Origin: Ophelia neglecta | Lineage: Eukaryota | DNA: 64,000 nucleotides | NCBI GenBank assembly: GCA_965285935.1 | Contig: OZ260662.1 | Span: 48,298,001-48,362,000 of the forward strand | Direction of reading: 5' to 3' | Shown: piece by piece, positions 1 to 64,000 of the stretch | Layout: every line of letters starts with the position of its first letter | How positions within the stretch are numbered: position 1 is the stretch's first letter | The notes under the pieces: generated by a model | What the model was told of the DNA's origin: nothing | Seen by the model: the letters and a program-made list of their open reading frames with translations, nothing else | Database searches by the model: none | Program-made: the position numbers and the translations under genes

Positions 1-1431
1 CTTAATGAATTTCACCTCTAAATAGATATACCTACTTGTTAGGTTGTTGGTTGGTGCAAGTTCCACCTATGGTCATCAGGGACAAATCAACTACAAGCCA
101 AATCATATTGTCAGGGATCCATGCAAATAGAAAATACAGTTAATAATTAAGTAAAATCAACAATGTTCTTTTAATAAATTAAAATAATAATCCCCACTCC
201 CAGTGTTGTTGCGGTGTAGTGGTGTAGTGTATTGGTGTGGTGAGGGTATGTTGTTGCGTTTTACGCTGCAGGTGATTGTGGATTGTGCCTGGTTGTCTGT
301 TGTTGCGGATGTGGTGCATGATTATCATAAACATTTACTTACAGTGATTGTAACCAAACCTTTCCTTATCTTGACTCAACCTCCACCTCCTTAACCACAT
401 ACTATTGTCAGCCTGCCACGCAATGGACATGAACATCTGAATAATAAAGAGTTAGTAAAATATTAACAATGTTTAATCTTAATCCATAAGGCAGATTAAA
501 ATAATATTTGTATTTCTGGTTACCTGACTGACTAAAAGTTTTTTTATCGCATAGGCAAGAAAAACTATGGCAGGGTCATGTATATTTAATTTGATATTAG
601 GGTTTCTTTTGGCTACCCTTGTTATTTCCTTTGATATCAACAAGATAAGTTTGCCTAGATGCATTTTTCCTTAGGTGAGCAAGCTCCATTAAACTGGGGT
701 AGAGGGGAGTGCCAAATACATGGGTGGGTTTTTCAGCATTGGGATTAACATGCAAGGGGTCCTTTTTCCGCAAACCCTTAGATGTACATGCAGGAGTTGT
801 TTTTGGCAGATCCTAACGGGCATCATTCCTTTGCCAATTTCTTATGTGGGTAATCATTTTTTTTGGCAACCCTCACATGAGTGGTTTATCCAGAGCCTGG
901 ATTTTCATGCTTGGGTACATATTTGTTAGGTATTATTAACATGCATGGGTTGGGTATACAGAACCTAGTCAGCACCTCCTCGTCTAAACAATGTTCAGCT
1001 AACTCCACCCCCACCCCCTCCACCCAGAGCTTTTTTCTTTAACAGAATTCATTTTCATGCCATTAGGCTTCTTAAATTTTCTACAGGCCCCAGTCCCTAT
1101 TGTCTCCTGCCTCACATCTCATGCCTAGTACCACAGGGCCAGTAGGCCTTCCTTTCAAAATTAGCATGCCATGTTGAAATTCAGCAGGCCCTGAAGATTT
1201 GCAACCAAAATATGTACATTCCCGTTGGCCCGGCCTGGAGGGTGGAACTCTAATAGGCCTATGCCCGCAGCTAAAATGATAGGCCCCGGGCCTACGAGCC
1301 CATGCTTATAAATATTTTTTTCCTGTCCAGTTACATTGGGTCAGGACTGCTGTGTCCACCACATACAGGTCCAACTAGTGGTCTAAAGGAAATGACCTGA
1401 CGGCAACCAACCAGTCTGGGTAAAGGTTGAT

Positions 1432-3869
1432 TTGTATGGCTCCAAAACACTTTATGTTTGTGGATGCTATAGACCCCATACAGGGGACATATCTGGACAC
1501 GAGGCAATTATGAGGTCCATAAGTAGAGCACCTCAGTGCACTAACTCCCATATTTGGATTGCAGGTGACCTAAATTACCCAGGTCTTGACTGGCAGTCCA
1601 ATACAGTTAAATCAGGCTGCAGCTATGCAACCATACATCAAGAATTTCTTGACTTTCTGAGTGATCATAGCTTAGCCCAATTAGTTAGAGAACCAACTAG
1701 AGGACAAAATATACTAGATTTATTCATAACAAACAACCCTACTCTTGTAAATCAAGTATCTGTTGGACCTGGAGTAGCAGACCACAGCAAGGTCCTTGCT
1801 GAAATAAATGTTAAACCCATCACCCTGGAACAGGAAAGAAGGGAAATACCCCTTTACAACAAAACAAACTGGCAGCCCATGAGGAATGACCTACTAAATG
1901 CTCTTAATACTTTAGACACAGAAACTCTCTCAATAGATCAGATATGGACAACACTAAAAAACAACATCGAGACATGTATCAAGAAATATGTACCACACAA
2001 ACTAGCTAGAAAGAAAAACAGTCTACCCTGGCTATCAGCAAATACCAGAAGAATCCTGAAAAAGAAGGATAAACTTCACAGTCGTAAGAAAAAGAGTGGC
2101 AAACCTGAACATATTACTCACTTCAAATCAGTCAGTGCCCTAGCCCAAAAAATGATCAGGCAGGACTACTGGCAATATGTCAAACAGCTGGTGTCTCCCG
2201 CAGAAGGAGAGACCAAACTGGTGAGCACAAAGAAATGTTGGACTTTCATTAAGCACTGTAAAAATGACACTACCGGCGTGGCACCATTAGAGGATGAAAC
2301 TGGTACAGTTCACTCCGATGGCGCCACCAAGGCAAACATACTAAATAGGCAATTTAGTTCTGTATTCTCTAAACCTGCACCACTGAGCCTGAAGCAGAGC
2401 TGTTTGCGAAATACACCTGCACACCTAATTCCAACTAGCATGCAGTCCCCCCATCCTGACCTTATTGACTTCGACATAGGCCTGGAAGGGGTGCATAAAC
2501 TACTACAAAACCTGAGGCCACATAAGGCGGCGGGACCAAATGGACTCAGACCTCTGATCCTCCAACAACTGGGGAGTGTCATTGCTCCCACTCTCCAAAT
2601 TATTTTCCAGAGATCTCTGAGTGAGGGTAAACTGCCTGAGGATTGGTGTCATGCTAATGTTGTTCCCATCTTTAAGAAAGGCCCTAAACATGCACCTGCT
2701 AATTACAGGCCTGTCTCTCTCACATGTATATGCAGCAAATTAATGGAGCATATTATCTCCAGCCAGGTTAGGAAACACCTAGACTCCAATAATATCTTAT
2801 CTCCCTTTCAGCACGGATTTCGCTCTAGGAGATCCTGTGAAACCCAGCTTATCGAATTTGTCCAAGACCTACATACGACCTGTGAAAAAGGTCGATACAC
2901 TGAAGGAATCATCATGGATTTCAGTAAGGCCTTTGATAAGGTCTCACACCACAAATTGCTATTTAAACTAAACTGGTATGGTATTAGAGGCCAGACTCTT
3001 GATTGGATTGGTGACTTTCTGGCAGATAGGAAGCAGCGAGTAGCCCTGGACGGAATTTTCTCGGACACGTGTAGTGTCACTTCAGGCGTCCCACAGGGTT
3101 CGGTCCTTGGACCAATCTTGTTTCTAATATACATTAATGACCTTCCTGACTGTGTATCATCCAATACCCGGCTATTTGCTGATGATACCATAATATACAG
3201 AGAAATTAACACTGTCCAAGACACAATTACCCTACAAAGGGATCTGACTAAACTTGAAAACTGGTCAAACCTTTGGCAAATGGAATTCCACCCTAAAAAA
3301 TGTGCTGTCCTTAAAATTGGCCGGAAAAAGACACAATTCAACTCCACTTACATACTTTACAATCAAGCCCTGGAACAAGTAGACACCGCTAAATACCTCG
3401 GCATTACCCTCTCCTCTGACCTCTCTTGGAACACACACATTAACAATATTTCTAACAAAGCCAGCCAAACACTCGGATTTCTCAAACGGAACTTAAAAAT
3501 TCATTCTCCTGACATTAAAGCTAAAGCCTATATGGGTCTGGTTCGTCCAAAGATGGAGTACGCGGCAGCAGTGTGGGACCCCCATACAGCAAACAATATA
3601 TACAAACTTGAGCAGGTCCAGCGCAGGGCAGCCCGCTGGACACTCAACCGTTTCCACAACACCTCTAGCGTCACCTCCATGTTATGTCAACTGGAGTGGC
3701 CAACCTTACAACAACGTAGATACACAGCCAGACTCACCATGATGTACAAAATGGTGTACAGTACTGTAGGTGTCAACCCCTATCAATATTTACAACCTAT
3801 CTCTAGACCCACTAGATTCTCACATCCTCTAACTTTCCTTCAGCCACATTGTTCAACCACCGCTTATAG
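1432..3869 (+). pseudogene. LINE ORF2 (endonuclease-reverse transcriptase), 5' part
   Basis: Open frame with EN and RT motifs. Removing 3870-27459 rejoins ..TTAY|SMSFFPRT.. in frame. Confidence 0.92.
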
Positions 3870-4323
3870 CACAGGGCCTTTTAAAACTGAAATCTCCCAT
3901 ATATAGTCACTATATACTATATAAAAATAACAAGGGAACAGACTCCTGCATGGAGTCCGACAGGCATCTCTCAGCTTAAAGCCCGATATTTTCAAAAATT
4001 CAACACAATCCTCCACTTTCACTGCACAAATCTGTCCTCAGGTAATAATACTTTCAATAAAACACAATAAATGTCCAGTCAAATCATATAATTTTTCTAT
4101 ACCAAGCCTCAAATGCAGCTTTTTACCCCTATTTTGACAAGGACAACATCTACTGGGCACATCCACCACTCACCAGTTAACAGGTAAACAGCAACTTCAG
4201 CTGCAGTTCCATGGATCATATGTACATTCCTTGCCCTGGCTGTAGGCCCTGGCCCATTACACTCGACTATTTGGGGTTGTCATCCCCTAAATAGCCTTAT
4301 ATTTGCCAAAATGTAACAAAATC
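3870..4323 (+). repeat. Left TIR of outer element (454 bp)
   Basis: Reverse complement of 26998-27451. Confidence 0.93.
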
Positions 4324-4649
4324 GTGACAAAATCATCCTGTTGAGGTTATTTCAATTTGTTTATATCCATCCGCAGCAAATGCATGCTGGACGTAACACC
4401 TGCTGTGATTGGCTGAATAATAATGATTTATTTATCTAGCCATAAACTATGTAAAGTGTTCAAATACATGTATTCAAATAAAAAATGAATGTTTGTTTGT
4501 TTTACTATTTATTTGAATGGTCTTTCTAATATATTTTTGCGTTTGAAGCCTATTTTTCACGTGCGACAATGCTGCCATCTGAAGGGAGACTGGTATGCCG
4601 CGAAATTTGAAATTTTTTCCTATGAAAGTATCACTTTTATAGTTTGAAA

Positions 4650-5103
4650 CACAGGGCCTTTTAAAACTGAAATCTCCCATATATAGTCACTATATACTAT
4701 ATAAAAATAACAAGGGAACAGACTCCTGCATGGAGTCCGACAGGCATCTCTCAGCTTAAAGCCCGATATTTTCAAAAATTCAACACAATCCTCCACTTTC
4801 ACTGCACAAATCTGTCCTCAGGTAATAATACTTTCAATAAAACACAATAAATGTCCAGTCAAATCATATAATTTTTCTATACCAAGCCTCAAATGCAGCT
4901 TTTTACCCCTATTTTGACAAGGACAACATCTACTGGGCACATCCACCACTCACCAGTTAACAGGTAAACAGCAACTTCAGCTGCAGTTCCATGGATCATA
5001 TGTACATTCCTTGCCCTGGCTGTAGGCCCTGGCCCATTACACTCGACTATTTGGGGTTGTCATCCCCTAAATAGCCTTATATTTGCCAAAATGTAACAAA
5101 ATC
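4650..5103 (+). repeat. Left TIR of inner element (454 bp)
   Basis: Reverse complement of 15867-16320 and direct copy of 3870-4323. Confidence 0.93.
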
Positions 5104-5442
5104 GTGACAAAATCATCCTGTTGAGGTTATTTCAATTTGTTTATATCCATCCGCAGCAAATGCATGCTGGACGTAACACCTGCTGTGATTGGCTGAATAA
5201 TAATGATTTATTTATCTAGCCATAAACTATGTAAAGTGTTCAAATACATGTATTCAAATAAAAAATGAATGTTTGTTTGTTTTACTATTTATTTGAATGG
5301 TCTTTCTAATATATTTTTGCGTTTGAAGCCTATTTTTCACGTGCGACAATGCTGCCATCTGAAGGGAGACTGGTATGCCGCGAAATTTGAAATTTTTTCC
5401 TATGAAAGTATCACTTTTATAGTTTGAAAAACCTTTAACACC

Positions 5443-8400
5443 ATGGGAAATGAGAAATGCTTTGCAGCAAATTGGTACGTATCAATACAAATTTTCCTAT
5501 TTATTCTTTTGAGGAATTAAATGGAATTTAATTGGAATAGGCCCACATAGTATCAAAATAAATTGTATAATATTACATTACACTGTAAGGCCCTGTAAAC
5601 CAGACAAAAGATGAAAAGAAAAGCTTAAGCCCCAGGAAATTAATTTTCTGTTAGGGGATACTTTATGGAAAAATTGCTTTTCCCCAATATTAAGAGCTTC
5701 AAAAAAGTAGGATGCTTACCCTACCAAACATTCAATTCAGCACAAAATTAAGATGCTTGCAACTATGTGAATATTAATCAGTATTAATGTAAATAAATAA
5801 TGGGAGGAATATTGCCTCATTTATTCCAATATATATATCCCTATTCTAATAAATGCCTCTCCTCTGCGTCTGATAAATAATGTCTCTCCTGAAATGTCAT
5901 ACAGCCCCAACCCCCCACCCCCCCCCCCCCCCCACCCCCCAAAAAAATTCATAAACTCCCACTTGTGTCATTTTTTCTACTTCCCGAGTTGAATTATTTA
6001 CCACCTTTTGGCATGTTAACCAGGGCTTCTAAATTTTATGCCACAATCAGAGTTGTCTTTTTTTAGTCAGCATTGGGGATTTGAGAGAATTAGCATACAT
6101 TTCACAGCAGGGATTCATATTTGAGATTGGACTCGGCTTCATTAATTGTCTAATGCTTTTAGGAAAAAGAACAATAAAATGAGAACCTTTGAACATAACA
6201 TATTTATATGTACAAATAACAGGGCCCTGTTGTACAACTATAGATGTATTCAGATGTCATATAGCATAATAATGTGCTGTGTATAGCAACCATTCTCTCA
6301 GTAGTTATGTTATTTACTTACAAATAATGTGCATACTGCCTTCAGTGCCTTGGTTACTATCACATTTAATATAATAGGTTAACCCATTAGGCATCAAAAT
6401 AGTTTTTATTGCAATTAAACATATTATTAGTTATTCCAACAAAAGGAAATAACTTCAGATTTCAAGAATGACTTTAACAGGGAGTAATTATCAAAGACAA
6501 TATTTGAATGTTATACATAATATTCATTACATAACACATCTTTTATGATTCAATCTCAATAAAATACTTAATTTTATCTCAAATGAGCTCTCTTACACCA
6601 CACCCCGAGGGGGGGGGCACTCTGTATACTGGGGTTATTACATATGTGCCGCCGTTTCGACCCCCCTTTTTCGACCTATGTAAAATTTCGACCCCCTGTT
6701 TTTTACCTTCATGTAGAATTTCGACCCCTGTTTTTAGCATATGTACAACTTTTGATTGAAATGTAGAATTTCGACCCCTATATTTGGTTGAAATATAGAA
6801 TTTTTCCCCTATATCTGGCTGAAATGTAGAATATCGACCCCTGTTTTCAGCAATTTTTGTAGAGTTTGCGCCTGTGATTCGAAGACTGGGCGACACAATT
6901 GTACCAATTTCCAGACTGAGTGCCCCCCCCCCCCCCCCCCCGGGCACCACACTGTGTAAAGTCGAGATGATCACACTTTCATTGCCAACAATGTGGCATG
7001 AGAGAGTGGCCCTTTAACTCCATAATTGATGAAACAGTTAAATGTAATACTAGTGTTATCACCAATGGTCAAAACAACAAAATTCCCTAATAGCAGTTAT
7101 AAAAGCAACTAGACCAATTACAATTAAATTCTTTTTTATTGCTAGGATTTTGAGGAACACCGCCCCATCTGAAGAGGGCCGACTTAGCAAAGATGAGGTT
7201 TTCTTTGCATATTTTGAGCATGCATCAGCAACAGCTTCAGCACCTGACATCATTGATACTGTTCCATTTGGTAAGCTGTTCCTACGTTTAACAGGAACCA
7301 AGACAGTCAATCAACGTTATGGCAGAACTTTCAAGAAGGTTTATCTTGGTATAACATGGGCATCACCAGAAAGTACCCCTCTACCTGAATTTACAGCAAA
7401 GGAATTCCTCAATATTATACCCTCAAACGTGTCAGTGTGTCAACCATCTGAGGGGCTGATAACTGTTACCTGCTCATTAGACACTAAATGTGATGGAAGA
7501 ACCATACAAAAAGAGGTAAAATTTCACAGGAATGGGTATTGGGAGTTACATGTAGATAGTTTTCCAGTGGAACTTCATCAAATTGGCATTGATAATCATT
7601 TTAATATGACAGACAGAGAGGTGAAGGTAATCTTGTCCCTAGTTGAAAAAATTGATGTTTGTGGGGGCAAGACATGCCCAACATCTGGTGTATTGGTGAA
7701 GACATGCTTGTTACATAAAGTAACATATCCTGATGGACAAAAAAGTAACACAATACAAAGCACCTCTTGCCAAAGGGTCCTATCACTCATTTCCTCTGGC
7801 AAGTCCTGTAATACATGTAGATTAATAAAAGTATATGAACAGAAAAAACATGGGAATGTTCAAAATGTTGATCAGGCAGCTGGCCAAACATTCCAAGATG
7901 TCATTAGGAAATGGATTCCAAACATTTCAGCCAGTGCACTTGAGTTGTTTACCTCCCAAGTCAGCAACACAGGAAATTCTGGTAATCGTTGGAGTGGTTA
8001 CCATGAAACTATTCGTTGGTCCTTGGCCCTCTGGCTCCGTAGTAAGCAAGCGTACGCTGACCTTCGGAGGATGACTGGCTTGCATCTTCCGAGTGAGGAG
8101 ACATTGCGTTTCCACAAAAACAGTGTGTCACATGGTGCAGGTCTCCAGGAGGAAAATATAAAGTGGATGTACCTAGAGGCAAAAAGGCTGAAAGTTCCTC
8201 AAAATGGATGGGAGGGAGGATTACTCATTGATGAGATGTCTATACAGCCCTCTTTGGACTTTCAGCGCGATGGCAAGTTCCTGAAAATTGTAGGCTACAA
8301 CAATCTTGGCGAGACCTGTGATGCCATGGCTACTCTAAGGAGGGGCAGTGATGAGCGTCAACTTGCAGACCATGTTTTGCAAATCTCATTTCAAGGATTA

Positions 8401-9558
8401 ACACACTTCCGCTTTTCAGTTGCCCACTACCCCTCTAACCAAGTGTCATCTGGCCAACTGAATTATTTATTCCATCAGGCAGTGTCACTCCTAAAAAGTT
8501 ATGGCTTCAGGGTCACTTACGTAAGCCTTGATGGGGCACAAGCAAACCGTACATTTGTCAAAATGTCATTTCCAAACAACGATGCCCGGGAAAAGAAAAT
8601 GACCATGGAGTCACCAATTGGAAGTGGTGCCATTACTTTTATCATGGATTTTTCTCATGTGATTAAAAAAATCCGAAATTCCATTGAGAGCAGCCGAGTT
8701 GATGGTAAGCGGCTCCTCACCTTGCCATCAATGAAAACAGTTGAATGGCAGCATTGGCAGAGTGCCTATGATTGGGATAAGGGCAATCCACTTGCCTTAC
8801 ACCGTCATCTAACAGATGAACACATACTGACTTTGTCCAATGCCTCCAAAATGAGGAACCACCTAGCAGAACATGTTTTGAATTCAGACATGTACAACTT
8901 GATGCTCGCCTACCAATCCAGTTTGGGAAGTCATGGTTCACATTTGGATGGTCCTATTGAGCTCCTCAACAACACACGGACCATGATTACAAACTTCCGA
9001 GACACAAGGGCTCTCTGTGAACCTTCCGATCCTAGACTGAAAGAAAACCTCAGTGTTCAACAGTGGTTCAAAAGCTGGGAAGTCTGGGCACTCAATCGCA
9101 CTGACATCTCCCAACAGCAGCGTAAAGCACTCCTGATGACTGAGCAGTGTCGAGAGGATCTAGATTCTTGCTTGTTAGGATTTGATGAACTGTGTCGTCG
9201 GCGAATGTCGGAGGAAACCACCAGTCGGTATTCCATCATACCTGCAAGCATAAACAGTGATGCAATAGAAAACAACTTCTGTCAAGTTCGTGGACTGAAT
9301 GGATCAAATCAAAATCCAACCTATTCACAATACCAAAAGACCATGAACACTGTCACTGTTCTGAGGCCTTTAGTCTCAAAGAAGGGCAATGCAACTGCAG
9401 GCCGTGAGGGAGCAGAAGCTTTAACCTTGAAGAGAGCAGCCTCCCAAACCAGCAAGATTGTCAAAAAGAAGCCCTTTACAGATCTGACTAACTTGTACGT
9501 ACTGTTATCTTATCAATATGTTTTCAAATTTTCACCATATCTCCATATTTATTATTAA
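5443..9558 (+). CDS. P-element-family (THAP9-like core) DDE transposase, inner copy; predicted exons 5443-5474 and 7146-9558, ~814 aa
   Basis: Motifs RW..SKQAYADLR..LPSEETL, IDEM (D), SLDGAQANR (D), DFSHVIKKIRN, KMRNHLA, SDAIENNF (E), NPT. Exon 1 is inferred from accATGG, a TG|gtacgt donor and a ttgctag|G acceptor that match in phase. Confidence 0.9.
6604..6944. mobile_element. Non-autonomous MITE in transposase intron (inner copy)
   Basis: TIR CCCGAG(G)nCACTC / GAGTG(C)nGGG, 8-bp TSD CACCACAC (6596-6603 / 6945-6952), internal repeats of ATGTAGAATTTCGACCCC. Confidence 0.8.
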
Positions 9559-9636
9559 GTTATTAAGAATACTGTAGATAAAATATTTCAGAGTATAAAA
9601 AGTACCTGGTTGTTTTAAAATGTTGTGGCAGTAACA

Positions 9637-11911
9637 TCATAGCAAACACACTGGGCACATAAACTCCTCATCTTCGGACTGGTACTTCTGGTATTCCTCC
9701 ACAGTAAGACCAGAACAGACTCGATGTAACCAACTGAAACATTACCAGTACAAAACATGCAAAAGGATGATATCAGTCACTAAAATGACATGAACATGAT
9801 GCATAAAGCCATACTGGAGTGTAGTCTCCAGACTTTTTTCATACATCGTAGAATATGTTTGTGCAAAATTTTACTTCATCGGTGGAAGAATGTCGTTAGT
9901 AGTTACATTGCAATATTTAAGTAGAAAGATGTTTTCAACATGTAACATATACAATTACAGTAGAACCTTCCTTAAAGACCACCCCTTTATACAGACCACC
10001 TGTCTATTTTGACCACCCACTTTAAGAACAGAAAGTCGGGGTTTCATTGAAAATCAACCTGTCTTAACAGACTGCTTGTCTGGAGAGACCAGCATTTCTC
10101 AGTCCCATTGGTGGTCTTAATAGACAGGTTCCAATGTATATGACAACATCACAGCTTATACATGTACATATCTATAGCAATTTTTAAAAACAATTAACAG
10201 GTCATTGACCATACTTTGGTAGTAACATGATAATTGTGCTCAGCTGCAGCTGGACAGAATATTTAACAAACAAATGAGTAATGTCAGTTAACTTACCCAT
10301 CACACAGGTCACAGCATATCCATTCCTCACCACTCTCTTCTTGCTTCTTGCAGACAAGGCATGCCGGCGGATGTGAAACCTCAGAAACTGGTTCTGCCAC
10401 GACACCATCCAGTATGTGGTGAGCAGAAGCTGAAAGATGATGAAGCTCTTGGTCCTGAGGTGTCTGACTACAGTCTTGGATACCCTGCTCCAAGCTAGGA
10501 AGTAAGTCCTTCTTTGTATTGCTTTTGGGCTTTTTGATGTTGTATGCCTGACACAAGGTTAAAAGGTCATTCTTCAAGAATTTGTTCAACTTCGTTCTAG
10601 ACATTTTTGCCAATTTCAAGTGAATGTCACCTGCAATATTTGCAGCTTTTGTTTCACCAGCATGGCGAGATGCTTTTCTTGGTTTTTTAGAGCCTGTGCC
10701 TGCCACTACTGCTTTCCTATTCCGCTTGGACGGATTCCCTTGAACATGCTGCCCTATTTGAGTTCTGTGTGCCTTTTTTTTGGGAAGAGCACTGAGAATA
10801 TCTCGCCTCCACTGTCTCATCATTGTCCGTGTGAATACCTGAACCATGTCTTCATGCAGTGATGTGATTAAGGGAGAGTCCATGTTTTGGCCTTCAAACA
10901 TAGTATGCACACTCCTTAACACATCTGGGTCTTTCATAATTTCAGAGAAGACTAATCGATGAACATCATCTCCAAATTTAGCAATGTTCTTGCTTCCTAT
11001 CAAGGATAGGAATTTCTCACATATTACCCCAAAATAAGAAAATGCTGTATCAGAGATGTTGGTTAGTCCTTGGGAAATGTTCTGTTTGGCCTTTATTTCC
11101 TGCAAACTCAAGGGGTCATTTGTCTCAGCCTCTATCTGATCAGGTGACTTACACAGAGTTTTCAGAAGAATCATCTTCTGATATGATTCCTCCCAAAGTT
11201 TAAGTTCCTGTGAGGAACAGTTGTACATTTTCCTCCCCAGTCGCAGATTCAGCTGTTTGCGGCACTGATGGATCACATATCCCGAAACATATCGCAGTTT
11301 GCCCCTAACATCAGAGTTATGCATTCTGCCTTTCAAACTGCTAAATCGCCTGGACTCTTTTCCATGCTCCTGTTCTATGTGTTTTTCTGTGCGCACAAGT
11401 GTCACTGCAGTAGAAAGCTTGTACACCATTTTCCAGCATATGTCTTTACACATGTCATCGAGCTTGTCCCCAAAAGTCTCTTTCATCATAGTCTGATATG
11501 TTGATTGGTGAAACATACCTGCAAGCACATACAGAAGTGTTCAAATTCCATTTTAAGCATTTAATTTCATTCATAATAGCAATAATTTATTTCAATGCTT
11601 TTTATTACAGGGCATTCCCACCTGCCTCTCTAAGTAGAATTATATTAGTAAGACTATTGCAATCAGCCTCAATGTTTATATAAATGAAAATTGTAAACAA
11701 CTCCAGATTTTACTTCTTCAACATTAAATAATTAAGTCTCTGGAATGTATGGAATGTATTTGTATTACACAATTGTATATATAAATTTTATGAGTTGACC
11801 CACTGAATGTATACATTCCACAGTTTGGCTTTTGAAACTATACATTCAATGACTAAAATGGCCTATCGGATGTATACATGTACATTCCAATGGATGTAAA
11901 CATTCAATACA

Positions 11912-11958
<47 letters not shown>

Positions 11959-14900
11959 GGAGGATGGCCAACTTTGATTATGGCATAACAAGAGTTATAC
12001 AAGGCCCCTTACCTGCCAGCCACTTCTGATAAGTGGTTTCTTCATTTGGATCTTTCGGAGGTATCCTTGGAATTAATGATTCATGCTTTTCATATATTTT
12101 GGAATACATTTTTGCCACAAATTTGAGGAAGTTATCATCTGCTTTGAGAATTTCAATCTTGGCATTATATGAGACATGGTATTCTGTGACTTCTTCCCTA
12201 TATGTGAAAAGTTCCAGTGAAAGATTGACATCAAAGTCATCAGGAAGAGCCTGTTGAATTGTATTCGAGTTCTCATCGCCAATTTCCTGATCATCATTCT
12301 CTTCCAGAATTAATTGTGCACAAGCTTCAATATCAGCAATATCGTCAATGTCAATGTCAGAGTCCCATTCTACTTCATCATTTAGAGCTTCTGCTTGTGT
12401 TTTCACAGGAAGCGCTGGTGGAGCTAGGTGATGGCAGCATGACTCAGTTACTGGCTGTGATGGGTTATTGGCAACGCCAATATCATCAGGCTGTGGAGGA
12501 ACTATGGCACCTCGAGAGAAGTTCACAAGTCTGAGTCCAGCTGAAGACCTAACACGACCAAGGGCAACTCCCAGCATCCCAGGACTGCCGATTAGCCCAC
12601 AGTGTATCTCAACATTCTCAAGGGTCATACCCTGAGCCTTGTGGATGGTCAAGCCATATGCAAGGTTGAATGGAAACTGCTTCCGGGTGGCTTCATCAAC
12701 TTTTTTTTTTGGATTGTACTCTGAAATAAACAGGAAATGATGTAAAATGTGGCCAAATGTTAACAGTAAGTTAATGTGGTTTCTGCTGTAACACTGCCAT
12801 TAATTGTCAAGAATCATAGGCCTATATGTATGTCAAATCAATTAGAGCATGTTTTATGCTTATTTTTCTAATTAAACTATGTAGTAACATATCCATCATA
12901 AACATGCAAGGTACAAGAGTATAAATTTTACAGGGTAAAATCAGTACAATTGATTGTTTTGTAGCCTCTAAGGCAACCTGAACTTGTAACATTGTTGGGG
13001 TAAATTAAACCAGGCAATGTAATAGGAAAATGCAAATATTGCTAAATGTGAATGTAGTGTGACTGAGCACTGAAGATTTATCTCTTCTCTATTGGTTCAA
13101 TGATTTAAATCAAATTCATTTTCACAATTTAACTACTGAATGAAGCAAATTGGCCACACATCTATGATATCTGAATATCAAAAATTGACAAAATTTCAAC
13201 AAATATCTCATAGTGGGGAAATGTTGCCAATATGTTGTTATCCACTAACCAGAAAATCAGTTTGGTATGGCCTCACCACCCACTTTTCAAATAGAGGATT
13301 ATGCAATTTCTGCCCAGCTTAAACCTATTTCTCCCTGTAGAGCAGAAACTTTGCAACCCTGCACATGCGCATTTTAAAGAAGGCTTACTTCCCGGCTTTT
13401 TTTTATAAGTATGGAATATAGAGAAGATGAATCATTGCACAATGGAAGGAATATGGAATGAAACAAACCTGTGAAAGTGTCTCTTGTGAAATCAGTTGTC
13501 AAGTTGATATCCTCAAAATGGACTTTCAGTATGTCATCATTGAAGTCAACTAGATAGCCCAGTAGTCCATTTACCAGGCGGGGGTCTTTATGCATGTAGT
13601 TCTTTGAAAGGATGAGTGGGCAGCCCCTCCTAATTTGTAGCTGTTCTGGAACTGCCATGGCTTTCAAGAAATCTGGATTACCAGAATCTACAGCAGCATA
13701 GCACTTCTCAGGCCCACCATGCTAAAAAGATGACCATACAGCAATTTATTTAAAATTTATTTTGGGAATTTATTTTCATTAATTTCTTACAAAAAATTAT
13801 AGTGTGGTATGAAATAAGCACAGTTATGTGTGAAGAGCATGAGGGTTCTCACCTTCAACAACATCTCTCGGTTGTGCTTGTTGACCTCGAATTTTCGAGG
13901 GAACAGTTTTACTATTTTCCCATCTGGGACCGGTAATGGCTTGCTGTGAGAGGACAGGAATTGGATCGTTTCCTCTGAGGGCTTTCCTTGTGCAACTTCC
14001 TGCACAGCCTGGATATAAAAAAAGATTGATATGGTGTTTCAGTGTAATGGTAATGACATATGAAAGTCAGAAAAAAACAGGTAGAAAATAGCTGACACCC
14101 CCCCCCCTCTACACACACCCACCCACATACCCTAATACACAGTGGAACACTTTGAGTGATAACTTACAAGGAATGGATATTTTCAGCCTATTCTATGCAC
14201 TTGTATTTTTTTTACTCTATTATTCAATAACTGAAGACAATTTCAATATTTGGATTAGTTTTAATAGGCTCGGAATTAATTCACCAGCTTTACTGATATT
14301 GCTTTCATACCTAATTTACTATTTATTGAAGATACACAATCTAGAAAATGGACACTGCAAAAAAACCCTCAATGACAGTGTTTGAGAATTAAATCTGTTT
14401 TATATTGCCTTTTCAATTCATATTTATTAAATGCTTACATTTATCAGCAATGTTTCTTCCTGTCGAAGAACTTGCTGAAGCACAATGGTGTGTTGTACAG
14501 CGGCTGTCCATGCTGGTGACTTGTAGCAGGGCTCCCCAGGGTCATTGTACAGCACATTACGGACAGGCCGAAGTTGTAGGAAGTCACCTACAAAGATGAC
14601 CTGCAACCCTCCAAATGCTTCTTCAGTCTGAAAGTTAGAAAGTCAATCATTATATCAACACATTGACAAATAAAAACACAAGGGTATAGGCCTGCCTTTA
14701 GCCACACGTGGAAAGGGATGTTTTAATGAATCATTCACGTGATGGGCACAATATAAAGCTTATGCCTGAAAACTTTTAAATTTGTCTTGTAGATTAGCTA
14801 GACCTACCTTGCGCACCTTCCGGCAAATGTATTCTATTTGCTTAAGTAGTCGGGCACTTAACATAGAAATTTCATCAATGATGAGGGTATTAGTGTCCTC

Positions 14901-15678
14901 AAGCCTCCTTTTGGCACCTTCTTTTCTTTGATCAGAACATATGAGATGAAGTGCTTCCTCATCTTCATAGCGCCCATCTTGTATCCCTGCCCATCTAGCA
15001 AAACATGATTAAATTCATTATAATAACAGACATTAGAATTTATTTTCGATATCGCATTGATTTCTGAGGTAAAGGGCCTTTTTTAGAGGCCTTTTATTTA
15101 TAGGGAACAAAAACAAAGCAGCAAAAATGGTGCCAGTTGGCCCGAAAGAAAAAAAGGGCCTCGGAATCAGTTGCCAAAAGAGAGGGTTTCATCGATGAGG
15201 AGACTTTGCAAATGGGGTTAACTCAGACTCTCATGATGTAAAAATGGGTTTCTTGGAGATATATAGGGGAAATATTGGAAATGGGGTCTAGAGAGAGAGA
15301 GAGAGAGGGGGGGGGTACCTACTACGGCCGATATAGGGAGCCCCCCCCCCCCCCCCCCCCCCGTGTGGCACAGACTTCTCAAATATCGGTAGTAATAATT
15401 TATTTTGGACAAGAAGCATTTTCATCATAAATAACAGTTGTTACAAGTGCTTACCTGTGGATTGTTTGCGCTTTGCACCTCAGCTGAGCACTGGCCGATC
15501 CGGTGGTGCAGGTCACAGCAACAACTTGGTTAGCCACATGGTTAAGCTCATTGAAAATATGTCTCACTGTCTGGGATTTCCCAGTTCCTGCCTGGCCAAG
15601 CAGGCAGAAACTGTGTCCTTTCAAAGCCAGATGTAAGGCCCTTTGCTGTTCCTCCGTCAAAAGCATGACAGATGACAT
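9637..15678 (-). CDS. Pif1-family helicase / PHD-finger multidomain protein, inner copy; exons 15678-15455, 14994-14808, 14627-14439, 14008-13853, 13721-13469, 12720-12013, 11518-10297, 9733-9637 (~1011 aa)
   Basis: Walker A GQAGTGKS, TIHRWAGI, LIIDEISML, FGGLQVIFVGDFLQLRPV, RQ, LVNG, RKQFPFNLAYGLTIHKAQGMTL, VALGRVR. C-terminal PHD CLVC..WICCDLCDGWLHRVC..FMCPVC. All introns are GT-AG with consistent phases. Confidence 0.9.
9958..10136. mobile_element. pogo/Tigger-like (Tc1/mariner superfamily) MITE in helicase intron 7
   Basis: TA flanks and imperfect TIR CAGTAGAACC..AAGACCACC / GGTGGTCTT..GGTTCCAATG. Confidence 0.65.
11912..11958. repeat. (CA)n(TA)n microsatellite (also at ~22804-22850)
   Basis: Seen directly. 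Confidence 0.9.
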
Positions 15679-15734
15679 TTAAACAGAATGAAACACTTTT
15701 AACACGACTGACTACACCATGTGCGTTTATGTTT

Positions 15735-15775
15735 ATCCTTTAAATAGCCCTCTACAGCTCCCAGCCAATCACAGG
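15735..15775 (-). promoter_or_regulatory. Putative promoter of the helicase gene (TATTTAA box and CCAAT box)
   Basis: Minus-strand CTATTTAAAGG ~60 bp upstream of ATG 15678 and AGCCAATCA at ~15763-15771. A mirrored TGATTGGCT lies at ~5186 upstream of the transposase. Confidence 0.45.
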
Positions 15776-15866
15776 CCTCCTTACATTCTGACTCCTCACT
15801 TGGCCTTTACTGCTGGGTAGCTTTCAAAATGGTGGCTGAAGCAGCAGAATTTGAAGTCAGCAGGAT

Positions 15867-16320
15867 GATTTTGTTACATTTTGGCAAATATAAGGCTATT
15901 TAGGGGATGACAACCCCAAATAGTCGAGTGTAATGGGCCAGGGCCTACAGCCAGGGCAAGGAATGTACATATGATCCATGGAACTGCAGCTGAAGTTGCT
16001 GTTTACCTGTTAACTGGTGAGTGGTGGATGTGCCCAGTAGATGTTGTCCTTGTCAAAATAGGGGTAAAAAGCTGCATTTGAGGCTTGGTATAGAAAAATT
16101 ATATGATTTGACTGGACATTTATTGTGTTTTATTGAAAGTATTATTACCTGAGGACAGATTTGTGCAGTGAAAGTGGAGGATTGTGTTGAATTTTTGAAA
16201 ATATCGGGCTTTAAGCTGAGAGATGCCTGTCGGACTCCATGCAGGAGTCTGTTCCCTTGTTATTTTTATATAGTATATAGTGACTATATATGGGAGATTT
16301 CAGTTTTAAAAGGCCCTGTG
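15867..16320 (-). repeat. Right TIR of inner element
   Basis: Inverted copy of 4650-5103. Confidence 0.93.
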
Positions 16321-16341
16321 GTTTGAAAAACCTTTAACACC

Positions 16342-19300
16342 ATGGGAAATGAGAAATGCTTTGCAGCAAATTGGTACGTATCAATACAAATTTTCCTATT
16401 TATTCTTTTGAGGAATTAAATGGAATTTAATTGGAATAGGCCCACATAGTATCAAAATAAATTGTATAATATTACATTACACTGTAAGGCCCTGTAAACC
16501 AGACAAAAGATGAAAAGAAAAGCTTAAGCCCCAGGAAATTAATTTTCTGTTAGGGGATACTTTATGGAAAAATTGCTTTTCCCCAATATTAAGAGCTTCA
16601 AAAAAGTAGGATGCTTACCCTACCAAACATTCAATTCAGCACAAAATTAAGATGCTTGCAACTATGTGAATATTAATCAGTATTAATGTAAATAAATAAT
16701 GGGAGGAATATTGCCTCATTTATTCCAATATATATATCCCTATTCTAATAAATGCCTCTCCTCTGCGTCTGATAAATAATGTCTCTCCTGAAATGTCATA
16801 CAGCCCCAACCCCCCACCCCCCCCCCCCACCCCCCAAAAAAATTCATAAACTCCCACTTGTGTCATTTTTTCTACTTCCCGAGTTGAATTATTTACCACC
16901 TTTTGGCATGTTAACCAGGGCTTCTAAATTTTATGCCACAATCAGAGTTGTCTTTTTTTAGTCAGCATTGGGGATTTGAGAGAATTAGCATACATTTCAC
17001 AGCAGGGATTCATATTTGAGATTGGACTCGGCTTCATTAATTGTCTAATGCTTTTAGGAAAAAGAACAATAAAATGAGAACCTTTGAACATAACATATTT
17101 ATATGTACAAATAACAGGGCCCTGTTGTACAACTATAGATGTATTCAGATGTCATATAGCATAATAATGTGCTGTGTATAGCAACCATTCTCTCAGTAGT
17201 TATGTTATTTACTTACAAATAATGTGCATACTGCCTTCAGTGCCTTGGTTACTATCACATTTAATATAATAGGTTAACCCATTAGGCATCAAAATAGTTT
17301 TTATTGCAATTAAACATATTATTAGTTATTCCAACAAAAGGAAATAACTTCAGATTTCAAGAATGACTTTAACAGGGAGTAATTATCAAAGACAATATTT
17401 GAATGTTATACATAATATTCATTACATAACACATCTTTTATGATTCAATCTCAATAAAATACTTAATTTTATCTCAAATGAGCTCTCTTACACCACACCC
17501 CGAGGGGGGGGGCACTCTGTATACTGGGGTTATTACATATGTGCCGCCGTTTCGACCCCCCTTTTTCGACCTATGTAGAATTTCGACCCCCTGTTTTTTA
17601 CCTTCATGTAGAATTTCGACCCCTGTTTTTAGCATATGTACAACTTTTGATTGAAATGTAGAATTTCGACCCCTATATTTGGTTGAAATATAGAATTTTT
17701 CCCCTATATCTGGCTGAAATGTAGAATATCGACCCCTGTTTTCAGCAATTTTTGTAGAGTTTGCGCCTGTGATTCGAAGACTGGGCGACACAATTGTACC
17801 AATTTCCAGACTGAGTGCCCCCCCCCCCCCCCCGGGCACCACACTGTGTAAAGTCGAGATGATCACACTTTCATTGCCAACAATGTGGCATGAGAGAGTG
17901 GCCCTTTAACTCCATAATTGATGAAACAGTTAAATGTAATACTAGTGTTATCACCAATGGTCAAAACAACAAAATTCCCTAATAGCAGTTATAAAAGCAA
18001 CTAGACCAATTACAATTAAATTCTTTTTTATTGCTAGGATTTTGAGGAACACCGCCCCATCTGAAGAGGGCCGACTTAGCAAAGATGAGGTTTTCTTTGC
18101 ATATTTTGAGCATGCATCAGCAACAGCTTCAGCACCTGACATCATTGATACTGTTCCATTTGGTAAGCTGTTCCTACGTTTAACAGGAACCAAGACAGTC
18201 AATCAACGTTATGGCAGAACTTTCAAGAAGGTTTATCTTGGTATAACATGGGCATCACCAGAAAGTACCCCTCTACCTGAATTTACAGCAAAGGAATTCC
18301 TCAATATTATACCCTCAAACGTGTCAGTGTGTCAACCATCTGAGGGGCTGATAACTGTTACCTGCTCATTAGACACTAAATGTGATGGAAGAACCATACA
18401 AAAAGAGGTAAAATTTCACAGGAATGGGTATTGGGAGTTACATGTAGATAGTTTTCCAGTGGAACTTCATCAAATTGGCATTGATAATCATTTTAATATG
18501 ACAGACAGAGAGGTGAAGGTAATCTTGTCCCTAGTTGAAAAAATTGATGTTTGTGGGGGCAAGACATGCCCAACATCTGGTGTATTGGTGAAGACATGCT
18601 TGTTACATAAAGTAACATATCCTGATGGACAAAAAAGTAACACAATACAAAGCACCTCTTGCCAAAGGGTCCTATCACTCATTTCCTCTGGCAAGTCCTG
18701 TAATACATGTAGATTAATAAAAGTATATGAACAGAAAAAACATGGGAATGTTCAAAATGTTGATCAGGCAGCTGGCCAAACATTCCAAGATGTCATTAGG
18801 AAATGGATTCCAAACATTTCAGCCAGTGCACTTGAGTTGTTTACCTCCCAAGTCAGCAACACAGGAAATTCTGGTAATCGTTGGAGTGGTTACCATGAAA
18901 CTATTCGTTGGTCCTTGGCCCTCTGGCTCCGTAGTAAGCAAGCGTACGCTGACCTTCGGAGGATGACTGGCTTGCATCTTCCGAGTGAGGAGACATTGCG
19001 TTTCCACAAAAACAGTGTGTCACATGGTGCAGGTCTCCAGGAGGAAAATATAAAGTGGATGTACCTAGAGGCAAAAAGGCTGAAAGTTCCTCAAAATGGA
19101 TGGGAGGGAGGATTACTCATTGATGAGATGTCTATACAGCCCTCTTTGGACTTTCAGCGCGATGGCAAGTTCCTGAAAATTGTAGGCTACAACAATCTTG
19201 GCGAGACCTGTGATGCCATGGCTACTCTAAGGAGGGGCAGTGATGAGCGTCAACTTGCAGACCATGTTTTGCAAATCTCATTTCAAGGATTAACACACTT

Positions 19301-20450
19301 CCGCTTTTCAGTTGCCCACTACCCCTCTAACCAAGTGTCATCTGGCCAACTGAATTATTTATTCCATCAGGCAGTGTCACTCCTAAAAAGTTATGGCTTC
19401 AGGGTCACTTACGTAAGCCTTGATGGGGCACAAGCAAACCGTACATTTGTCAAAATGTCATTTCCAAACAACGATGCCCGGGAAAAGAAAATGACCATGG
19501 AGTCACCAATTGGAAGTGGTGCCATTACTTTTATCATGGATTTTTCTCATGTGATTAAAAAAATCCGAAATTCCATTGAGAGCAGCCGAGTTGATGGTAA
19601 GCGGCTCCTCACCTTGCCATCAATGAAAACAGTTGAATGGCAGCATTGGCAGAGTGCCTATGATTGGGATAAGGGCAATCCACTTGCCTTACACCGTCAT
19701 CTAACAGATGAACACATACTGACTTTGTCCAATGCCTCCAAAATGAGGAACCACCTAGCAGAACATGTTTTGAATTCAGACATGTACAACTTGATGCTCG
19801 CCTACCAATCCAGTTTGGGAAGTCATGGTTCACATTTGGATGGTCCTATTGAGCTCCTCAACAACACACGGACCATGATTACAAACTTCCGAGACACAAG
19901 GGCTCTCTGTGAACCTTCCGATCCTAGACTGAAAGAAAACCTCAGTGTTCAACAGTGGTTCAAAAGCTGGGAAGTCTGGGCACTCAATCGCACTGACATC
20001 TCCCAACAGCAGCGTAAAGCACTCCTGATGACTGAGCAGTGTCGAGAGGATCTAGATTCTTGCTTGTTAGGATTTGATGAACTGTGTCGTCGGCGAATGT
20101 CGGAGGAAACCACCAGTCGGTATTCCATCATACCTGCAAGCATAAACAGTGATGCAATAGAAAACAACTTCTGTCAAGTTCGTGGACTGAATGGATCAAA
20201 TCAAAATCCAACCTATTCACAATACCAAAAGACCATGAACACTGTCACTGTTCTGAGGCCTTTAGTCTCAAAGAAGGGCAATGCAACTGCAGGCCGTGAG
20301 GGAGCAGAAGCTTTAACCTTGAAGAGAGCAGCCTCCCAAACCAGCAAGATTGTCAAAAAGAAGCCCTTTACAGATCTGACTAACTTGTACGTACTGTTAT
20401 CTTATCAATATGTTTTCAAATTTTCACCATATCTCCATATTTATTATTAA
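16342..20450 (+). CDS. P-element-family transposase, outer copy; predicted exons 16342-16373 and 18038-20450
   Basis: The ORF-track protein is identical to the inner copy. Confidence 0.9.
17499..17836. mobile_element. MITE in transposase intron (outer copy)
   Basis: Same TIRs and CACCACAC TSD as 6604-6944. Confidence 0.8.
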
Positions 20451-20528
20451 GTTATTAAGAATACTGTAGATAAAATATTTCAGAGTATAAAAAGTACCTG
20501 GTTGTTTTAAAATGTTGTGGCAGTAACA

Positions 20529-22803
20529 TCATAGCAAACACACTGGGCACATAAACTCCTCATCTTCGGACTGGTACTTCTGGTATTCCTCCACAGTAAG
20601 ACCAGAACAGACTCGATGTAACCAACTGAAACATTACCAGTACAAAACATGCAAAAGGATGATATCAGTCACTAAAATGACATGAACATGATGCATAAAG
20701 CCATACTGGAGTGTAGTCTCCAGACTTTTTTCATACATCGTAGAATATGTTTGTGCAAAATTTTACTTCATCGGTGGAAGAATGTCGTTAGTAGTTACAT
20801 TGCAATATTTAAGTAGAAAGATGTTTTCAACATGTAACATATACAATTACAGTAGAACCTTCCTTAAAGACCACCCCTTTATACAGACCACCTGTCTATT
20901 TTGACCACCCACTTTAAGAACAGAAAGTCGGGGTTTCATTGAAAATCAACCTGTCTTAACAGACTGCTTGTCTGGAGAGACCAGCATTTCTCAGTCCCAT
21001 TGGTGGTCTTAATAGACAGGTTCCAATGTATATGACAACATCACAGCTTATACATGTACATATCTATAGCAATTTTTAAAAACAATTAACAGGTCATTGA
21101 CCATACTTTGGTAGTAACATGATAATTGTGCTCAGCTGCAGCTGGACAGAATATTTAACAAACAAATGAGTAATGTCAGTTAACTTACCCATCACACAGG
21201 TCACAGCATATCCATTCCTCACCACTCTCTTCTTGCTTCTTGCAGACAAGGCATGCCGGCGGATGTGAAACCTCAGAAACTGGTTCTGCCACGACACCAT
21301 CCAGTATGTGGTGAGCAGAAGCTGAAAGATGATGAAGCTCTTGGTCCTGAGGTGTCTGACTACAGTCTTGGATACCCTGCTCCAAGCTAGGAAGTAAGTC
21401 CTTCTTTGTATTGCTTTTGGGCTTTTTGATGTTGTATGCCTGACACAAGGTTAAAAGGTCATTCTTCAAGAATTTGTTCAACTTCGTTCTAGACATTTTT
21501 GCCAATTTCAAGTGAATGTCACCTGCAATATTTGCAGCTTTTGTTTCACCAGCATGGCGAGATGCTTTTCTTGGTTTTTTAGAGCCTGTGCCTGCCACTA
21601 CTGCTTTCCTATTCCGCTTGGACGGATTCCCTTGAACATGCTGCCCTATTTGAGTTCTGTGTGCCTTTTTTTTGGGAAGAGCACTGAGAATATCTCGCCT
21701 CCACTGTCTCATCATTGTCCGTGTGAATACCTGAACCATGTCTTCATGCAGTGATGTGATTAAGGGAGAGTCCATGTTTTGGCCTTCAAACATAGTATGC
21801 ACACTCCTTAACACATCTGGGTCTTTCATAATTTCAGAGAAGACTAATCGATGAACATCATCTCCAAATTTAGCAATGTTCTTGCTTCCTATCAAGGATA
21901 GGAATTTCTCACATATTACCCCAAAATAAGAAAATGCTGTATCAGAGATGTTGGTTAGTCCTTGGGAAATGTTCTGTTTGGCCTTTATTTCCTGCAAACT
22001 CAAGGGGTCATTTGTCTCAGCCTCTATCTGATCAGGTGACTTACACAGAGTTTTCAGAAGAATCATCTTCTGATATGATTCCTCCCAAAGTTTAAGTTCC
22101 TGTGAGGAACAGTTGTACATTTTCCTCCCCAGTCGCAGATTCAGCTGTTTGCGGCACTGATGGATCACATATCCCGAAACATATCGCAGTTTGCCCCTAA
22201 CATCAGAGTTATGCATTCTGCCTTTCAAACTGCTAAATCGCCTGGACTCTTTTCCATGCTCCTGTTCTATGTGTTTTTCTGTGCGCACAAGTGTCACTGC
22301 AGTAGAAAGCTTGTACACCATTTTCCAGCATATGTCTTTACACATGTCATCGAGCTTGTCCCCAAAAGTCTCTTTCATCATAGTCTGATATGTTGATTGG
22401 TGAAACATACCTGCAAGCACATACAGAAGTGTTCAAATTCCATTTTAAGCATTTAATTTCATTCATAATAGCAATAATTTATTTCAATGCTTTTTATTAC
22501 AGGGCATTCCCACCTGCCTCTCTAAGTAGAATTATATTAGTAAGACTATTGCAATCAGCCTCAATGTTTATATAAATGAAAATTGTAAACAACTCCAGAT
22601 TTTACTTCTTCAACATTAAATAATTAAGTCTCTGGAATGTATGGAATGTATTTGTATTACACAATTGTATATATAAATTTTATGAGTTGACCCACTGAAT
22701 GTATACATTCCACAGTTTGGCTTTTGAAACTATACATTCAATGACTAAAATGGCCTATCGGATGTATACATGTACATTCCAATGGATGTAAACATTCAAT
22801 ACA

Positions 22804-22850
<47 letters not shown>

Positions 22851-25800
22851 GGAGGATGGCCAACTTTGATTATGGCATAACAAGAGTTATACAAGGCCCC
22901 TTACCTGCCAGCCACTTCTGATAAGTGGTTTCTTCATTTGGATCTTTCGGAGGTATCCTTGGAATTAATGATTCATGCTTTTCATATATTTTGGAATACA
23001 TTTTTGCCACAAATTTGAGGAAGTTATCATCTGCTTTGAGAATTTCAATCTTGGCATTATATGAGACATGGTATTCTGTGACTTCTTCCCTATATGTGAA
23101 AAGTTCCAGTGAAAGATTGACATCAAAGTCATCAGGAAGAGCCTGTTGAATTGTATTCGAGTTCTCATCGCCAATTTCCTGATCATCATTCTCTTCCAGA
23201 ATTAATTGTGCACAAGCTTCAATATCAGCAATATCGTCAATGTCAATGTCAGAGTCCCATTCTACTTCATCATTTAGAGCTTCTGCTTGTGTTTTCACAG
23301 GAAGCGCTGGTGGAGCTAGGTGATGGCAGCATGACTCAGTTACTGGCTGTGATGGGTTATTGGCAACGCCAATATCATCAGGCTGTGGAGGAACTATGGC
23401 ACCTCGAGAGAAGTTCACAAGTCTGAGTCCAGCTGAAGACCTAACACGACCAAGGGCAACTCCCAGCATCCCAGGACTGCCGATTAGCCCACAGTGTATC
23501 TCAACATTCTCAAGGGTCATACCCTGAGCCTTGTGGATGGTCAAGCCATATGCAAGGTTGAATGGAAACTGCTTCCGGGTGGCTTCATCAACTTTTTTTT
23601 TTGGATTGTACTCTGAAATAAACAGGAAATGATGTAAAATGTGGCCAAATGTTAACAGTAAGTTAATGTGGTTTCTGCTGTAACACTGCCATTAATTGTC
23701 AAGAATCATAGGCCTATATGTATGTCAAATCAATTAGAGCATGTTTTATGCTTATTTTTCTAATTAAACTATGTAGTAACATATCCATCATAAACATGCA
23801 AGGTACAAGAGTATAAATTTTACAGGGTAAAATCAGTACAATTGATTGTTTTGTAGCCTCTAAGGCAACCTGAACTTGTAACATTGTTGGGGTAAATTAA
23901 ACCAGGCAATGTAATAGGAAAATGCAAATATTGCTAAATGTGAATGTAGTGTGAAACTTTGCTGACACTAAATGGCTATGTGACATTATTCTGTCAAGAG
24001 GAGGGTTGCACCTGCAGTAACCCCCTAATATTCTGCCAATAGTCACATTAAAATATGCCTCTGTTTAGGCCTCTTCACATAGACTATCTGTTTCATTTTT
24101 AAAATGTTGGTTATATAGTGACTATATATGGGAGATTTCAGTTTTAAAAGGCCCTGTGGTTTCACTCACTGCAACCTTTAACAGAACTGAGGATGACTGA
24201 GCACTGAAGATTTATCTCTTCTCTATTGGTTCAATGATTTAAATCAAATTCATTTTCACAATTTAACTACTGAATGAAGCAAATTGGCCACACATCTATG
24301 ATATCTGAATATCAAAAATTGACAAAATTTCAACAAATATCTCATAGTGGGGAAATGTTGCCAATATGTTGTTATCCACTAACCAGAAAATCAGTTTGGT
24401 ATGGCCTCACCACCCACTTTTCAAATAGAGGATTATGCAATTTCTGCCCAGCTTAAACCTATTTCTCCCTGTAGAGCAGAAACTTTGCAACCCTGCACAT
24501 GCGCATTTTAAAGAAGGCTTACTTCCCGGCTTTTTTTTATAAGTATGGAATATAGAGAAGATGAATCATTGCACAATGGAAGGAATATGGAATGAAACAA
24601 ACCTGTGAAAGTGTCTCTTGTGAAATCAGTTGTCAAGTTGATATCCTCAAAATGGACTTTCAGTATGTCATCATTGAAGTCAACTAGATAGCCCAGTAGT
24701 CCATTTACCAGGCGGGGGTCTTTATGCATGTAGTTCTTTGAAAGGATGAGTGGGCAGCCCCTCCTAATTTGTAGCTGTTCTGGAACTGCCATGGCTTTCA
24801 AGAAATCTGGATTACCAGAATCTACAGCAGCATAGCACTTCTCAGGCCCACCATGCTAAAAAGATGACCATACAGCAATTTATTTAAAATTTATTTTGGG
24901 AATTTATTTTCATTAATTTCTTACAAAAAATTATAGTGTGGTATGAAATAAGCACAGTTATGTGTGAAGAGCATGAGGGTTCTCACCTTCAACAACATCT
25001 CTCGGTTGTGCTTGTTGACCTCGAATTTTCGAGGGAACAGTTTTACTATTTTCCCATCTGGGACCGGTAATGGCTTGCTGTGAGAGGACAGGAATTGGAT
25101 CGTTTCCTCTGAGGGCTTTCCTTGTGCAACTTCCTGCACAGCCTGGATATAAAAAAAGATTGATATGGTGTTTCAGTGTAATGGTAATGACATATGAAAG
25201 TCAGAAAAAAACAGGTAGAAAATAGCTGACACCCCCCCCCCCCCTCTACACACACCCACCCACATACCCTAATACACAGTGGAACACTTTGAGTGATAAC
25301 TTACAAGGAATGGATATTTTCAGCCTATTCTATGCACTTGTATTTTTTTTACTCTATTATTCAATAACTGAAGACAATTTCAATATTTGGATTAGTTTTA
25401 ATAGGCTCGGAATTAATTCACCAGCTTTACTGATATTGCTTTCATACCTAATTTACTATTTATTGAAGATACACAATCTAGAAAATGGAAACTGCAAAAA
25501 AACCCTCAATGACAGTGTTTGAGAATTAAATCTGTTTTATATTGCCTTTTCAATTCATATTTATTAAATGCTTACATTTATCAGCAATGTTTCTTCCTGT
25601 CGAAGAACTTGCTGAAGCACAATGGTGTGTTGTACAGCGGCTGTCCATGCTGGTGACTTGTAGCAGGGCTCCCCAGGGTCATTGTACAGCACATTACGGA
25701 CAGGCCGAAGTTGTAGGAAGTCACCTACAAAGATGACCTGCAACCCTCCAAATGCTTCTTCAGTCTGAAAGTTAGAAAGTCAATCATTATATTAACACAT

Positions 25801-26809
25801 TGACAAATAAAAACACAAGGGTATAGGCCTGCCTTTAGCCACACGTGGAAAGGGATGTTTTAATGAATCATTCACGTGATGGGCACAATATAAAGCTTAT
25901 GCCTGAAAACTTTTAAATTTGTCTTGTAGATTAGCTAGACCTACCTTGCGCACCTTCCGGCAAATGTATTCTATTTGCTTAAGTAGTCGGGCACTTAACA
26001 TAGAAATTTCATCAATGATGAGGGTATTAGTGTCCTCAAGCCTCCTTTTGGCACCTTCTTTTCTTTGATCAGAACATATGAGATGAAGTGCTTCCTCATC
26101 TTCATAGCGCCCATCTTGTATCCCTGCCCATCTAGCAAAACATGATTAAATTCATTATAATAACAGACATTAGAATTTATTTTCGATATCGCATTGATTT
26201 CTGAGGTAAAGGGCCTTTTTTAGAGGCCTTTTATTTATAGGGAACAAAAACAAAGCAGCAAAAATGGTGCCAGTTGGCCCGAAAGAAAAAAAGGGCCTCG
26301 GAATCAGTTGCCAAAAGAGAGGGTTTCATCGATGAGGAGACTTTGCAAATGGGGTTAACTCAGACTCTCATGATGTAAAAATGGGTTTCTTGGAGATATA
26401 TAGGGGAAATATTGGAAATGGGGTCTAGAGAGAGAGAGAGAGAGGGGGGGGGGTACCTACTACGGCCGATATAGGGAGCCCCCCCCCCCCCCCGTGTGGC
26501 ACAGACTTCTCAAATATCGGTAGTAATAATTTATTTTGGACAAGAAGCATTTTCATCATAAATAGCAGTTGTTACAAGTGCTTACCTGTGGATTGTTTGC
26601 GCTTTGCACCTCAGCTGAGCACTGGCCGATCCGGTGGTGCAGGTCACAGCAACAACTTGGTTAGCCACATGGTTAAGCTCATTGAAAATATGTCTCACTG
26701 TCTGGGATTTCCCAGTTCCTGCCTGGCCAAGCAGGCAGAAACTGTGTCCTTTCAAAGCCAGATGTAAGGCCCTTTGCTGTTCCTCCGTCAAAAGCATGAC
26801 AGATGACAT
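20529..26809 (-). CDS. Pif1-family helicase / PHD-finger multidomain protein, outer copy (8 exons)
   Basis: Exon translations in the ORF track match the inner copy. Confidence 0.9.
20850..21028. mobile_element. pogo/Tigger-like MITE (outer copy)
   Basis: Copy of 9958-10136. Confidence 0.65.
24112..24158 (-). repeat. Isolated 47-bp copy of the element's right terminus inside helicase intron 5
   Basis: TATATAGTGACTATATATGGGAGATTTCAGTTTTAAAAGGCCCTGTG is identical to the last 47 bp of the element. Confidence 0.9.
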
Positions 26810-26997
26810 TTAAACAGAATGAAACACTTTTAACACGACTGACTACACCATGTGCGTTTATGTTTATCCTTTAAATAGCCCTCTACAGCTCCCAGCCAAT
26901 CACAGGCCTCCTTACATTCTGACTCCTCACTTGGCCTTTACTGCTGGGTAGCTTTCAAAATGGTGGCTGAAGCAGCAGAATTTGAAGTCAGCAGGAT

Positions 26998-27451
26998 GAT
27001 TTTGTTACATTTTGGCAAATATAAGGCTATTTAGGGGATGACAACCCCAAATAGTCGAGTGTAATGGGCCAGGGCCTACAGCCAGGGCAAGGAATGTACA
27101 TATGATCCATGGAACTGCAGCTGAAGTTGCTGTTTACCTGTTAACTGGTGAGTGGTGGATGTGCCCAGTAGATGTTGTCCTTGTCAAAATAGGGGTAAAA
27201 AGCTGCATTTGAGGCTTGGTATAGAAAAATTATATGATTTGACTGGACATTTATTGTGTTTTATTGAAAGTATTATTACCTGAGGACAGATTTGTGCAGT
27301 GAAAGTGGAGGATTGTGTTGAATTTTTGAAAATATCGGGCTTTAAGCTGAGAGATGCCTGTCGGACTCCATGCAGGAGTCTGTTCCCTTGTTATTTTTAT
27401 ATAGTATATAGTGACTATATATGGGAGATTTCAGTTTTAAAAGGCCCTGTG
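26998..27451 (-). repeat. Right TIR of outer element
   Basis: Inverted copy of 3870-4323. Confidence 0.93.
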
Positions 27452-27459
27452 GCTTATAG

Positions 27460-27571
27460 CATGTCCTTTTTCCCCAGGACAGCAATTCAGTGGAATGCGT
27501 TGCCCCAGAGCACAGTGCAGGCACCCTCTGTAGAGGCATTTAGGTGCCAGCTACTGGGGCTTCACAACTAA
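27460..27571 (+). pseudogene. LINE ORF2 C-terminal remainder
   Basis: SFFPRTAIQWNALP is the typical CR1/L2 ORF2 C-terminal motif and lies directly after the TSD. Confidence 0.9.
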
Positions 27572-29779
27572 TATAAACACATCAGCATAACCTGTACATA
27601 TATATATATACGTTCTATTCTTCCGTCACTGTTCTATCGTCCTGATAAGGACTCTATACTGTTATGCACAATCTTTGGTTTATGTTTTTTTTAGCATGCG
27701 CACCCTACGGGGAGCCCTCAACATTGAGGATCCGTAGTATTGGAAGAAAGAAAGAAAGAAAACCAAGAAGTTTTTATAAATAAGCTTATCTGTTCCCACA
27801 GGCCTATGGTTATTTTGCCAGCCATCTAAAAGTGGCATCAGAAAAGATCATAAGGGACCCCCGTTAAGCGTAATCTGGTAATGGCTTACCGGTACATTAG
27901 CTGATAAGAGTCTTCCTGCTCCGGCTGTTCCTTTGTGGATTTTTCTACTATACTATACTATAATGTCCTCCAGGTTCTCTTCCTACAGTCCTAACGTAAC
28001 TTGGATCAGCAACTTCTGACTTGAATGGCAAACCGAAGACTAGCCAGCCAATGACAGGGACTTCCGTCAGTTTCTGCCTTGCCAATGGTCAATTTGCATC
28101 AATACCTTTCTACTGCCAGGAACCTGTGTAACCAGTGTCCACATGCAGCAACACGATAACCGCGTGATGGCGCACTAGGCGATGCTTTGGCGCGAGAAAT
28201 TTGTTAAAGGGGGGGGGGGGAGGAAATTAGGCCTATTAAATTTATTATTTATCACCGTAAGGGGGGGGGGGTCATAAAAACGTATCACCTTCTTGGGAGG
28301 GAGGGGGTCATAAAAACACACTATACTTGGGGGAGGGGAGGGGGGGGGGATGCTGAAACGAGAAAATGCGGGAAAAGCGGAAAACACGTATAGATCTAAT
28401 TTAGCCTCTATAAAATTAGCTTAGGGGCCCACCATTTGATAATGTAGGGGGGGGGGTTAGTAAAAAATTTATAATAAAAGGGTTTGTTGGCCACCTCAGG
28501 CACACACAAAAATGTTTCTCACACTAGGCTACTCGAGAAAAAAAATGCTTGTCTTGCACATTGTGAAAAAGTCATAAATGCCCTTACAGAAGAAGAAAAG
28601 TTTACATGGGTATTATGAGGAAAAAAAGATTCTTTTGCAGGAGGCAAAAAAAAATGTTTTGAAGAAAAAAATGTTTCACCTCTAATTTATTTACTTTTGC
28701 CTGTTAGCCTATAGGCCTGTGATTGAGGGACTACTTCCATTAAGTATTAGCATCACTAAATATATATTCATTTGAATCAAAGTATCTTTATCTCAAAATA
28801 AGCTATTAATTGGTAAACAGAATACAGGATGTATTAAATAATTCTTCAGGTTTTATTTAATCAAACACAAAAGTATAAAACATGAAACAACTACAGTATA
28901 TAGGCCTAGTAGGCATTCTCGAGCACGAAATAACTGTTCGTCTTTTATAAAATGGTTCCAAAGCCATCATGCTTGTTTTAATTTCACTTTTATAGCCCTG
29001 TTTTCATCGGTTTTTCCATAACTTTGCAGAAAGAATGTATACCTTATATCCTTTAATTAACCTGCGGGGTCTGCATAGGCGGAGGAAAAATGGACTTTCT
29101 AAGGGGGGTCGGGAGTGTTCACGGTACATGTAAAGGGCATTTTTAATGAAACAAGCACAAAATTTGCATCGTTTTAAAGCTGAAGAAATAATCATCTGGA
29201 GTGCAACATAATATTTGGTGTTTTCTAATTGATCACGTGTAGACAAAATGCAAAGTATCGACTGCAAGGAATTTATGTTTAAAAAAATTCTAAATTGATT
29301 GTTTTGACTTGAAACTCAGCGTCTGTATGTTTCTCTTCTTAAATGATTTTAAGCACTCAAATTAATAATTACAAGGCCCCTTATTATTATGAGATCTTGT
29401 CAAAAATTGCTAATAGGCATGAAGGTCGCATTAGGTTTCGTTCAGATTCAAGTCATATATCACTGCGAAGGCAAATTTTTGTGTAATTACAGTTTTTAAT
29501 TTGACACTTTGAAGACCAATTAGCTTGCACAGTATACGCGGCCCTCCAACAGTACCCTATGTAAACACAACCCTGTGCGCTTCACATTTTACTACCCAGT
29601 GTCAATGAAAACACTTAAAATATATTACCACCTGGCGGTCATCTAATGACCAGACTTGTATCCACAAGTCCAACTTCTATAGAAGTCTATTATTCACTTT
29701 GAAATCAGAAAATTCGGAAAAGAAAGAATATGGTAATCAGTGTCAGGACTAGCTACTTCACATGCAGCAAGTGATTGGA

Positions 29780-30320
29780 TATTGAAAATGCCGTATCTTG
29801 TCTTGAAGCAAATATACTTTGCACTGATCCATTCACACCTTACCTATGGCTTGATTGTTTGGAACAACGTAAATTGTGCACACAACCTTGAGCGTGTCAC
29901 ACTACTGCACACCACTACAGCGTTCAATGAGAATCATAACCAGATCATCTTATTTAGCTCACACTGAACCATTATTTAAGCAACTCCGCATATTACGGCT
30001 AAGTGACCTATATCTGCAAATGGGAGTACGACTTTATAATTAAGCGCTCAAGCATAATTGTTCTGATTACATTTATAATATACTTTGTCCAATCCCCCGT
30101 AATCATAATCACAATACTCGCTTTAAAAGTTCCATCTTTATAAAAAAGATGCGAACAAACATTGTCAAGCAGACTCTGGCATACAAAATCAAAATAATCT
30201 TAGGGAATCTTAAGAAAAATCGTATAGAAACCCTCGGTAACAAGGATGTAAAAACTGCCTTACTCAACCGGTATCAGGATCGTTGCACTTAAACACCGTG
30301 TTACGTGTGTAATCTATAAA
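29780..30320 (+). pseudogene. Decayed 3' fragment of an L2/Crack-like LINE
   Basis: LKQIYFALIHSHLTYGLIVW followed by frameshifted HTEPLFKQLRIL-like sequence. Confidence 0.6.
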
Positions 30321-32452
30321 TATCTAACTAAATGGTTATGAAATGATTTGAATTGAAGTGCGGTAAGCTTAAATGCCAATGGAGACTTCTGCTTGGTTCG
30401 GTAGTCATCTACCTAGGTCGCATTCACATGCTCATAGACTATGAATACCATGTATATTTATTACTTAATTAGTGAAAATGTGTTTGCATAATATATACCC
30501 TAATAACAAAAACATATAACTGCATTGTATTAGGTACCTTAAAGCTCACACTATAATTATTTTCATGTGTTTGTTTATATCTACATGTGGCTTTTGCTTC
30601 ACCCATGTTATGTCAATTCTTATTATTAAATGAGATTATGATTATTATAATTATCATGAAGCCATCACACATCTAGTTATTTGAGTGTGCATGTGTGTAA
30701 GCTTATTATTAGGTCTATTTATGATTTCTTCATTTCTTAATTTTATTTTTCTGTTCAATGTTTATACATTATGTATATAAATTTATATTCCCTGTCAATG
30801 AAGTTGTCCTAGGGCGTCCAGTACCTACGGCTAATCAGCTATATCTGGCGTCCTGAAAAGCTGTCTAGTTACTTAGTCATGTACATTATTGTTGAAGTAC
30901 AAATAAACCACCACTACTTGGATATCTAATGACCCCTTGACCCCATAAATCCGACAACATTTCATTTTATTGATACAAATTTTTAAAACTTTGTTTCTTT
31001 TGCTTTTTTCGTCAACAGAAATGCAAGAGGTGGGTCTTGCATACTTCTTTCGGAAAAAAACGCACATCTTTGTGTTAGACCATTGTTGACCTACTTGCAA
31101 GGGAGCATAAACCCTCCAAATGGTTCCCTTGTCATAATCTGAATGGCCATGAAATTCTAAGTTTCATTAATTTAGGTATAGGAATGTGATTTTCAAAAAC
31201 GGAATATTGGGCAATATTGTAACACTATGGCAGTTTTTCCTTGTTTTTCCCTTTGGCTGGATCCTTTTTTTTTTTACTTTTTACCTCGGTTACAGCGAAT
31301 TTTACCTTTGTTCTATGGGGATGTTTGACTTTTTCTTCACATGTTTACCATTATGCTCGGAAACACTAGGGAGTGGCCTAAATGGTAGTTAACTCATATG
31401 CACATTTTTTCAGATTAATGAATAAACTTTACTCCTGTGGGAAAAAAAGAGAGATAAATTAACTGTCCGTATTTTATACATTATTTAACGTGACACTAAG
31501 TGCATAATTATATACAGCCCCCGTTGCTCCATAAGCCAATGTCAGTTCGAAAATAAACCCATTTAACCAGGAGGCATCAAAAGGCATTTCAATTTGCAGT
31601 GAGTCCTATCAATGTTTATTGTCCAAACGGTAAATACTTTGCGAAACAAATAGACACACGCAAAAAGCAGGTGAATGAGTATCTGTCTGGTCCATTAGAA
31701 ATGACATCGTACATGTTTGTAGTTACCTTTATTGATTTTCATGACTTATTTATTATCTGTGATCTCCATATCCAAATATATTGAATCTTATGATTGAAAA
31801 TCCGGATGTAAAGCTACGAATCTGTTTTTTTAATTGTATCAAAAAACGGAAATTCCCATGCAGTTTGTGATTCTGATCTCCAAGTGCGCATACTCGGTCG
31901 ACTTTTTAATATTTCTAGACGCTATTGATTAAGCATTTATTTGGACTAAACATTCGTATTCCTATGATCATGTAGGCCTACCTGTTCAGCGTTTAAAATT
32001 TGTTTAATACACATCAAGTTCTTAAAATCGGAGCTTCCAATTTTCTTCAGTCAAGGGGGCAGAATATTTCTTTTAGAATTATATCTAAAATCCTTAATCC
32101 AGTTAGATTTATATGTCACTACAGTTTATTAGTTTTAATAATTGACATGCGGAGACTAGAAAAAATCCTTTGGTTGACCGAGTTCTAGGGGTTGTCCATG
32201 CATGTAAGTAAAATATCATTGATATCAAAGACTGTTAGTATTGTAAAAGTTAAATAGAACTCCTATTTAAGTGGGGTGAAAAAAACAGGTCAAGAGCTGG
32301 AATCTATGAATAAAGAATACATAAATAAAAACAGACATTATATTATATTCCTTTAAACGTATAATCAATGGACATAATTTTCTCACATTCGAATAGAGTG
32401 ACTCTCACGTTCACTGTTACAAAAACGTTGCGGGGTATTGTTTTAAACAATG

Positions 32453-35400
32453 TTAGGAATGGATATAAAATAGAGCAACGATAGTTACTGTCATGATAAC
32501 ATAGAATGAAAGGCAGATTACGAATAACATACGGTCGATTATCTTAACTGCAATGTGCCAATAATTTTCATCAGCAAGTTTATCCGGCTTGCTCTGTTCT
32601 TCCATCTTGGCCATCTCTTTATGACCGATGTTGATGTTACTGCCGTCAGGTTCGTCGGCATCCACCGGCCGGTCGCTTATAATCTGACAGTCTTTAACCT
32701 GGTCTTCTTTTGTCTCAGGAACTTGAGTAATCTTACGCACCCGACGGAGTCCAATACATTTTCCAGATAAATTTAAAAGGTACTTCTGAACAAAAGGAGA
32801 CGGCTGGATGTCGTATTTCCGGTGATAAACAGACAGGACCCAGACATTGGCGGTCAGTACGAAGGCCGATAAACATTCCATAACAGTTATGTAAATCACT
32901 GAAATGGAATGAGAAAAACATTTCATTACAAAGTCGTACCGATTAATAGCTAAAATAAAAATTAACCGGCTCAATCGTGGAAAGTGTGAGTGTAACGTTA
33001 GTGAGAGACAATCAGGCTAAAAAGTCCCCGACATTAAAAACGTTAACCAGGAAGGAACACTGTTATACGGGGAGTGACAATATTATAGTAAAACATTACT
33101 TAGTAATGAGATGTTCTTTCCGCCTCTAGGTGAGATATCAGAAACCATCAAAAGAAAAACGGTATATGCCAACATGGCGGTAACTGACAATCCAATTCTC
33201 TCTCCACACTCGGCTGGCAAAGCGAACACTAAAACTGACATAAAGCCAGTGATAATTGAAGGAACAACCAGCTACATGTTGTAAAACCTAGGGTCACGTT
33301 GTAGAGTGATTGACACATTCACCGCAGAATTGCGCTCGCCGATATTAACAAAGATGTGGTTTACCACCAAACTGGTGATATTTTTCCACTCCGAGTCACC
33401 GTCGAAGAGCAGAAGATCTGGGTTTCCTAAGTCGTAGTAATTTTTGTTCCGGATCACCCTGATATAGTTTTCCGGAAACGGAACTATGAATGTGATAACA
33501 CAGTTATGTGTGTCGTATGGAAAATAACGTAGGTCAACTTCACAGAATGTCTCCAGGGGTTCATGAATATGTATCTGCACCCTCCCGTCACTATACACGC
33601 TGGCGAACATACCATCCGAGTACATGTTTCCCCCCTTGCCAGCTCTTAAGGATAGCAAACGGGTAATATTACATTCATATATATTTTATAAGCAAAAATA
33701 GACAGAAAACAAACATAAAATATAAGGGGTCAGTTTAATGCCAAATGCAAATAAATACTAACTTGTAATTAAATTAAATCCATGCATATATACATCTGGG
33801 TTCGAATATGGGATCGCCTACACATGCAGTGCAATCAATCACAGACCAGGAAGACCAGTGCCTCTAATAATTATATGGCAGGAAATTAATCTTGGAGATA
33901 ATCTTAGCCATTGCCTGGTGCAATCCATGGCTGGTTCGTTCTAGCAAGGAAGGAGGGGGGGGGGGGGGGATTGGCGGATACTTAGGTGCCGTTGATCTGT
34001 TGTTGGATGGTAACATGCACGATTGCTTTTACACAGCTCCCGGGGCACAGGTGAACAATAGATTATCTATTTCATCCGGACAAAATTCCTCGAGTATTGA
34101 TCTATTTTGGCCATCTGAATTATTTTATCCGCTCAAAAAGTGATTTTACATACAAAATATAACTTGCAAAATAAACATGATTTCGTTTTTCGACAATTTT
34201 GTTTTGGCTTTTTTTAATTATTCAGTAATAAGAATGATCAGCACGGGAGTAGGCCTCATCCGTATTTTCCCTGATCCTGGAATTTCCGGAAACGGTTAGC
34301 TCATTTTTCGGCCAAGTCCAATCATTAATACCCTGCTCACATTGCCTGGTGTCCCTAGCTTATACCCCCAATATCGCGTAGTAGATAAGGTCTGTGAAAA
34401 AGGTTTATTATATTGAATATATTTATTATTAAGATAAACATGCGCTTTTAGGCTAATGAATAACATGAAAACACATTTTTGCGACCGGTATATACATTGC
34501 ATGTCTATACAGTACCTATTGAGGATATCGAGTTCTGGCTTCCAGATTTTGTCACTTGGAACGATGATCATATATGAACCATTGGTCCAATCTCTGTTCC
34601 ATCTCAAGTTCACATCAATCCACGTCTGTAAATGTTGCGCCCCAAAGTTAGTTAATTTAAAGAGTAGGTTTAACTGTTCACGTTCTTATTTTTAACCCTG
34701 TGTATGATTTACCAAATTTTTAAAGTATAACGACTAAATTAGACAAGAAAGTAAGACACGGTATAAGGTATTATGATGATACCAATAGGATTGCACCACA
34801 AACGTTACAAGTTTGTGGCCTTAGACCGGAACATTTGGCAACATCACTCCATCAGTCCAAAAATTGCTTAAGTTAGAGGTGGGTACTATTTTCTCTTTAA
34901 TGGTGTTCTGGAAAGCATTGCCAAATCCACCTCCAGTAAAGTTAGCTGTGTTTGTTAGTCGGGTTACGCAAAAACCTCACATTCTCTATTATGACATTTA
35001 TTTTTAAAGGAATAAACCTTTTTCCCAGGTTTACTGTGCTTACTAAAGTCGAACATTCTGTTTTGAATGGACATGCTACAAAGAAATACAGCTTACCAGG
35101 CTTATAATTCCATCACTCTTCAGGATTTGCTTTTGTTCATCCTGCGATCAAAAGGTTTTAACTTTTCAAATGTTTACAAGTGGTGAAAATGAGGACGCAA
35201 AAGTGTATAGTTATACTTAAGCTTAGCGCGGTCTACCCAATATATGCGATGTATGGAATAATAGTATGTGTTGCTTGTCATTCTGTGCACGATTTTTTGA
35301 TATTTACCAAGTTTAAAATCTTCCTCAAGAAAAAAACCATTTGAATCTCCATAGCATCCTGAAAATTCCTGACGGGACGAGCTGTTTGTTGGTAGTCTCT

Positions 35401-35469
35401 GAACAGATGATTGACCAATTCTGTCTCATTCCGGAAAGCATCGATTTCTGCAAACAAGACATCCTCATA

Positions 35470-35527
<58 letters not shown>

Positions 35528-36144
35528 ATTACACAAATAATAATTATGGTTTTGTTACGAACAAATATAATATATTCTTAAGATCTGAATTTCTCTTTGT
35601 ACAATGAAAATAATCTACTTTACGTGTACTTTTAAATAACAGTAATAAAAACAGTATATTCCCACTCCTAAAATAGGCAACAATTTATAAACAAAACTTC
35701 TGGAGCAACAACTCGGGCAATAACATTTTAAACATGTGCCGTTGATTCACAAATAAAACCTAAAATAAACGCTATCCTGTAAACCGTCCATCCAATAAAT
35801 GTAGCACACAACCGTGGGGGTAACATTTCTTGGACCAACAAATTCTCGATCAGTGTTTGCTGTAGTGGGAAGCGGCCTGTATTCACTCTAATTGAATTCT
35901 ACACCTGCATGAATATATAATAGAACAATATGATATTCATTGATCAGACTGACGTTTTCTGTGTTCAATTACGAACACAGCAGTAACGTAGAACGTGAAA
36001 AAATCAATGCTGCAGGAGATTTATGTATAGTGACCCTGTTTTATATATCTTAGATTTAAGCCTAGACGGATAAGCACTTACCGTTGTTCATGGAACCATT
36101 AACACTGCAAACCTCATAAGACGGTTGTTTTCTGCGTCTTCCAT
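32453..36144 (-). pseudogene. nAChR-like Cys-loop ligand-gated ion channel subunit, copy A (pseudogene)
   Basis: Six-exon structure as in copies B and C, Cys-loop CEVDLRYFPYDTHNC, IWKPE. Premature TAG at 33272-33274 (TAC in paralogs). The putative exon 1 is 63 nt versus 64 nt and has an in-frame TGA. Confidence 0.8.
35473..35522. repeat. (TA)n microsatellite
   Basis: Seen directly. Confidence 0.9.
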
Positions 36145-36967
36145 TTTATGCGGACATAACTGTACATAAATGTATGCAGGCAAAATAAAATCCCGACTGG
36201 TATAGGGGTAAATTTATTTCATGATGCGCATTTACAGCTGCAACCAAAATTGGCCAATATAACCGATTTCACTTTGTGTTCTGAAAATGGTGAAAACGGT
36301 GCCATGCATTAGGGTTTTCAATGGTTCGTGTGTGCTTTGGCGTTACATATTTATAAAGGTGATCCATTAGCTATAGTTATAATATAGTCGGTAGCAGGCT
36401 CCCATTATCTCGTGTTGTTATAGCTATCAGGTTTCGGCTCAATAATAAGCAAACTAACGCTCTTCACATGACAGCTTTTGCAGATAGTGTCTGTGATTCA
36501 TAGATGGCCCACTGAAGCCTCTGTATTATCATTACTCACTGACAGTAAGCCTTGAAGCCTTCATACATTAAAACATATGATATATAACATTGACATAGCA
36601 GAGTCCTTGGGCTAACCTCTGCTGATACACATTATGTATTATATATTTTATTTATCTTTATTGTATCTTAATAATTCTTAATTACCAGTACAGACAATAA
36701 AATAAAATAAAATAAAAATAATGTTTTAATTATTGGATAAGGGATCGTATTTTTCCATCGGATTTTCAGTGCAATATAAAAGTATACAACCAAGTTTAAT
36801 TTATTAACCAGTTCTTCTGACAGAACGCTTCATCAATTACAAATGCTTTAAAATTGAATAACGCATATCTTTAAAACTGGTTGTAGTTTTGATCTGTACC
36901 TAGGCCTTTAACTGTATGCTCATAATATATTGTGAAGCAACTTTGAAATTGGTATACTAAGGAGCTA

Positions 36968-37113
36968 TATATTAATGCGATTGATCAACACAACAAATTA
37001 AGTGATGTCATGTGTCTAGGATTTGGCAAACCATTGCTCGTGTCTCCTTTGTAAGGTTAAAAATAATTTGCTATGTTTGTCTCTGTGTACGAAGCATTAT
37101 GCCAGTAACATCT
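36968..37113 (+). repeat. Left copy of 146-bp direct repeat (long TSD)
   Basis: Matches 40949-41094 with one mismatch (37102 C vs 41083 A). Confidence 0.9.
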
Positions 37114-40100
37114 CAGGATGTACGAGTTACACATTGTGTGACTCTGAAACAGTCCGGTTCCTACCTTTCCTTCAAACTTAACGTCGGCACAGAAGACAGC
37201 GTGAAGGTGTCCGATGTGCGCTTCTGGCCGAAAGGTATCAACATTCGCCCCTGGGAGTACCGAGATAACCGCACAGAACATTAATTTTTCAAAATGGGAG
37301 ACACATCTATGAACTTAAGGATTACTGCTTTTAACTGTTTTGGTGCTATGGCATCAGCAGCTTACATATGGACTATCCTTCGGACAGCCGATTTTCTTTG
37401 CTTACAAGAGACACACCTTAGATCAGATAATGTATACTTTCTGAACTCGATTGACACTGACTTTGACTCATTTGCTAGAGTCGACGAGAGAATGGACTCA
37501 CTTAAACACGGGAGAGCGGGAGGCGTTGCCATTTTATGGCGCAGGTCTCTTGGGTACACCGTGTCCAGGCTCCACGACTGCGACAGTGACCGAATTATTG
37601 GAATACAAATATTTTGCCCAGTCAAAAAGCAATATATTTACCTATTTAATGTATATCTACCGAGTAGTAACCAATTAGACGAAGAATACGTTATGTGCTT
37701 GAATATGATGGAAGATGTGTTTGAATATTATAATCAGTTTGGTTTAGTAATTTTCTGTGGGGATTTCAATGCGCAATTAGGTAAGACTGCTGGCCCTAGA
37801 GGAAGAGACCCTGTCTCTCGACGTGGTTCATTTTTGAATAAAACATTAGAACGCCTAAATATGCGTTCTTTGATGTGCTCTAATAGTTGTACTGGGCCGG
37901 ACTGGACATATACGCCTCACGGAGAAGGACGACGCACTCAAATTGACCACTTTTTTCTACCTAGTGACTCTCTTGACCTAACAGCTAGCTGCGCGGTTGA
38001 ACTAGATTGCGCATTGAATACATCAGACCACTTGCCTATTACATGTATTATAATGTGTCCTATTCAGCCATACGTGCCTGTATGTAGACCAAGACTTAAT
38101 TGGCGAAACGGTAACAAAGAGTCCTATGCATTGATTTATAAATCAGAAAATTGTCGAATTAGAAACAGATACGAGTGGGGAAAGGATAGATAACATTGTT
38201 GATTGCCTTGTCAGAATTCTGAGTGAAACTGCAGATCAAACAATTCCTGTTTCTGAAATTAAAGCCTATCAGAAGCACTACTGGGACAAGGAGTTAGACC
38301 AAGCTCATGCTACTCAAAAAATCATGAGAACAATATGGAAAGAGGACGGGTCCCCTAGAGGTATGCAGCACCCGACTTATGTAAACTATAAATCGGCCAA
38401 AACCAAATTTCGTATAAAACAATATGAACGAATTAAAATACGTGAAGAAGAACGTATGGATAGAGCCGATGGTGATTACGATCTCAACTCTTTCTGGCGT
38501 TTTGTACGCAGCCGAAGGGCATCCCAAGAAGCTTTTCATGTAATTAGGGACTCTGAAAAAATATATGCGACGCCCGCGGAATTGCTGAACTTCTGGAAAA
38601 AACACTTTTACGAGCTCCTCAACGAACAAACTGACGAGCACGGTGATTACGACAATCAATTTGCTAAAGGTGTATCGGCACAAGTTCAGACTATTTGAAA
38701 ACATAGATTCTGAAAAGGATGAGCCTGATATATTAAGCGAGCCAATTACTCCCGAAGAAGTAAAAGTGGCGGCCAAGGCATTACCAAACAATAAAGCTCC
38801 CGGTCTTGACGGAATATTCTACGAACATTTGAAGTATGGCGGACAGGCCTTGTATAGGCTACTCTCCTCCTTATACAATTCCATGCTCGAGCAAGTTTAT
38901 ATTCCCCTGCCTTTAAAAACTGGAATTCTAGTCCCCTTGCACAAAGGGAAAAAGAAAGCTAAAGATAATAAGGACTCATACAGAGGGGTGACATTAATGC
39001 CAGTCATGAACAAGCTGTTCGAAAAGATAATTGCACAGCGCTTGAAGCCATGGTTGATTGACATAAATTTCCCTGATTTACTTCAACACAGTAAGCCTGA
39101 ATCTAATAATGTGTTACTGTCTTTCACTGTCCAAGAGTCAACTTTGCATTTCATTGAAGGTGGGAGTAAAGTATATGTAGCTTTCTTGGACGCAGAAAAG
39201 GCCTTTGACAGGGTGTGGTGGGACGCTCTTTTACTCAAACTTCACGGTCTTGGAGTGAAGGGGCGCTTATGGAGATTGTTCAGAGAGTGGCTTGTCGGGT
39301 CTAAGATGAGTGTGCTGCTTAATGGGGTCCTTTCCGAACCCTTCGATATTTCCCGCAGCATAAAGCAGGGTGGCATTATGTCCTCACTACTACACAGTGT
39401 CGCCTACTCTGATTTCCACACAATCATGTCGGAGACGCATTCAGGACTCGTAGGTTTCGGGGTAGACATTGGTAGCCCTACTCTGGCCGATGACAGCACA
39501 CTAATGTCACCAACACGGAACGGGCTCCAAAACATGCTCAATGTCGCATGTCAGTATGCAGAGAAGTGGAGATTGAAGTTTTCAGCATCTAAAAGCAAAG
39601 TCATGGTGTTTGGTGAAACAAACAAACAGAGAGAAAAGAACCAAAAGTGGCGAAAGTGGTGGCTCGGTGACAAACAGCTTGCTGAGGTATATGAGGAAAC
39701 TCACGTCGGCATAGCCCTGACGGCAGACCTTAAATCAACAGAACGAACCCGACGTTTATGTAAAAAAGGAAAAAGTCAACTCGCAGGCATGTCTGGAGTA
39801 GGCGTCACAGCCAATGGCTTGAACCCGCTGACATCAGCAAAACTCTGGAAACAAATTTGTCTTCCCTCCGTATTGCATGGATCAGAGCTGTGGTGCCAGC
39901 TGACTCAGGCTGAAATCAACCAATTAGAGGGCATGCACAGGCACGCGGCTAAACGCATTCAGGGTTTGATGCTAAGGACTCATACAGAACTAGCTCTGGG
40001 AGCTCTTGGGTGGTATTCCTTAGAGAGCGCCATTGATGAAAAGAAACTACTCTTTTTCCATAAACTAAACACCCTGTCATCCAGCAGACATATAGCTAGA

Positions 40101-40948
40101 TCAGTGTTTGACGGTAGGCTGGATAGTTTTGAGAATTGTTGTCATGGCAATCAGAAGGGCTATATTCCTGACATAAAGCGAATTTTACTGAAATATGAGC
40201 TCCAGGAGTACTGGCAGATTGGCAGATCGAGGGTTTGTCCATCTAAGTCACAATGGAAACGGATTGTAAAAGTTGCTGTCTGTAAATATGAGTCGAAACG
40301 TTTTGAGGATCTTATTGTAAAGAAGACTGACTGTCAATTTTTCTGGCCGGTTTATGACGAGATCCAACCGTTTCCATTATATAAGCTGGCCAAGGAGAAA
40401 TTGTATTTAAAGAGAAACTGCATGAACTTGTCAAATCTACTGGGACTGTACAATTCAGCTCTTAATGTAACGTGTGTCCTATGTAACGAAGGCGTCAGCA
40501 GTCCATATCATCACTTATTTTTGGAAGATGGCTGTAATGCATTGTGTGAAACCCGGAACTTGTTGTGGGAGGTTTTATTTGATACCTTGCCAGTTTCAGC
40601 CTCTGTTTATTTATTTAATGCTTGTCCAGACACTCTGGTAAAATATTTCTTGGGAATTGGTAAAGAAGAATTCCTACCATTGGTCGCAGAACTTGTGACT
40701 AATTCTTTTGGCCCTTACGCGAAATCATTATTTAAATTTGAATTCGTGTGAATATAAATGGGTTTACCTGGATGCTGAGTTGACCAATAATCATAGTTTA
40801 TATTAGAATGCATTTGGAAATTACCAAAAGCGATGTGTGTATAGTATTGATGTCTTGCTTAATAAGAACGGATTAATGAAGATAGTATTTTGTACATTAC
40901 ATTGTAAGCTCTCATTCAGTTGAGGATCAATAAACAAATCAATCAATC
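37114..40948 (+). mobile_element. RTE/RTEX-like non-LTR retrotransposon, 5'-truncated in ORF1
   Basis: ORF1 tail (YLSFK..FWPKGINIRPW, stop 37284), ORF2 EN+RT, AATAAA then (AATC)n tail, flanked by a ~146-bp direct repeat. The clade is inferred from motifs only. Confidence 0.85.
37294..40751 (+). pseudogene. LINE ORF2 (APE endonuclease, RT, C-terminal Cys/His motif) with two frameshifts (~38150-38190, ~38690)
   Basis: LQETH, GDFNA, IDH, SDHLP; KAPGLDG, KAFDRV, KQGG, LADD, LHGSELW, CVLC..H..C, spread over three ORF-track frames. Confidence 0.88.
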
Positions 40949-41094
40949 TATATTAATGCGATTGATCAACACAACAAATTAAGTGATGTCATGTGTCTAG
41001 GATTTGGCAAACCATTGCTCGTGTCTCCTTTGTAAGGTTAAAAATAATTTGCTATGTTTGTCTCTGTGTACGAAGCATTATGACAGTAACATCT
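40949..41094 (+). repeat. Right copy of 146-bp direct repeat (long TSD)
   Basis: Starts immediately after the (AATC)n tail. Confidence 0.9.
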
Positions 41095-42104
41095 TATTAT
41101 TATAACAATGCAGTAATGAAATACCTGTTGGATATTCATATACGGTAAGGCGATTTGAACTCCATATACACAAACCACTTAAAATCATCAAACGAAGCAA
41201 AATGAAAAAAAAATCCACTTTGTAATACAACATCTTTTCTTTCTAACAAACAGATGGCAATGGTTGTGCAAGATAAAAAAAAATCGTAGTTTCATTTCTG
41301 TTTTGTACGGGAGGTAACCCATGGGCATTGACTTTTTGAATGAGTGCACGCGTCCTAGTTTCGGCACACCATGAGGGAATAGGTGAAACAACATTTTCTA
41401 TTACCAATATCAGAAGCGAGACGTATTGTTTAGTATATATTCATGCAATACCTTTGAAATGTTCTGCCTGAATTATTTTACACTTTTAACCAAACGATTA
41501 TATGTTCGAAAATGGCAACAAGGTAAATTGGAATTTATTTCTCTCTATGTTCATACAACATTGTAAATCAATCGAAAAATAAGATTTAATGTGCATTATT
41601 ACATTATTGGCCAGGACAGATCTGCCTGACATCTCTGCATATTAAGGAATAATGGGCCTTAATTGAAGAAAAAGTGGAACCATAAGGGCACATCTAAATG
41701 TTAATAATATAAGAAAACTCGGACACAGGTAAACGTTGCGAGGATTATTTAAAAATTGTATGAGCTTTATTTTAAGTTGAAATGTTGAATGAATATTAAT
41801 TGTAATGTTAAAATAGTTGACGGCCGAATCTAAAATGTAGCTTTATGCTATGATTAATTAAAAAAATATTTTTAAAGTATATGCCAGCCTATTAGTACAA
41901 TGCAAATATGTGTTATTTAATCAGACATTCAGTGTAACACATAACTATATCCTACGCATATTATTTTCATGCTTATATAATTCACAATTTTATCACATCA
42001 AATCGTGTATTGTAATATAGTGACACCGTGATACCTTATTTTATACGTATCATTTTTATAATGTTCATTACCTGCAGGCACTACGTATACAGTCCTTGTT
42101 TCCA

Positions 42105-45100
42105 CTAACGATTAAAATGAAACAGAAAAATAATGGTCGCCGTCATCGTGACATAGAATAGGAGAAACAAAATAAATAACATGCGGTCAATTTTTGTGGC
42201 AACCTGATGCCACTGGTCTTCAACAAAAGGTACATCCGTCGAGCTTGGATTTCGTGCACCATTTTCTTCATGGTTGACATTGTCGTTACTTCCATATGTA
42301 CTAACAACCGTCGGCCGGTCGACTATGTCCGAGTGAGTTTGGTTCACGTTGTTCTTCGGGCGGATTCCGATTCGTCTCCCAGCAATGTTTAAGAGATACT
42401 TTTGAACAAAAGGTGATGGTTTGGTTTTGTTTTTCCGGTGATAAATAGACAATACCCACACATTAGCGATAAGGGCTACCGCCGACAAACATTGCATAAA
42501 TGTAACGTAAATCACTGAAATTTGAGAAAAAAACGTGTCTTAGTTATACCTTTGTGTCGTTCTTCTGTCCGAGAATCAATTTCACACCTTATTTAGTACT
42601 ATGAAAATTGTAAATATATTTCGGTTACTTACGGAGTAAAGATAAGTTTCTTCCGCCTCTTGGGGAGATGTCAGAAACCATCAAAAGAAACACGGTATAT
42701 GCTAGCATGGAGGTAACGGACAATCCTATTCTCTCCCCGCTCTCAAGTGGTAAAACAAAAGCTAGGACTGACACAAAGCCAGTGATCATCGAGGGAATAA
42801 TCAAGTACATTACGTAAAACGTAGGGTTACGCTTAAGAGTGATAACCACATGAACGGCAGTTGTATTCCAACCAAGCTCAGAATACGTGTGATCTTCTAA
42901 TCTGGTGCTTATGTTCACCCATTCAGAGTCACCCTCCAGGTTTGGAACATCTGGATTGTCTCCGTAGAAATACTTGTTTCGCCCTATCCACATATAACTC
43001 TCCGGGAACGGGGCATGCAACATAATAGCACACGTCTGTGTGTCGAAAGGGAAATACCGTAAATCAACTTGGCAGAAAGTCTCGCTCGTGAAATGAATGC
43101 CGATCGTCACGCCGCCAAAACTGTACAACATGGCAGGAAGATGGTCGGGATAAATGCTCTCCGCTTTTCCAGCTCTGCAGTATGTGAAGATTAATAAAAT
43201 ATAAGTCTATACAAGCCTACAATTGTAGCAATATAATATAAAAGTAAGACTAGCAATAGGTATAAATCGATTTTTCGGCAGGCAAGCCCGCCTCTATCAG
43301 GGCTTTTTTCAAACTGAAAGGAAGTTCCCCAAAATGCAATGACTTAGAAACCTTTCCCATGTGACGCCATTATGACGACCCAACCTACCTGCACCCTAAT
43401 ATAACCACACAGCTCCAACTAACAGCAACATATACAGTATTTAATTTGATATCAATTTATTAATGAGTATAAGCTTATAGCATCTAGCTGTAATACCCAG
43501 CTACTGCTACCTTCATCCACCAAGTTACAATAAAATCCACACCTTACCTAGTTATAAATAAGTGGAATATCATCCTTTAGCTAGTGTAATTTAATATGAT
43601 GAAGGCGCAGCCTTGGACCGAGCATAGCTATACAAATTTGGAACTACACGGGAGTTATGAAAACATTGCCATAACTTAATTATAACATAAAGTTTTTCTC
43701 TTTACGTTTTAATCTAGCAAAGCGCGACGGAGCTCGGGCAACGACAAGCGCAGCCAACGTCATATCGTGGTGCGACCAGCAACCGTTGAAACTTTGACCT
43801 TTTTTTCTCAGTTGCCGAATCCGGAACCAGTATGGTGCAGCCGGACATAACCCAGATTAACACTTGACTCATCCGGCCCCACATATGATCTCCCAATATA
43901 GGTTTCTTTTTTTACATGTTCCGTACGCACACATATTACTGTCCCTCGAGTGTTTCACCTGATAAAACAGTATGCCTAAATACAACAAGAGAGTTATTAA
44001 TGTGATGAAGGCAGAACCTTGGATCGAGCTTAGCTATACTATTTTTTTCCCCAAACGAGAGTTATTGATACCTAGACTTCTTCAATATATACCACGGAAA
44101 CAAATGATATGTCACAGCTTGGGGGGGGGGGGGGCAGCAACCGCTGCATCTTTCACCCATTTGTACTTTTTTCCAGTCAGGAACTAGTATGGCGCAACAA
44201 GCCCAAATGAAAACTTGACAGTTTACAAATGATAGATGATTTTTCAGTTTTGTTTGACATGTTCCATATGCACGCATTGTACTGGAATAGCCTCGTTAAG
44301 CAAGTCTTTGGGCCCAGCCTCGAGCTACGCTCCCCAGTCCGGCACTAGAATGGTACAAGCGAAAACATACCCTAGGAGAAATCCAGGAGGAGTAGAGTTC
44401 GGTAGCACGCTGACAATATTGGATATGTCACTTACATTTACATTAAACTAACGCATGATATTATTTCAAGTAATTTCAAGTTCAATTTATCATTTTCTGC
44501 TATACAGGTGGGTCACTACTAGTTCCATTTTCAAGGTCAGTCAAGATGTTGATATGTCTAAATACGGGTCTAGATGTGTATCTAATTAATTCTTCACTAA
44601 AATCGAAAACAAGGAATCTGATGGTATTTGGATTGTGACCTAGACACCTATATAAAGGTCATACTTTAATAGATGAAATTAGTATGCATACATTAGGATT
44701 CTAGGCCAATTAAATAGGTTGGCTATCATACATGTGCGATGTGAACAGGAATGAATGAATAAACAGTGCTGGGTACTTCCTGACAAATTGGAGTCATGCA
44801 AACGCGAATATACAACTTTACTTATTAAAGAATATTATGGGAACAATTTACTAAGAGAAAAGTAGTTTTCAAATACAATATGACGATAATGTGTGCATCA
44901 AGGAATACAAAAGGAATGAAACAAATAACACAGTTCCATATACAATCTAGTAAGATATACAATCTTAATTCGTGTAACAAATAAGCAAGATAAACAGCAC
45001 AGTATCACATAAAACCTTAGTGTGTCTACGGGGAAGAAATAAGCAATATAAACATCACAGTATCATAATTATACAAAAGCCAAATTATAGCTGCATGTGT

Positions 45101-46043
45101 ACATACCTTTTACACACACATAACCAACAAGTCAAAAGGGTTTGAGCATTGACATGATTCTTAACAATTAGTGTGCTATTTATGGGTCGAAGTGCAGGTG
45201 TGTAAATACAATTCGAGCGTCGTTACCTGTTAAGGACGTCAATTTCTGGTCTCCAGATATTAGTATTTGGAACATAAATTATTTGGGCTCCGTTGGTATT
45301 TTCAGGATTCCATCTCAACTTTGAGTCCATCCAAAACTGTAAATTTGCTAGGATTACTAGTTAAAGACAAATTTGTCCAAATATGATGTTACGATGTGTG
45401 CAGGCTCAAGAATAAACTTTACTTCCTTAATTAAAAATCAATTAATTACCAGGCTGAGATGTCCGTCTGCCTTTAGAATTTGTTTCTTTTCGTCCTAAGA
45501 TGCAAACAGAATCAAATATTTAGTTTCGACAACTAGTTTTTTGTCTCTCCGAAGTTATCATTCTTGTTGACTGTTATTTTATTTATCGTAAACCGGAAGC
45601 AGGAGATAGACGCCGGGTACTTTTCCCAGAGGTCTCTAGAGTTTGAATCTACGATTATTTAAATGAGTGGTTCTGATTTACCAAGTTTGCAATATTTGCC
45701 AATATATACAATATTTGTATCTGCAGACTTTCCTGAAAATATGTGACGGGACGAGCTGTCGGTTTGTAGTTTCTCAACAGATGATCCACTAACTCCGTGT
45801 CATTTTGGAAAGCGTCAGTTACTAGGAAAAGGATAAGTTTAAGTATTAGTATTGGTGAAAATACGGGTTAATTTTTTCAAAGTTAAATTACTTAATTTGC
45901 ATAAACGACATACACTTACAATTAACTTCAGTATAAGTATATGTTTTTATAGTATTTGTATAAATGAATCTGTGCTTACCAAGTATTCGAAACAATATCA
46001 CTAAAGCAGCGGACAGCTTCTCCCAAAAACGGTGCAAAATCAT
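42105..46043 (-). CDS. nAChR-like Cys-loop channel subunit, copy B; exons 46043-45980, 45821-45682, 45494-45450, 45336-45227, 43174-42633, 42514-42105 (~436 aa)
   Basis: Signal-like exon 1, Y..TARPV, IWRPEI, Cys-loop CQVDLRYFPFDTQTC, TM1-TM4 with GERIGLSVT. GT-AG introns are in phase. Confidence 0.88.
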
Positions 46044-47730
46044 ATTTATGCAGTAAAAAGAACTACCTCCGGTTGCAGTTGCAGGAGCTATAAGACCTGG
46101 ATCATTGTTGCTGTTGTAATTCTGAAACCTGTGTAACGAATGCAGAACATAAAATAAATAAACTAATCACACCCTAACGGAATCAACCGAAAGATAATCA
46201 ACACATGTACTGAAAAAGAAAAACGTGGTTAATTAGAGCGCAAATGAGAACATAGTCCTGTTATAGGTCTTTTCGAATGTCAGGATGTATGTCATCTACA
46301 CGAGATTAATTTCTTGTATTGCATCCATCTGATATCATTTGAAGTACACTTTTTATGCTGATGTTCATAGTTGATTCTGTTATTTCAGCTGATCAATACC
46401 AAAGGCATCAATTAGCAGTTGACACAGGATGAAACATACATCGCTGGTTGGAGAGATCACATTGTCCGAATGTCATACTTTATTTGACAAAAACCAAGTC
46501 TATATAACAAGCATTCTATTGATTTGTAAACCTGTCGCTAACAAACAATATTAACTAGGATGCATCAAATAGCTTCCACTTTGCGTTGAGCGATGCTAAT
46601 GGTTATGCGCATTAATAAATGTATTGAGCTCAATATCTTAACATGACATATCATATATGGACATCAGTCTTGTCCTTTAGCGTTAGGAACCGAAACCGTA
46701 TACATGTACTTAGCAATCTATGTTCTATAGATATTTATATAATTGATGATTGATCCCAATGCAATTATTATGGCCAACTGGGAGAGCACCGAATCATTTT
46801 TTTTCATAATGTATACACGCTCTATTACTGTTATTTGCCTATCTTTCCTGCTTTTTAAAGGGTCAATTGAAATCAAATATCTTCCTAATGATGATTTCAG
46901 GTAACGGTTACCAAAAAATTTAACCGTTCCCACAGGATAAAAACTCATTGTGTTATCCATCATAGCCAATCTTCACATGAATTACAGTGCGCATGTATAA
47001 CTGCAATTGAGGATGGGGAGGATTGCCAGTTGTCTTAAATATGAAAGAGACAGTCCGCCCAAAATTAAAAAGCTGGCAGAACTCTTCTCTGCCTTTTTTT
47101 TGGTTACGATAGCAAAAGTAGATAATTTTATAACTAAAACGTCATCCCTGCACGTGTTTGTAATATTCATTTTCGTCACTCAGATGTATATTAAATAGGT
47201 CACTGCGGCCTATTTTTTACATTAAGTCAAGACCAGCTCGAGAAACCACAAACATCTCCTTTTCAGAATCCAACAGGCAGGCTAATATTGACACAGGTGG
47301 GAAAGGGATAATCTTGAACTTGGGTCTCATTTCCAATCAATATATTGATATTTCTTATTGCGAGTCTTAATCCTTAACGGTACAAGGGAGATGTGTCTAA
47401 CTAGTTCTTTACTATAATGAGAAATCGAACTCTTGTGGTCTTTCAGTTTGACCTAGACCTCCTTATAAAGGTCATATTATGATAGACAAACTTAGTATAG
47501 ATTAAGGTTTAAACTAAATGTGTTGGATAACAAATTGGTAAAATGTGAACAGGAATAATGAATAAGCATAGCTAGGTACTTTCAGGCAAATGGAAGTCAT
47601 GCGAAAGTGCACACGGACACGAGGACCAATCAAGTTTTCGTGTACGTGCGTAGTTAACTGATTCTCGGCGGCCATCATGACGTCATGAACAATTTGCGTC
47701 AATTTCACTTTGTGTCATCAAAAAAAAAAA

Positions 47731-48240
47731 TGCAGGGAACTAAATAAATCTCCTATCTCTTACATGTTAAATCGAGGCTTTTCGTCGTCATTTTTCGTAT
47801 TTTCACAACAATAATCTGCATATAGCGACTAGTTCTGCCTAGAGGCCTATGTATTAGGGGAAAAATATCAAAAATTAAGCATTGCAAATGTACAAAAAAA
47901 TTTTGCTAGAGGCTCGAGAAGAAAAAGTGGCCATTTTACTTGTTTTTGTCACATTTGGCTGCCATACCGCACAAATGAACCCAAAAATATCCACATGGGT
48001 CTTTCGGAATCCCACAATTCCAAAACAATACCATCCCCGGTCGAAAATTATTTACTATTCATAAGCATACTATCTAAATTTTACTATTAACACATAAACC
48101 AGGCAACCCGGGTATGTTTTCTGCCTTTTTTGGCCAATCACCGGCCAGCTTGGCCAACTTTATTATTGCCCTTAGAGCTCTGGAACACCTACCAGGGGGC
48201 AGCACTGCATGGAAAAACTGCTTTTTAGTTCACTGCAACC
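47731..48240. mobile_element. Non-autonomous DNA element (Kolobok-like terminus) flanked by a 70-bp direct repeat
   Basis: Imperfect TIR TGCAGGGAACTAAA / TTTAGTTCACTGCAACC. 47651-47720 equals 48241-48310. Confidence 0.55.
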
Positions 48241-48745
48241 TAGTTAACTGATTCTCGGCGGCCATCATGACGTCATGAACAATTTGCGTCAATTTCACTT
48301 TGTGTCATCATACAAAATCAGGACTAACCGGAGAAGGGAGACGATGAAAAGCGCATTTTTTTCTGAAAGAGTTCTGACCACTTTTGGTGATTTGGTCCGT
48401 GTTTACTGCTTATATAAAACAATATTACTTATTCGATATGTTAACAAATTAACGAAAGATTTACTGCAATACTGCAGTATATATGATGACATATAAATTG
48501 ATACTCAGTTTTAATTGAGTTTAGTTTGCAACAGCAACTTAGATATGCAGGATATAGTATTTCCCGCCATGCCTGTCTCGCGCATGCGCTCGGGATACAG
48601 TTTAATAGATGCAGTTCTCGTGACCTCGACCCAGTTAGCTTCAGCGTGGCTCCTGAGTCGGTACTCGTGCTCAAGTAATTATTTGAGTTATTCTTACTGC
48701 TTAATACAGCTCTGGGTATAATTAAGCCGCAAGTGCGGGTTAAGC

Positions 48746-50449
48746 ATGGACCAACCAGCTAGGAAAGGCCGGCATGGACGAGGAAAGTCAGGGACAAGAA
48801 ACAGTGTTTCTGCCTCACGAAATCCGTCCTTGTCGCTGCCGAAACAGAAGACCGTCATGGCCGATCGGTCACAACGTGGTCGTTCCCGGACCCGTGCTGC
48901 TAAAGCAACCAGCTCAGACAGGCGCCGTCGTGGAGACACAATTCTTAGGCCTAACAGATCACCAACCCCAAAAAGAATTCGATCAAGCACGATCGATTTG
49001 CTGGACTATGCGGTACAGTTTGGGGACTCGGATTCGGATGGTTCGGACTTTGATAACGGAGAAGCACGGGACTCTGGCTCTAGGCAGCATAGTACTAGTA
49101 ATAAGGAGCGGGAGCATCAGGACTTTTTAGTGGACAATCACGTGGATTTCAATGACGGGGCCCCACCAAAACTGTGGACTTGTGCTCGGTTGCGCAGTGC
49201 TTTAGCTCAGAAAAGAATTAACGTTCCCACAAACTTCAAGAAGAGCTTGTTGCTGCAACTATACGAGGAAAATGCTGCGCGAGGCCTTAGCTGCGGAAAA
49301 GCCGACTTTGACCCACTTGCAGACGACGTGGGGACCTCCCACGATGCATCTATGGCCGGAAACCGGGATACTACCCAGAGTGCATCGGGAGCAAACATGG
49401 CCGCGCCCATGGCTCAGGGTGGATCAAACTCTGAAAGTACCAACGCCGCGTTGGCCACTTTCGTTGCACAAATAAACAGGTTGGAGGAAAAAATTAATAC
49501 ATTGTCCCAAAAGACCACACTCTGTGTGCCTCCTAATCCGCACACGTCCATAATCCAGAACGCCACATCGCAGGGAGGTTCTAGTATGCCTTTTAATTTG
49601 GGGACTGCCATGCCTGTGGACTCGGCCTTCATTGCCACCAGCGCCAGCAGCCTCAACACAGGAATGGTAGGACAGTCATCAGCTACCAACCTTTCCCACA
49701 ACTTGCCCGAAGTGGATACTGTCTCGGCCTCCTTAAGGAAACAAATCATCGAAGGTAAAGATGTAAACTTGGCATCTTTGCTCATAAACAATTTCGAAGT
49801 TTCCCCATCACGTCAATTTGATTATGACTTTGTCGATGTTAGGGTTAAAACAAATTTGGACTCTCGTTTGAACAAAACTCTCTCCATTGGGGAATTCGTT
49901 TTAGCCTTCAATAAGTATAAGAACATTATGTGCTCTGTATACCCTCAGCGAAGGGATGAGCTAGATTCATATCAATCAAACATTATTCAAATGTTCAACA
50001 AGTTTGGTGGCTTTCACTTTTATGAGTACCACAAGGCATTTTCTGCCAAAGCCTCAGCTCTGCTGAGTCAAAAGAACATTAAGGTGGATTGGAGCGTTAG
50101 GGATTTAGACATTTACTGCGACACCTTTGCTGGTCTTCGAGCCAAAACTTGTGCCTTATGTGGTAGCCACTCGCACGCGAGGGATTTCTGCCACTTGATA
50201 CAGAACCACATGGCCAGTAGATCGGCAGACACCCGCAGGTTTAATTATCACCCGTCTACACAGCAGGGAGACAAAAAACAAGACAGTAGGGGTAGGCCCA
50301 AGGTAGTTTTCCATGATAAGGAAGTCTGTAATGATTTCAACGACAACCGGCAATGCAAAAGGCAGAACTGCCGCTACGCCCATCTGTGTGCTGTATGTGG
50401 GGGCAGTTCCCACATTGCGACCGAATGCAAGAACAACAACAAATTGTGA
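48746..50449 (+). CDS. Ngaro gag-like protein
   Basis: 567 aa with a LEM/SAP-like motif (WTCARLRSAL..KKSLLLQLY), coiled coil, and Cys/His fingers (CALCGSHSH..C; CNDFN..C..C..H.CAVCGGSSH..C). Confidence 0.85.
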   Translation: MDQPARKGRHGRGKSGTRNSVSASRNPSLSLPKQKTVMADRSQRGRSRTRAAKATSSDRRRRGDTILRPNRSPTPKRIRSSTIDLLDYAVQFGDSDSDGSDFDNGEARDSGSRQHSTSNKEREHQDFLVDNHVDFNDGAPPKLWTCARLRSALAQKRINVPTNFKKSLLLQLYEENAARGLSCGKADFDPLADDVGTSHDASMAGNRDTTQSASGANMAAPMAQGGSNSESTNAALATFVAQINRLEEKINTLSQKTTLCVPPNPHTSIIQNATSQGGSSMPFNLGTAMPVDSAFIATSASSLNTGMVGQSSATNLSHNLPEVDTVSASLRKQIIEGKDVNLASLLINNFEVSPSRQFDYDFVDVRVKTNLDSRLNKTLSIGEFVLAFNKYKNIMCSVYPQRRDELDSYQSNIIQMFNKFGGFHFYEYHKAFSAKASALLSQKNIKVDWSVRDLDIYCDTFAGLRAKTCALCGSHSHARDFCHLIQNHMASRSADTRRFNYHPSTQQGDKKQDSRGRPKVVFHDKEVCNDFNDNRQCKRQNCRYAHLCAVCGGSSHIATECKNNNKL

Positions 50450-52060
50450 CAGTTCAAGGCATCCACCCCTATTAATATAGGAATTTTAAGGAAGGATCTA
50501 TCAGATCATCCAGATCCCCACTTCGTAGACTACCTTATTAGTGGTTTGACAGATGGTTTTCATACGGGCGTCTCCCCCCTTCCGTCAAAAACCATGATTT
50601 GTGATAACAATCGTTCGGCTACTTCTCAACCAGAAACTGTCGACACCTTGTTAAAAGCAGAGGTTGAGAAAGGGTATGTCATTGGGCCTTTCGTCAAACC
50701 ACCATTCGAGGTGTTTAGAATAAGTCCCATTACCATCGCTGAGGGGAAATATTCCAACAAGAAACGACTAGTAGTAGATTTGTCAGCACCACATGGCGAC
50801 AGCGAGCATTCAAGCATCATCGACCTCATTGACCAATCTCAATACACACTGTCGTACATTAAGGTTGATGACGCCATTCAGATCATTAAAAGGTATGGGA
50901 AAGGATCCATCATGTGCAAAACTGATATAACTGATGCCTTTAAACTTTTGCCTATTCGGCCGGATTTATGGCACTTGTATGGCGTTAAATGGAGGAACGT
51001 CTATTATTTTTTCCACAGATTGGTCTTCGGTAGTAGGTCCAGCCCTAAAATTTTTGACCACCTTTCTACTGCAATCTGCTGGATTGCCACAAACAAGTAC
51101 AGCATCAGAGACATATTGCATTTGTTAGATGACTTTTTGACCATTGACCCACCCACGGCTGAGGGGGATCGAACTATGGCTCTTTTGTCACTGCTTTTTA
51201 ACAAGATGGGTATTCCAGTTTCAAAAAAGAAGACAGTGGGCCCAAGCACAAAGTTGGAGTTTTTGGGCGTGTGGATTGATACTATCAAAATGGAATTGAG
51301 TCTGCCCAAAGACAAAGTAGACAGATTACTAGGACTAATAGATATGTTTCTCAAGAAAAAGACATGCACCAAACGTGAAATGCTTTCCCTACTAGGACAC
51401 ATGAACTTTGCTATGTGTGCCATTCGACCTGGCCGAGCGTTCGTAGCATACCTACTGTCTACTGCTCATTCAGTTAAAGAGCTGCATCATCACATACACA
51501 TAACGAAGGAGTGCAAGTTAGATCTTTCCATGTGGTCGGTGTTCCTAAAGCAGTGGAATGGTGTATCTTTTTTCTTGGAAGATAAGATCTCAGCCACAGA
51601 TCTGGGTCTGTTTACAGATGCGGCCGCCAGTGTCGGACATGGTGGTTATTTTCAGGGTCACTGGTTTGCCGAGCGCTGGCCTGCAGAAATCAAAAATCTT
51701 GCAGGACATGAAATATCCATAGCACTTATGGAAATGTACCCAATTATTGTGGCTGCTATACTTTGGGGGGAGCATTGGAGAAACAAACATATTATTTTTC
51801 ACTGTGACAATATGGCCACCGTCAACATCCTGAACAAGGGCAGGTCCAAAGTGCCTTTGATTAATAAACTGGTCAGACGCTTAACTTGGTTGGCAATCAC
51901 AAACAATTTCCATTACAGATGTTCTCACATCCCTGGAAAAACAAACTCTATCTCTGATGCCTTGTCTCGCCAACAGGTGAACCGTTTCCGAGAGCTGGCA
52001 CCGCACGCAGATTGGGAGTCGACACCATGCCCGCCCTTCTCCGAGACGACGTTTGCCTGA
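50450..52060 (+). CDS. Ngaro reverse transcriptase-RNase H
   Basis: STPIN..HPD, RLVVDLS, KTDITDAF, FGSRSSP, LLDD; RNase H TDAA, IALMEMYPI, HCDN, HIPGKTNSISDALSR. The frame is open from 50450. Confidence 0.9.
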   Translation, partial: QFKASTPINIGILRKDLSDHPDPHFVDYLISGLTDGFHTGVSPLPSKTMICDNNRSATSQPETVDTLLKAEVEKGYVIGPFVKPPFEVFRISPITIAEGKYSNKKRLVVDLSAPHGDSEHSSIIDLIDQSQYTLSYIKVDDAIQIIKRYGKGSIMCKTDITDAFKLLPIRPDLWHLYGVKWRNVYYFFHRLVFGSRSSPKIFDHLSTAICWIATNKYSIRDILHLLDDFLTIDPPTAEGDRTMALLSLLFNKMGIPVSKKKTVGPSTKLEFLGVWIDTIKMELSLPKDKVDRLLGLIDMFLKKKTCTKREMLSLLGHMNFAMCAIRPGRAFVAYLLSTAHSVKELHHHIHITKECKLDLSMWSVFLKQWNGVSFFLEDKISATDLGLFTDAAASVGHGGYFQGHWFAERWPAEIKNLAGHEISIALMEMYPIIVAAILWGEHWRNKHIIFHCDNMATVNILNKGRSKVPLINKLVRRLTWLAITNNFHYRCSHIPGKTNSISDALSRQQVNRFRELAPHADWESTPCPPFSETTFA

Positions 52061-53049
52061 ATAGGACCTTGGACCAATTGTTGTCTACTTCTGTCGGCAC
52101 ACGCACTCGACAGGCTTACGATACTGGATTCAGACAGTTTTGTAATTTTATGGCTATGCACGGCGCAGTTCCTAATCACAATGCCTTATTTGACATTGAT
52201 GAACAGTGTTTGTTGTACTTTATTGCGCATTGTTATAAGTATTTGAAGCTGCGCTCCTCATCCATCAAAATGTATTTGTGTGGTATCAGGTACCATTATT
52301 TAATTAAAGGTCAGGCCAATCCACTCCAGAATGAAGTAGGGTTACCATTTAGTCGAATCGAGATGCTCATCAGGGCCATCAAACGTATTGAAGGATGTGG
52401 AGCCCCAAAACGTCTACCGATCACATTCAAAATTTTATCTGAAATATTCCAATTTTTGTCTCCTGGCAATCGCGTGTTTTCACCCTTTATCAAATTGTTA
52501 ATGAGAGCAGCTTGCAGTATGGCTTTCTTTGGCTTTCTAAGATGTGGAGAATTTCTATGCACCAACAGCTTTGACAGCGATTCCAACCTTTGCATTGGTG
52601 ACGTTATTTTCTCAGCTGACAAATCATACTATACCATTAATTTGAAGGTCTCCAAGACAGATCCCTTTCGTAGGGGAGTTAGGTTATTTATTCATGCGAC
52701 AGGTAACCAGTGCTGTCCTGTCAGCGCCATGGACCAGTATTTACAGGTCTTACAAGCTTTTAAGTTTTGTACTTCTGATGCCTTGTTCGTCAACGAAAAA
52801 AGACAGGCGCTAAATAGAAATTCTTTTGTGCACTTGATGAAAGACATTTTAAGACATTTAAATTTAGATAGTGATTCCTACAATGGCCATTCACTGAGAG
52901 TTGGAGCGGCTTCGACAGCTAGTTATTGTAAGATCCCAGATCACATGATTCGGACATTGGGTAGATGGACTTCTGATTGTTATCTCAGATATATACGAAC
53001 GCAGCAAAATTCTATTAAACAGGCTCAACTGTCTATGTGCAAGCTGTAG
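52012..53049 (+). CDS. Ngaro tyrosine recombinase
   Basis: FFGFLRCGE (R), SKTD (K), GHSLRVGAA (HxxR), LGRW.S..YLRY (W, Y). Confidence 0.93.
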   Translation: MGVDTMPALLRDDVCLNRTLDQLLSTSVGTRTRQAYDTGFRQFCNFMAMHGAVPNHNALFDIDEQCLLYFIAHCYKYLKLRSSSIKMYLCGIRYHYLIKGQANPLQNEVGLPFSRIEMLIRAIKRIEGCGAPKRLPITFKILSEIFQFLSPGNRVFSPFIKLLMRAACSMAFFGFLRCGEFLCTNSFDSDSNLCIGDVIFSADKSYYTINLKVSKTDPFRRGVRLFIHATGNQCCPVSAMDQYLQVLQAFKFCTSDALFVNEKRQALNRNSFVHLMKDILRHLNLDSDSYNGHSLRVGAASTASYCKIPDHMIRTLGRWTSDCYLRYIRTQQNSIKQAQLSMCKL

Positions 53050-54885
53050 CTTTCATAGTGGTATAGGTTGAACTTGGTGCCTACATGTGTGCTTTATTAG
53101 TTTAAGTATTGTATTTCACAGTGTTTAACATATACATGTATAGTGTTTGATATAATGTAGTCATATATGGCATTGTAGCCCATTAGAGTATGTAGTCATA
53201 GGTGACTGTAGTCCATTTAGAGTTCCCTTCTCGTATGATTCGTAAGTTCCACAAGCATTGTATTTCACAGTTGTTCAACATAGCAGTGTTTGACACATGT
53301 ATTAAATCAGTATCTATTGTTGCACATTTCGGTTCTCTATACTTGTAGTCTGTGAGTTTCGGCATTCCTACAGATACACTGTTTTAATTTTTTGGGGAAC
53401 ACTCAGTAGTTCGTAACTCACTACTGCGTTTGGCGTTTAGTTCTCACAAAAAATTTGTAAGGGCAGCCTTCTAGTATTTCGCTACATGTACACATATGCC
53501 CCAGAACGCAATGTTCGGACATTACATGTACGCTTATGCCCCAGAACGCAATGTTCGGGCATTGTCAGCCCCAGGACTCAATGTCCGGGCCTCTCCCATG
53601 CCCCAGGACGCAATGTTCGGGCATCCAGACACACACCAGGCTCCAGAACACCTTGTTCGAGCACTAGATGAGGCTGCCCCATTTATCTTGTAAACCGCAC
53701 AAACTGAGTTGTTCCCTTCCGCCAAACTCTAATAAAGGTTTATTACACTTGTACTTGTCTCTTTGTTGCTGTTGTAAATTGATACTCAGTTTTAATTGAG
53801 TTTAGTTTGCAACAGCAACTTAGATATGCAGGATATAGTATTTCCCGCCATGCCTGTCTCGCGCATGCGCTCGGGATACAGTTTAATAGATGCAGTTCTC
53901 GTGACCTCGACCCAGTTAGCTTCAGCGTGGCTCCTGAGTCGGTACTCGTGCTCAAGTACCACCACCTCCCCAGCCTCCAGCCTCTGTTTAGAATTGTAAT
54001 TTCATTAGTTATCTCCTTAGCTTAGGCACTGTCTTATTGCTATTATATTCAAGTACTACTACTGCATTTCCACATTTAGGGTGCTGAGTTATTTTCTTAG
54101 GTTGCTGTTTATTTGTAATTTGCCGTACTTGTTTTAATACACATGTTGTCATATAACTATTAGTTTCAGTGAATAGTAGATATGTGCTGACGGCTTGTAC
54201 ATTTGGACATCTCGGTTAGTGTGGTATAGGTTTTATCTTAATTTAATGCCTAGTTTGTCAGTTACAGTCATTATTTGTAAGTGTAGCGTTTAGTTCTCAC
54301 AAAAAATTTGTAAGGGCAGCCTTCTAGTATTTCGCTACATGTACACATATGCCCCAGAACGCAATGTTCGGACATTACATGTACGCTTATGCCCCAGAAC
54401 GCAATGTTCGGGCATTGTCAGCCCCAGGACTCAATGTCCGGGCCTCTCCCATGCCCCAGGACGCAATGTTCGGGCATCCAGACACACACCAGGCTCCAGA
54501 ACACCTTGTTCGAGCACTAGATGAGGCTGCCCCATTTATCTTGTAAACCGCACAAACTGAGTTGTTCCCTTCCGCCAAACTCTAATAAAGGTTTATTACA
54601 CTTGTACTTGTCTCTTTGTTGCTGTTGTAAATGACAACAATGTGTGCAACAGGGAACAAACAGGGAAAAAATGTCATATACAATTAGCCATATTATAGCC
54701 TCATGTGTACCAGTCTATATAACCTTTACATTCTCAAATCTTGTCTTCCCCTTGTTACTAATCTTCGTCCACTGTTACTACCTATACCACAGACGTGAGC
54801 TTTTTTCATATAATCTAGACATCTACACCGGGGATTTGTCCAAGTTATGTCCTAAATTTGCATTTACGATTATTTAAAGGAATTG

Positions 54886-55200
54886 CTCAGACTTACCATA
54901 TTTGCTATATATCAGCAAATCTATTCAACATTTGTATCTGCAAACTTTTGTGAAACTACATGACGGGACGAGCCGTTGAAAAATGATATGTTTGAATAAA
55001 AGCATAGTTTTGAAAAAAGGCAGTATTTCGTACAAACGACATTCTCACACAATTAAATTCGGTATACTAGTATATGTTTTGTATAGTATTTGTTTAAATA
55101 AATCCGTTTTACATATTACGCTGGAAAAATATAAATATAGCAGCAGACGACCTATCCCACAAAGGATGCAAAACCACCTTTATGCAGTAAAAAGAGCAAC
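54886..55200 (-). pseudogene. Relic of a fourth nAChR-like paralog (degraded exons 1-2)
   Basis: TGACGGGACGAGC (ARPV exon) and exon-1-like sequence resemble 45682-46060. Flanks at 47400-47600, 54633-54690 and 55260-55930 resemble gene B intron 4 and upstream DNA. Confidence 0.65.
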
Positions 55201-57755
55201 GTCGGTTTGCTGTGGCGACAAAACAAAAACTATGTCGGTCTGATGTGCAGTGTGTATAAAAAGACAGACCTCTTTAGTTCTTTTCGGATGTCACGATGTA
55301 TGTCATCAGGTCGAGATTTACTTTATTCTGATGAATTCTTATGTGATACCACTTGCAGGCAGCCTTCGTCTGCTGATGTTCATTAATCATATTGACGTTT
55401 CACGTGATCTATCCCGCCGATACGGGCTGAAATGTACGTCGTTGATGTGAATAGATCAAATTAATTGTCCCAATGACATACTTATTTTTCCAACCAAGTC
55501 TGTATACAAAGCTCCTATTGCATCATAGGCCTGTCGCTTCTAATTGTTACATTCATTATTGTTCGAGATACATACAAACTCACCTGACAACTGTCTATAG
55601 TTATCTGTCGGGCCCATTAAAGTTAGGAATGGAAATCGAAAACTTGTGCACCAACTGTATTCGATAGCTCATTATATAATGGTATTTGATCCTAATGCAA
55701 ACATTATAATCAACTGCGAGAGCACGAATCATTTCTGTCGTAACTAAAGCATTATATATGACTGCCAGTTGCTCATCTTTTTTGGCCTTAATACAGAATT
55801 ATTGGTACCGGTAACAACAAGATTCTAATCGTTCCCACTTAATAAAATTGCATTGTGTCCATGCAATATCTTAGCCTGAATATTTACATGAATTACAATG
55901 ACAATTTATAATTGCAATTTGGAACGCAAAGGATGGTCGTCAGTTGTCAAAGATATGTTAGAACGTTAGGTCTAAAACTTCATTAAGACAAGTGGAGCGA
56001 ACAAACGTTTTGAATCACGTGATAATAAATAGACTCATACACTAGTTAGCTCTGAGTGGTATTTCACTGACATCAAACATCACATAAATACAAACTAATT
56101 TTCATTCACAAATTTTATGATGCTGTGAATTCAATAGCCAAGCACACTGCTACTTATCACCTAATTATTGAAGAGGATAAGTACAAAATAAAGTCATCTA
56201 ATAGGAACTTATCATTATTATTCTAAGGTTGGTTTCAATGCGAATAGTTTCTTCAGAGATGTGAAAAAAATCACCGATGACGTCGGCTGAAGAGGGAGGA
56301 GATTTGAACTTTTATGATACCAATGGTCTATGTGTTGAATAGAAATTTCCCGTTTGTTGGCCTCGAGGCTCTACGGTCCCGCCCCCAATCTGTAAACAAG
56401 TGAAATAAGACTAGCATCTTATTAACTTACGCCTTCGCATCGGCATTTGATATATGTATAAGTTGTATATAATAATATATTGGAGTGAAATAATTTACAA
56501 CTTTTAAGCTGTATAACAACAAGCACTCAAAGGCAGTGCAGGTTTGCAATGATATAGTGGCAGCAGAGAAGTAGACTTTCATAAAACCAAGTCTCGAGTA
56601 GGGGCCAGTGAGGTCCCAGTATGAGTTTCCGACTCAAGGCATTTTAGTTTTCGGGTATTTTTGGGTCTACCTACCCACTACTTTTTGTGACCCCTATTGA
56701 CAATTTTTACAGCCCATATGTAAAAGGGGTCCAATTGACCAACCAATATATCTGGGTAGGATTTACCGCCTTCCCATATTTGTTTAAATATTTGTCAATA
56801 TTCTTCAAAATATATTTCTTAATTTTTGATTATTGCTTATTTTAGCTAAAATTGTCTTAGAAATTTACCTTTATGACCAATTGTGATAAGAATAACCCTC
56901 AATAACTATTTTACTCCGAATTATTTGTTCATGGTAAAACTTACCTTATTTCTTGCCCCGGCTTCTCCAACATTTGCTTACCTTCTATATTCAATGCGTA
57001 TATGTATTTAATCCAAATCTCACACCTACCCTTACATGTTTAACAAGAAATTAAACGTTTTTTTTAGATCAAAACGGAAATATGAAGTGATCGAAGGAAC
57101 TTCCACTAAAGATGGTTGATTGACCTGTAAAATCACTATCACGGGTTTTCGACTCTTGGAGACAAAACAATAAGCCCGTCTGATGATGGAGTAAATGTTT
57201 AATGTAGTGATCACAACTGCTTGCAAGCAAAATAAGTAAATGTACTTATAACCTTTCAGTTTGTGAAGTAGTGGTGCATATAGTGACACCATTTGAAGCT
57301 TCATGCTCTATGTCACAGTGAACTTTAACGTTACGTACTTATAGATGGAAAAAATATTGACTAAATAACATTGTTGTCAAACAGTCTTTGTAGAAAACTG
57401 ATCGTTAGTGTGTTTAGTCTTTAAACGCGAGTCTAGAGGATGACCGGCGGTGACTGGTAAAAACATGCATCGTAAACACAGCGTTTAGTAAATAATGTAG
57501 CATCTTGGCGTTTTCATCCAATAATCAATTTCGATTATCCTGTTTTTTGATATCAGTAACGGTACTACGATTAAACTATTTCTAATTGATTTGGAACATT
57601 ATATTTATAAGTTGAAACTATTAGTTAGAATATGTACAAATAATATTTAAAATATGGTTTCTATACATATGTTTAGTAATCGAAATTTCAGCTAAACAGT
57701 TTATTAAATCAATCACTATTTTAACTGTTTGCTTCCTAAAGTCATCAGCATCCAA

Positions 57756-60100
57756 CTAATGATTGATACAGAAATGAAAAATAACAGTTGCTGTCATGAT
57801 GACATAGAATAGTAGGAATATCAAAAATAACACCCGGTCAATGTTCATAGCAACCTGTTGCCTCTGATGTTCAATCAGTACGTCCGGTTCCGGTGGGCTC
57901 GTCCCCTTTCCATTATTCTCTTCGCCTCTGACATTGACGTTACTTCCACAGACGCTTACATCCGTCGGCCTGTCGACTATAACCTGGTCGTCGTTTTTCG
58001 GATGAGTTTGGTTAACATTACGCTTCCGGCAGAGCCCAATACATCGCCCAGCAATGCTTAAGAAATTCTTCGGGACAAAAGATGGTGGTTTGGTTTTGTT
58101 TTTTCGATAGTGTATAGACAAAACCCATACATTGGCGATAAGGGCAAACGCCGACAAACATTGCATAACTGTGACGTAAATCACTGAAATTCGTGGAAAA
58201 GAATGTATATCATTTAGACTGAAATTTGGGGAAAAGCGTATCTTGAGTTAGGCCTATATTTTTGCGATTTTCTGCCGTCCGAGGATCAAGTTTTCATCTC
58301 TTTTTGTAACTCTGATAGATATATGATAGATGTCAACATTTTAATGTTACTTACGGAGTAAAGCTATTTTTGTCCCTCCTTTCGGAGTAATATCAGAAAC
58401 CATCAAGAGGAAAACGGTATATGCCAGCATGGAGCTAACGGACAATCCTATTCTCTCCCCGCTCTCAGCTGGTAAAACAAAAGCTAGGACAGAAACGAAG
58501 CCAGTAATCGTCGAGGGAATAATCAAGTACATCGTGTAGAACGTAGGGTTGCGTTTTAAAGTGATCTCCACAGTCAAGCCTGAGGAAGTCGTGCCAAGAG
58601 CAGAATACTCTTGATCTTCCACTGTGGTGCTTATATTCTCCCATTCAGCGTCACCCTTCAGGGTTGGAAAAATCGGATTGGTGTCGTAGAAATACTTGTT
58701 TCGCTGTATCTTCATATAGCTGTCGGGGAATGGGGCATTCAACATAATTGCACATGTCTGTGTGTCGACAGGGAAATATCGTAAATCAATTTCGCAGAAA
58801 GTCTCACTCGTGAACTGAATGCTCATTACCACGCCTCCATCACTATACACTGTGGCAGGAAGATGGCCAGGATAAATGCTCTCTACCTTTCCAGCTCTTA
58901 AAAAGGAGGTAAATATACGACATGAAGCCTTGTTGCTGAGAAGCCTGCTAACACTTCTTAGCCTCACCCTCCCCTCTCCCCGCTCATCAGACACAAACTT
59001 TATCCCTCTCAACTCCTGCATTGTTGTGTGCACAATGCAGGTATGTGAGCAAACTTAATGTGCCAAGCTAAAAGGAACAATTCTTGTTAAACTACAAGAT
59101 GGGACCAAAGTATACAGAAGGGAAGAAATAACAAATAATCAAAAATAAACGAATCCAATAAACGTTAACAAATTGATAACCACAAAATACCAATCATTTC
59201 ACATTGGACTTGAGCATTATTTTCATGTTTATTAACAAATTAGCAGGGTGATTCACACCTCGATTTTTAAATAACCTATGGCCCTCGGTACCTGTTGAGA
59301 ATGATGATTTCTGGTTTCCAGATATGGTTATTTGACATATAAACAAATCCTGATCCGTTGGTCATCTCTGTTTTCCATCTCAAATTCGGGTCAACCCAAT
59401 ACTGAAAATGTTGCAAGGCATACTGGATAAGGAACACACAAATTATCTAAATTTTAGCTGTCCGTTTGTGAAGTGTGGCGATTTGTATTTTACTCTTATA
59501 AATGGACGAATCACATCTTACCAGACTGAGGAGTCCATCTGACTTCAGAATTCCTTTTTGTTCGTCCTGCGATGGAAAAATAACTAATTACATTTTTATG
59601 AGGATCATTTTTCTCGTCTCATCCACGCTTTTATTATTTTTCAACCGTCAACACAATAATCACAATTGGGGGTTAATATCATAATAACTTCAGATATACA
59701 TGTACAGACTCTAATGAGTTTCAATTAAGGCTTTTTTTAAGCGTTTCTCTGATCTACCAAATTTGCTATATTCGTCAAGAAATAGAACATGTATATCTGC
59801 AAACTGTCTTGGAAATGTTTGACGGGACGAGTGGTTGATGTATAGTCCCTCAAAAGATGATTCACTAACTCCGTGTCATTTTGAAAAGCAGCAATTACTG
59901 CAAAATAAACGCACTAAATCATTGGTAATTATATCAGTAGCATAATTCGATTAATTTAGACGAACTGAAATACAAATTAAAGTTTCGGGTAGATAAATAT
60001 GGTGGTTTTACTAATGAATAATCCTTCGATTCTTACTAATTATGCCATGAAATGTCAATACAACTGTAGTTGACGTCTCCCACAAACTGTGCAAAATCAT
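57756..60100 (-). CDS. nAChR-like Cys-loop channel subunit, copy C; exons 60100-60037, 59897-59758, 59566-59522, 59401-59292, 58896-58355, 58183-57756 (~442 aa)
   Basis: Exons 1-5 have the same sizes as copy B. Cys-loop CEIDLRYFPVDTQTC, GERIGLSVS, four TM segments. Confidence 0.88.
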
Positions 60101-63100
60101 ATTCCTCACGGGCAAAGAACGGACGAATCCTAAAACCGAAATAACTCTAACTGATTGCTCCACCTGTTATACTAATAATATAACATACAACATAACGTAA
60201 AATTTACACCACAAATGATTCCTAAATAAACCACAAAGGTGGTGCGAATTAAATGAAAAAGTCAAGCTCTCTGGAATAAAAAGAAAAGGCTCCTGTTGAG
60301 TTCTTTACTGGTTTCAGCAGATATGTCGTCTTTCCCCAGCAGATATGTCCCGTTTCACCATCAGGTATGTCGTATTTAACCAGCATATGTTCAGACTACC
60401 TGGGGTTTGAACTATAAACTGCACGGCGTTTTACCTGATCAAAATCAATGATAGCAAATAGCATTGGAAACAGTCAAATATATATATCAACACCGTGGAG
60501 ATTTCGAATATTCTTTTTTGTATTCAAGCTTTGTTAAACTCTATACTAAATCTATATACATAGCGTAGATATTTGACTGGGCTACATAAAACTATCTTCA
60601 AATTTACCAGCGGTGACAATGTTCATGGTGATATGTAATTTAGGTTTCGGGAACATAGTATTATTGACCAATAGAATACAATATCTGTTTGACTAGTTAG
60701 CGTTGTAAACAACTATTTGGATTCTTTATAACGAATATCTGACCCCAATTCCTATTAACAAACGTTAAATGCAGGAGCGCGGAAGAAATTCGTGGACATT
60801 TATTCGTGCAGTTTTTTTTTCCTTTTGAATTAGGTAACGTTAGTGGAATTAAAACACCAGTTAACATATCCACTCAAAAACAACGAAATTGCCAAATTCA
60901 TAACCCGCTTAGTTCCCTGTTAGCATTAAAGGGTGTGGTAATTTACTATTGGAGAGGGAGGACGCAAATCCTTTGGGGAGTCAAAGAGTATTGTTAAACC
61001 ATCAGACTTGGTGGTTGGGGGGGGGGGGGGGCACAAAATTGTCACTGTCTTAAACAGGGAGGGAGTAAATGGCTACCTCCTAAAAGACATCAATGATATC
61101 TTCCAAACAATATGTATATTTAACAAAGAAACTATAAATTCAAATAAAAACTGGAAAAAACTCTTCGCGAAAGGACCAAATGTCTAATTAAAAGTAACAA
61201 ATGCCTTATTTTAATGTGTTCAACATAAGTAGGGAGGTTCTGACGTTGGTAAGACTTGACACATTTCAAAGAAGACATTCGAATTATCTTCCACTGAAAG
61301 ACCACCAGTACCGAACCATCAACGGACTTGAGAAAATACTCATAATACTACTGTTCAAATTTGGGCAGTGATAATGAGGCATTTCAAAGTGGTGCACACA
61401 GATGTATGGTTCATTTTGCAATGTTGGTTGATCCCAGGACCACCAACGCTCTGTGTAGGGCCAGCTATATAAAATATCTGTGATATGGATGTATTAATAT
61501 AATATACTTTCAGAGGTCCTTAAGGTTTTCTCCTTATTAAAAAGTCAAATCACAGTGTTTCCTCACTGTATATTTGTGTAACCTCCATGTTTTGTCACTA
61601 TGGGTGCTCTGAATTATAAATGTTTACAAGCGTTCAACCGCTTCTACAGTTGTATACGTTAGTTACTCTCTTTATATGAAAGAGAGATGTGTTACATTTC
61701 TTTAAAAGGTTTAAATTTGACAGTTTCGGTGGAGAGGAAGAGAATTGTGTCGGTTTTTATTGGCGACTTACCCGCTTGCTTTGGCTGGGGGAACATGTTT
61801 CAAATGTTCATGTACGTACAGTTTATGTCCTGGGAATCGTTATATCTGAGAAAGAACGTAGTTTTCATTATCAGCTTTAAAATACAACATGGGGACAAAC
61901 GTACTTTCAATTCGAGTGCATAATGATGTGAAGTCTGCAATAGAACAAAATAGCATAAAATAAGAAAACGTTTGGACCGTTAAAGCATACATAGTCTAAT
62001 GTCAAACAATAAAACGGAATATAAAAAGAAGAGGAAAAACTTCAGTGATAAACCAAATAGCTTAGACAGAAGAGAGGCTTATATGAGTATTAAAACTAGT
62101 GTATAAGAAAGTAGTTTATTACTTGTAAAACTAAAATGGAAGATCAGAATTCTAACTTCTGTTGGAGCAGTACATGATTCAAAGAGTTTTCTGGGGAAAA
62201 AATTATAAGTATTATACGATCAAATAGGCTAGAAAATAAAGCAATTATTAATGGTAAGCAGTGGACCAGTTAATTTAAGGAATATTGCAATAAAAAATGA
62301 AATAAAAGATGAAATCAAGATAGTTGTGGTAAATGTGTTCAATATAGACGAACAATCGAAACTATAACTTTCATAGTAGGGAATCAGTATGGTCCATTCA
62401 TAATGGTAAATTATAACCTACACAATTATGATACTGACGAAATAGAACAGGTAAAGAAAATGTTTCTGATGTTCGTGCCAAGTATTGGTAGGAAATATAT
62501 TAAAATGAATCTTGCATGTAGACTTAAGTTGAGAAAATACCAATTGCCGCTCAACCTGGCAGGTCTTGCAATGCAAGTGAAATAATAAAAAGGTAAAGTT
62601 TAAAGAAAACCCTGGCAGGTCTTTGTACAAATTCTTCATAACAATAAATACTGTATACTAACATGTCGTTGTTAAAGAAATTTATTGAGATGTGCTATAT
62701 ATATTTCTTTTCCAAGGTTTGGGAAACACTGTCTTTAACTTTATTAATTATACCACAGATTCACCATACGCTTAAGTTATTTGAACAGCGGTTAACAGAG
62801 AATGCCTGTGCATTAAATGGTTATGAGATCATACGACATTGAATTGAGTGATTATATGATACGCCAATATGTGCTAAATAAAAAAAAAATGAATCGCACA
62901 GTTGGTCCCAGTCGAGGTCAAATATCTTTCGTCAACAACAAGAAAGATACTTATTTGATTGTCAATGGCTACACATACAGGGCGATAATTGGGCTTGCAC
63001 CTCAGTAAATTGCTGACCTACTGAACATGAACACAATTGCTCGAAATCTTAGGGAAGCTGGCAATATCAAGGTACAGAGAACAAGCATATGGCGAAAGCT

Positions 63101-64000
63101 GTTTTTAAGAAGGTCGCCCCAACTGTTTGGAATCAGTTTATGTTCGATCTCAATAACACAAGTCAATAACACAAGTCATTAACGTATTGGCTAGCTAGAC
63201 AACACAATGAAAAGTGCTAGGCCCTCGATAAACATGAAACTCCATTATAGGTGAATTAACTATTTAATTTCTGGCTGGAAATAGGTGATTTGTCAGGCAA
63301 TTTATTCTCGTAGCTATCGAGTCATACCCTTTGTTATCCCAGCAAAGTGGAAAATTTATCATCCATCCAATTTTTGACTAAGGACCAAGTGGTATACGGA
63401 GGTATTTTCTTTGTGTCGACCATAGCCATAAGTTTTTTGTAATGAGCAATAACTATAATTCGTGAGGAATTCTGAAAAGAGAAATTTATAGAAAATGCAC
63501 AATGTTTTTTTATAATTCGATTAGGCCCATCTGGCCACATTTCCAATATAGCCTACATATACCTGAAGACGAAATTAGATCGATAGGTAAGGTGATATTT
63601 GCGTTTTCTATACGGGCACGCGCAAATGTTGCGTGTAACGTGTCATCATTTTTCCGTTAGCATGATAACATACGTTTGAACCGCGGTACAGTCATTATAC
63701 GTCCCAATTGGTGACAGGTCAAACATTAGTAAAATGAAGTGCCTGTTTTCAACGTCTATTTTACTGTGTTTACCGAAGATTCATGTGTTATAAAAGTTGT
63801 TATTAAGATAAAGTAGTCAAATGCATATTGAATAATGATATGACACAGTTATTTCTTTACTCTTGTTTCACAACCACCGTGTAATTCGATATGTGATCTG
63901 GACATTCATAAATTAATCAGACCTCCATCTTACCCCATCAACTCTTCGCTCTCCCATGTACATCTACATCACCCAATTTCTAAAACCTTAACTCTGTCTT

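Follow-up and report, generated by a model that had tools for sequence, protein, structure and literature searches.

We identified a complete DNA transposon of 11,671 bp at positions 4650-16320 of a window of 64,000 nucleotides from Ophelia neglecta (contig OZ260662.1, positions 48,298,001 to 48,362,000), carrying 2 convergent intact genes and inserted inside a second copy of the same element (3870-27451). The features of the 2 nested copies were as follows, in positions of the window.

3862-3869: TSD GCTTATAG of the outer copy, left
3870-4323 (+): left TIR of the outer copy
4642-4649: TSD GTTTGAAA of the inner copy, left; also part of the outer copy, 14 bp upstream of that copy's transposase ATG
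4650-16320 (+): inner, complete element
4650-5103 (+): left TIR of the inner copy, starting CACAGGGCC
5443-5474 (+): candidate transposase exon 1 (ATG, 32 nt, donor TG|GTACGT)
7146-9558 (+): transposase exon 2, stop included, with an RFX-like winged helix near 7190-7350, D361, D461, and E707 (ORF numbering) at about nt 8230, 8530, and 9268, DxxH at about nt 8647, and no C-terminal domain (CTD)
15455-15678 (-): helicase exon 1 (ATG, Walker A GQAGTGKS)
14808-14994 (-): helicase exon 2 (Walker B IIDEISM, start of the Pif1 signature motif)
14439-14627 (-): helicase exon 3 (FGGLQVIFVGDFLQLRPV, motif III)
13853-14008 (-): helicase exon 4
13469-13721 (-): helicase exon 5 (2B/SH3-like region)
12013-12720 (-): helicase exon 6 (TIHKAQG motif, end of the helicase core, acidic linker)
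10297-11518 (-): helicase exon 7, with a predicted P-transposase CTD-like helical domain (ORF residues 66-251, about nt 10776-11333), a second small helical motif, and the first half of the PHD finger
9637-9733 (-): helicase exon 8 (second half of the PHD finger, stop)
15867-16320 (-): right TIR of the inner copy
16321-16328: TSD GTTTGAAA of the inner copy, right
16329-27451 (+): rest of the outer copy, with its transposase ORF at 18042-20450, helicase exon 7 at about 21188-22417, helicase exon 1 at 26585-26809, and the right TIR at 26998-27451
27452-27459: TSD GCTTATAG of the outer copy, right

The TIR arms of the inner copy were 454 nt long (457 nt counting 3 TSD bases) and 100% complementary, with ends reading CACAGGGCC...GGCCCTGTG (CACAGG...CCTGTG) and flanked by a perfect 8-bp TSD. 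The outer copy, which was left out of the initial annotation, measures 11,903 bp without the insert, and its 454-nt arms were likewise 100% complementary. The coding sequences of the 2 copies were identical, and differences were found only at intronic positions. Unitigs from the same repeat family read straight across a single GCTTATAG, with a loose end at 3871, and this acts as a paralogous empty site; however, the nested structure rests on the assembly, and unitigs could not bridge the junctions. These are the only 2 full-length copies of this particular family. The TIR gave 524 first-look candidate matches in the genome, of which 40 were scored, most at about 90% identity, and 4 of 4 foldback derivatives of 1,075 bp, made almost entirely of 2 arms, had perfect 8-bp TSDs. 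Further, 2 other lineages of the clade, B and E, had the same CACAGG termini, with a perfect 8-bp TSD in the lineage-B copy, whereas in lineage E the flanking 8 bp matched at 6 of 8 positions.

The transposase was encoded by an open frame at 7150-9558 (+), in which Pfam searches identified TNP-like RNaseH_N (PF21787) at E 8.5e-14 and PF21789 at E 1.6e-4, the latter just under its cut-off (22.1 bits against 24). The candidate ATG exon joins in phase to the best acceptor at 7146 through a split Trp codon, giving a protein of 814 aa. The motifs DEM, SLDG..NR, DxxH, and NSDxIEN were conserved. The best PDB match of the AF2 model in a Foldseek search was the Drosophila P transposase (6pe2_A, E 4.9e-19; TM 0.71-0.73 for 6pe2_A/6p5a_A), followed by Hermes at about 1e-5, although the model rests on only 14 sequences (pLDDT 74). 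The model ended in disorder after residue 738, and no CTD family hit was obtained in any transposase of this clade, nor did the GTP-binding (GBD) model PF21788 hit the clade. The DNA-binding N-terminus was RFX-like and not THAP.

The second gene comprised 8 exons on the minus strand with GT-AG introns throughout and no internal stop, and encoded a Pif1 helicase ending in a PHD finger, with a length of 1011 aa as given in the initial annotation, Walker A at aa 28, and a C4HC3 PHD pattern at aa 959-1009. Splicing is inferred from the sequence and from intronless relatives, without RNA support. The stops of the 2 genes were 78 bp apart (9558 against 9637). Exon 1 matched Pfam PIF1 at E 3.5e-6 (27.2 bits), Pif1_2B_dom was found in relatives, and all ATPase motifs were intact. 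A family representative scored E 1.6e-59 against yeast Pif1 and 6.5e-8 against Helraiser; the helicase is much nearer to cellular PIF1 than to the Helitron helicase, and the Helitron parallel is therefore analogy only. The middle domain was carried by 276 database representatives, the long ones with the architecture PIF1, 2B, and middle domain and most ending in a PHD finger, which was found in 39 of 57 aligned relatives. No Rep/HUH domain appeared in any relative.

Interestingly, the middle domain of the helicase protein resembled the CTD that the transposase lacks. In a structural comparison of its AF2 model (pLDDT 85) with 48,161 chains, the top hit was 6p5a_B, the P-transposase CTD, at Z 11.2 and rmsd 2.6 with 118 of 118 residues aligned, whereas the next hit had Z 7.4. 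However, the match is a helical bundle at 13% identity, helical models can reach Z of about 13-14 by chance, and Pfam CTD models did not hit the domain directly. The top ESM Atlas neighbor was a THAP9_C cluster at TM 0.53 over the same residues. Further, more distant P-like elements in this genome, of the GBD type, encode a homologous domain on a separate ORF of ~335 aa (ORF2), to which hhalign gave 90% probability and E 1.4e-6, and 1 such ORF2 touched PF12596 at E 5e-4.

The initial annotation had proposed a P-superfamily system in which the Pif1-PHD gene is a second component and no HUH Rep domain is present, and this was supported. At least 6 diverged lineages in this genome, with 30-45% transposase identity to this element, kept the same exon order and convergent orientation. 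Out of 16 metagenome loci with at least 3 kb downstream, 15 carried the helicase gene on the opposite strand and none on the same strand. The same linkage was found in assembly GCA_902652985.1 and in the related loci L016, L018, and L019, and relatives occur in bivalve assemblies. Trees of a transposase piece and a CTD piece were largely congruent. No published description of this arrangement was found in the searchable literature, a search that did not extend to Repbase and Dfam.

We compared the element with the closest known systems. The Drosophila P element and human THAP9 share with it the split RNase H DDE core with an inserted helical domain, the 8-bp TSD, TIRs, and a helical CTD fold present in the system; in contrast, the N-terminus here is RFX-like instead of THAP, the CTD-like domain lies on a second protein fused to a Pif1 helicase and a PHD finger, the TIRs are 454 bp rather than 31 bp, there are 2 genes instead of 1, and PF21788 is not detected in this clade. 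Galileo and foldback-type P-like elements of Drosophila share the P-type transposase, very long TIRs, and abundant foldback-like nonautonomous copies, although Galileo appears to be described with a transposase only, with no helicase and no trans CTD. AcademH is a DDE TIR transposon lineage that also encodes a helicase as well as the transposase (PMC10045372, citing Kojima 2020), but the transposase superfamily differs and its TSDs are 9-10 bp. Helitron/Helentron RepHel uses an element-encoded Pif1-family helicase domain, but this is fused to an HUH Rep nuclease, and Helitrons have neither TIRs nor TSDs. ProtoRAG/Transib with RAG2-like (RAG1-RAG2) is a TIR transposon with 2 genes, a DDE catalytic subunit and a second subunit ending in a PHD finger, and offers a functional analogy for a heteromeric transposase with a chromatin-reading accessory subunit (PMC4411706); however, the folds are unrelated, RAG2 being apparently a Kelch propeller with no helicase and no CTD-like domain, and the transposase superfamily (Transib) and probably the TSD (5 bp) differ.

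We interpret the element, with moderate confidence, as a recently active, autonomous member of a distinct clade of P-superfamily cut-and-paste transposons whose machinery is split over 2 convergent genes. The first encodes the catalytic subunit, with an RFX-like winged-helix N-terminus, a P-type split RNase H (DDE) domain with a helical insertion domain, and a disordered tail, and the second a Pif1-family SF1B helicase followed by the CTD-like helical domain and a C-terminal PHD finger. The link between the 2 proteins is probably structural, although there is no direct evidence that they bind, and their association and the role of each activity are inferred.

Alternatively, the helicase protein may be an accessory repair factor only, which does not join the transpososome but acts after excision, promoting D-loop migration and long-tract synthesis so that the 12-kb element is copied back from the sister chromatid, making transposition effectively replicative. 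The length of elements of this clade in this genome (about 11.7-12.4 kb) and the intact ATPase motifs are consistent with this possibility. However, we consider it unlikely, as it does not explain why a transposase-CTD-like domain is fused to the helicase while the transposase lacks one, nor why helicase-less relatives still keep a separate CTD-like ORF, and compact versions of about 6 kb (L019) keep the helicase too. Still more doubtful is a role as a regulator (repressor or targeting factor), in which the CTD-like domain would compete for, or cap, the transposase and the PHD finger would tether the protein to chromatin. The PHD finger is conserved, a CTD-like domain could bind the transposase without activating it, and truncated P-element proteins appear to act as repressors, but a pure regulator would not need an intact Pif1 motor, yet the motor is conserved over lineages 25-50% identical, and the CTD is an essential part of the Drosophila transposase architecture (PMC7776569). 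A passenger gene, whether host PIF1 captured once or an artefact of nesting with a Helitron-like element or of misassembly, is very improbable and already largely refuted: although the helicase core is closest to cellular PIF1 and the only 2 full copies lie adjacent and nested, the linkage, orientation, and largely congruent trees described above and the absence of a Rep/HUH domain in any relative argue against it, both genes lie between the same TIRs, and the nested copies differ at intronic sites and each has its own TSD.

In the Drosophila P strand-transfer complex, the CTD is tethered by a flexible linker, docks between the RNase H domain of 1 protomer and the insertion domain of the other, and cradles single-stranded transposon-end DNA (PMC7776569). 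We propose, by inference, that the CTD-like domain of the second protein supplies this function in trans and so brings a 5'-3' DNA motor into the transpososome. The motor would then remodel the long TIR ends, or drive the long-tract, homology-directed DNA synthesis that refills the roughly 12-kb excision gap, or both, while the PHD finger would bias the complex towards particular chromatin.

The region 4650-16320 is bounded by arms that are 100% complementary over 454 nt, and an identical octamer flanks both sides. A window-wide repeat search further identified a third and a fourth copy of the arm, with nearly all of 5422-15647 repeated about 10.9-11.1 kb downstream. The features on which the following description rests are:

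3870-27451, outer copy of the element, 11,903 bp without the insert, with its own 8-bp TSD, GCTTATAG
3870-4323, third copy of the arm
4642-4649, octamer GTTTGAAA, left flank of the inner element
4650-5103, left arm of the inner element
5443-5474, plus strand, candidate 32-nt first exon of the transposase
7146, best acceptor joining that exon to the transposase frame
7150-9558, plus strand, 802-codon open frame of the transposase
15867-16320, right arm of the inner element
16321-16328, octamer GTTTGAAA, right flank of the inner element
23954-24194, extra 240 bp in helicase intron 5 of the outer copy
26998-27451, fourth copy of the arm

The ends of the inner element read CACAGGGCC...GGCCCTGTG. 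The layout is L-a-t [L-a-t-Y-R] t-Y-R, which is exactly what results when one copy inserts into another at the target t = GTTTGAAA, and the insertion point lies 14 bp upstream of the transposase ATG of the outer copy. The 2 copies are 99.6-99.9% identical, and every difference is intronic, including 4 substitutions, several homopolymer lengths, and one 240-bp indel. The coding sequences are thus identical, yet the copies are distinguishable, which argues for a real and very recent self-insertion rather than a duplicated assembly, although unitigs from the 3 DNA runs containing the sequence, over 3600-5600, break at the repeat boundaries and neither confirm nor contradict the nested junction at 4649/4650. 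These unitigs do read across an uninterrupted GCTTATAG in other copies of the host repeat, which serves as a paralogous empty site. The host repeat (3600-3869 and 27460-27600) is a high-copy repeat with a unitig depth of several hundred, the outer element being inserted in its 3' part, and the downstream flank of the element translates to a ...FFPRTAIQWNALP...-like tail. Interestingly, the extra 240 bp in the outer copy, which the inner copy lacks, ends in about 45 nt of the TIR terminus (...GGCCCTGTG), followed by sequence resembling the target-site junction, and looks like a scar of an aberrant transposition or template-switch repair event. Several dispersed repeat families at 68-80% identity, unrelated to the element, were identified elsewhere in the window (32700-33400, 42300-42900, 45600-46100, 54800-55200, 58000-58600, and 59750-59900).

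We analyzed the coding potential of the element on both strands. The open frame on the plus strand had a hit to the Pfam TNP-like RNaseH_N domain (PF21787) at E 8.5e-14 (52.5 bits against a cut-off of 24.6) and to RNaseH_C at E 1.6e-4, just under the cut-off, and all 5 aligned relatives hit PF21787. This frame has no in-frame ATG before about codon 150. The 32-nt exon starts with ATG, ends at a TG|GTACGT donor, and joins in phase to the strongest acceptor (ttcttttttattgctAG|G at 7146), the join creating a Trp codon and a predicted protein of 814 aa. On the minus strand, 8 pieces aligned in order to intronless database relatives and are joined by 7 canonical GT-AG introns, giving a model of 1011 aa without internal stop. 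The 2 stop codons are 78 bp apart. Searches were made exon by exon or with database relatives, and splicing remains a prediction, as no RNA run was found to contain the sequence.

The helicase gene is not a passenger. In the same 762-Mb genome, the single-exon pieces of both genes identified distant paralogues that always sit together, with the transposase paralogues 30-45% identical and the helicase-gene exons 23-53% identical. Across 10 loci retrieved, every helicase exon appeared in the same order and in convergent orientation to the transposase, and this holds in at least 5 further lineages (A/F, B/H, C, D/E, and G), each with copies 98-99% identical to one another. Lineages B and E also have long TIRs (171 and 407 bp, respectively) with the same CACAGG termini. 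The lineage-B copy has a perfect 8-bp TSD, ATATTTAC, whereas in lineage E the flanking 8 bp match at 6 of 8 positions.

Outside this genome, an exhaustive search with helicase exon 7 identified 276 representatives. The long ones have the architecture PIF1 + Pif1_2B + middle domain, most ending in a PHD finger, and they start directly with the helicase. Named sources are the bivalves Argopecten irradians and Ruditapes philippinarum, in which both proteins are annotated only as "uncharacterized protein", and another relative lies in assembly GCA_902652985.1. Contigs carrying these proteins showed a convergent P-type transposase next door (loci L016 and L019), while in locus L018 (GCA_902652985.1, record LR736854.1) the transposase lies between the helicase exons and the CTD exon. 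In the reverse test, 119 metagenome stretches encoding a transposase relative were reported and the best 80 loci were retained. Out of the 16 loci with at least 3 kb downstream, 15 carry a Pif1 or middle-domain gene on the opposite strand, and none of the 80 has one on the same strand. In 3 loci (the metagenome loci L030 and L039, and L018), the transposase gene lies antisense inside the large intron between the helicase exons and the CTD-PHD exons of the second gene, instead of tail-to-tail beside it. Trees of a 200-aa transposase piece and a 200-aa middle-domain piece from 10 elements shared their supported groupings, except for 1 metagenome sequence whose position differs and is unsupported in one of the trees. 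With so few taxa, this shows only that there is no strong conflict.

Sequence searches of the transposase against PDB, both as a single sequence and as a 5-sequence profile, gave no hit. However, the AF2 model (14 sequences, pLDDT 74, core above 85) matched the Drosophila P-element transposase strand-transfer complex at E 5e-19 and TM 0.71-0.73 over about 500 columns (6pe2_A at E 4.9e-19 and TM 0.71), with the next superfamily, hAT Hermes, at about 1e-5. Conserved motifs place the catalytic residues at D361, D461, and E707 (ORF numbering), plus DxxH, and this signature is shared by P, hAT, Kolobok, MuDR, and Dada (PMC10045372). A helical insert of about 230 aa (residues 471-701) separates the RNaseH_N and RNaseH_C hits. 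The model aligns to 6p5a_A, a 442-residue chain, over a span that we infer includes the GBD, although PF21788 did not hit this clade. Placement in the P superfamily is further supported by the perfect 8-bp TSDs in 7 insertions (GTTTGAAA, GCTTATAG, ATATTTAC, CCCCCGTC, ATATGGAC, GTTACATT, and GGAGATAG). In contrast, AcademH has TSDs of 9-10 bp (PMC10045372) and an Academ-type transposase.

Two textbook P features are missing. No THAP domain was identified in the transposase. Instead, the N-terminus of the relative in L019 hit RFX_DNA_binding (PF02257) above threshold (E 1.6e-7, 32.2 bits against a cut-off of 27) and aligned to residues 17-226 of the window transposase, where the model shows helix-helix-hairpin at residues 14-66. 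The window protein alone gave no Pfam hit in this region, and the RFX-like assignment is therefore only partly supported. A search of the element for RFX X-boxes found no full site and no enrichment of half-sites at the ends. The second missing feature is a folded C-terminal domain, the model being disordered after residue 738 of 802, with no hit to the CTD families PF12596 and PF22824 in any clade member.

The helicase is a true Pif1-family enzyme. PF05970 was identified on exon 1 at 27.2 bits against a cut-off of 25.9, and the exon translations include Walker A (GQAGTGKS), Walker B (IIDEISM), the Pif1 signature region, motif III, and TIHKAQG, with FGGLQVIFVGDFLQLRPV also among the motifs. 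Intronless relatives hit PIF1 at 1e-24 to 3e-31, plus Pif1_2B. The family representative P0062 scored 1.6e-59 against yeast Pif1 (5o6b) and 4.6e-55 against human PIF1 but only 6.5e-8 against the Helitron Helraiser. In agreement with the initial annotation, which had noted that no HUH Rep domain is present, the helicase starts at residue 5-28 of the protein in the window and in full-length relatives, and no Rep family was found among the Pfam hits. A C4HC3 PHD pattern (C-x2-C...C-x2-C-x4-H-x2-C...C-x2-C) lies at aa 959-1009 and is split by intron 7, and PF00628 was identified in 39 of 57 aligned relatives. Further, a second confident small helical module lies between the CTD-like domain and the PHD finger (10400-10650, exon 7 ORF residues ~291-376). 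Its sequence looks SAP/HeH-like (F.K..L..LC.AY...K..L), 1 relative hit Rho_N at E 1.5e-5, and it may be an extra DNA-binding motif.

The middle domain, encoded by exon 7, had no Pfam or PDB sequence match, but it was predicted to fold confidently as an all-helical domain (pLDDT 85). A Foldseek search of this model against PDB gave nothing below E 0.4, whereas an exhaustive VIA search of 48,161 chains put 1 entry well above the rest. This entry is 6p5a_B, the C-terminal domain (residues 617-734) of Drosophila P transposase, with Z 11.2, rmsd 2.6 Å, and 118 of 118 residues aligned to model residues 66-251, the next entry having Z 7.4. Independently, the nearest ESM Atlas cluster over the same residues (68-264) is "DNA transposase THAP9, C-terminal domain" (PF22824, TM 0.53). 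A third line of evidence comes from more distant P-like transposases in the same genome, at 5 loci (L021-L025, of which L021-L024 lie at C5:33326000-33331500, C1:140562000-140568000, C2:109689000-109695000, and C5:114238000-114243500 of genome G000). These do have the GTP-binding insertion domain, with PF21788 hits, but in L021-L024 no CTD, and where the C-terminal RNase H part was detected (3 of the 5), they end about 50 residues after it. In 4 of the 5 loci (L021-L024), they are followed by a convergent ORF2 of about 335 aa. ORF2 carries the motifs VLFYVAGY, RGGL..PSD.F, and VRGFA, and 1 ORF2 reaches Pfam Tnp_P_element_C (PF12596) at E 5e-4, just under the cut-off. A profile comparison of ORF2 with the exon-7 family gave 90% probability and E 1.4e-6 over 167 columns covering exactly the CTD-like region. 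Helical bundles can reach similar Z by chance, and the sequence link to the CTD families is indirect; our confidence rests on the agreement of 3 independent lines and on the genomic context. We therefore conclude, with moderate confidence, that the CTD is encoded in trans in a larger group of P-like elements and that, in the present clade, this CTD gene carries a Pif1 helicase at its N-terminus and a PHD finger at its C-terminus.

Only 2 full-length copies of this exact family exist in the genome, both in the window, plus 1 truncated copy on another scaffold. The TIR gave 524 first-look candidate matches, of which 40 were scored, most at about 90% identity. The 4 inverted TIR pairs retrieved are 1,075-bp foldback elements made of 2 arms of about 555 bp, each element with a perfect 8-bp TSD.

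In the Drosophila complex, the CTD is joined to the RNase H domain by a disordered linker and sits between the RNase H domain of one subunit and the insertion domain of the other, contacting transposon and target DNA, with the single-stranded part of the transposon end running across it (PMC7776569). A domain that already works in trans across subunits is easy to move onto another polypeptide. Our best reading, held with moderate confidence, is a two-subunit transposase in which protein 1 recognizes and cuts the ends, while protein 2 completes the transpososome through its CTD-like domain and thereby places a 5'-3' helicase at the ends. This association is inferred, as a complex prediction of the transposase core (240-745) with the CTD-like domain (60-265) gave a score of 0.00 and no verdict, which is not evidence either way. 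What the motor then does is open, but we favor either remodeling of the very long TIR or foldback ends, or of their single-stranded portion, or promotion of the long-tract synthesis needed to refill a 12-kb excision gap from the sister chromatid. Drosophila PIF1 contributes to the latter activity in a P-excision gap-repair assay (10.1101/554550). The PHD finger has the WIxCDxC..W.H..C layout, which may be associated with methyl-lysine readers, and a bias toward active promoters is therefore plausible. The 1 fresh insertion, 14 bp upstream of a transposase start codon, fits that idea but is only an anecdote.

More tentatively, these elements could use a heteromeric transposase in which the Pif1 motor is an obligatory, physically integrated subunit, docked through a transposase CTD supplied in trans, with helicase action coupled to DDE cleavage or strand transfer or to BIR-like copying of the element. 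This would be a helicase-coupled mode of cut-and-paste (or effectively replicative) transposition not known for any DDE TIR superfamily, with PHD-guided target choice analogous to RAG2.

In the full-text literature searched, we found no description of a P-type element with a helicase or with a separately encoded CTD, and database relatives are unnamed or labeled "uncharacterized", although prior curation in repeat libraries cannot be excluded. P elements are a textbook transposon and a workhorse genetic tool, and their transposase is understood as a single polypeptide. Apart from Helitrons (HUH enzymes) and AcademH, element-encoded helicases appear to be rare in eukaryotic DNA transposons, and the fusion of the CTD-like domain to a Pif1 helicase links DDE transposition to a DNA motor. 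The copy described here looks intact and young, with a family of short foldback derivatives, making it a practical starting point for functional and structural work and possibly for new large-cargo transposon tools. The finding also explains hundreds of "uncharacterized" Pif1-PHD proteins in bivalve and marine metagenome data. A widespread clade in which the CTD is supplied, as we infer, by another protein would show that the enzyme is modular and give a natural experiment on what the CTD does.

Follow-up and report, generated by a model that had tools for sequence, protein, structure and literature searches.

A P-type transposon in Ophelia neglecta encodes a transposase without its usual C-terminal domain and a helicase gene carrying a predicted counterpart of that domain

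Overview

A recently active P-type transposon in the genome of Ophelia neglecta encodes a transposase that lacks its usual C-terminal domain (CTD), while a homolog of that domain is encoded in the neighboring, convergent gene, fused to a Pif1-like helicase and a PHD finger; the two proteins therefore probably work as one machine, although this last step is inferred. The element was examined in a 64,000-nucleotide stretch of contig OZ260662.1 (assembly GCA_965285935.1, positions 48,298,001 to 48,362,000; hereafter the window), and all coordinates below are those of the window. The original prediction, that the CTD is supplied in trans as part of a Pif1 protein, is supported as far as computation allows: its sequence features are all present, the structural and profile similarity to the P transposase CTD exists, and no sign was found that the transposase carries or splices to a CTD of its own. 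Its further claim, that the two proteins are obligate partners, remains inference.

Structure and activity of the element

Self-BLAST and direct reading of the junctions show a complete 11,671-bp copy (4650-16320, + strand) inserted into a second copy (3870-4649 plus 16321-27451). The insertion site of the inner copy is GTTTGAAA, duplicated at 4642-4649 and 16321-16328, and the outer copy is flanked by the 8-bp duplication GCTTATAG at 3862-3869 and 27452-27459. The ends are 454-bp terminal inverted repeats (TIRs) beginning CACAGGG. The left repeat of the outer copy lies at 3870-4323 (+), with the same repeat at 4650-5103 for the inner copy, and shows a 100% inverted match to the right repeats of the inner (15867-16320, -) and outer (26998-27451, -) copies. 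The copies are 99.6-100% identical. Additionally, the end repeat has at least 524 candidate copies in the genome at about 90% identity, several of which lie as inverted pairs about 1.1 kb across, that is, as non-autonomous derivatives. Eight-base duplications are the signature of the P superfamily, and the machinery encoded here has evidently worked in this genome.

A P-like transposase without a C-terminal domain

The transposase ORF (7150-9558, +; outer copy at 18042-20450, +) comprises 802 codons between stops and matches the Pfam TNP-like RNaseH_N (PF21787, 8.5e-14) and RNaseH_C (PF21789, 1.6e-4) families, but no C-terminal domain (PF12596). It contains NQNPT at residue 720 and stops 83 residues later. 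All 76 relatives found are about 780 aa and likewise lack PF12596; these come from the bivalves Tegillarca, Mercenaria, Mytilus, and Pinctada, from Porites corals, and from many metagenome contigs. In the family alignment (43 relatives), D361/E362, D461, and E707...NP are invariant, the cysteines C171/C207/C220/C223 are conserved, and the sequences end at the same place. Pfam reports no THAP domain in the 802-codon ORF, though the first ATG is at codon 153 and the true start, or a possible 5' exon, is unresolved.

That unresolved 5' end makes it conceivable that the transposase acquires a CTD by splicing to an unrecognized exon, and no RNA data are available for the locus. This reading appears very improbable. 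Neither the helicase-type domain profile nor a CTD profile (both described below) finds any other ORF of 40 aa or more in any frame of the window, the 76 relatives predicted in other assemblies end at the same place, and the helicase stop codon (9637-9639) lies 79 bp beyond the transposase stop, on the opposite strand.

A helicase gene carrying a CTD-like domain

The convergent gene lies on the - strand, where tblastn with full-length relatives maps eight exons. Exon 1 (15454-15666) contains the P-loop and matches Pfam PIF1 (2.9e-6) and AAA_19 (1.7e-8); exon 2 (14811-15008) and exon 3 (14436-14651) match PIF1 at 2.3e-4 and 1.5e-6, respectively; exon 4 (13844-14014) is supported by tblastn only; and exon 5 (13500-13721) corresponds to the 2B-domain region, with relatives carrying Pif1_2B_dom. 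Exon 6 (~12013-12745; ORF 11978-12652) encodes the helicase C-terminal motifs (HKAQGMTL...GMLGVALGR), directly followed by the acidic run EVEWDSDIDIDDIADIE...EENDDQEIGDENSN, with the donor following ...QKWLA. Exon 7 (10297-11518; acceptor TTGCAG/GT, donor GG/GTAAGT) encodes the CTD-like domain, a lysine-rich stretch, a SAP-like motif, and the first half of the PHD finger. Exon 8 (9637-9733) encodes the second half (WLHRVC...CPVC) and the stop codon. This gene model rests on homology, as the exons were searched separately rather than joined as one protein; however, two proteins from unrelated assemblies (P0001 and P0002) carry the helicase end, acidic run, CTD-like domain, and PHD start in one uninterrupted ORF, and the exon 6-exon 7 join is therefore real. 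Read across the exon 7/8 splice, the PHD finger shows the Cys4-His-Cys3 pattern C-x2-C-x9-CC-x2-C-x4-H-x2-C-x19-C-x2-C; Pfam matches are sub-threshold on each half (exon 8 matches PHD positions 21-47 at E 0.0085), but PHD is over threshold in 26 of 38 long relatives.

The open frame containing exon 7 (10293-11528) reads ...GKLRYVSGYVIHQCRKQL...KAKQNISQGLTNISDTAFSYFGVICEKF...VQVFTRTMMRQWRRDILSALPKKKAHRTQI..., with LRYVSGYVI at 11297-11271, ISQGLTNISD at 11078-11049, and a basic helix FTRTMMRQWRRD...KKKAHRTQI at 10835-10755. The CTD-like domain itself spans 10755-11336 (about 193 aa; eight helices, ending in the basic helix). The corresponding frame of the outer copy (21188-22432, with the domain at 21647-22228, -) is 100% identical. 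Word-index protein searches found only two close relatives of the domain, but an exhaustive search shows a large family, with 940 cluster representatives at E<=1e-3 and 547 at E<=1e-10. Of 38 long members, 26 carry Pif1_2B and PHD, 14 carry PIF1, and none carries a P transposase core or a Rep family domain. Named members are "uncharacterized" or "PIF1-like" proteins of Pecten, Argopecten, Ptychodera, and Glandiceps.

Predicted fold of the CTD-like domain

Two structural models of the domain were compared with 48,161 representative solved chains. The first, from a 7-sequence alignment (pLDDT 72.6), and the second, an AlphaFold model of window positions 10758-11336 from a 51-sequence alignment (pLDDT 92.9, pTM 0.88), each returned chain 6p5a_B as the only hit with Z>=8. 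The aligned region is the CTD of Drosophila P element transposase (residues 617-734), with Z 10.5 and 11.0, rmsd 2.7 and 2.6 Å, respectively, and 118 of 118 residues aligned in both; the next hit scored 7.5. The domain shares the layout of the Drosophila CTD, with an acidic linker, an all-helical fold, and a terminal basic helix.

It is possible that this resemblance is convergent, and that exon 7 encodes a generic helical bundle of the Pif1-PHD helicase family that is unrelated to P transposases and merely adjacent to one within the same transposon. Sequence identity to the Drosophila CTD is only 12-14%; Foldseek against PDB and an ESM Atlas shape search did not recover the match, giving only spurious hits with TM about 0.2-0.4; and the notes of the structural aligner warn that helical domains can reach Z of about 13 by chance. 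Pfam PF12596 does not match the exon 7 ORF at E<=1. However, this model is narrow: a canonical THAP9-like transposase (below) has no PF12596 hit at E<=0.1, and the CTDs fused to transposases in this genome reach only E 0.018-0.044. Direct sequence searches against solved structures, using the single ORF, the 7-sequence profile, the Family A profiles (below), and a canonical THAP9-like CTD, found no P transposase, but because even the canonical CTD fails, these results are uninformative. An ESM feature search pointed to DUF6589 at 0.94, though with a low shared-feature count, and Pfam gives no DUF6589 hit. Considering that the one outstanding chain is exactly the domain predicted beforehand and is fully covered in two models, together with the profile evidence below, convergence appears highly unlikely.

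Sequence homology to P transposase C-terminal domains

The sequence link to P transposases runs through other elements of the same genome. PF12596 picked out four ORFs, which proved to be convergent second genes of other P-like elements, here termed Family A (loci L019, L020, L021, L023, and L024). Each Family A element has a transposase of 780-850 aa with RNaseH_N, GBD, and RNaseH_C but no CTD, and an opposite-strand ORF (ORF2) of about 340 aa reading ...VLYYISGY...RGGLxIPSDxFFL...LRGFA...KxKALRKxLK. ORF2 proteins reach PF12596 at E 4e-4 to 2e-3, better than the canonical cis CTDs of the same genome; a word-index search found one relative of ORF2. A 131-sequence profile of the helicase-type domain matches ORF2 proteins at 96-97.6% probability and E 2e-9 to 5e-12 (best match 97.6%, E 4.6e-12, over 179 columns), collinear through three motifs (xRYxxGY; GLxxxSDxxF; basic KKxAxRK helix). 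Shallower hhalign comparisons had been non-significant or marginal (E 4e-4 in one case).

The ORF2 profile in turn matches canonical, fused CTDs at 97.9%, E 5.9e-13. These include the C-terminus of L043, an 893-aa metagenomic ORF with THAP, HTH, RNaseH_N, GBD, and RNaseH_C all far above Pfam thresholds, and the last exons of the cis-type P loci L045 and L046 of this genome. The direct comparison of the helicase-type profile with the few canonical CTDs is weak (E 0.003), though collinear, and the sequence link is therefore transitive. Nevertheless, a profile built only from ORF2-type and canonical CTDs, run on all ORFs of 40 aa or more in six frames of the window and three foreign contigs, hits only exon 7 (E 3.1e-7, both copies) and its counterparts in L029 and L028, two loci from other organisms.

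Pairing of transposases and CTD-bearing genes

Across this genome, PF21787 identifies 24 transposase loci. The 15 with long ORFs each have a CTD-like gene 2-3 kb away on the opposite strand, of which ten are standalone and five helicase-fused, counting the two window copies. The four best-scoring, multi-exon loci carry the CTD on the same strand, and the remaining five are fragments. The helicase pairing also recurs in bivalve and metagenome contigs. In L028, L029, and L051 (the last from the Tegillarca granosa chromosome), the CTD-like and PHD coding regions are convergent to the transposase. In L048 and L049, the CTD-like ORF is on the opposite strand on the 5' side with a Pif1 ORF on the 3' side, such that the transposase lies between the helicase ORF and the CTD/PHD ORF, as if nested in an intron. 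In L050, only a Pif1 2B fragment is seen. The consistent presence of a CTD in cis or in a partner gene at the long loci of this genome is what one expects if the CTD is needed and can act from a separate chain.

Discussion

These data are best explained by an autonomous P-superfamily cut-and-paste transposon of about 11.7 kb whose transposase is split between two convergent genes, a reading we consider probable but not secure. One gene encodes the DNA-binding and catalytic RNase H-like core; the other encodes a compact Pif1-family helicase, an acidic linker, a homolog of the P element CTD, a basic/SAP-like stretch, and a PHD finger. The P element CTD is tethered by a disordered linker and packs against another subunit (PMC7776569). 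By inference, the CTD-like domain may dock between the RNase H and insertion domains of the transposase dimer, as the Drosophila CTD does in trans between subunits, and complete the DNA-binding surface with its basic terminal helix, which would recruit the helicase and PHD finger into the transpososome. The helicase may handle the long inverted ends or the single-stranded 3' overhangs typical of P-type cleavage, and the PHD finger may guide it to chromatin. A complex prediction for transposase residues 300-760 with domain residues 60-252 returned no answer (score 0.00), and is evidence neither for nor against binding.

Alternatively, the domain may be a genuine CTD homolog that serves the helicase protein's own role, for example as a DNA- or chromatin-binding module, a regulator, or a repressor of transposition, with the transposase core active without any CTD. 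Truncated P proteins act as repressors in Drosophila (PMC7776569), the CTD-like domain of Family A sits in a standalone protein with an unexplained N-terminal half, and there is no evidence of interaction. However, the CTD-less long transposase loci of this genome keep a CTD-bearing partner while cis-CTD loci have none, and the pairing is retained across at least three diverged families and several phyla. In the solved complex the CTD contributes many transposon and target DNA contacts (PMC7776569), and its loss without replacement should be costly. We therefore regard this alternative as unlikely, though it is the strongest of those considered.

A broader hypothesis, which we judge only slightly more likely than not, is that a widespread clade of animal P-superfamily transposons uses a two-subunit transposase, and that in one large branch (at least 940 protein clusters; bivalves, hemichordates, corals) the detached domain is the docking handle that brings a Pif1 helicase and a PHD chromatin reader into the transpososome. 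This would be the first eukaryotic cut-and-paste transposase with an obligate helicase subunit. P element and THAP9 transposases are textbook single-polypeptide enzymes, and the role of their CTD is known only from one cryo-EM structure; a natural, recently active system delivering that domain in trans would give a genetic handle on CTD function, show that eukaryotic DDE transposases can be multi-subunit machines with a motor partner, explain hundreds of unannotated "PIF1-like / uncharacterized" genes in marine invertebrate genomes, and could offer a transposon tool controlled through a separate subunit. Full-text literature searches, which did not extend to Repbase reports, found no description of this arrangement.

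Like Drosophila P element transposase and human and zebrafish THAP9, the system has an RNase H-like DDE core with an insertion domain between beta5 and alpha4, 8-bp target-site duplications and TIRs, and an acidic linker followed by an all-helical CTD ending in a basic helix. Here, however, the linker and CTD are on a second polypeptide encoded on the opposite strand, the TIRs are 454 bp rather than 31 bp, and the element also carries a helicase and a PHD finger. Family A elements share the CTD-less transposase and a convergent partner whose C-terminal half is a CTD homolog with the same three motifs, but that partner lacks helicase, SAP-like motif, and PHD finger, and the transposases have a Pfam-detectable GTP-binding insertion domain. 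By analogy only, bacterial IS21 (IstA/IstB), Mu (MuA/MuB), and Tn7 (TnsB/TnsC) also pair a DDE transposase with a separately encoded nucleotide-hydrolysing partner that engages DNA; there is no homology, the partner here is a Pif1 (SF1B) helicase rather than an AAA+ protein, and the proposed docking module is a piece of the transposase itself. Helitrons and Helentrons likewise carry a Pif1-family helicase within a eukaryotic DNA transposon, but no Rep/HUH domain was found here, full-length relatives begin directly with the helicase P-loop, and the element has TIRs, 8-bp duplications, and a DDE transposase, which Helitrons lack.

Genomic context of the nested element copies

The two element copies within 3862-27459 of the window are not a tandem duplication; rather, one complete copy (4650-16320) is inserted into another, 772 bp from its left end, and each copy has its own 8-bp target-site duplication (GTTTGAAA for the inner copy and GCTTATAG for the outer). 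A LINE-type ORF at 1432-3906, containing endonuclease and reverse transcriptase regions (RVT_1, 2e-36), ends where the outer element begins, so the transposon inserted into or next to a LINE copy. Genome-wide, the 454-bp end repeat has at least 524 candidate copies at about 90% identity; several of these form inverted pairs about 1.1 kb across (e.g., C12:43756016-43757089, C1:37487786-37488860, and C12:17053054-17054130, where C1 and C12 denote contigs of this genome assembly), which look like non-autonomous foldback/MITE-like derivatives of this family.

Variation in gene architecture

Notably, the transposase open frame has no ATG before codon 153 (window 7150-7608), although the first 150 codons are conserved in relatives; a short 5' exon or a non-ATG start is likely. 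A language-model feature search placed the CTD-like domain (residues 40-270 of the 10293-11528 ORF, - strand) nearest to fungal DUF6589 clusters (score 0.94), though with a low shared-feature count.

A second kind of split P element was observed in the same genome at loci L019, L020, L021, L023, and L024 (contigs C1, C5, C2, and C9). These elements combine a CTD-less transposase, containing a Pfam-detectable GTP-binding insertion domain, with a convergent standalone ORF of ~340 aa; while the C-terminal half of this ORF is CTD-like, the N-terminal half has no known family. In two foreign contigs (L048:1966-10012 and L049:535-8406), the transposase gene lies between the Pif1 ORF and the CTD/PHD ORF of the opposite strand. 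The transposase gene may be nested in an intron of the helicase gene; alternatively, the helicase and the CTD-PHD protein may be separate genes in these contigs.

Other coding features of the window

Further LINE ORFs lie at 37294-40751. Three consecutive + strand ORFs are found at 48746-53049, one with a weak reverse-transcriptase hit and one with a tyrosine-recombinase (Phage_integrase) hit, which suggests a DIRS-like retroelement. Additionally, three diverged (68-82%) copies of - strand exons of a Cys-loop ligand-gated ion channel (Neur_chan_LBD and Neur_chan_memb) occur at 32453-33658, 42105-43131, and 57756-59033, apparently representing a small tandem gene family.
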